Below, piece by piece: positions 1 to 32,000 of a DNA stretch of 32,000 bases. The position numbers were made by a program, and so were the translations under genes. The notes under the pieces were generated by a model that was not told the origin of the DNA, did no database searches, and saw only the letters and a program-made list of their open reading frames with translations. Every line of letters begins with the position of its first letter. Within the stretch, counting starts at the first letter, position 1. The stretch is taken from assembly GCA_030668875.1 (NCBI GenBank), contig DAOVER010000022.1, positions 24,305 to 56,304 on the forward strand, written 5' to 3'. The stretch comes from Candidatus Heimdallarchaeota archaeon (lineage in GTDB: Archaea > Asgardarchaeota > Heimdallarchaeia > Heimdallarchaeales > Heimdallarchaeaceae).

Positions 1-954
1 GAAGATGTTTCAGAAATAAAACAGAACAATCTTGCAACATTTGAGAAAAACGCAGAGGAAATGAAGAATCAGCTTGAATCTAATATCAATATAACCGAGA
101 ACATAATGAAAGAGTCTATAGAACATCTTCGCTCTGAATATGGTGATAAACTTACAGATAATATGGAATCAATTTTTGAGAGTTTTAATAGAATAAAAAG
201 TGAACTAAGGCAACTAGTAGAGAACGCTGTTAAGAGAATACAGACAGAATTATCTGGAATTTCAGGAACTATGGATAAATACCTTATTGATGAAATCGCA
301 AAGATTCAAGAGGTTTTAGCAGAATATGAACTAGGTATGATTGATGTTAATGAAGTTGCTCTTTCTAACTTCAATGAATCCAAAGCATCAATGATCAGTA
401 TGTATGAGCAATTAGTCAAACAACAAATAGAATCTCATGGAAACGAACTGAAAACCTTTCAAGAAAATTTCAATAAAAATGCTGATGACGAATTAGTTTC
501 ATTTTCCAAACAATCAGATGAAGTGAAAGAAGAAACTAAGAATATCATTACTGCTGAAAAAAATGATATTAAACAAAAGTTAACTGAAATTCAAACAACA
601 GTAACAGAGGATGCTGCTAAAACTAAGGAAAAAGCTGAATCAGAAATTCTCCAAAAAATTACGCTGCTAGAAGAAGAAATCGAGAGATTAAAGGCTTCAA
701 TCGGTCAAACGAGCTCTCAAATCACAACTCAACTTGAGGCTAATGAAAGAGAGAATTTAGCAAATATTACTTCACAATCTTCCAAGATCAAAAGTCAAAT
801 AGCAGAGACACAGCAATCCATAATGACGGATTTAGATGTAGAAGCTAAAGAGCATGTTAAAAAGGCAGAAGATGCTGAGAAAAGAAAGCGAGATTTGATA
901 AATAGAATTGAAAGATTAGAAAGGAGTATAGAATCTATCAAAAATGAACTTTAA
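1..954 (+). CDS. C-terminal part of a long coiled-coil protein (5'-truncated by the window edge)
   Basis: The frame is open from base 1 (EDVSEIKQNN...), so the ATG at 61 is probably internal. The visible 317 codons contain no Pro, Cys or Trp, are E/K/Q/S-rich and show an 11-residue hydrophobic repeat. The stop at 952-954 lies 3 nt before the next ORF. Confidence 0.85.
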   Translation, partial: EDVSEIKQNNLATFEKNAEEMKNQLESNINITENIMKESIEHLRSEYGDKLTDNMESIFESFNRIKSELRQLVENAVKRIQTELSGISGTMDKYLIDEIAKIQEVLAEYELGMIDVNEVALSNFNESKASMISMYEQLVKQQIESHGNELKTFQENFNKNADDELVSFSKQSDEVKEETKNIITAEKNDIKQKLTEIQTTVTEDAAKTKEKAESEILQKITLLEEEIERLKASIGQTSSQITTQLEANERENLANITSQSSKIKSQIAETQQSIMTDLDVEAKEHVKKAEDAEKRKRDLINRIERLERSIESIKNEL

Positions 955-957
955 AAT

Positions 958-3900
958 GTGATAAAAATGGAATCAACATTAGAAAAAATAGGCTTATCGC
1001 AAGATGAAATTCAAGTTTATTCAACAGTAGTTCAATTTGGAACTAGAACCATTGGACAGATCCAATCCTATTATAAACAGTCTGCTGAAATTATTTCTTC
1101 TGCTTTGGATAGTTTAGTTACTAAAGGATACATAAAAGAAATTAAAGCTAGAAACACTGAGGGGACATCATATTTTATCCCATTACCTCCGCAAATTAAG
1201 CTGACTGAAGATGTATCAATGAGGCTTGAAAATGAGCTCAAAGCTTTAAGTGATGATGTGAAGAATGATTGGAATAACACTATGAAGACCTTTCGAGGTC
1301 AATTATCTACATTTCATAACCAAATAACAGAATCAACTGACAATCATAGTCAAGAGCTAAGTGGTATTTCAAATCAATTTCTGGATTCTGTTTCTGAAGT
1401 AGTAACAACTGGCAAAAACGATATTCAAGAAGCAATTACAAAGATTAAAACAGATACGGGAACCATTTCCACTACACACAGTGACAATCTGAAGAAATCT
1501 ATACAAAGAATCCAAGATAATATCTCTTCAACTTTTGATACAACAATTCATCGAGTTGGGGAGCATCATGAGAATTTTAAGACAAAGATTCAAGAAACAT
1601 ACACAAATCTAGAAACCGAACATACTGCAAGAGCACAAGGACAACTCGATGGTATAATAGAAAAAGTTGAAGGTATAAAAATTAACGTAAATACACTTCT
1701 TGAGCAGTTTAATTCAAAAGCAGACGAGAAAAAATCTCTGATTGTTGAAAATACAAGTGAGGTTAACAAGAAACTCATCAGTGATTCTAAACTAATAACC
1801 AAGGAATCAACAACAAAATCGATAGAAACAATTAACAAAATAGTTAGTGATTATCAAACTAATTTAGACGAATATCAGACAAAAGTAAAAAGCATTCTAT
1901 CTTCGTTAAATGAAGAGTTAAAGAAGTTGGAAGACCTAACCTCTAATAGAATTAAAGATGCCATTGAAAAAGCAAAGGATTCAGCAATATCTGTTTTAGG
2001 ACAAAATGAAACACAATTCCAAGATCTTTTGAGCAAAATTAAGACCCTGTCAGTCGAGAAACTTGGTGAATTAATCTCTCAAACTGAAACTACAACATCT
2101 GATATGAAAAATAAGCTCGTTGGGAACTTGAATGATTACCTGAATGATTTCGAGAAAAATAGTGATAGTCTATTAACACTTCTTCAAGAAGGGATAAATA
2201 GTGGTTTAACCCTCTTTGAGGATACTCTATCCAAATCCATTGAGAATGTAAGTGATCAGATAAAGACCTTCTTTGGAGAAATTATGGCTGATTTTGATGC
2301 GTTGAAATTATCTATAAATGAAGATTTACAAAAAAGTCTCACCGATTTTGTGAATTTATCATCAAGTCAAAAAGAAGATATGAACAAGAAAATCAAGGAA
2401 TTAAATTCATCTTTATCAACTTCTATTCAAGAATCTATTCAACAAAGTAACACAAAACTGACTGATGTTGCAACAGAGATAAGTACAGAAGCAGATAAAG
2501 CTTTAGCTTCTATAAAGAAAAAGGAACAAGCATCTCTCAAGAAACTTGAGACTGATGTTTTGGCAAACCAAGAAATAATGGTGACATTCTTATCTAATAC
2601 AATATCAACATTTGAGTTATCTTCATCAGAATATGTTACTGATATATCTTCAACTATTGATAAATATTCCAAAAAAATGAATGAGAGCAAGAAGCAGTTT
2701 ACATCCACTCACAAAGAGTTCAAAGAAAATTTCCTTGCTCATCTTAACGAACTTAAAACAACTGCTTTATCAGATATTAAAGAGAATATTGATGATAATA
2801 CAAATACAGTAAACAATTTCATGGATACTAAAAATGAGGAAATTAAAACAAGAATTGTATCATTTTCAGAAGATTTTGCTAAGAAAGGTAGAGACGTTAG
2901 AGATGAAGTACCTAACTTAGTTCAAATTAATTATCAATCAAGCTTGGAAAGTGTTCAAGAACTGGATGATCAATTTAAAACCGCGGTTGCCAAACTGACT
3001 GAAATTAATGAAGCCTTCCAAGATCTAGATCAGAAGCAATTACAGAAGGTTTTTGGAAAAGAAGCTGGCCCCCGAATGGCTCATTTAATCGGAACCATGA
3101 GTGCTGATGTTAATAATTTGAAGTATAATACGGAAAGTAAAATTGACGAAGTTATTAAGACATTCACTAGCTCAATGGAGAGTCTTTCAACAGACATTTT
3201 CAACAAAATGAATAATCATATAGACGAACTCTCTCAATTATCTGATTCAGAAGTAAAAGATATTAGTCAAAAAATAGAAGAAGCCAAAGGTGAGATTACA
3301 AATCAACTTAAAGAATCACTCAATAGCATGAAGGAACACGTCACTACTATTTTCACTACCTATGAAACTAGTTTTGCTGAATTACAAGATACCAATACTA
3401 AAGCTCTTGGAAGTATTGTTGGTAATGAGGATGATTCAATAAACTCTTTGAAGAGTAAGGTTGAGGAAGCAACAACTAATTTAACAAATCATATAACAGA
3501 AATCACCGCACCTGAAAAGGTTCAAGGTTTATATCAAGGACACATTGATACAGTAACAAAGAACTCTAATTCATTTGTTTCAGAAGTAGCAAAATTAATT
3601 GTTAATGAAAAAGAGAAAATTGATACATCCAAGAATACAATTCTTCAAACAATGAATGATTCTGAACAGGAAATGAGTAAAAAATTAGCTGATACTTCAA
3701 AGGAATTAGAAAAAACAAATAAGCTAATTACAGATAACGCTACCAACTCTTTCAAAGCAATTATAAACAAAACTGGTAAATATCTAGATGGACTGATACA
3801 AGCAGGAGAGACGATTTCAGATGATGAGGAAGGAGGCGTTGAGAAAACAAAAATGCAATTACTCATTGAAGAAGGATTGCAAGGATTGCTTTCATCTAAA

Positions 3901-5382
3901 GAAGAGATTTTCAGCATAATGCGAGCGAACAATGATGAAGTCATGCTAAAACTACAAGAGACGATTAAAATAAATATTGATGAACACTCAGCGCTTGTAA
4001 CAAATGTATCTTCTTCGATGGACAATAACATGAAAATCCTCCAATCAGAGTTTGAGGGGGCAAAAACTGCTTTAGATACTGATGTGTCCGTTACTCTAGA
4101 TGAAGCTTCAGCAAGTTATGGTCAACAAACAAAAGTAGTGGGTGATGAAATCCAAAATGTTGTTGATCAAGAAGTACAAGCGTTCTTGGAGAATTCAGAA
4201 GGTTTGTTAGCAGATTTAAGCGTTTCACCTGAAAAAGCATCATCACTAGATAATGCAATTAATAAAGCAAAAACAGAACTCAATAAAATTACTGAAGCTT
4301 ACCCCGAGTGGTTAGATGTTGATAACACTAAATATGCATCAGATCTTAATTCAGCAATAAGTGATTATCATACTCATGCACAAACAATTTTAGATGAATT
4401 ATACGAAGAAACTAGAAAAGACCTGGAAAAAGTCTATGCGAACATTTCAAGTGAATATGATAAAAGTATAACTTCTGTTGAAGAAGCATTTGAGAAAGAA
4501 GGCAATGACTTCAAGTTGAATGTTAGTCATCAAATTAATTCGCTAGTATCAAATTCAGATTCCAATTCTTCAGCTTTAGTGACAAATATCCAAAGTACAA
4601 AAGATTCGTTACTTGATGCTTCATCTTCAGTTCATGAGATAGTAGATGTAGATCTTAAAGGAGTTGAGAAAGCTGTTGAAGATATCTTTGAGACATTCAA
4701 TGGAGTTATAGTTGATAAAATGGAAAAAGCTTTGGAAAATTCTAAAGCATCTAAATCAACCAAAGAAGAATATGCATCAAAACTGCAAACATTCAAAGAA
4801 GAATTCATCTCAAATTCATTAAAGGAAATAGATAACGTAGATGTGAATATCACAGGTATTCTAAAATCAATCCCATCAAAGATCGACATTGTTTTGGAAG
4901 CTACAGGAGAATCAATGAAATTACTTAGAAGTGTTCTCAATTTAGGTAAGGGTGTTGAACCTGCCCCTATTGAAGACATCTGGCTAGTACATGGAAGAGA
5001 ACAAACATTTTCCACGATGATGTCACTTCTAAGGAATACAAAATCTTCTGCTACTATTATCAGTCCTGCTTTGAGCTGGATTGATGCTGAATTCTTAGAT
5101 ACTTATGGAAGGAAACTAGAAATAGTAACCAATACTACAACACATACTGAAGCCGATAATACTATCTTAGATAAGTTACTAGGAATGGGGAATGTCATAG
5201 TGAAAGATGACCATCAATTGACTGCTTATATGGGCACAAGAGATGGTATTGAGGAAGGATTTCTAGGACATACTACAGCATCTGGAGAACCTGTTTTAAT
5301 CGTAACTTTCAATGAAGATCTGGTTAAAGAAATAACTAAAATCTTTTATGAATTCAGAAGTAAAAAACAAATCAGAAAATAG
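958..5382 (+). CDS. Giant coiled-coil protein with N-terminal TrmB-type winged HTH and C-terminal TrmB effector-binding/PLD-like domain
   Basis: The N-terminus LEKIGLSQDEIQVYSTVVQFG...ALDSLVTKGYIKE...YFIPLPP matches the TrmB HTH pattern. The C-terminus IWLVHGREQTFSTMMSLLRNTKSSATIISP...RDG...FNEDLVKEITKIF matches the TrmB C-terminal pattern. About 1250 aa of helical sequence lies between them. The real start is probably ATG 967 (GTGAT upstream). Confidence 0.75.
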   Translation: MIKMESTLEKIGLSQDEIQVYSTVVQFGTRTIGQIQSYYKQSAEIISSALDSLVTKGYIKEIKARNTEGTSYFIPLPPQIKLTEDVSMRLENELKALSDDVKNDWNNTMKTFRGQLSTFHNQITESTDNHSQELSGISNQFLDSVSEVVTTGKNDIQEAITKIKTDTGTISTTHSDNLKKSIQRIQDNISSTFDTTIHRVGEHHENFKTKIQETYTNLETEHTARAQGQLDGIIEKVEGIKINVNTLLEQFNSKADEKKSLIVENTSEVNKKLISDSKLITKESTTKSIETINKIVSDYQTNLDEYQTKVKSILSSLNEELKKLEDLTSNRIKDAIEKAKDSAISVLGQNETQFQDLLSKIKTLSVEKLGELISQTETTTSDMKNKLVGNLNDYLNDFEKNSDSLLTLLQEGINSGLTLFEDTLSKSIENVSDQIKTFFGEIMADFDALKLSINEDLQKSLTDFVNLSSSQKEDMNKKIKELNSSLSTSIQESIQQSNTKLTDVATEISTEADKALASIKKKEQASLKKLETDVLANQEIMVTFLSNTISTFELSSSEYVTDISSTIDKYSKKMNESKKQFTSTHKEFKENFLAHLNELKTTALSDIKENIDDNTNTVNNFMDTKNEEIKTRIVSFSEDFAKKGRDVRDEVPNLVQINYQSSLESVQELDDQFKTAVAKLTEINEAFQDLDQKQLQKVFGKEAGPRMAHLIGTMSADVNNLKYNTESKIDEVIKTFTSSMESLSTDIFNKMNNHIDELSQLSDSEVKDISQKIEEAKGEITNQLKESLNSMKEHVTTIFTTYETSFAELQDTNTKALGSIVGNEDDSINSLKSKVEEATTNLTNHITEITAPEKVQGLYQGHIDTVTKNSNSFVSEVAKLIVNEKEKIDTSKNTILQTMNDSEQEMSKKLADTSKELEKTNKLITDNATNSFKAIINKTGKYLDGLIQAGETISDDEEGGVEKTKMQLLIEEGLQGLLSSKEEIFSIMRANNDEVMLKLQETIKINIDEHSALVTNVSSSMDNNMKILQSEFEGAKTALDTDVSVTLDEASASYGQQTKVVGDEIQNVVDQEVQAFLENSEGLLADLSVSPEKASSLDNAINKAKTELNKITEAYPEWLDVDNTKYASDLNSAISDYHTHAQTILDELYEETRKDLEKVYANISSEYDKSITSVEEAFEKEGNDFKLNVSHQINSLVSNSDSNSSALVTNIQSTKDSLLDASSSVHEIVDVDLKGVEKAVEDIFETFNGVIVDKMEKALENSKASKSTKEEYASKLQTFKEEFISNSLKEIDNVDVNITGILKSIPSKIDIVLEATGESMKLLRSVLNLGKGVEPAPIEDIWLVHGREQTFSTMMSLLRNTKSSATIISPALSWIDAEFLDTYGRKLEIVTNTTTHTEADNTILDKLLGMGNVIVKDDHQLTAYMGTRDGIEEGFLGHTTASGEPVLIVTFNEDLVKEITKIFYEFRSKKQIRK

Positions 5383-5387
5383 TTAAC

Positions 5388-5410
5388 CTATTTTCATTTT
5401 TTTATTTTAG
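5388..5410 (+). terminator. T-rich archaeal-type terminator candidate
   Basis: cctattttcattttttttatttt-like T tract immediately after the stop at 5382. Confidence 0.45.
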
Positions 5411-5464
5411 CTTGCAGTAATCTGTAATCTTTTTATGTGAAGAGCCTTCAAGTTATGTAATAAG

Positions 5465-5839
5465 GTGCTAGTATTGTGGATAATGCAGCCATGTCCTTTA
5501 CACAAAGAAGTTGACAACGAAACCTACTGCATTCTGGATGACGAATTTGATGATGTTATACTAATTAACTTTTTACACCCATTAGATTTGCAAAAAATTG
5601 ACTTAAGTGAGTTTCAAAACCCATCATACTGCATTAATGCTGTGATAGCTGATGAAGAGGATTTTGTTTTCTGCCCTACAAAGAATAAAAGAATAAAGAT
5701 TGGAGATATGTCTATACCTCGCAAAATTTACATGAATGTGAGAGAAGTACTTCTATTTATGGATCCTGAAGCGCAAAGCTGTTCAGAATGTCTGTACAAA
5801 GCTTTAATTGCGATGAAAAAAAGTGTAGAAGGGTTGTAG
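5465..5839 (+). CDS. Small Cys-rich hypothetical protein, possibly metal-binding
   Basis: 124-codon ORF filling the gap up to the convergent GAPDH stop (4-nt gap). It has six Cys, including CPLH and CSEC. The start may be ATG 5483. Confidence 0.65.
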   Translation: MLVLWIMQPCPLHKEVDNETYCILDDEFDDVILINFLHPLDLQKIDLSEFQNPSYCINAVIADEEDFVFCPTKNKRIKIGDMSIPRKIYMNVREVLLFMDPEAQSCSECLYKALIAMKKSVEGL

Positions 5840-5843
5840 CTAA

Positions 5844-6851
5844 TTATTTACTAGCTACATAAAGAGCAAGATCTACCATTCTGTTTGAATAACCTGATTC
5901 ATTATCGTACCATGCGACAATTTTAACTTGATTTTTATGGCACATAGTTAAAGGTAAGTCCACTGTTGCTGATTGAGGTGCTCCATTGTAATCTATAGAA
6001 ACTAATGGTAAGCTAGAAACAGCTAAAATACCTTTTAGTTTACCTTTAGCAGCTTCTTTGAACATATTATTTATCTCATCAACAGATGTCTCTTTCTTCA
6101 ACGTGTAAATGGCATCAATTAAAGATACATTTGGAGTAGGAACACGAATGGAAATTGCTTGTAACTTACCGTCTAAATGTGGTAATACTATGCCTACTGC
6201 TGATGCAGCTCCTGTAGATGTAGGTATCATAGATAGAGTGGCTGATCTAGCTCTTCTCAAATCACTATGAGGAAGGTCAAGTAATCTCTGATCTGTGGTA
6301 TAAGAATGAATTGTGGTCATAAACCCTGATTCAACACCAAAATTATCATCCAGTAATTTGGTAATTGGTGCATAACAATTAGTTGTGCAACTTGCATTTG
6401 AAATCACCTTGTGTTCATCAGGATCAAACTGTTCTTCGTTTACACCAAGAACAAAAGTTGGTATAGGTTTAACCTTTCCTTTGTCTGGTGCAGAAATAAG
6501 AACATATTTTACTCCTCTCTCCATGTGCTTAGAAGCTAGTTCATATGTTCGGAAAATGCCTACACATTCAAAAACGATGTCGACTTTCCAATCATCCCAA
6601 GGAATATTCGCGGGGTCTCTTTCTTTTGAAATTGGTATTTCAACACCTTTAACAATAATTGAATTTTCAGTGTGGCTTACATCATGCGAGAAAATTTTGT
6701 GAACACTATCATACTTTAACAGATGCTGTAATGTGCCTGCATCTGTGATATCATTAATCCCTACAACTTCGATGTTTGGATTATCATAAGCGGCTCTAAA
6801 AATCCCTCTACCTATTCTTCCAAATCCATTGATTCCAACTCTTAAAACCAT
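5844..6851 (-). CDS. gap: Glyceraldehyde-3-phosphate dehydrogenase, class I (bacterial/eukaryotic type)
   Basis: GINGFGRIGR Rossmann motif, ASCTTNC catalytic motif, IPTSTGAA, RVPTPNVS, AWYDNE. ATG 6851 sits 5 nt after GGTGA (the track start GTG 6860 overlaps that motif). Confidence 0.97.
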   Translation of the reverse strand: MVLRVGINGFGRIGRGIFRAAYDNPNIEVVGINDITDAGTLQHLLKYDSVHKIFSHDVSHTENSIIVKGVEIPISKERDPANIPWDDWKVDIVFECVGIFRTYELASKHMERGVKYVLISAPDKGKVKPIPTFVLGVNEEQFDPDEHKVISNASCTTNCYAPITKLLDDNFGVESGFMTTIHSYTTDQRLLDLPHSDLRRARSATLSMIPTSTGAASAVGIVLPHLDGKLQAISIRVPTPNVSLIDAIYTLKKETSVDEINNMFKEAAKGKLKGILAVSSLPLVSIDYNGAPQSATVDLPLTMCHKNQVKIVAWYDNESGYSNRMVDLALYVASK

Positions 6852-6954
6852 ATTACTCACCAGTATTGAACTCTATTGTAAAAACTAGCATTTAAAATTT
6901 CCTACATCAATATGAGTGAGTAGTAAAAATAAAAGAAATAAAAGAAAAACATCC

Positions 6955-8049
6955 CTATTTTTCTTGTGTAATCTGTTTTTCTTCTTGCTTCTTCTTTTTT
7001 GCTTCAAGTCTTTGTTGTTTCTTTTCTTTTCTTCTCTTCTTATTTTCTTCGTATTCTTCATCAGACATAGTAGAAACACCATGAACAAAAGAGAAGAACC
7101 ATGTTGAGAATACACCTATTAATAGGAAAAGTATCAATGAAGCGAACAATGCATATCTCATAACATCTAACCCATCCCAACCATTAACTAGATCCCCATC
7201 TCTGTATAGGAAATACTTACTTATACCAAGATATAAGGAGAAAATAGAAAATAGTAGAGTAAGAATTGACTGGATAAGAACATTGAGCCAGAAGAATTTT
7301 TTAGTTCTGTTTTCAATATACCTTTGACCAACCAAATGCTTCAAAACGAACTCTTCACGCAAATAATCATGGAAACGTTTTGGTAGTATAAAGACTTTCT
7401 TGAGAGCTTGTTTAATCCTTTCGAATAAGGTTGATCTTTTAGCGAAGTTGTAAATGAGGATTCCCAATCCTGATAAAATGATTAAAGCACCTAGTAGAAC
7501 AACCGCTGTTATCCAATCGTGACCAGTTAAAGCTGAGGTTATTGGAACAATAATCAATTCATAAAAGAAATCCATAAAAATTACTTGAAGTAACCACCAA
7601 ATTCCTTCACCAATTACGACAAATATTTGACCTATTGCTGCCCAGAATTGATCATTGAGGAATAAATCAATTATGTCGTCAAACACTTGAAAATAAAACA
7701 GTAAGAAAACCACTGCAATACTCAAACTCATCGAAAAGAATAGAGTTGGTATTAGGGAAAGGAAGTTTTTATCTTCTTCAGTTAGGGATTGTTCATTACG
7801 GACTCGCAGGAATTTTATTGTCCTTACAATTAGAACTCCTGTGTACCAGAATGGGAATAATACGTACTTGAAGAAGCCTTTAATTACCTTCCAAACACCT
7901 TTAAAGAATATTTTAACCCCATTCCAGATTTTTTCCCCAACTACATTATCTCCGGAAGCTCTTTTTCTTGCTCTTTCTTTCTTCTTGAGCTCCCTTTTCT
8001 CCTTTCTCGCCTTTTTTCTTTCTTCTTTTGTTACGTTAGGTTTAGGCAT
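6955..8049 (-). CDS. Multi-pass membrane protein with Lys/Arg/Glu-rich termini, function unknown
   Basis: 364-aa ORF with about 6 hydrophobic segments and highly charged N- and C-terminal tails. Confidence 0.8.
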   Translation of the reverse strand: MPKPNVTKEERKKARKEKRELKKKERARKRASGDNVVGEKIWNGVKIFFKGVWKVIKGFFKYVLFPFWYTGVLIVRTIKFLRVRNEQSLTEEDKNFLSLIPTLFFSMSLSIAVVFLLFYFQVFDDIIDLFLNDQFWAAIGQIFVVIGEGIWWLLQVIFMDFFYELIIVPITSALTGHDWITAVVLLGALIILSGLGILIYNFAKRSTLFERIKQALKKVFILPKRFHDYLREEFVLKHLVGQRYIENRTKKFFWLNVLIQSILTLLFSIFSLYLGISKYFLYRDGDLVNGWDGLDVMRYALFASLILFLLIGVFSTWFFSFVHGVSTMSDEEYEENKKRRKEKKQQRLEAKKKKQEEKQITQEK

Positions 8050-8150
8050 ACAAGAGAATTATGTTGGTATCTCTTAAATATTTTTGCTATAATCGTTGAA
8101 TAGAAAGATTTTATAGAAGTTTTGTACTTTAGATATTTGAGAAGATTATT

Positions 8151-9143
8151 GTGCAGACAAAGAATAAAATAATTGTAGGGTTCACATTCGCAATTTTACT
8201 TGTATCGCTATCATTAAACAATAACTATACAACAGCTGAGTTTGAATTAGGTGAGCTCGAAGATCTTTCAGATTGGTTCGTATCTTCGACCGTGGTGAAT
8301 TTTAACGAAGATTTCAAGACCAACTTATTGTTCTCTTTTGTGAATGAGAGTTTAGGTTTAGAAATAACTCCTTATTTAACACTTCAATCTCAAATTAACG
8401 TTCCTCTGAATTTTACTGGATATTTAAGCAAGGAAATCACTGATGACATTTCAACCTATGGTATTCAAATAGGTAGTAGTGTTGGTAATGTGTCAATGGG
8501 TCTTAACGGTTCAATAGATCTTACAACATCTATAACAGATGAAATACATGAAATCCATATATCTATTGAGGAAGGTTCTGCAGTGTCTTTTGCTAACTTT
8601 GAAACTATAATTGGAGAAAATATAACCGTTCCTATCAACTTCTCACCAATAGTATTAAACTTTAATGTGCCAGAAGTAGGAGGAGCATCCCTATCTTTGG
8701 AACCAATTGCTTATCTTAATGGATCGATCAGTTTATCATCTCTAATAAATGGACAAGAATTAAACTGGATAAAAGGAAATGAAATATATTTCAATGAACT
8801 CTCAATTACAGAAGATATAGGCATGTATAATATTTCGATTGAAGATATCTCGATAAATTTTGAAGATGTCCATTTAGTAACAAATGGTATGAATGTCATA
8901 CTTACACTGCATTCAATACTTGGCGATATCTCAGAAGATTTCTTCATCGATATGTCAACTGTTGATTGGGGAGAAGCACAAGAAACCTTAGATTTCTTCA
9001 TTATATTCTTGTTAAACAATGTTTTTGATTTAGATGATCAAGAAATAATGATTGGAATTGATAGAGCTTCATATCCCTGGTTCAGTATAATACCAATTCT
9101 TGCTTTAACAGCTATCATAGTTTATCGAAAGAAAAGAAGATAG
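8151..9143 (+). CDS. Secreted/surface protein with signal peptide and C-terminal TM anchor plus basic tail
   Basis: N-terminus KNKIIVGFTFAILLVSLSL, acidic beta-rich body, C-terminus YPWFSIIPILALTAIIVYRKKRR. Confidence 0.8.
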   Translation: MQTKNKIIVGFTFAILLVSLSLNNNYTTAEFELGELEDLSDWFVSSTVVNFNEDFKTNLLFSFVNESLGLEITPYLTLQSQINVPLNFTGYLSKEITDDISTYGIQIGSSVGNVSMGLNGSIDLTTSITDEIHEIHISIEEGSAVSFANFETIIGENITVPINFSPIVLNFNVPEVGGASLSLEPIAYLNGSISLSSLINGQELNWIKGNEIYFNELSITEDIGMYNISIEDISINFEDVHLVTNGMNVILTLHSILGDISEDFFIDMSTVDWGEAQETLDFFIIFLLNNVFDLDDQEIMIGIDRASYPWFSIIPILALTAIIVYRKKRR

Positions 9144-9219
9144 CTTTAACTTTTATCTTTCCATCTATAATTTTAAAAATCCACCTTTATAGGATTGCTT
9201 AGAGTTATAGGTGATACTT

Positions 9220-10452
9220 ATGTCAAAAGATAATGGTACACAATCTAAATTCTATCTTGATTTAGATAATAAATGGACGGCTCACAATTATAAACCCATA
9301 CCCGTTGTTGTTAAGAAAGCTAAGGGAATCTGGGTGTGGGATGTTGATGGTAAGAAATATATGGATTGTTTGAGCGCTTATTCAAGTCAAAATTTTGGAC
9401 ATGGAAATCCAAAATTGGTAAAATCACTGAAAAAACAATTGGATAAAGTGATTCTAACATCACGAGCATTTTGCAATGATGCAATGGGAACAGCTGCAAA
9501 GAAACTGTGTGAATTAACAGGATATGAAACATTTCTACCCATGAATACTGGTGCTGAAGCAGTTGAATCTGCATTGAAAATCGCTCGAAAATGGGGTTAT
9601 GAGAAAAAAGCTGTTGGAAAAGATAAGGCAGAGATTATAGTTTGTGAGAATAACTTTCACGGTAGAACTATTACAATTGTAGGATTTTCCACAGACCCAG
9701 ATGCTTATGATGGATTTGGACCAAAAACTCCTGGATTTAAGATTATTCCACATGGGGATGCAGAAGCATTAGAAAAAGCTATTACAAAGAATACTGTAGC
9801 ATTCATGTTTGAACCAATTCAAGGAGAAGCCGGTGTACTCATACCTCCTGAAGGTTATATTAAGAAAGTACAGAACATATGTAAGGAAAACAATGTTATC
9901 TTGATAGCTGATGAAATCCAAACTGGATTCTGTAGGACTGGGGAACTGTTAGCTTGTCAATATGAATCAGTAAAACCTGATATGACACTTGTTGCGAAAG
10001 CTGTTGGAGGAGGAGTTTTCCCTGTATCTGGTGTTTTATCTAACTGGGAGATTATGGATGTTCTTACTCCTGGTTCACATGGAAGTACTTGGGGTGGAAA
10101 CAGTGCAGGTATGGCTGTTTTAGAGGCTGTATGTGATCTTTTAGTTGAGGAAGATTTTGCACAGAAGTCAAACGATCTCGGTAAATTTTTCGTGGATGGT
10201 CTCAAAGAAATCCAGAAAAAATATCCAGAAAAAATCAAGGAAGTTCGTGGAAGAGGGTTGTTAATTGCTCTAGAACTTTCTGAGAAAGCTCGACCTTATA
10301 CTGAAGCATTAATGAACAATTCACCAATTGGAGTCTTAGCTAAAGAAACACATGAATTCTCTATACGTTTTGCTCCACCTTTAGTGATAACAAAGAAAGA
10401 TCTTCAGTGGGCTCTTAGCATTATTGACAAGGTTTTTGCTGAAGTAAATTAA
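9220..10452 (+). CDS. rocD: Ornithine aminotransferase (class III PLP-dependent aminotransferase)
   Basis: AHNYKPIPVV, YMDCLSAYS, MNTGAEAVE, NFHGRT, FEPIQGEAG, DEIQTG, PLP Lys in AKAVGGG, HGSTWGGN, IRFAPPL. ATG 9220 sits 5 nt after GGTGA. Substrate is assigned from motif similarity only. Confidence 0.88.
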   Translation: MSKDNGTQSKFYLDLDNKWTAHNYKPIPVVVKKAKGIWVWDVDGKKYMDCLSAYSSQNFGHGNPKLVKSLKKQLDKVILTSRAFCNDAMGTAAKKLCELTGYETFLPMNTGAEAVESALKIARKWGYEKKAVGKDKAEIIVCENNFHGRTITIVGFSTDPDAYDGFGPKTPGFKIIPHGDAEALEKAITKNTVAFMFEPIQGEAGVLIPPEGYIKKVQNICKENNVILIADEIQTGFCRTGELLACQYESVKPDMTLVAKAVGGGVFPVSGVLSNWEIMDVLTPGSHGSTWGGNSAGMAVLEAVCDLLVEEDFAQKSNDLGKFFVDGLKEIQKKYPEKIKEVRGRGLLIALELSEKARPYTEALMNNSPIGVLAKETHEFSIRFAPPLVITKKDLQWALSIIDKVFAEVN

Positions 10453-10455
10453 ACC

Positions 10456-10476
10456 TTCCTTTTTTCTTTTCTTTCT
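10456..10476 (+). terminator. T-rich terminator candidate
   Basis: ccttcctttttttctttttcttt-like pyrimidine tract directly after the rocD stop. Confidence 0.45.
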
Positions 10477-10699
10477 AGTATCTACAGTATGGATCTCTAG
10501 ACATTTTAATTATCTCTTCCTCATTCTGTAATATAATATAAGCTCTCTCAATGCATGTTGTGAAAATTTTTCTTTCTGGTTCGCGATAAATTCTTACTTG
10601 ATACATGGAATCGCTATGAGCGATAATCTCTCCAAACCTATGGATTAGTATAGCACTCTCGCTAGATTCAGAATTTGGTAGAATCTTTTGTATACCCAT
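10475..10699 (-). CDS. Small hypothetical protein
   Basis: 74-aa ORF that fills the gap between rocD and the exchanger without overlap. No family recognised. Confidence 0.5.
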   Translation of the reverse strand: MGIQKILPNSESSESAILIHRFGEIIAHSDSMYQVRIYREPERKIFTTCIERAYIILQNEEEIIKMSRDPYCRY

Positions 10700-10781
10700 G
10701 ATATAGTTGATTAGTTTGGATATAAAAACCCAGAAAACAGAAAGTGATAACTTTCTGTATCATGGTAAGAAAAAAGAATAG

Positions 10782-12005
10782 TTATCCTAGAGGAAAGAGA
10801 GCTATATCCTCAAAGAGAATTATGAAAACTATTATCTGTAGCAATATTATCATAATGCCTTCAAACGTGTCAAATTTTCCATCTTGGAAACACCGTTTGA
10901 CAAACCATAAGACCCCTGCTATAGCTGATAATTGTAATAGGATGAATGGATGTAGAGGTACAATTGTTATCATTCCCAGAATACCAAATACAAGCAATGA
11001 GGATTGAAGGATCCCGCCCATAGCATTCCCTATACCTACTTCAATTTCATCTTTTGCAGCTGATATGATAGCTATTCCGTGTTCTGGAACAGCTCCAGAA
11101 GCTCCTAATATTAAAGCGGTTATAATTATCTCCGAGTTTGTTCTGTCTTGTGTAATTGGAATTAACTGTTGAACACTCTCTGTCAATATATGCCCACCAA
11201 AAAATATTCCAACAAAACCCAGAACTAAGAAAATTAATGTCATTGGAATAGAGAGATCACCATGAGCTTCATGTCCAGATGTCTTTCCTTCAGTTTCCAC
11301 TTCTTCTTTCGCTGGATTCAATGTTTGTTCTATATCCTCTTTATCCTTGATTGACATTTTTTTGTTGTTTTCTTTCACAACAACGATATATATTAGATAA
11401 AAAAGATAACTACCGGCAAGCATTGCACCCACTGGCACTGTTAAAACTGCTGTACTAAGTGACTCAGTTCCAATCTCTAATATGTGGAAATATTGACTGA
11501 AACCAAATATTACAGCCATTGCTAAAGCAACTATGGCCCATCTTATTATTGGAGCCTCTTTCTCTTTTAAATCCTCAGGAACAGATATTGAGCCTTTTTT
11601 CTTAATTGTAGAAACGATAATTGCTATTCCTAGAATGAGTGTGTTAAAACCTGCAGCAGATAGAACAGTGACGATTGCTGTTAGAGTATCATTATAATTA
11701 ACGATGAGTAAAATGGCAATAACAGCCTCTGGAAGATTTGAAGCTAAACTCGAAAGGATTCCTGCAACATATTCAGACAAACCAACATACTTAGCTCCAC
11801 TGTTTAAACCTATAACAGCCCACTCCGAGGGACGAAAGGCTAACCAAATACCAACAATAAAACCAAATATAATTAACCACATAGACCATCCTCCATGGAA
11901 AACAACATATTCAAGTATGAAAAATGTTGCAATTGCTATTAATGCAATTAATGCTTCCCAGAAAGTAATGTGGAAAGTTTTTTTGAATTTTATAACGAAA
12001 CTCAT
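10782..12005 (-). CDS. CaCA-superfamily cation exchanger (Ca2+/H+ or Na+/Ca2+ type)
   Basis: Two inverted membrane halves with alpha-repeat motifs LASNLPEA and SGAVPEHG, and a charged central loop. Confidence 0.85.
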   Translation of the reverse strand: MSFVIKFKKTFHITFWEALIALIAIATFFILEYVVFHGGWSMWLIIFGFIVGIWLAFRPSEWAVIGLNSGAKYVGLSEYVAGILSSLASNLPEAVIAILLIVNYNDTLTAIVTVLSAAGFNTLILGIAIIVSTIKKKGSISVPEDLKEKEAPIIRWAIVALAMAVIFGFSQYFHILEIGTESLSTAVLTVPVGAMLAGSYLFYLIYIVVVKENNKKMSIKDKEDIEQTLNPAKEEVETEGKTSGHEAHGDLSIPMTLIFLVLGFVGIFFGGHILTESVQQLIPITQDRTNSEIIITALILGASGAVPEHGIAIISAAKDEIEVGIGNAMGGILQSSLLVFGILGMITIVPLHPFILLQLSAIAGVLWFVKRCFQDGKFDTFEGIMIILLQIIVFIILFEDIALFPLG

Positions 12006-12066
12006 ATCGACACTATTGAAAAAGTCATATATAAAATGTGTGGAGTTGATTTATTCAATTATGAAT

Positions 12067-15000
12067 TTAATCTTTTTCTTCTTCCTTCAAGAGATGTTTT
12101 CTAAGAATCTTCCTGAATTCTTCTGATTCTAGCCAACTTTCAGCTAGCTGCTTTGTAATAACTTCGATTTTTTCTGCTTCTTCAATGATCACTGTAGAGT
12201 GAAAACTATCTGCGAGTTCAGCAAAACCTATTATGCTCATTAATGGGTTTCTTATCCTATCTACTAGTGCGTCAAAATCTTGGATGTTTTGTTCAATACG
12301 AGTAAAAGCTTCAGTTCTAATCTTTTCTGCTTCCTTTCTTTCTGTTATGTCAGAGATTACACATACAATTGCATAAGGTATGTTATCTTTATCTGAGATT
12401 GTTGTGGCTCTAAGCTCTCCCGGATAACTACCACCATTTTTTTGTATAAATTCTAGCTCGATTATAGCAGATTTTCCATCCCTTAGTGTTTTATTGAAAT
12501 TTGATGCTGCTCTCTCTCTATCCTCAGATTTAATCATATCTAGTGAGTTAATACTAATCAGTTCATCGGGGTTAGTTGTACCGTACATCTCCGCAATTTG
12601 ACGATTAGCAACAATAATGTTGTTACCAATATCAGTTAGAATAATACCATCTGGAGACGTTTCTACTAATTTCCTATACCTTTCCTCGCTTTCCTGAATG
12701 TGTATTTCAGCTTGTTTGCGATAAGAAATATCTCTACCAATAGTCAAAATAACTTCTTCATCCATAAAATGGAAAAGATGTGAACTCAACTCTGTAGGTA
12801 TTCTGATACCATCTTTAGTAATCAAACTAGTTTCAAAAGTACCTGAACCTTGAGCAATAATCTCTCTAATGATTTTTGCGTTAGCTTCCACTTCTTCTGG
12901 CGCAGTAATATTGACAGATTTTAGTGTGAGGAGTTCTTCCTTTGTATAGTTTAATAACTCACATGCTATGTCGTTGACTTCGATAAACTCTGTTGTAGTC
13001 CCAAGGACTCTATTGACACGAGTTAGAAAAATACTGTCATTAGCATTATGGAATATCTGCCTAAACTTTTCTTCGCTTTCCATAAGCTCTTTTTCAGCAT
13101 TCTTTCTCTCTGTTATATCTCGGATGATTCCTTGAACAAATTTCACTCCTCTAATTTCAAATAAGCTGGATGAAACCTCAGCGGGAAAAATTGAGCCATC
13201 TTTGCGCTTGAAATTTATCTCATATTTTACATAACCTTCCTCTTGAATAATTTCAAACGCATTCTTGGAATCTTCTTGTTCAGTAACTGGATGTAATTGA
13301 TGAATGGTTAAAAGAAGCATCTCAGATTTTGAATATCCGACAAGTTCTCTAACTCTATAATTAACATCAATGATGTTGCCCTTAAGATTATAGAGAATAA
13401 TTCCATCGTTTGATCGATCAAAAGTTTGTCTGAATTTCTCTTCATTCTCTTTTAGTGCATCTATAGCTTTCTTTCTATCTGTAATGTCTTCAATAATTCC
13501 CATAATTGATCTGGGTTTGTCATTCTTATCGAGCAATAATGTAGCACTAAACTCTACTGGAAAACTTGTTCCATCCTTTTTAATCGCGTCAAAAAATATG
13601 TTCCTGACGCTACCTGTTGTTATTGTATCGTTAAGTGAATTTGTTACTATCTCAAAATCCTTTCGGGAAACGAAATCGATCGGTGTTAAACCTAACATTT
13701 CTTCTGTAGTCTTGTATCCAAACATAGCTGCAGATAGCTTATTTACAAACTGAAGTTTTCCTTCAATACTGAGAAGTATAATCGTATTTGTTGATGTTTC
13801 AATCAGAGTTCTGTATCTTTCCTCGCTCTCTTTAATTATCTCTTCTGCCTTTTTCCTATCTGTGATATCACTTGCGATAGATAAGATTACTTGTTCGTCT
13901 GCAAGGTCAAATAAGTGAGATCTTACCTCAACTGGAATCTGTTTTTTAGTTCTACTAGTAATTACTGTTTCAAATGCTTGTTTACCAGCAGTTAGTACTT
14001 CCTCACCTAGATGGAAAGAAAAGTATTTTTCTATTGTTTTATCTTCTTCTTCATAACTAGTTAAACCTAATAATTCCCCTCTAGAATAGCCTATCCATTG
14101 GCAAGCAGTATTATTAATCTCAATAAAATCACCAAGTTTAGTACCATTTTCAATTTTATTTATGAAAATTGCATCCTGTGCATTATGGAATATTTGCCTG
14201 AATTTCTCTTCACTTTCTTGTAGTTCTTCTTCTGCTTCTTTCCTATCCGTTATGTCTCTCGCAAAAGTAAGTACTACCTTTTCACCTTTTAAATGAAAAA
14301 TATGTGATTCCATTTCAGCTAGACGTTCTTTCCCATCCTTAGTTATAACAACTAAATCATAACTATGAGTCTCTTTTCTTATAATGTTTCGAAGAATTCC
14401 TAGATATTGAGCTGTAGACACATGAGCTGTTATGTCAATTGTATTTAGTTCTAGTAATTCTTCTCTTGTGTAACCAAGCCACTCACATGCAACATCATTG
14501 ATTTCAATAAACTGGCTTTTGGTCTCATTTTCTTCAAGTTTCGTTAGAAATATTGCGTCATTTGTTTTGTGAAAAATTTGCCTGAATTTTTCTTCATTCT
14601 CTTTTAGTTCTTCTTCTGCTTTCTTGCGTTCAGTGATGTCTCTGGCAATAGACAAAACAGCTTTTTCTCCTTTTAAATTGAATAACGTGGAGTGTATCTC
14701 TACAGGTATCAATTTATTGTCCTTTGAAATTAAAGACACCTCAAATGATGATTCTCCAGAAGACATTAGATTTTCAGAAATATTTTTCTCTATCTCTATT
14801 GGAGCTCGACGACTTATATCCCTTGATGTTTTGTTCATTAACTCCTCACGCGAGTAACCTGTCCACTGACATGCTAAATCATTTACTTCTATGAATTTTC
14901 CAAAATTTCCATCTTCATCAATCTTATGTATGAAAATTGCGTCTACAACACCATGGAAAATATGTCTGTATCTCTCTTCATTTTCCATTAATTCGATTTC

Positions 15001-15741
15001 AGCTATTTTACGCTCTGTAATCTCTCTAGTTAATTCTGCCATCCCAATTAATGTACCATCATCACCATATACGGGAAAACCTCTAATATACCATACTCTA
15101 CCATCAGGAGTTGTAACTTCAGAACTACTTTCTTTTCCAGTTTCTTTTGCAACTAATACAGGACATATGTCGCACGGTGTTTCTCTGTTGTGCCATAATT
15201 TGTAGCAATTTTGACCCACAATCTTATCAGCGCTAATGTTTATAGAGTCTGTTGCAGCTTTGTTAGCCCATAATATATTTAGATTAATATCGTGGAATAT
15301 AACGTGTTCAGAAAGAAAGTCTAAAAATCTCGATTTTTTAAATTCAGAAGCTAGGATTAATGTCTCTTTATGTTTCTCTTCTGTAATATCTTGAGTATAT
15401 ATTATCTGACCTACTCTTTCTCCCTCTTTTTCTATATCATGATATTGATTTCTAATATATTTTCTTGTTCCATCCTTCCTAATGACCCAGTATTCTAAGG
15501 TTTTCAAAGGAGTGCTGTTTTTTTTCGTTTCTTCAGAGATGTCTTCTAAGCTCTCAAGTTCCTTTGTAGTAGCAAACAGAAAAATGGAGTTTTCCATTAA
15601 TTCTTCAAGAGTATAACCTAGAATCTCTGTAAGTTGTTTATTAACATAAACTATTTTGCCAGCCTTGACTAAAGTAACGCCTTCTCTAATGTGATCAAAC
15701 AAATCTTTCATTTCATCACTTATCATGTTACCACTCTTCAT
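12067..15741 (-). CDS. Cytoplasmic multi-PAS sensor (9 PAS/PAC units) with C-terminal DHp-like helix and no HATPase domain
   Basis: Nine units of about 125 aa, each ending in a DIT/EIT/DIS-x-R/E-K linker. The tail reads VDRIRNPLMSIIGFAEL and the protein ends about 50 aa later. Confidence 0.92.
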   Translation of the reverse strand: MKSGNMISDEMKDLFDHIREGVTLVKAGKIVYVNKQLTEILGYTLEELMENSIFLFATTKELESLEDISEETKKNSTPLKTLEYWVIRKDGTRKYIRNQYHDIEKEGERVGQIIYTQDITEEKHKETLILASEFKKSRFLDFLSEHVIFHDINLNILWANKAATDSINISADKIVGQNCYKLWHNRETPCDICPVLVAKETGKESSSEVTTPDGRVWYIRGFPVYGDDGTLIGMAELTREITERKIAEIELMENEERYRHIFHGVVDAIFIHKIDEDGNFGKFIEVNDLACQWTGYSREELMNKTSRDISRRAPIEIEKNISENLMSSGESSFEVSLISKDNKLIPVEIHSTLFNLKGEKAVLSIARDITERKKAEEELKENEEKFRQIFHKTNDAIFLTKLEENETKSQFIEINDVACEWLGYTREELLELNTIDITAHVSTAQYLGILRNIIRKETHSYDLVVITKDGKERLAEMESHIFHLKGEKVVLTFARDITDRKEAEEELQESEEKFRQIFHNAQDAIFINKIENGTKLGDFIEINNTACQWIGYSRGELLGLTSYEEEDKTIEKYFSFHLGEEVLTAGKQAFETVITSRTKKQIPVEVRSHLFDLADEQVILSIASDITDRKKAEEIIKESEERYRTLIETSTNTIILLSIEGKLQFVNKLSAAMFGYKTTEEMLGLTPIDFVSRKDFEIVTNSLNDTITTGSVRNIFFDAIKKDGTSFPVEFSATLLLDKNDKPRSIMGIIEDITDRKKAIDALKENEEKFRQTFDRSNDGIILYNLKGNIIDVNYRVRELVGYSKSEMLLLTIHQLHPVTEQEDSKNAFEIIQEEGYVKYEINFKRKDGSIFPAEVSSSLFEIRGVKFVQGIIRDITERKNAEKELMESEEKFRQIFHNANDSIFLTRVNRVLGTTTEFIEVNDIACELLNYTKEELLTLKSVNITAPEEVEANAKIIREIIAQGSGTFETSLITKDGIRIPTELSSHLFHFMDEEVILTIGRDISYRKQAEIHIQESEERYRKLVETSPDGIILTDIGNNIIVANRQIAEMYGTTNPDELISINSLDMIKSEDRERAASNFNKTLRDGKSAIIELEFIQKNGGSYPGELRATTISDKDNIPYAIVCVISDITERKEAEKIRTEAFTRIEQNIQDFDALVDRIRNPLMSIIGFAELADSFHSTVIIEEAEKIEVITKQLAESWLESEEFRKILRKHLLKEEEKD

Positions 15742-15897
15742 TTCTACAGCAGTTTGAACCCAGAAACCTTGTTATACTCGCTTTTAGATTGTTTAAAGCA
15801 AATATTGCAAATATAGTCCCTAACAAAACTAGTTATTTTTCAAATAATAAGATTGCCATAGTCCTAGCTAGAAATTGCGTGCCAAAACAGACTCTAT

Positions 15898-17010
15898 CTA
15901 AACTCGTCTATGTTTTTCATCAAATATGTAAATATCATCAGAGCGCACAATTATTGCTATTGAATCTTTCTTAGAAAATCTCTTTCTTGTTTTCGTAACA
16001 TAAAAAATCTGCTCTCCTAGATAGTTTAAAGTTAAAATTTGTTGATCTAGAACCTTCTCTACATCCTCAACTTTACACTCAAGTTTGAACATATCTTTGT
16101 CGATTGGTTTCCTTGGATCAAACTCTCTAATTATTTCTGCCCTAAAACCAAGAGTCCCCTTTTCAATACCTTTACTACGAATGTATTTGAACACTTTTTC
16201 AGATAGAACTTCTTTCATATCTACCGTAAGTTTGCATTTATTCTTCTCAACTATAAATGAAAGGAAATTCATTGGGTAATTTCCAATAAATTGAGCAACA
16301 AATTTAGAATTAGGGTCATAATACAGCTCATCTGGCGAACCTACTTGTACTATCTTTCCATCCTCTAGAAGAACTATCATATCTCCTAGTGCCATAGCCT
16401 CGGATTGGTCATGGGTTACATAAATCATGGTTTTGTTAAGTAGCTCATGCAGTTTTCTTATCCACATTCTCATTTCATATCGTAATCTTGCATCGACGTT
16501 ACTAAGAGGTTCATCAAAGAGAAAAACATCAGGTTCACGAACAAGTTCTCTCCCTATTGCAACCCTCTGTTTTTCACCACCTGAAAGTTGTGAAGGATAT
16601 TTCTCTCTGTGTTCTTCTATATGCAAAAGAGAGGAGATGTCATCAACTTTTTTTTCAATTTCTTCTTCCGAGTAAACATTTACTCTAAACAATTTACCTT
16701 TCTTCTTACTTTCCAATGGAAATCTCAGATTTTCAACAACAGTCATATGTGGGAACAAAGGGTAATTTTGGAAAACCATTGCTACATTTCTCTTATTTGC
16801 TGGATTATCAGTAACAATTGTATTATCAAACAGAACTTCTCCTGAAGTTGGATATAATAATCCCGCAATTAGTCGTAGTATTGTTGTTTTTCCACTTCCT
16901 GAAGGACCTAGAATGATTGTGATTTTTCCTTCTGGAAATATTATACTTGCATCTTTAAGGGCAGTCTTTCTTCCATATTTCTTTGTTAGTTTTTCAATTT
17001 CAACTTTCAA
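15898..17010 (-). CDS. Sugar ABC transporter ATP-binding subunit (MalK-like)
   Basis: GPSGSGKT, LSGGEKQR, LFDEPLSN, YVTHDQ and a C-terminal TOBE-like region. The probable start is TTG 17010, after GGAG and 1 nt past the permease stop. Confidence 0.93.
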   Translation of the reverse strand: MKVEIEKLTKKYGRKTALKDASIIFPEGKITIILGPSGSGKTTILRLIAGLLYPTSGEVLFDNTIVTDNPANKRNVAMVFQNYPLFPHMTVVENLRFPLESKKKGKLFRVNVYSEEEIEKKVDDISSLLHIEEHREKYPSQLSGGEKQRVAIGRELVREPDVFLFDEPLSNVDARLRYEMRMWIRKLHELLNKTMIYVTHDQSEAMALGDMIVLLEDGKIVQVGSPDELYYDPNSKFVAQFIGNYPMNFLSFIVEKNKCKLTVDMKEVLSEKVFKYIRSKGIEKGTLGFRAEIIREFDPRKPIDKDMFKLECKVEDVEKVLDQQILTLNYLGEQIFYVTKTRKRFSKKDSIAIIVRSDDIYIFDEKHRRV

Positions 17011-17011
17011 C

Positions 17012-20000
17012 TTATAGATCTCCTCTTTGTATATGATAATTTGCACCTTTAAGCAGATAATTTTTTAGAAAAATGAACATAATTATCATTGGTATCATCA
17101 CCAATAATGATGCTGCAGCAAACATGCCCCATTCGGGTGAACTTGTCTCAATAGACCCTAGAAAAGTATACAGTTTTATTGGTAAAGTATACCGCAAGGG
17201 TGATTGCAACAGAACAAATGCTAATAGAAAACCATTCCAAGCTGTGAGGAAGTTAAGCAGGAAAGCTACAGCAATCGCTGGTCCCGCTAAAGGGAACACA
17301 ACCTTTCTTAGAACCCTTAAAGTGGAATTTCCCATTAATAAAGCTGATTCATCCAACTCTTTTGGAATTGAATCCATATAACCTTTAATTATCCATAATC
17401 CTAGAGGTATTGTTTGCGTACTATACGCCAAAATTACCCCAATGTAATTATCAATTAAACCTAAATTGAACATGATAAGATAGAGGGGAATCAGTGTTAA
17501 TATCCCAGTAAACATTTTCATAATAAAAACGCCCACCATTAGCTGCTTCTTTACTTTGAATCTGTATCTAGAAAATGCGTAAGCTGCTAATACTGTTAAC
17601 AGTATGCAAAATGTTGCTGATCCTAGAGAAACTAACAATGAATTCCCAAAATGTAGAAGGATATTCTCTTGTGTAAATAGAAGCACAAAATTGTTAAGAG
17701 TCGGATTGCTCGGGAAAAAATTAGTTGGAACAACAGTGTTTGAAGGTGAAAATGCAATCCAAAATATATTCCATATAGGAATAAATGCGATTAAGGAAAA
17801 AGATAATAGAGTTACAGAACTATTAATAGGAAAAGATAGAAAAGAATAAATTCCCCTTTGGAACTCCCCTATCTTCCGCTTGTCTAATTGTTTTTGAATA
17901 TAGTTAATTATAAAGACCAATGACACAATTACATGAATGATTTTCCAACCTATAGGTTCCCATGCAAAGCCTAAACCTATCCAAATTATGGGTTGGAGAA
18001 GAACAGAAAACTTAGTAAAACTTTGTGAGAATATCGAAGAAAATATGACTAATATGTTTAATCCAAAAATAGTCCACATTAACCAGAAACTGGAACCAAG
18101 AATAAGATTAGAAACGAGTAAAATGGAAGCCTGAACAACCAAAACGAGATGGATTGTATTTAGATCTATTAATTTTGTATCTATCCTTTGAAGTGTTGTA
18201 ACTACTGTTTTCCTTGTATACTGAGCTATTTTTCTTAATTTATTAAGAACGAAATTAGAATTGAATTTCTCTCGTGGAATGTTAGCTATGATGAAAAATT
18301 CTACCGCAACTACAAAAATATTCCAGTTAAAAGCAAACCACATTTGGAACAAGAAGAATTGAGTTAAAGAGAAAATCAAATCCACAACCAATAACAGCTT
18401 AAGCCCCGTTGAACTCTGATTAGGTTTCCAAATAAATAACAAGCCAACTATGGCAAAAAGTGACCCCATTATATAGCTAAGAACTGGATTCCAATGGTAT
18501 CCAAAGTATCTAAATCCTACAACACCTGAAACTATGTATCCTATTGCTTGAATTGTAAGAAAAGTTGGAATAATAATTTTATAGTTTCTTCTCTTCTTTA
18601 TCTCTGATGGTTGAAAAGAACTTTCTGTTCCTTTTGACATTTTTATCCAAACTAAAACGAAGAATAAAGTAAGAATACTCATTATGGTTGAATAAGCAGC
18701 AGCTATTCCTACATCTCTCCTCTGATAAAACATGTAAAATGTGAAAGTACTGAAAAGATCTGTTGCTCCAATAATACCCGCTTCATTCATACCATAAGGT
18801 AGTAAAGGATAACCGCTCGTAAAGAGAAAAGCAACATTGAAACTTCCAAAGGTTTTGATAATCTCTAAAATTATAGCTGGTAGAATAATTGGTTTGATGA
18901 GAGGTATAATTATCCTCCTAATACTTGTTCTTTCAGAGATTTGATCTACTTTGGCGATATCACTCAATTCTTTAGGAATACTACTTAGACCTCCAAGAAA
19001 CAATGTAGTTATAAGAGGGATAGAATCCCAAACTTCTACAAAACAAGCTAGAAGAAGAGCAACATATGGTTGATTCATTAGATTCACATTTGTACCTAAT
19101 AGTAAATTGAATAATGATTCTCCTCCACTCCCCTGTATGAATGTTCTCCAAGATAAAATCTTGATATAGGTAGGGATAACCCATGGGAGGTAGAGAAGGA
19201 GATACCATACTTTCTTTCGTTTAACTTTGTAATGAATGAGATATGCTAAAACAAAGCCTAGGAATATCTTCAGAAAAATAATAACTGTACTCCAAACCAA
19301 AGTTGTTGTGAATGCAATTGGTAATTGAGGATTGTTCGTAATATGGATATAATTTTCTAGCCAATTAAATTGTGGAATCTCTCCTCTTCTAAGATTGTAG
19401 GATGTAAAGGATAACACAATACCATATAACATAGGATATACTTCTAGCAAAACAAGAGCAAAAAGAGCTGGAAAGATAAACACATATGCAACTCTATTGA
19501 AAGGAACATCTATCTTTGCTATGATTACAAAAATAATAATGAAAATCAGAATAATTGCTAGTATGGTTATCGTAGTTGCAGTCCTGGAATATTTCAGCGC
19601 TTCATCTATACTTTGTAGCGTGGTAAACTCCTCTGTTATCCAGAAAGATACCTCCTCTTCTACGAGCAAAATACTGAAATCGTTATTTATAACAAGTGAT
19701 GAATTTGTAGAGTATATTTGTATCTGATAAGGATTAGTTGTTTTCAACCCATTTATCTTCACTTGGATTGACTTTGTATTAGTGGGAACAATGAAATAGG
19801 TAAAATTCAGTGAAAATTCCTTCTTCGAATAAAAGATTTCACCATGTGAATCGGTGTAATTCACAAGGTTTACTTGATTAATATGATTCAGGTACATAGT
19901 TGAATTAATTTGTATAACTGACCAAGTTTGAGAAAGATTTAGTGAACTGTCGAAAACTTCTATCCTAAAACCACTAAACGTATAATTTTCTTGAACAGTC

Positions 20001-20170
20001 CAGTTTAAAACTACAAAGCGATCTCCGATTTCAACAATGTGGTGATTAGTTTCTTGAGCTGTTACAAAACCGATTTTTGTTTGTTCATTTTCACTTGCAC
20101 TCATGCTAAGGGCTATTACGATTAGAAATACAGTAATTCTAACAGTAATTTTCCTTTTCTTCCTTTGCAC
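17012..20170 (-). CDS. Fused MalF-like + MalG-like carbohydrate ABC permease with extra N-terminal and central domains
   Basis: MalF-like core (YVFIFPAL...YPMLYGIVLSFT...SIPKELSDIAKVDQ) and MalG-like core (NSLLVSLGS...AAYAFSRYRF...SIPKELDESALLMG) in one 1052-aa frame. GTG start 8 nt after GAGGT. Confidence 0.9.
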   Translation of the reverse strand: MQRKKRKITVRITVFLIVIALSMSASENEQTKIGFVTAQETNHHIVEIGDRFVVLNWTVQENYTFSGFRIEVFDSSLNLSQTWSVIQINSTMYLNHINQVNLVNYTDSHGEIFYSKKEFSLNFTYFIVPTNTKSIQVKINGLKTTNPYQIQIYSTNSSLVINNDFSILLVEEEVSFWITEEFTTLQSIDEALKYSRTATTITILAIILIFIIIFVIIAKIDVPFNRVAYVFIFPALFALVLLEVYPMLYGIVLSFTSYNLRRGEIPQFNWLENYIHITNNPQLPIAFTTTLVWSTVIIFLKIFLGFVLAYLIHYKVKRKKVWYLLLYLPWVIPTYIKILSWRTFIQGSGGESLFNLLLGTNVNLMNQPYVALLLACFVEVWDSIPLITTLFLGGLSSIPKELSDIAKVDQISERTSIRRIIIPLIKPIILPAIILEIIKTFGSFNVAFLFTSGYPLLPYGMNEAGIIGATDLFSTFTFYMFYQRRDVGIAAAYSTIMSILTLFFVLVWIKMSKGTESSFQPSEIKKRRNYKIIIPTFLTIQAIGYIVSGVVGFRYFGYHWNPVLSYIMGSLFAIVGLLFIWKPNQSSTGLKLLLVVDLIFSLTQFFLFQMWFAFNWNIFVVAVEFFIIANIPREKFNSNFVLNKLRKIAQYTRKTVVTTLQRIDTKLIDLNTIHLVLVVQASILLVSNLILGSSFWLMWTIFGLNILVIFSSIFSQSFTKFSVLLQPIIWIGLGFAWEPIGWKIIHVIVSLVFIINYIQKQLDKRKIGEFQRGIYSFLSFPINSSVTLLSFSLIAFIPIWNIFWIAFSPSNTVVPTNFFPSNPTLNNFVLLFTQENILLHFGNSLLVSLGSATFCILLTVLAAYAFSRYRFKVKKQLMVGVFIMKMFTGILTLIPLYLIMFNLGLIDNYIGVILAYSTQTIPLGLWIIKGYMDSIPKELDESALLMGNSTLRVLRKVVFPLAGPAIAVAFLLNFLTAWNGFLLAFVLLQSPLRYTLPIKLYTFLGSIETSSPEWGMFAAASLLVMIPMIIMFIFLKNYLLKGANYHIQRGDL

Positions 20171-21422
20171 GATAAGATACCTCTTTGTTTGAATTTATGC
20201 CTGCTTGAGCATTATCAAGAGTAGTTTGAATATCTAAATGATCAAGCAAAATGAACTGTAAAGCTGCTCTCATGTAATCTGAATATATGTTGTAGATAGG
20301 ATCTAAAGGATGAAGTTGACTGAATTCTATTTGTTCCAGCTGTTTCATTATTCTGGGATCATTTTTCACGATTGGTGAATTCAACAGTTCAATTAGAGTA
20401 GGAACCTTAAATTCTTCTTCAACCATTCCTTCTTGAACCTCTTTTGAAGATAAGAAATCGATAATTTGATAACAAGTATCAACATGTTCTGTATCTTTAG
20501 AAATTCCCCATCCTTTTATTTCAACTATTGGTGAAATTCTCTCTCCTGTAGATGAAATTGAAGGTAAAATCTGAACCCCATAGTTGACTCTTAGTTCCTC
20601 AAGCATGGGAATATACCAGCCTCCGTAAATCAGCATAGCACCTTTGTTAGTAATAAATGCTTGAGTTGCAGAACCACTAGTTTCATCGTATTCCACAAGT
20701 CTAGAGTTGTACTTTAAATCATAAATGAAATCCATTGTATTATAAGAAGCAGTGTCATTAACAATTATTGTCTCATTCTGATAGAGTGGTCCATGACCAA
20801 AACCATGTTGAAAAGCTGGCCACATATATGGAGATAGGGTGGCCCATACCAATCCATAAATTTGATTCACTGAACGATCTGTTAAAGTGGTAGCTGCATC
20901 TAAAAGCTCAATGTCAGTCCAATTTGCAAGTGGATAACTTACGTTTTGAGCATCGAATAAGTCTTTATTATAAAATAAAAGGATAGAGTCATACCACATA
21001 GGTAAACCCCAATACTCTCCTTTATATCCCAAACCACTAATTGCAGAAGGAAAAAATTTGGCTTCTATTTCTGGTGTTATATGATCCGTTAAAGAGTGAA
21101 TATACCCTAACTGGGATAGCTCACCAAACCAAGAACCTTTTCCTAAAAAAATATCTGGAGCTTCACCAGTTTGAGCTACACTAATGAATTTATCAAGCCA
21201 ACCAGAAGAGGGTTGTTCTACAAAGTTGATTTGAATATTAGGATTATCCTCCATAAAGGATTCAATGTTGGAATTTATTACATCTCCTCCTTCGTAGGTA
21301 TACCACAAATCTATTTCAATTTCTCTCCTAGGATTTTTGTAGAAGCTGAAAAAAATAATAGGAACTAATACCCCGAGTATAACAATAACTGTCAAGCTTA
21401 TTTTGATATACTTAGAGACCAT
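20139..21422 (-). CDS. Carbohydrate ABC transporter substrate-binding protein (membrane-anchored)
   Basis: N-terminal TM helix, then IDLWYTY, APDIFL, GLPMWYDSILLFYNKDLF, GAMLIYGGW, typical of CUT1 sugar-binding proteins. First gene of the ABC cluster. Confidence 0.92.
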   Translation of the reverse strand: MVSKYIKISLTVIVILGVLVPIIFFSFYKNPRREIEIDLWYTYEGGDVINSNIESFMEDNPNIQINFVEQPSSGWLDKFISVAQTGEAPDIFLGKGSWFGELSQLGYIHSLTDHITPEIEAKFFPSAISGLGYKGEYWGLPMWYDSILLFYNKDLFDAQNVSYPLANWTDIELLDAATTLTDRSVNQIYGLVWATLSPYMWPAFQHGFGHGPLYQNETIIVNDTASYNTMDFIYDLKYNSRLVEYDETSGSATQAFITNKGAMLIYGGWYIPMLEELRVNYGVQILPSISSTGERISPIVEIKGWGISKDTEHVDTCYQIIDFLSSKEVQEGMVEEEFKVPTLIELLNSPIVKNDPRIMKQLEQIEFSQLHPLDPIYNIYSDYMRAALQFILLDHLDIQTTLDNAQAGINSNKEVSYRAKEEKENYC

Positions 21423-21556
21423 ATGAAAACCACACTTAACAATGTTTAAGTCTTTCCTATTTCTCCTCCAGAAACAACTTACTTAAAATTTTGCCTTTAA
21501 ATGAGTAATATTGATATTCAAACAGATTTATATTTACATTGATATAGTATGTCTTA

Positions 21557-22573
21557 ATGGCTGCAAAGAATAAAATTATTATATTCAGCATTATATCTTT
21601 ACTAGTTGTAACAGGTACTGGAATAGGGATATATTTTGGCTTTTTCTATGAAAATAATAATGGCTCTGATACTGACACGGTAATTTTATCATTAGTAAGT
21701 GAAAATACAAATAAAAATTATACAATGTCGGATTTACAAACCCTCCCCAGTGTTTCAGGTCTGGGAGGATATAAGAAGACAACAGGGACAATCGTTGGAC
21801 CTTCAACTTACAAAGGAGTAACAATTATTTCTTTGCTGGATGATATAGGAGGAATATTACCTTCTTCTGATTTAATAATAAGAGCAACTGATGGATATGT
21901 AGTATCCTATTCCTATTCTATGGTTGCTGGTCAAGTTACAGCTTATGACAATGAAACTGGAGCCAATTTAGGGATTAATGAATTTGAGATGATTTTAGCA
22001 TACGAGCAAGATGGGAATACTCTTGCTACAGCTGATGGTCCTTTAAGAATAGTCTATCTGTCTGATGAAGGGTATTTATCAGATGGAAATCTTTGGGCTA
22101 AGAAAGTACAAGAAATAGAAATCAAATCGGTAACTGAATCATGGATAGTATATCTTTATGGAATAACAAATGACAGTGTTAATCGCCCTTTTTTTGAATC
22201 AAAAATGGCAAGTGGGGACGCACATACCATAGCATTCTACGAGATGCAAGACGGAGATAGAATTAATACATATGCAGGAATCCCACTATGGACAATTATC
22301 TCTATTATCGATGGAGAACTGGAAGATAGCACTTCATATACGTTCAATGAATCTTTAGCACTAGATGGTTATGATATCCTCTTGAAAAATTCAGATGAAG
22401 AAATAATAACGCTCAATAGCAGTGTTGTTTCACATAATGATGATATCCTTTTAGCAGTTAAGAGGAATTCATTATTCTTACCTCTCAATGAAGCACCTTT
22501 GCGTTTGGTTGGAAATGCATTGAACGACATACAGATGATCGGAAAGATTGTAGAAATTTGGATTGTTTTTTAA
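21557..22573 (+). CDS. Membrane-anchored protein with two tandem molybdopterin-oxidoreductase-like domains
   Basis: N-terminal TM helix, then two related halves (YKGVTIISLL...ATDGY...ILAYEQDG...GPLRIV...WAKKVQEIEI and YAGIPLWTII...ILLAVKRN...APLRLVG...KIVEIWI). Confidence 0.65.
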   Translation: MAAKNKIIIFSIISLLVVTGTGIGIYFGFFYENNNGSDTDTVILSLVSENTNKNYTMSDLQTLPSVSGLGGYKKTTGTIVGPSTYKGVTIISLLDDIGGILPSSDLIIRATDGYVVSYSYSMVAGQVTAYDNETGANLGINEFEMILAYEQDGNTLATADGPLRIVYLSDEGYLSDGNLWAKKVQEIEIKSVTESWIVYLYGITNDSVNRPFFESKMASGDAHTIAFYEMQDGDRINTYAGIPLWTIISIIDGELEDSTSYTFNESLALDGYDILLKNSDEEIITLNSSVVSHNDDILLAVKRNSLFLPLNEAPLRLVGNALNDIQMIGKIVEIWIVF

Positions 22574-22688
22574 AATTCGCTTAATAATCACTTTTATTAA
22601 GGAAAATATGAAAGAAAACCAAAACAATATTGCTTTGTTTTTGGTTTATATATTCAAAAGAATCATAAATTCTGAAAGAGGTGAATCA

Positions 22689-24533
22689 TTGGCAATCCAA
22701 ACTACCGCTCTAGAAACAGGGGAATTCTTTGACCCCATTATGGTCAAATATAATAAGAAAAATCACATCAGATGGATTCTTAGCCATGTTTTTGCTTATA
22801 AAAAACTTCTTGCCTTATTTATGTTATTTGCAACTATATCAATTGCAATTAATACAATAAATCCAATAATCACAGGACGATACTTAATTGATGCAATTTA
22901 TGAAAAGAATTGGGAAGGTGTAAAAAATTACGCGGTAATAATTCTAGGATTAACAGTTTTGAGGGGATTTGTTGATTTTGGAGCCAGTGTTGTAATTGAA
23001 GTCACATCTCAAAAATTGGAGAGAGATATTAGAGACGAATATTATGCATCGATGTTATCTAAGAGCATGACTTTCCATGATGAAGTGAAGGCTGGTGATG
23101 TGATGGCACGAGCTACATTTGATACAAGAATGGTTAATTATTTAGTAAATCCTTGTATACATCTTCTGTTTGCAGCGTTTGTAGGAGTAGCATTTGCAAT
23201 GGGTGGAATGTTGTTTATTGACCCTCTTTGGAATGGTATACCCATCTTGTGGTTACTACCTTTGACAATTTCCGTTCCAATCTTCTTCTTAGCTCGAAGA
23301 TATTTCAAATCTATAGGTCCTATTTCTATGGAGATCCAGAGATCCTACTCTGGTTTGTCCTCATATCTCCAAGAAAAATTACTAGGTATTAGCGTAGTAA
23401 AGATATTTGCAAGAAACCAACATGAAAGGATTGAGTTTAGAGACAAGAATGACACTTTATCTGATCAGATAATTAAAAGAGGTCAGTTAAGATCCAAATT
23501 CTATCCCGTTCTGTTAGTTGGTATTAGTGTGGGGATGGCTGTCGTTTATGGTGTGATTTTGATTCAAGTTGGAATCTTTGACATAGGCAGATTGTACTCC
23601 TATGTAATGCTAATGGGAAATCTTTTCTTCCCTATTTGGGTTCTCTCTTGGAGTCTTGTTCTCACACAAATGGGTTTAGCTGGTGCTAAAAGAATTACTG
23701 AAATCCTCACTAAACAGACAATAATCCCCAGACCAGAAAATCCGATTATTATTGAAAAAGCTAAAGGTGGTATTGAATTTAGAAATGTATCTTTTTCTTA
23801 TGATGGAAAAACAAAAGTAGTTAATGAAGTTACATTTAAGATCCCTCCAGGAAGTCGAACGGCCATAGTTGGGCCCGCGGGTTGTGGAAAGACAACTATG
23901 ATGAAATTACTTACGCGATTATATGATGTCGAATCTGGATCTATCCTTTTAGATAATCAAGATGTTCGGAATCTGTCGTTTGACACAATCAGGAACAATG
24001 TTGGAGTGATTGAACAGGATGTCATACTCTTCTCAGGGACAGTTAAGCAAAATATAGCTTATGGTAAACCTGATTCGACAGAAGAGGACATAATTCAAGC
24101 TGCGAAATTAGCGCAAGCTCATGAATTTATTGAAGTTTTTGATAAGAAATATGAAACTGTAGTAGGAGAAAGAGGAATGACTCTCTCTGGTGGTCAAAAA
24201 CAGCGTTTAGCTATAGCCAGAATGATACTCTCTGATCCTCAAATTCTAGTTTTTGATGACGCTACTTCAAGTGTTGATAGTGAAACAGAAGATCTTATTC
24301 AAAAGGCGATTAACCAAGTTCTTCAAAACAGAACTAGTTTCATAATTACTCATCGTTTGAGTACAATACGTATTTCTGATTTAATAATTGTTATGAAACA
24401 AGGAAAGATAGTTGCAATGGGTAAACACGATGAACTCTTAAAAACATCAGTAGATTATTGGCGTGTTTTTGCTAGATTCTCAGAAATACGTGACAAATTC
24501 ATTAAACCAGATGAGGATAGGAGGATTGATTAA
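22689..24533 (+). CDS. Type IV ABC exporter half-transporter, degenerate-site subunit
   Basis: TMD plus NBD with GPAGCGKT, LSGGQ and Walker B ILVFDD (catalytic Glu replaced by Asp). The probable start is TTG 22689, 4 nt after GAGGTGA, rather than the track start 22563. Confidence 0.92.
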   Translation: MAIQTTALETGEFFDPIMVKYNKKNHIRWILSHVFAYKKLLALFMLFATISIAINTINPIITGRYLIDAIYEKNWEGVKNYAVIILGLTVLRGFVDFGASVVIEVTSQKLERDIRDEYYASMLSKSMTFHDEVKAGDVMARATFDTRMVNYLVNPCIHLLFAAFVGVAFAMGGMLFIDPLWNGIPILWLLPLTISVPIFFLARRYFKSIGPISMEIQRSYSGLSSYLQEKLLGISVVKIFARNQHERIEFRDKNDTLSDQIIKRGQLRSKFYPVLLVGISVGMAVVYGVILIQVGIFDIGRLYSYVMLMGNLFFPIWVLSWSLVLTQMGLAGAKRITEILTKQTIIPRPENPIIIEKAKGGIEFRNVSFSYDGKTKVVNEVTFKIPPGSRTAIVGPAGCGKTTMMKLLTRLYDVESGSILLDNQDVRNLSFDTIRNNVGVIEQDVILFSGTVKQNIAYGKPDSTEEDIIQAAKLAQAHEFIEVFDKKYETVVGERGMTLSGGQKQRLAIARMILSDPQILVFDDATSSVDSETEDLIQKAINQVLQNRTSFIITHRLSTIRISDLIIVMKQGKIVAMGKHDELLKTSVDYWRVFARFSEIRDKFIKPDEDRRID

Positions 24534-26417
24534 ATGGGTTTCATTGATAATATCCCTGACGAAAAATATGATCGTAAGTATGGTGATTTTTACCTCTTTA
24601 AACGACTCTTTACTTATATGGGAAAACATGATCTACCAACATTTTTGAAGGTCCTAGGATGGATGCTAATAACAACAGGTTCTAGCATAGGTATTCCTTA
24701 TTTAATAAAATTCGTAATAGATTTTGTTGAACAAGGAATTATTTTTAGAGTCATGGATGTTTCTGAATATCTTGATTTAGTTTCACGGGGTACTACTCCA
24801 GGTGAAATAGGCTATCTGGTCTACATTCTAGCAGCTGGTGTTACAATTCTTTATGCAATAAATTGGCTTGGTCAGTATCGTGCAAATTATCTTCTAGCCA
24901 CTCTAGGTGGGAATCTTTTAAGAGATGTAAGAAAGGATTGTTATGAAAAATTATTGATTCAAGATATGACTTTCTATGATGAAAACAAGAGTGGAAAGTT
25001 AGTAAGTAGGGTTACCTCAGACACAGATACAATTGGAAATATGGTAAATCTAACAACATCATTTCTTATCAACAGTTTTGTAATGCTAACAATAATGGTG
25101 ATTCTCTTAGTCACAGATGTTCGACTTGCTTTGATTGCTTTATCGACTTTACCTTTTCTATTTGGTGTTGCAATGGGAGCTAGAATACTTGCAAAACGAA
25201 CATCGAAAAAATGGCGAAAAACTATAGCTATATTGAATGCTAACGTGTCAGAATCAATATCTGGAATAGAGATAACTAAATCATTTAATCAAGAAGAAGA
25301 AGGATTTGCAAGGTTTAAGGAAATTAACCAAAATAATTATCGTGCTGCATTTTTCAGAGCGATTGGAATAAGTATATATTTTCCTTTCGTTGAAATGATT
25401 TTCGGGGTTGGAACTTTTCTCATACTATATTTTGGAGGAAATTGGACAATAATAACAGAGAGGATCGAGATCTCAACACTGATATTTTTCATTTTAATGC
25501 TCAATAGATTTTTCTTTCCTCTAATGCAAATAACTCAGTTCTTTAATCAGTTTGAAGCGGGATTGGCAGCTGTAGAAAGAATCTTCAGTCTGATGGATAG
25601 CAATCCAGATGTTGTTGAAGTTGAAGATCCAATTAGCATTAAAGAAGTGAAAGGGGATATAACATTCAAAGATATGAAGTTTTTCTATCTACCAAAGGAA
25701 CCACTCTACAAACAATTCACTCTGCATATCCCTTCAGGACAAACATGTGCAATCGTTGGTAAAACTGGTGCAGGTAAATCCACCTTGATATCCTTAATCT
25801 CCCGATTTTACGATGTTAAAGAAGGAGAAATCTTGGTTGACGGAGTAGATATCAGAAATTACAAATTAGAAGAGTATAGAAACCAGATTGGTATTGTTTT
25901 ACAAGATAATATACTCTTTTCTGGTTCGATAGAAGATAACATCCGATACGGGAAACTTGATGCAACACGTGAAGAAGTTACTGAAGCTGCAAAATTAGTT
26001 TATGCTTGGGAATTTATCCAAAGTTTACCTGATGGTTTGGACACTGAAGTTGGGGAAAAAGGAACGAAATTATCCGCCGGACAGAAACAGCTAGTTGCGT
26101 TTGCAAGAGCACTTCTATCGGATCCTAAGATTCTAATTCTGGATGAAGCTACTAGTGCAATCGATGCATATACAGAATCCTTAATCCAAGAAGCACTAAA
26201 GATTCTGCTGAAAGATAGAACTGCAATAATAATCGCTCATAGACTCACAACAGTTGAAAATTCTGATAGGATTATTGTAATCGATGATGCTCTCATTCAA
26301 GAAGAAGGAACCCATAATGAATTAATGGCAAAACGTGGAAAATATTGGAAACTATATGATCTATACTTCAGACATCAATCATTAGATTACGGAGATAACA
26401 ACAAAAGTACAAATTAA
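24534..26417 (+). CDS. Type IV ABC exporter half-transporter, consensus-site subunit
   Basis: TMD plus NBD with GKTGAGKS, LSAGQ, ILILDE and IAHRL. It starts on the base after the partner's stop. Confidence 0.93.
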   Translation: MGFIDNIPDEKYDRKYGDFYLFKRLFTYMGKHDLPTFLKVLGWMLITTGSSIGIPYLIKFVIDFVEQGIIFRVMDVSEYLDLVSRGTTPGEIGYLVYILAAGVTILYAINWLGQYRANYLLATLGGNLLRDVRKDCYEKLLIQDMTFYDENKSGKLVSRVTSDTDTIGNMVNLTTSFLINSFVMLTIMVILLVTDVRLALIALSTLPFLFGVAMGARILAKRTSKKWRKTIAILNANVSESISGIEITKSFNQEEEGFARFKEINQNNYRAAFFRAIGISIYFPFVEMIFGVGTFLILYFGGNWTIITERIEISTLIFFILMLNRFFFPLMQITQFFNQFEAGLAAVERIFSLMDSNPDVVEVEDPISIKEVKGDITFKDMKFFYLPKEPLYKQFTLHIPSGQTCAIVGKTGAGKSTLISLISRFYDVKEGEILVDGVDIRNYKLEEYRNQIGIVLQDNILFSGSIEDNIRYGKLDATREEVTEAAKLVYAWEFIQSLPDGLDTEVGEKGTKLSAGQKQLVAFARALLSDPKILILDEATSAIDAYTESLIQEALKILLKDRTAIIIAHRLTTVENSDRIIVIDDALIQEEGTHNELMAKRGKYWKLYDLYFRHQSLDYGDNNKSTN

Positions 26418-26444
26418 CTTTGATTTCGATACTTTTTCCAAGAT

Positions 26445-27845
26445 CTATTCCCAAACTTCTATTACCTTTTTCATGCAAACAATCGCTTCTAACTCGTGCT
26501 TCTTTAGAAGTCCCATAAGGTTTATTGCCCTCTTACATTTGTCTTCAGTAACGGAATCAAAACCTCTCCTTGGAAATAATTTTGATAATTCCTTGTATAT
26601 TTTTACAACTTTTTGGTATTCATAGAAAGTTTGATACAGCTCATTGATTTGAGGAGTCCCCCTGTAAAGTTTGATGAGTTTACCTAAATACTCTACAACA
26701 CTTTTCCGCGCATCGAGATAAGAATTAATCATGTATTGGTTTCCAAAGTATTTTGTATCTTCGGTAAAACCTTCCTCTAACTGCTCAATCCATGTGTCAT
26801 AAGCATCAACTCCAGAAACAAAGATTTTGAAAGCAAGTTTCTTACTTTCAGCAAACCGAATTGCACGTTTAATCGATTCTTTGTGATCTTTACTCTCAAT
26901 TTTCGAATCTATTTTCCGATCAAACATATATGCATAAACTGCTCCCTCAGCATCTAATTTATTATAAGGGATTTGATTTCTAAATCTCTCATCAAGTGTA
27001 TGAATTGAGCTCACAATGTAGTTATCGTTGTTATATCCATTTACTATACCGTATTCGGGAACATGAACTCCCCATAGCACGACAGGTTTGTTCTTATCTA
27101 TTTCTTTCTTAATTATTTCAAATAAGTTCTTGGCTCTAACATCGTCCCTCATAGACAATGGTTTTGAATATGAAAAATCAGAAGGCAAAGATTCAGATTC
27201 GTGATATGTTTTTATCTTCCATCCAAATTTTGAAAGAGACTTTACAATTATATCGAATCCAAGATGTGAAGTTGGGCTTGAAGGCCATAATCCTTTTTTT
27301 GGCACATTCAATAAGAACCCGTAGCCTGTAAACCCTGCGATTTCATCTGCGGTAACTTTGCACCCTAAAGAGTTGAGCGCCCCCGTCATAGCACCTACAA
27401 ACGTCAGAAAGTGTTTTTGAAACCTAGCTTCTTTTGAGATTTTCTTCTTGATTCCATTATGTTCCGTTCTGAGTTTGTAAGCTATATTATACCGTCTTTG
27501 ACGCTGTTCGGTTTCCTCTTTTGATTTGAATGAGGATGATTTGTAAATATTGAAGTTTTCCCTAAGGAAATCCAGACCATCATCTGAAATCTTATACTCC
27601 CCTCTAGTTATTCTTTCAATCAACTTTGAACTCAACAAAAGATTGATGTGATGTGCAACAGCAGTTTTTCCCAATTTCAGCTCTTTTTCAATAGAAGTAA
27701 GCAATTTAGGACCATCTAGAAGTAAAGACATAATGTAGATTCGTTTTTTATTCCCTAAACTACTAAGTATGTCAGAAAACCCTTCTAAGAAGTCAAAGAT
27801 TTTCTGTTGAAGTTCTTTGTTGTCGCTATCCTCTCTATCACTCAT
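26445..27845 (-). CDS. ArsR-family wHTH regulator fused to a large C-terminal domain (possibly papain-like/BtrH-N-like)
   Basis: LSSLGNKKRIYIMSLL...LGKTAVAHHINLLLSSKLIER...GEYKIS is an ArsR-type HTH. The C-terminal 330 aa contain IDKNKPVVLWGVHVPEYGIVNGY, reminiscent of C39/BtrH-like folds (weaker call). Confidence 0.75.
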   Translation of the reverse strand: MSDREDSDNKELQQKIFDFLEGFSDILSSLGNKKRIYIMSLLLDGPKLLTSIEKELKLGKTAVAHHINLLLSSKLIERITRGEYKISDDGLDFLRENFNIYKSSSFKSKEETEQRQRRYNIAYKLRTEHNGIKKKISKEARFQKHFLTFVGAMTGALNSLGCKVTADEIAGFTGYGFLLNVPKKGLWPSSPTSHLGFDIIVKSLSKFGWKIKTYHESESLPSDFSYSKPLSMRDDVRAKNLFEIIKKEIDKNKPVVLWGVHVPEYGIVNGYNNDNYIVSSIHTLDERFRNQIPYNKLDAEGAVYAYMFDRKIDSKIESKDHKESIKRAIRFAESKKLAFKIFVSGVDAYDTWIEQLEEGFTEDTKYFGNQYMINSYLDARKSVVEYLGKLIKLYRGTPQINELYQTFYEYQKVVKIYKELSKLFPRRGFDSVTEDKCKRAINLMGLLKKHELEAIVCMKKVIEVWE

Positions 27846-27955
27846 CTTCTACACCCTAAGTTTCTTATTAGATATTAAAAATATAGTGGATAGAAGGGAA
27901 GTTAGATCTTGCTGACTCTTTCTTTCCAATCAAATTCATCTATATCAATAGATCT

Positions 27956-29293
27956 CTACTTTTGTTTTTCAGCGATTCTTGCAGCTATCACATCTAAATT
28001 GTTGAAATTATTATGTTTTCTTTGTAGTTGTACTGTATTCCTATTTGTTTTGGAAGAATTGCTTTCTTTGATCATTCTAAAACTTATGAATTCACGAAAT
28101 GAGAAATTATTGATGTTCAATTTGCTTCGTAAAATCTCTCTTATAGTGAGGATTTCAAGAACCATTGCAGTTGTGATGGTGAGAATCACTTTCATAGAAA
28201 AATCGATTTCAAAAAAAATATTTGTGACTTCTAGAACTCCAAAGATACTTAGTAGAAATATAATAGGTAGTAGTATAAAGAGCAAAAAATAACTGGTGAA
28301 TTTCGCATCAATTATTTTTTCTTTTCTCTGAAGAAATCTTATTGAAAATAACACAGTGTTATGGATTAATATTGAAGTGAATATGATAGCTGAAACTACA
28401 CCTAAAGATGAGTTTTGTGTAATATATGCAATACCTATCATGAAAACCAAGATTGCTTCTAGTCCGATAATAAGGCTATTAGTAGTGATTTTCACCCTAG
28501 ATTCTTTTTTATAGCGAAGTTTTTCTATAAACTCATAATCGTCAACTGATTCTTCCTTTAGCCGTTCTTCTATTTTTATTGCTTGTCCAATATAATTCAC
28601 TTTTCTTCTTCTTCTTTTTCTTACATGTCCAGTTAAAATAAACTTTCTCAGCAGAGTAAAGTCAACTATTAATTTGATTCCTATTGCTACTATGAAGATA
28701 GATTCCCCTATACCATTAAAAATGAAAATCATTTTTGTAACTATATCATCACTTACTAGAGATGCTACTCCACCAATTAAAGAAAGAATAAGGTAATAAC
28801 AACCATAAGCTAGATACGTCCAGGAGCTGATACTGAAATCAGTGTAAAATTCGATTTTATCAAAAACTTTTTTCAAATAATAGAAACCCAACACTCTTGA
28901 GAATAAAGTTAGGAGAAGAGTGATCGTTGCAATCATAAACCACCCAAAGAAAGCGATGTCTACAACTATTGCTACACCATATGTTATTAACCATATACTT
29001 GCTGCTTTTCCAGCTTTTGTAGCTTGATATTGAAATGAATCTTTTGTTATTTTCTGAATTCCTATTGCAATCGGAATCAAACTACATGCAGTAAAAGCGA
29101 ATAAAATATAGCCTAAAAAGGGAATTCTTTGAGACCACCCTTTAAAATATTCGTCAACAAGGTTTAGAAAACCAGCGATGATAAAAAGAGCACTCCCAAA
29201 ATATATTGCTAAAATATACCTTTTTACTCTCTTCTCATCTATCGCTGGAATCTTCTTGTCCCTTGTAATATTTTCTGGTGGAATTGTGTTTAT
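27956..29293 (-). CDS. Multi-pass membrane protein, probably starting at a non-canonical ATA
   Basis: The track ORF (TTG 29080) stays open for more than 71 codons upstream, adding two hydrophobic helices, with no in-frame ATG/GTG/TTG. ATA at 29293 lies 4 nt after GGTGA. Confidence 0.7.
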   Translation of the reverse strand: MNTIPPENITRDKKIPAIDEKRVKRYILAIYFGSALFIIAGFLNLVDEYFKGWSQRIPFLGYILFAFTACSLIPIAIGIQKITKDSFQYQATKAGKAASIWLITYGVAIVVDIAFFGWFMIATITLLLTLFSRVLGFYYLKKVFDKIEFYTDFSISSWTYLAYGCYYLILSLIGGVASLVSDDIVTKMIFIFNGIGESIFIVAIGIKLIVDFTLLRKFILTGHVRKRRRRKVNYIGQAIKIEERLKEESVDDYEFIEKLRYKKESRVKITTNSLIIGLEAILVFMIGIAYITQNSSLGVVSAIIFTSILIHNTVLFSIRFLQRKEKIIDAKFTSYFLLFILLPIIFLLSIFGVLEVTNIFFEIDFSMKVILTITTAMVLEILTIREILRSKLNINNFSFREFISFRMIKESNSSKTNRNTVQLQRKHNNFNNLDVIAARIAEKQK

Positions 29294-29370
29294 TTCATCA
29301 CCGTATATAACTGAAGAGTGAAATTTTGCTCAATCTTGCCAAAGGAGGAAAAAGAAAAAAAAAGAAGAAC

Positions 29371-29703
29371 ATGGCTGTGAGTATAGACAATGGGATGGTG
29401 TATTCAGAGAATAATCATATCTATGGTAACCATTTCATTGATAATTATGAAGATAATTGGAGAAAAGCTCAAGCATATGATGAAGGACACGACAATCTTT
29501 GGTACAATCAACAAACGAATACAGGAAATTATTGGTCTGATTGTTCAGAAAAGGAATACATCATTGATGGTTATGCCGATGCCACAGATCCTTACCCAAT
29601 CGAAGAAACAGAGCAAGTTACAGGAGAAGGACTGGTTTTTCTAATTATACCCTTTTTAATACTTGCAATCATTAGAAGGAAGAGATTGAAAAGAAAGAAA
29701 TAG
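29371..29703 (+). pseudogene. C-terminal remnant of a parallel beta-helix (NosD-like) surface protein
   Basis: ENNHIYGNHFIDN...AYDEGHDNLW...GNYWSD...YIIDG...DPYPI is the usual end of archaeal NosD-like surface proteins, followed by a TM helix and RRKRLKRKK. There is no signal peptide or N-terminal repeats, and no room for them before the divergent gene. Confidence 0.6.
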
Positions 29704-29815
29704 CAAATAGAACTAATATAGTATTATAACAAATTTAATTCTCATCATCTTCACATGCTCATTCTATCAAATTCAGAACACTTATAATTTTTAAATCCAA
29801 TTTAATTTGAGAAAC

Positions 29816-30489
29816 ATGAGCAAATCTGGTTTCTCAAATGATATTCTTGATCTCGTTAATGATCCTATAAAAACAGCTGTTTGGTTCAAAATTATGCAAG
29901 ATGATGGTAAAATTGCAAAGGAAATTTCAAAAGGTTAAATTTGATAGGAACATATGTTTACTATCATCTGAATCATTTGAAAGAAAACAAGTTAATTACT
30001 TCAAAGTCAAAAGTAGTATTTGGTACTAATGTCATAGAAAAAATTTACAAAGTAAACCAAAAATTCTATGGTAAAGGTAAAACAGATTTAAGACCCAAGA
30101 TTAGAGATTCACCTAAAAAGATGCATGATGCAATATTGTTTCAGCTCTATTTGACAGTTTTTGCAGTAGGTAGGCAAATTGTAGAAATATCCAACATGTC
30201 TAATGCTGAGATAAAGAATCAAATCGATAACAAAACTCTTCCTTTTAGTAGATTGTTTTTTTGTAATGCTCAAGACTTACAACAAGCTACAGACATATTT
30301 ACTGACACTATACGTTCTCTTGATTCTATAAGAGAAGGAAAAGATCAAACTGAATACAAAAAGAACAGATTATGGGATTATTCTTGGGTTAGTCTCAATG
30401 TTCAGCCGAATTATCTCTTCTTTTCATCAAAATTCGCTAATTTCTACAAATCTTTCCACAAAACTTTGATGAAAAGGAGTATGGTTTGA
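29816..30489 (+). pseudogene. Frameshifted winged-HTH transcriptional regulator
   Basis: ATG 29816 gives MSKSGFSNDILDLVNDPIKTAVWFKIMQDDGKIAKEISKG* (TAA 29936-29938). One extra A in the A4 run at 29929-29932 joins it to the 29941 ORF as AKEISKRLNLIGTYVYYHLNHLKENKLI, an intact HTH. Confidence 0.75.
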
Positions 30490-30636
30490 TATGACAATAT
30501 ATTATATAAAGAATCATCAAACTAAATCTTCGTCCTTTCCTTTTTATTGAATTAGTGTTGGAAAGATATCCGAGTATGAAAGAAGATGAGAGAGGGAGAG
30601 ACAAAGATCATATGTCAATCCCATTCTAATAATATA

Positions 30637-31263
30637 TTAGACATTTCTGCGTTTTTTCCTAAAGAATACAATAACCATGTATGAAGATAGTGAAATAAAT
30701 GCTAAAGAGAATATGGGGGAAAATTTTACCTCATCAGTAGGTTGAAAATCAAAGCTGCTATACGTTATATTCATAATTCCAGAGGTTACTGAAATAGTTG
30801 TTAGTAATTCTTCTCCCTCAATACGTCTCCATAGAGTATAATTGCCATCTGGGAGCTGAGTCAAACCAGTTTGATTAACAAAGGCGCTAACAGCGTGCGT
30901 TTCTACAGTGATACCGGGTGAAAAGGTCTCGTAATAAATCATCCCGACTCCCATAGTATCAAGTTCCAATTTCAAGGAATGATTAACAAATGATGCATTA
31001 ATCCAGAGTTTAAGATCTGGTGCGATTATCGTCTGATTTTTATCAGCTTGATTTAAAATTTCTACTTCTGTTGTTATTCTAAACTTAGTATAATTCGCGA
31101 AATAGTCAGGATTATCGGAATCCAAACTATTTGTAATTTCTGTGATTTCTGAAATTCTAGAGGTAAGAACAGGTTCCTCCCCTGTAGCTGCTACCATACT
31201 AGGGACCATAATTAGTGTAATGATTCCTATTATTATGAAGTAGTTTTTTAATAATTTATACAT
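30637..31263 (-). CDS. Secreted/surface protein with signal peptide and C-terminal TM anchor plus basic tail
   Basis: N-terminus KLLKNYFIIIGIITLIMVPSMVAA, an Ig-like-looking beta-rich body, C-terminus SPIFSLAFISLSSYMVIVFFRKKRRNV. Confidence 0.8.
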   Translation of the reverse strand: MYKLLKNYFIIIGIITLIMVPSMVAATGEEPVLTSRISEITEITNSLDSDNPDYFANYTKFRITTEVEILNQADKNQTIIAPDLKLWINASFVNHSLKLELDTMGVGMIYYETFSPGITVETHAVSAFVNQTGLTQLPDGNYTLWRRIEGEELLTTISVTSGIMNITYSSFDFQPTDEVKFSPIFSLAFISLSSYMVIVFFRKKRRNV

Positions 31264-31342
31264 TCGTTTTTATTATTCTCCTTTTTATTTTTTCTATTCG
31301 TCAAATATCTAATGTACTACCTTACTTACCGACATTTATAAA

Positions 31343-31705
31343 TTATCTTGCAAGTCTACCTTCTGTATAAGCTCGACCATATGCCATATATGCATCTACG
31401 TAACCATATCCCATCTTTTGATCAAATGAGCTTCTTGAACTAGCATATTGTAAGATATCTATTACTTTTTGTAGAGACGGATCAGTTGACGAACCAATAC
31501 CCACATGATATCATGTTATTATTAGTACAATTATTGCTGCTAAATAAGGAGTACTCATACTAGTTCCTTCATTGTATTTCCAAGTTCCTCTATAACAACT
31601 CTGAGAAGAATCATAATAGGCATCTGCTAGTGCAGGTACCCCATTTCCCGGTTCTAACCAATTTATTATGTGATTTCCTGTCGTAGAAGAATTATACCAC
31701 GTACG
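31343..31705 (-). pseudogene. Remnant of a subtilisin-like S8 serine protease (C-terminal third), not in the ORF track
   Basis: Manual translation: TWYNSSTTGNHIINWLEPGNGVPALADAYY...NEGTSMSTPYLAAIIVLIIT*YHVGIG...KMGYGYVDAYMAYGRAYTEGRLAR*. GTSMSTP (31547-31567) is the catalytic-Ser motif and GYGYVDA the terminal motif. There is an internal TGA at 31511-31513 and an upstream in-frame TAA at 31706-31708. Confidence 0.85.
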
Positions 31706-32000
31706 TTATGAAACTTGGTTAAACCTGCCAGAGGCGGTCTAACCGTCGTTTAAGTGGGTCCCCTCACGTGCGTTGAGGGGAAGAATCATGAGGATCATGA
31801 TTGGGGAAGGAATGAAGGGAGTGCGCATTTACTCCGACAACATTCCTGCCATTGCGCTTCGTGCTGTATGGTTCAAGCTTTATTAACTGAGGGACAAGTA
31901 TTCAAACACTTGCGAACCATAAATATGGCGAGTTTTCGCCAAGCACTACCCATATATCAGCACTTTCCTATATAAACTCGTAGAAAAATGGAAGAAAATT
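31706..32000. mobile_element. Probable end of an inserted element (family unresolved), continuing beyond the window
   Basis: It begins where the protease frame is cut, GC rises (62/120 at 31741-31860), it is non-coding and hairpin-rich, and an ATG GAA GAA AAT opens on + at 31988. Confidence 0.5.
31717..31963. ncRNA. Candidate structured RNA of about 250 nt
   Basis: Stems read directly: GGTTA..ACC.GCC/GGC.GGT.TAACC (31717-31744), CCCCTCA/TGAGGGG (31760-31780), AATCATGA/TCATGATT (31784-31802), AGGAATG/CATTCCT enclosing GGAGT/ACTCC (31808-31847), and GTGCTG/CAGCAC (31861-31963) enclosing TATGGTTC/GAACCATA and TGGCGA/TCGCCA. Confidence 0.55.

Follow-up and report, generated by a model that had tools for sequence, protein, structure and literature searches.

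TrmB regulators control sugar metabolism, and TrmB-family proteins dimerize via a parallel helix that follows the N-terminal winged helix-turn-helix (wHTH). TrmB is represented by PDB entries 3qph and 2f5t, and TrmBL2 (5bqt, 5bpd, 5bpi and 5box), which lacks the β-barrel sugar-binding subdomain, is a nucleoid-associated protein of the Thermococcales. In both proteins, a single helix, a few tens of residues long, joins the wHTH to a PLD-like C-terminal domain. Far longer coils join the N- and C-terminal domains of SMC, Rad50 and MukB by folding back on themselves, with arm lengths that co-vary; whether such a coil is a hairpin or an antiparallel dimer was once debated for the SMC proteins. Bacterial chemoreceptors (MCPs) are membrane receptors with heptad hairpins of 20–30 nm and a conserved, partner-binding tip, and their cytoplasmic hairpins reportedly fall into length classes, said to have been described by Alexander and Zhulin in 2007, that differ by paired indels placed symmetrically in the arms. 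Coils with 11/3 periodicity and an a, d, e, h core extend over very long stretches in Scy/FilP of Streptomyces, tetrabrachion and the A/V-ATPase peripheral stalk, where they are parallel and carry no DNA-binding head. Periodicity of the 11/3 type is also typical of lipid-binding amphipathic helices.

Here we describe a rod protein (P0001) encoded by a Heimdall-group Asgard archaeon in a window of 32,000 nucleotides, the whole stretch of DNA that was analyzed (Table 1). The reading frame is unbroken over its full length from the GTG codon, while database entries start at the ATG and give 1471 residues. A sequence-only reading had proposed a TrmB wHTH and a TrmB-type end domain separated by a very long hendecad helix, and this architecture is real as judged by Pfam, Fourier analysis and Foldseek, and conserved among relatives. 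That reading knew of no characterized example, and our literature search likewise found no paper describing the family. What is new here is that a conserved Gly/Pro break separates the rod into two arms, and that these change length together. The family was found in Asgard archaea only, in 158 of the 399 Asgard-phylum genomes searched (~40%; ~43% of high-quality genomes), and few proteins encoded in these genomes are larger than its members.

Table 1. Features of the rod locus, in nucleotide positions of the window
Feature	Residues	Position	Strand	Remarks
Hendecad partner protein P0026 (482 aa), 3' part of gene		1..954	+	Fourier peak 3.66
Rod protein gene, P0001	1474 aa	958..5382	+	possible starts GTG 958, ATG 967
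TrmB-type wHTH	8-74	979..1179	+	Pfam PF01978, above gathering score
N-arm	82-699	1201..3054	+	single unbroken hendecad register, ~56 repeats; Pro-free to aa 651
N-arm conserved island (...TIHRVGEHHENFK...)	186-215	1513..1602	+	~119 aa from rod base
N-arm segment missing in short (~1257 aa) relatives	444-549 (106 aa)	2287..2604	+	MAFFT, 24 family members
Conserved break, proposed apex, KVFGKEAGPRMAHLIG	697-712	3046..3093	+	G700, G704, P705, G712; hendecad register shift
C-arm	713-1338	3094..4971	+	hendecad helix, ~5 segments
C-arm segment missing in same short relatives	839-942 (104 aa)	3472..3783	+	mirrors aa 444-549 about aa 693-694
C-arm conserved island (...SLVSNSDSNSSALVTN...)	1187-1216	4516..4605	+	entropy 0.48, rod's most conserved
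C-terminal PLD-like domain of TrmBL2/TrmB type	1339-1474	4972..5379	+	AF2 model, Foldseek, PF11495 in distant relatives

The two end domains

The N-terminal wHTH that marks the TrmB family in the broad sense, including TrmBL2, is present: PF01978 matches with 33.1 bits in the whole protein and 37.7 bits in residues 1–110 alone (gathering score 25.6), in agreement with the wHTH proposed earlier for residues 1–78. The domain carries a net charge of 0, and by homology the head would be expected to bind DNA.

The globular C-terminal part begins near residue 1339 and comprises 136 residues. Pfam and PDB sequence searches with this domain gave no matches, unlike TrmB and TrmBL2, and a motif check found no HxK(x)4D motif. 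An AlphaFold2 model of the domain has pLDDT values of 83–94 across the globular part, and its best Foldseek matches are the TrmBL2 structures 5bqt, 5bpd and 5box (E 1e-9), followed by the sugar-binding domain of TrmB (2f5t, 7.5e-7), TrmB itself (3qph, 2.6e-6) and PLD-fold nucleases. More distant family members match Regulator_TrmB (PF11495) directly (P0131, for instance, with 29.6 bits; threshold 22.2), and the matches in relatives cover only positions 3–138 of 233. The earlier proposal of a TrmB-type domain from about residue 1335 thus holds for the fold, which is that of the PLD-like N-subdomain of the TrmB effector domain, but not for a Pfam match by the protein's own sequence. The β-barrel sugar-binding subdomain that defines TrmB in the strict sense (PF11495 ~140–233) is missing, since the protein stops 136 residues into the domain, and the head is therefore TrmBL2-like.

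A hendecad rod in two arms

Between the end domains, the short single linker of TrmB-type proteins is replaced by 1,257 residues of helix (82–1338). Fourier analysis of hydrophobicity over residues 79–1330 gives a peak at 3.66 with a power of 398, against a power of 2.2 at 3.5, and the highest maximum among 200 shuffles is 134 (mean 63), so that the signal greatly exceeds chance; the periodicity is therefore hendecad, not heptad, as the sequence-only reading had predicted (3.67 rather than 3.5). A positional profile places the core at a, d, e and h, as in Scy/FilP. The strings of residues 11 apart that had been read from nucleotides 2128–2403 (residues 391–482) were recovered as F,L,F,V,I,I,F,M at offset 7 and L,S,I,L,I,F,L,S,I at offset 0. 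Prolines occur at residues 75, 77, 78, 652, 705, 852, 1091, 1116 and 1306, with others later, which bears out the claim of a Pro-free stretch at 79–651; the protein contains no cysteine, and no membrane segment was found in the rod.

The conserved core of the Gly/Pro break, KVFGKEAGP (697–705), divides the rod into an N-arm of 618 and a C-arm of 639 residues. The hendecad phase of the N-arm stays at about −100 (±25) degrees throughout residues 80–690. The C-arm, by contrast with the unbroken N-arm, has ~5 register breaks (near residue 850, and at 945–975, 1085–1116 and 1220), so that the packing cannot be that of a simple uniform two-helix coil. Each arm contains a conserved island: the N-arm island has an entropy of 0.88 (0.70 in the bin 192–213) relative to a rod mean of 1.31, and its mirror partner in the C-arm, the most conserved part of the rod, may with it form a joint.

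Mirror symmetry about the mid-rod break

Alignment of the protein with its short relatives (15–16 clusters) reveals exactly two deletions, one in each arm, and their mirror center adjoins the break. In the family and the order it is the long state (~1480 residues) that is widespread, which implies that the short form arose through paired deletions. Larger paired losses separate P0085 and P0069 from their close relative P0065, with 220/218 and 405/411 residues missing from the N-/C-arms, respectively. No tandem module of ~105 residues that could be the source of the indels was found. The wHTH and 287 residues of the N-arm are missing from one relative (L076), whose C-arm shows no corresponding loss.

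The length matching extends across the family. An HMM of the apex motif, allowed to match at any position in each protein, gave significant matches, all near mid-rod, in 38 proteins, which represent 12 length classes, and the N- and C-arm lengths so defined, which span 242–800 residues, correlate with r=0.997 and a slope of 0.98, the C-arm being longer by 20 ± 7.5 residues. Of 74 proteins, 45 have a hendecad register break within 0.5 ± 0.025 of the rod length, whereas 5000 simulations of random placement yield a mean of 14 and at most 26; in the remaining 29 or so, a mid-rod register break was undetected. Local variability is also mirrored about the apex motif. For the short class by itself, the mirror correlation peaks at residues 590–592, with the motif Gly at 591 (r 0.47–0.56; second-best center 0.29–0.36), and across the whole family it reaches r=0.73 in 22-residue bins, with conserved islands at 192–213 and 1189–1210. 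Some of the strongest conservation in the rod is found in the ~85 residues flanking the apex on each side. In addition, the N-arm is exactly 618 residues long in lineages that share less than 30% identity, which suggests that length itself is under selection.

The paired indels, the arm correlation and the mirrored conservation point to antiparallel pairing of the arms, as judged from sequence comparison, and this pairing fits either a hairpin or an antiparallel dimer. In the latter, two extended chains of ~185 nm would lie head-to-tail, with the wHTH of one beside the C-domain of the other at each end, forming a two-headed DNA–DNA bridge. Residue i would then face residue ~1402−i of the other chain, all three observations would fit equally well, and mirror symmetry alone cannot separate the two arrangements. 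An extended dimer does not, however, need a Gly/Pro break and register shift exactly at the dyad, as seen in the 45 proteins above; the conserved apex flanks would be expected of a structured tip, and the AF2 secondary structure of P0069 puts a loop at the motif, albeit with low confidence. We therefore consider the dimer unlikely and favor an intramolecular hairpin. The AlphaFold2 model of a full-length family member of 714 residues is of too low confidence for tertiary arrangement (pLDDT 53, pTM 0.28).

The mirror coupling of the two halves also argues against a parallel homodimeric filament of the Scy/FilP kind with the wHTH and the C-domain at opposite ends. Although the hendecad periodicity is shared with Scy/FilP and a parallel dimerization helix is usual in the TrmB family, such a filament predicts no coupling between N- and C-terminal halves, and conservation correlates less well under translation (i to i+T) than under mirroring; we regard this arrangement as highly improbable. 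The two domains probably do not lie at opposite ends of the rod: with arms length-matched around a mid-rod break, a fold-back is most likely, which would bring both domains to one end as in canonical TrmB and TrmBL2. The earlier size estimate, on the order of 100 nm, is of the right scale, since a fold-back rod would measure ~92 nm.

A lipid-binding protein had also been suggested. On this view the rod would be an amphipathic 11-mer helix that binds lipid or membrane surfaces, in the manner of apolipoproteins, perilipin or synuclein, and so connects DNA with membranes or with lipid bodies. Its one support is a Pfam match to Apolipoprotein A1/A4/E (PF01442) of 84.2 bits over 7 stretches, which falls below the gathering threshold of 90 and reflects the common 11-residue amphipathic periodicity, as does the match to the ZorA tail (PADLOC/NCBIfam; 24 bits, cut-off 190, tail coil only, with no MotA/ExbB membrane domain in the rod protein). 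Pro-punctuated 22-mers are absent, the rod is strongly acidic (net charge −81), and matched arms, mirrored islands and a conserved tip are expected of helix–helix pairing and not of a surface-adsorbed helix, all of which makes lipid binding very unlikely.

The proposed hairpin resembles SMC, Rad50 and MukB in being a long fold-back coil that joins N- and C-terminal domains, with co-varying arms, a conserved tip, mirrored discontinuities (the putative joint) and probable association with DNA. It differs in that its periodicity is hendecad and not heptad, and in that its apex is a ~16-residue break without a hinge domain or, there being no cysteine, a CxxC zinc hook. Paired indels that create length classes recall the MCPs, to which there is no homology; the indels of the rod family amount to ~105–410 residues per arm.

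Gene neighborhood and proposed function

The rod gene is directly preceded by the gene of the hendecad partner, whose first 494 nt precede the window and whose end is 3 nt short of GTG 958, and this in turn by an ATPase gene (P0027). The partner has a single hendecad register without a mid-rod break. P0027 matches AAA_16 (PF13191) with 37.2 bits (threshold 32.6), and its Walker A (GxxGxGK/R[ST]S) and Walker B (D[N/D], not DE) motifs are conserved in 19 homologues. STAND/AAA_16 NTPases combine a P-loop domain with a helical repeat tail, and both are found in P0027, not in the rod, the TPR-type tail being a lead from language-model neighbors only; P0027 is an AAA_16, STAND-like ATPase and would act as a nucleotide switch. 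The order ATPase, partner, rod, with gaps of 0–14 nt and unrelated flanking genes, recurs in Heimdall, Freyarchaeota, Promethearchaeota, one ENA contig and 8 further genomes. Many family members are solitary, with neither ATPase nor partner, and the cassette is therefore not obligatory for the rod. The argument that the protein has no ATPase motifs and so is not an SMC stands insofar as no SMC_N, AAA or ABC match was found in it and it carries a wHTH and a PLD-like domain at its ends instead of a split ABC ATPase head, but it missed the separate ATPase of the conserved cassette. The cassette and the restriction to Asgard archaea, as found, also set the protein apart from TrmBL2 and TrmB.

The TrmB-type wHTH and effector-domain fold could also belong to an ordinary transcription factor for nearby genes, with the rod as an oversized oligomerization or sensing module, and in Heimdall relatives a GAPDH gene adjoins the rod gene. 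Beyond Heimdall this neighborhood is not conserved, in contrast to the ATPase and coil genes, which are retained there; the absence of the sugar-binding subdomain and the apparently selected N-arm length likewise speak against such a regulator, which we find improbable.

We propose instead, as the probable though by no means assured explanation, that the short linking helix of a TrmBL2-like protein has been extended into two length-matched hendecad arms, which would pair antiparallel, most likely as an intramolecular hairpin turning at KVFGKEAGP. The outcome would be an acidic rod with the wHTH and the PLD-like domain at its base and the conserved tip at the far end. The head would fix the rod on DNA, as in TrmBL2, and the rod would serve as a spacer of fixed length, with tip and joint as candidate contact sites for partner proteins or a second rod. 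Encoded in a conserved operon with an ATPase and a long hendecad partner, such a DNA-anchored spacer or tether would hold chromosomal DNA, or bridge it, over a set distance and would not be a gene-specific, sugar-responsive regulator; the choice of an organizer or linker over a regulator in the sequence-only reading is likewise inferred.

More tentatively, the three genes could encode an Asgard-specific chromosome-organizing machine unrelated to SMC, in which a head-fixed, rigid stalk, 36–120 nm long depending on the lineage, is engaged at its tip and joint by the partner and the STAND ATPase for regulated bridging of DNA to DNA or to a cell structure; this further step we consider possible but doubtful. 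To our knowledge, the organization of Asgard chromosomes and the links of their DNA to the rest of the cell are largely unknown, and they bear on the origin of eukaryotic nuclear organization. The family provides a clean natural data set on paired-indel evolution of hendecad antiparallel coiled coils. It joins a chromatin-protein head to a fixed-length stalk, and the conservation of the N-arm to the residue implies selection on physical distance. If the three-gene proposal is true, the closest prokaryotic relatives of eukaryotes would possess a DNA-anchored coiled-coil tether.

Domain architecture and distribution of the rod family

The sequence-only reading had placed a TrmB-type winged helix-turn-helix (wHTH) at the N terminus of the rod protein P0001 and a TrmB-type domain at its C terminus, and both assignments hold. 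Pfam recognizes the winged helix directly. The C-terminal domain has no sequence match in Pfam or the PDB, and a PDB profile search gave nothing meaningful. Its AlphaFold2 model, built on the 22-sequence alignment A1, reaches a pLDDT of 83–94 across the globular part, and the best Foldseek matches are to TrmBL2 (5bqt, 5bpd and 5box; E 1e-9), with the TrmB sugar-binding domain (2f5t), TrmB itself (3qph) and PLD-fold proteins, Nuc and Zucchini among them, ranking next. More distant members of the family match Pfam Regulator_TrmB directly, solely at profile positions 3–138 of 233, and the HxK(x)4D motif is absent from the C-terminal domain. Based on the fold matches, the restricted profile match and the missing motif, we conclude that the head of P0001 is TrmBL2-like: a wHTH together with an inactive PLD-like domain that lacks the sugar-binding barrel. 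TrmBL2 is nucleoid-associated and filament-forming, and also stalls SMC (PMC11840125). That P0001 is an ordinary TrmB-like regulator in which the rod is an oversized oligomerization module is a reading that we consider rather unlikely.

Features of the rod protein P0001 and its gene neighborhood, with related cassettes
Feature	Window (strand)	Residues	Remarks
Rod ORF (P0001)	958–5382 (+)	1474 aa	open from GTG 958
TrmB-type winged helix		aa 8–74	Pfam, above threshold
Mirrored island TIHRVGEHHENFK	1513–1602	aa 186–215	~119 residues from rod base
Apex KVFGKEAGPRMAHLIG		aa 697–712	Gly/Pro break
Mirrored island SLVSNSDSNSSALVTN	4516–4605	aa 1187–1216	~139 residues from rod base
C-terminal domain		aa 1339–1474	AlphaFold2 model and Foldseek
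Cassette of the window		591/482/1474 aa	P0027 (AAA_16 ATPase; 10-nt gap), P0026 (hendecad; 3-nt gap), rod last
Freyarchaeota cassette		572/770/1812 aa	ATPase/partner/rod
Promethearchaeota cassette		575/717/1719 aa	ATPase/partner/rod
ENA contig cassette		567/433/1479 aa	ATPase/partner/rod
Small ORF	5465–5839 (+)	124 aa	6 cysteines; no family match
GAPDH	5844–6860 (-)		Gp_dh_N, Gp_dh_C
PAS protein	12067–15741 (-)	1224 aa	9 PAS_9 stretches
ABC ATPase	15898–17046 (-)		overlaps gene of the 1052-aa protein
Protein with permease stretches	17012–20170 (-)	1052 aa	two BPD_transp_1 stretches

Between the end domains, P0001 follows an 11-residue repeat. Residues spaced 11 apart read exactly as had been claimed when rechecked, and the stretch aa 79–651 contains no proline. 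The expected period near 3.67 rather than 3.5 was recovered: the hydrophobicity spectrum of aa 79–1330 has a single sharp peak at 3.66 residues (power 398; shuffled controls, mean maximum 63, highest 134), with no power at 3.5. Hydrophobic residues recur at positions 0, 3, 4 and 7 of the 11-residue unit, which is the classic a, d, e, h core of hendecads. Cysteine is absent from the protein, and the net charge of the rod is -81.

Several profile matches fall in this region. Those to Apolipoprotein, sub-threshold at 84 bits against 90, and to the ZorA tail were rejected as homology, being explained by the 11-residue periodicity; matches to ZorA, LmuB and Baculo_PEP_C cover coil regions and nothing else, and were likewise set aside. 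That P0001 is a lipid-binding amphipathic protein has only a slim chance of being correct. No membrane segment is present in P0001, P0026 or P0027.

A search of 1.84 billion representative proteins with a C-domain profile found 119 proteins. Nearly all members of at least 600 residues (669–1812 aa) show a Fourier peak at 3.62–3.70, about two thirds of these long members have a recognizable TrmB wHTH, and the shorter matches are mostly fragments. All named members are from Asgard archaea (Heimdall, Promethearchaeota (Loki), Thor, Hel, Hod and Frey). The contig-level search for related loci returned close Heimdall relatives only, and the wider family comes from a phylum-wide genome search, where 158 of 399 genomes have a match, spread over 56 of 85 genera; among the 89 high-quality genomes, 38 have one, and the closed genomes G133 and G136 also have members. 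The window's own genome shows a single rod; several Asgard genomes carry two to four paralogues (e.g. G011, G012, G014 (same family), G040, G045, G126 and G396), typically one of ~1480 aa and one of ~670–860 aa.

The window lies on a contig of 56 kb, which belongs to a MAG with a size of 3.2 Mb and a completeness of 92%. Database copies of the rod protein begin at ATG 967, and the nearest database proteins are labeled Candidatus Heimdallarchaeaceae or Heimdallarchaeota. The sequencing runs containing the stretch are DNA from marine sediment and may be those from which the assembly was made; the run search listed no RNA runs. Family members are named just "helix-turn-helix domain-containing protein" or "hypothetical protein", and a literature search found no published description of an Asgard TrmB-headed hendecad protein.

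Matched arms and the proposed fold of the rod

In a sliding-window analysis of family-averaged hydrophobicity, the hendecad register is unbroken from aa 80 to ~690, jumps at 690–700, and jumps again near 850, 945–975, 1085–1116 and 1220. The jump at 690–700 coincides with the Gly/Pro break KVFGKEAGPRMAHLIG, which divides the rod into arms of 618 and 639 residues. The apex motif (K-x-[VAL]-[FLS]-G-K) was turned into a small HMM whose position within each protein was unconstrained. The 38 proteins with a significant match represent 12 length classes, and all of these matches lie near mid-rod. The arm lengths of these proteins, from 242/261 to 800/811 residues (N-/C-arm), correlate with r = 0.997 and a slope of 0.98, the C-arm exceeding the N-arm by a constant 20 ± 7.5 residues. 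In 45 of 74 proteins, an alignment-free scan puts a register break within 0.5 ± 0.025 of the rod length. Placing breaks at random, simulated 5000 times, gave 14.1 such proteins on average and never more than 26, a comparison that yields no formal probability because the proteins are related. An N-arm of exactly 618 residues is common to the Heimdall long class and to proteins from other Asgard lineages that have <30% identity to each other.

Length changes are balanced as well. The 24 close relatives fall into two length classes, and the short class (~1257 aa; 15–16 clusters) is without exactly aa 444–549 (106 residues) and aa 839–942 (104 residues), both boundary pairs mirroring about aa 693–694. 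Since long forms of ~1480 aa prevail in the other genera of the taxonomic family and in the order, and short forms are confined to the window's own genus in the 399-genome search, we conclude that the short form arose by two matched deletions. The same pattern is seen in a second lineage: relative to P0065 (1533 aa), a close relative of both, P0085 (1091 aa) has lost 220/218 and P0069 (714 aa) 405/411 N-/C-arm residues, and both keep the head, the C-arm base, and the apex together with ~85 residues to either side. A ~105-aa tandem, spectrin-like module as the unit of the paired indels was rejected, as the self-similarity lags fit an 11/3 helix with no long period.

One unbalanced exception to the matched-arm rule was observed. 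In the 1256-aa rod ORF at locus L076 (G063:C1:662772-673576), which is closely related to P0065, the wHTH and 287 N-arm residues are missing without a matching C-arm loss; gene degradation, a wrongly placed start or a variant without a head could account for this.

Conservation is mirrored along the arms. In the short class alone, which has no indels, the correlation between N-arm variability and mirrored C-arm variability peaks at aa 590–592, where the motif glycine is residue 591. The peak r is 0.47–0.56; the next-best mirror point reaches 0.29–0.36 and the best translational offset 0.41. Across the whole family in 22-residue bins the mirror r is 0.73, with matched conserved islands at aa 192–213 and 1189–1210 and matched conserved zones at aa 302–433 and 969–1100. 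No stretch of the rod is more conserved than the C-arm island, which adjoins the register break at ~aa 1220 within a dip in hendecad amplitude; the two mirrored islands may form a joint or binding site. These comparisons give good support to an antiparallel pairing of the arms, in which residue i would lie opposite ~1402-i. A parallel, Scy-like filament former we regard as highly improbable.

Mirror symmetry of this kind is also predicted by an antiparallel dimer of extended chains that bridges DNA. This arrangement is unlikely in our judgment, as a helix-breaking motif is conserved at the dyad together with flanks of ~85 residues, both of which favor a hairpin. The simplest structure would be an intramolecular hairpin, ~92 nm long (~618 x 0.1485 nm), that turns at the Gly/Pro break and places the two TrmB domains at its base; the predicted length is ~76 nm for the short form and ~36 to 119 nm in other lineages. 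An AlphaFold2 model of full-length P0069 (alignment A2) has a pLDDT of 53 and a pTM of 0.28, too low for tertiary structure; read for secondary structure only, it has a loop at 317–322 that coincides with the apex motif. A complex prediction for the head pieces (aa 1–160 with aa 1250–1474; alignments A3 and A4) scored 0.02 and carries no weight in either direction.

The three-gene cassette and its possible role

The rod gene ends a cassette in which it follows genes for the ATPase P0027 and the hendecad partner P0026. The three further cassettes of the table and eight additional genomes have the same order, with gaps of 0–14 nt and otherwise unrelated neighbors; at three loci the ATPase gene directly precedes the rod gene, and many rod genes are solitary. 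At L070 (G226:C11; ORF 9344–10654, +) a homologue of the cassette ATPase is encoded downstream of the rod gene and no hendecad partner was seen upstream, so gene order in the system is not fixed.

Partner proteins have one uninterrupted hendecad register without the mid-rod break and so look, from sequence, like one long helix. The 482-aa partner was rejected as a ruler for arm length, as partners fall into classes of ~425–485 or 717–773 aa regardless of rod length (at locus L074, 770 aa against arms of ~470 aa), and homology between partner and rod is not convincing (BLASTP E = 0.003, 24% identity, coil-like similarity). The cassette ATPases keep Walker A and have D[N/D] rather than DE in Walker B, which would fit a nucleotide switch better than a fast motor. 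Their language-model neighbors, which serve only as a lead, are proteins that combine AAA_16 with TPR.

Other genes of the window were also inspected. At the position of the small ORF that follows the rod gene, a 121-aa gene is called in the Heimdall relatives L003 and L006 and a 94-aa gene in L004; the ORF was rejected as a cassette member, being kept in Heimdall relatives only and absent from the cassettes of other lineages. The GAPDH gene lies directly downstream on the opposite strand, a neighborhood kept in L003, L004 and L006 and not in other Asgard lineages. The 1224-aa protein is nearly all PAS domains; Pfam detects neither a kinase nor a GGDEF domain in it, nor any other output domain. 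The permease stretches of the 1052-aa protein lie at its C-terminal end only, its first ~850 residues having no Pfam match.

The proposed rod resembles TrmBL2 in bringing both TrmB domains together, here at the rod base, and SMC in the fold-back geometry that is proposed for P0001, a protein of the TrmB/TrmBL2 family. We infer the hairpin, DNA binding and partner contacts; the cellular role of P0001 would be that of a DNA-anchored, fold-back stalk of fixed length, acting together with a second rod and a switch-type ATPase.

Follow-up and report, generated by a model that had tools for sequence, protein, structure and literature searches.

Insertion sequences of the IS607 family are mobilized by recombinases that act on double-stranded DNA, with recombination crossing over in a short matching core, and in one of their members, ISXfa1, the transposon-adjacent motif (TAM) is GGG as opposed to CGG on the right-end (RE) side. 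The TnpBs of IS607 elements are considered to be the source of eukaryotic Fanzors, and domesticated TnpB transcription factors are also known; in IStrons, IS607 or IS605 genes are joined to an intron. Gene-less carriers of TnpB guide RNAs have been described for IS605 elements in bacteria, and according to Meers et al. (PMC10055086), the ORF-less IS605 derivatives termed PATEs “often encode omega RNAs”, which work in trans with TnpB. In the reRNAs of ISDra2 and ISXfa1, a pseudoknot has been reported in which a hairpin loop pairs with the bases flanking the guide (Yoon et al.). The principle of a gene-less TnpB guide carrier is already known, and Heimdallarchaeota, of the Asgard archaea, are a little-studied host: a literature search found no paper naming TnpB together with Heimdallarchaeota and none on gene-less TnpB-guide elements in Asgard archaea.

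At the end of a Heimdallarchaeota contig, comparative analysis establishes the identity of a mobile element, its ends, its mode of insertion, and a conserved RNA fold with a pseudoknot. The segment is probably the right-end three quarters of a non-autonomous, ORF-less IS607 derivative that keeps its parent’s ends, the tnpB promoter, the first few tnpB codons, and a guide-RNA core. The window, that is, the whole 32,000-nt stretch analyzed (positions 24305–56304 of contig C99 in genome G000), stops at the contig end with its last base. Alignment of copies shows that its final 302 nt (31699–32000, minus strand) are the RE part of a ~402-nt element of subfamily A. The left-end ~100 nt are absent from the window copy and sit on contig C37, where positions 1–222 are the left-end part of a subfamily-A element and overlap the last 125 nt of the window with one mismatch. 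An initial annotation of this DNA, made from the sequence alone, had placed the start of a hairpin-dense mobile element at 31706; the alignment moves it to 31699, and the other side runs off the contig at the end of the window. Its remarks on composition and structure hold: GC is 110 of 240 over 31741–31980, compared with 33.4% in the remainder of the window and 33.8% genome-wide, and 31699–31949 folds at −87 kcal/mol on the minus strand (z = −6.2) and −84 kcal/mol on the plus strand (z = −3.4), with none of 200 shuffles as good on either strand. The ORF thought to open at ATG 31988 fared less well; in full copies it reads as a 16-codon plus-strand frame (MEENWRGINHHHLNMQ*) whose start (31988–32000) lies inside the element and marks no gene. 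No ORF above 16–40 codons occurs in the 402-nt copies and, having no TnpA gene, they are non-autonomous.

Sequence from 31699 onward has 40 matches in the genome, many of them at contig ends. The ORF-less repeat amounts to ~18 copies, most of which break contigs, and these fall into two subfamilies: subfamily A, of 402 nt and ~13 copies by end counting, with a complete internal example at C95:100820–100419, and subfamily B, of 398 nt and ~5 copies by the same count (on C29 and C83, for example), which is 80% identical to A. A search for other copies and a definition of the ends, both suggested in the initial annotation, have thus dispensed with the case of a single-copy feature. Within the genus, 20 of 23 genomes contain the DNA repeat, and none of the 16 genomes searched from other genera of the order does.

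Several variants of the repeat were also encountered. On C91, a copy truncated at 305 nt (L002:1500–2989; G000:C91:28224–29713) has lost its left end, and an element-internal ATG (MEENW) continues in frame into a fused, solute-binding-protein-like ORF of 399 aa that has a membrane anchor at its C-terminus. This ORF was entertained as a transposase and rejected, being a solute-binding-protein gene fused to the truncated copy; the alignment with its paralogue on C58 begins exactly at the fusion point. An 83-nt mini-element (L017, G000:C88:71839–71921) has nothing but the two ends, which meet at the arms of the subterminal inverted repeat (..CTTGCAAGAAGC/CTTCTGGCAAG..). A ~790-nt derivative on C15 (L016, G000:C15:30700–31483) keeps tnpA and both ends and has lost tnpB entirely, which is the converse of the deletion seen in the small elements. 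Finally, a third type of small element (L035, L039, and G000:C13:24313) combines the same promoter and the same ~95-nt right end with an unrelated internal RNA domain, suggesting that the small elements are modular, with a promoter, a variable domain, and a conserved right end.

Eight further places in the genome share just the first ~86 nt with the window repeat, and three of them (C48, C87, and C37) extend into elements of ~2.75 kb. These first 86 nt are 98.8% identical to the RE of the intact C48 element, where they lie directly after the tnpB stop and therefore represent the right end of the transposon; at their opposite end, the small elements show homology to the left end (LE) of C48 and C15. 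The ~2.75-kb elements encode, on the strand equivalent to the window’s minus strand, an IS607 serine recombinase (TnpA) and a TnpB-like protein. Two intact IS607 tnpA genes were found in the genome, on C48 and C15, and their products match the NCBIfam IS607 transposase model NF033518 at 163–174 bits (cut-off 110), together with PF00239 and PF00376. The C48 protein, of 196 aa with Resolvase and MerR domains, scores 164 bits, and the 219-aa frame on C15 scores 174 bits.

The TnpB-like protein is 638 aa long, its C-terminus matches the Cas12f1-like TNB zinc-ribbon domain (PF07282), and its matches to TnpB and Cas12f in NCBIfam and among PDB sequences are weak. All 48 of its 48 relatives in reference genomes belong to Candidatus Heimdallarchaeota MAGs, at 59–90% identity. 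In this lineage (L012:1145–3058 and 36 relatives, L057–L103; 36 copies read), the RuvC-III motif NTHxNAAxNI has an invariant His where TnpB and Cas12 proteins have the third RuvC Asp, so that cleavage by this TnpB is not assured; D436 and E535 are retained in the lineage. The first zinc pair of the lineage reads HYGC.

The window copy interrupts a gene for an S8 peptidase. Its 3′ part (31343–31698, minus strand), encoding the C-terminal part of the protein, is the truncated gene that had been noticed beside the segment; orthologue comparison puts the cut at 31698/31699, and the N-terminal part lies at C37:223–1028. No S8 paralogue was found in the genome, so the empty site was read from orthologues. 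In two genomes of the genus, the uninterrupted gene (94% and 90% identical) reads TGGTTTTC-ACCGT-GGTATAAAT, giving an empty site of TTTTC-ACCGT-GGTAT, and a contig from a related strain in the RNA-library run X19, which is true RNA, passes straight from window position 31701 into the C37 flank. The X19 contigs cover this uninterrupted gene, not the element; two other RNA-labelled public runs considered as expression data, X17 and X18, cover the element only and were set aside as probably DNA. The interrupted gene is decaying after the insertion, having acquired an in-frame TGA (31511–31513, minus strand) where the two orthologues and one public run’s contig have GGA.

At the occupied site, TTTTC-ACCGT/TAGCAAC...CATAACGTACGT/GGTAT, the RE tip of the window copy is GTaCGT/. 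Comparison of this site with the empty ones shows that there is no target duplication at the window copy and that the target is ACCGT, with CGT common to the target and the RE tip (31699–31701, minus strand; supported by the empty sites of two orthologues and one run contig). A crossover inside the shared CGT leaves the junction ambiguous by 3 nt. Among 14 full-length elements of other genomes, RE tips of GCGT pair with LE junctions of ACCGT and tips of GTGT with junctions of ACTGT in 12 cases, a covariation that a crossover within a matching YG(T) core, as described for IS607, would produce. The AC before the core is target-derived, yet it is found at nearly all insertions; by analogy with ISXfa1, AC-YGT is the likely TAM of this TnpB, and TG-YGT at the RE would then shield occupied sites. 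Across copies, insertions occur in both orientations relative to host reading frames, about 7 versus 5. The element also has an imperfect subterminal inverted repeat of 20 nt, 75% complementary, whose RE arm (31711–31730) is possibly a TnpA site.

The small elements carry a promoter of their own. In window orientation, their positions 250–289 match C48 between tnpA and tnpB, and the matching stretch includes TTTATATA, which on the tnpB strand shortly precedes the tnpB start. The window has it as the octamer TATATAAA at 31969–31976, correctly located in the initial annotation and read there as a possible outward-facing promoter of the minus strand. It is indeed an archaeal TATA box on that strand, but it points into the structured RNA rather than outward. 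The box is conserved in 22 diverged small elements, with occasional single-base variants, and is inherited from the tnpA–tnpB intergenic promoter. From the distance to the box, a transcript start is predicted near 31949.

An alignment of 19 copies from 10 genomes, 69–97% identical and covering ~251 nt from ~20 nt downstream of the TATA box to the RE tip, supports a 12-helix structure for a ~250-nt RNA that ends exactly at the transposon end. Within this alignment, 96.4% of cells are paired, compared with ~40% when partners are slid, and 28 cells are changed on both sides versus 9.9 in shuffles, none of 500 shuffles being as high; covariation of the kind called for in the initial annotation is thus present, and compensatory changes are clear in the RE helix as well as in three helices belonging to the 5′ domain. 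G-U cells number 69 and A-C cells 17, favouring the tnpB-sense strand, although the structure was derived on that strand and the comparison is biased accordingly. Read from the right end on the minus strand, the fold begins with two nested helices at 31711–31751, AAAC/GUUU (31711–14 with 31748–51) and GGUUAGA/UUUAACC (31717–23 with 31738–44), backed by compensatory changes (UA to CG and AU to GC) and overlapping the RE arm of the subterminal inverted repeat. Next come the covariation-backed hairpin CCCCUCA/UGAGGGG (31760–31780), a hairpin AUCAUGA-NNN-UCAUGAU (31785–31801) that the alignment places in small elements and not in full-length ones, and a predicted helix AGGAAUG/CAUUCCU around the hairpin GGAGU/ACUCC (31808–31847). 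The 5′ domain (31861–31949) has a closing helix GUGCU/AGCAC around three helices.

The 43 full-length elements have no conserved fold within the tnpB coding part, and just their last ~95 nt fold consistently, so the 5′ domain of the small elements is their own; this ~150-nt domain is without a conserved counterpart in the autonomous elements. A nearly invariant unpaired stretch of the domain, GUCCCUCAG (31888–31899, minus strand; RNA positions 51–62 of 251), could give an alternative conformation by pairing with UGAGGGG, one arm of the pseudoknot hairpin, and a G-to-A change in one subfamily-B copy fits this pairing better than it fits the hairpin.

An alignment of 55 elements (12 small, 43 full-length) over their last 115 nt revealed the pseudoknot, in which the loop CGCACG of the CCCCUCA/UGAGGGG hairpin (5′ arm, 31767–31773, minus strand) pairs with the last six bases before the transposon tip, CGUGCG. 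In the window copy, this 3′ arm (31700–31705, minus strand), which adjoins the flank, reads CGUACG, a single G-to-A mismatch with the consensus. Compensatory changes occur in four of the seven pseudoknot pairs across the 55 elements, and the RE structure as a whole has 8 pairs changed on both sides versus 2.1 in shuffles (0 of 500 reaching that number). RNAalifold also proposed a long-range helix between GCGC at RNA positions 93–96 and the 3′ terminus. This helix is in competition with the pseudoknot and lacks compensatory changes, and the pseudoknot is therefore regarded as the real partner. Such a pseudoknot is a hallmark of the TnpB omega/reRNA. The scaffold lies on the tnpB strand, and in full-length elements the 86–95 nt shared by the two kinds of element extend from behind the tnpB stop to the right boundary. 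By analogy with TnpB reRNAs, the ~20 nt of flank beyond that boundary (31679–31698, minus strand; GGUAUAAUUCUUCUACGACA) would serve as the guide through read-through.

Taken together, these features suggest how the element could work. From its parent it has kept both of the ends needed by TnpA, the promoter of tnpB along with the first few codons of that gene, and a non-coding right end that contains the omega/reRNA core. TnpA from the intact elements on C48 and C15 would then move it as double-stranded DNA, by a YG(T)-core crossover, into AC-YGT sites. Transcription from the minus-strand promoter (31976–31969) would yield an RNA of ~250 nt that continues past the right end at 31699, the flank beyond it serving as the guide, and the 638-aa, His-type TnpB of the autonomous elements would bind this RNA in trans. 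Again by analogy, TnpB would recognize the empty site by ACCGT, the likely TAM, and then by the guide match, with homologous repair restoring the copy.

Other explanations of the segment were weighed against this one, beginning with the family proposed in the initial annotation, which saw an element end, a structured RNA, and an ORF in series on the plus strand and took them for an IS110-type element with a bridge RNA or an IscB element with an omega RNA. No such layout is present, since the RNA lies, like its promoter, on the minus strand and the reading frame from 31988 is 16 codons long; the ORFs that follow full copies on the plus strand, examined as transposase candidates, are unrelated host genes. 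An IS607 serine recombinase and a TnpB-like protein are the partners found, and the IS110 DEDD transposase (PF01548) was not found in the 92%-complete genome, whereas six control genomes were positive. Neither a DEDD/IS110 gene nor an IscB-like ORF adjoins any copy (the control for a genome-wide PF14239 search did not respond), and no support was found for a likeness of 31907–31950 to the ends of IS110-family elements. Nor did Rfam 15 supply a family, with no match in the whole window at gathering thresholds, HEARO included, and, at E values up to 10 for the region and six full elements, chance matches alone (PrrB/RsmZ at 14 bits and two snoRNA models). With nothing in its favour except the general layout of a structured non-coding end, this assignment has next to no probability. 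What does survive of the early proposal is its core, a mobile element with a guide-RNA-type non-coding part in an Asgard host, given the many copies, the covarying fold, and the confinement of the TnpB relatives to Heimdallarchaeota MAGs. A self-splicing, IStron-type intron of group I or II that leaves host mRNAs would agree with the size of ~400 nt, the dense fold, and the insertions in coding genes, and has a precedent in the combination of transposon genes and intron in IStrons. It is nevertheless very improbable: full copies match neither Intron_gpI nor any other Rfam intron on either strand, insertion in both orientations speaks against it, the S8 gene has, besides its interruption, acquired a stop codon, and the element ends are without intron-type consensus. 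A strict MITE was likewise considered, and its features were not found, there being neither terminal inverted repeats at the tips nor a target-site duplication.

The segment could also be an inert remnant, that is, a deletion derivative mobilized by TnpA whose hairpins are leftovers of the parent’s omega RNA or DNA sites for TnpA, with no functional RNA. The RNA-labelled runs covering the element are probably DNA, the pseudoknot of the window copy carries a mismatch, and the 83-nt mini-element of two ends alone indicates that the internal part is dispensable for mobility. On the other hand, compensatory changes in helices limited to the small elements, and a promoter conserved between copies that are 69–97% identical, point to selection on RNA; IS607 recombinases, moreover, act on double-stranded DNA, and no DNA-level role is known for a loop-to-terminus pseudoknot. 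An inert remnant is thus unlikely. Less probable still is that the RNA works in regulation, the His-type TnpB being a non-cutting DNA binder like the TnpB-derived TldR and the guides of the small elements repressing or marking their flanks. The His in place of the third RuvC Asp in every copy read, the promoter in each small element, and the existence of domesticated TnpB transcription factors would fit such a role, but this TnpB sits in intact multicopy transposons beside TnpA, the guides are whatever happens to flank each insertion, and D436 and E535 are retained. The evidence is best accommodated by a mobile IS607 derivative carrying a TnpB guide-RNA scaffold. It is more speculative, and fairly unlikely, that the small elements are promoter-equipped guide-RNA genes, each with its own ~150-nt covarying 5′ domain, that serve the Heimdallarchaeota-restricted, invariant-His TnpB lineage as a distinct RNA-guided system.

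This identification accounts for a repeat by which the Heimdallarchaeota assembly is fragmented and genes are disrupted. For an archaeal IS607/TnpB system, it also supplies the precise ends, together with a target motif (ACYGT) and an RNA fold backed by covariation. If TnpB acts otherwise than by ordinary double-strand cleavage, or if the 5′ domain lets gene-less elements capture or regulate TnpB, a distinct RNA-guided system would result, and, if real, it would sit in the archaeal lineage closest to eukaryotes. Given that IS607 TnpBs are regarded as the source of Fanzors, an abundant, oversized, His-type TnpB with putative trans-acting guides in Asgard archaea is a reasonable subject for biochemistry.

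Compared with described systems, the element shares with the IS110 bridge RNA and the IscB omega RNA (HEARO) a structured non-coding RNA at a transposon end, theirs specifying DNA targets; it differs from both in that their defining proteins are absent and its RNA lies downstream of the parent’s tnpB position, not upstream of a recombinase. Like strict MITEs, it is short, ORF-less, abundant, and assembly-breaking, but it has a 20-nt, 75%-complementary subterminal inverted repeat only, instead of terminal inverted repeats at the tips and a target-site duplication. It shares several traits with IS607 elements that have TnpB and reRNA, such as ISXfa1 and IS607 of Helicobacter pylori: in its autonomous relatives, tnpB follows a gene for a MerR-HTH serine recombinase; insertion leaves no target duplication, and recombination uses a short core found in both the element junction and the target; and the scaffold is at the right end, where a hairpin loop forms a pseudoknot with the bases next to the guide. 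As in ISXfa1, the LE-flank motif differs from the RE tip, AC-YGT versus TG-YGT here and GGG versus CGG there. Unlike these elements, the window copy is without genes and its host is archaeal, ACYGT takes the place of GG(G) as target, the partner TnpB is 638 aa long with His for the third RuvC Asp, and the RNA has an extra 5′ domain of ~150 nt. With PATEs (Meers et al., PMC10055086), the element has in common that it is gene-less and multicopy, that its ends are those of autonomous elements, and that its guide-RNA scaffold needs a TnpB made elsewhere. PATEs, however, move as single strands by means of a Y1 HUH transposase that recognizes subterminal hairpins, whereas the present element belongs to the serine-recombinase (IS607) lineage and has its own archaeal promoter. 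A gene-less IS607 derivative with a promoter and a TnpB guide-RNA scaffold is, in short, the IS607 counterpart of the IS605 PATEs.
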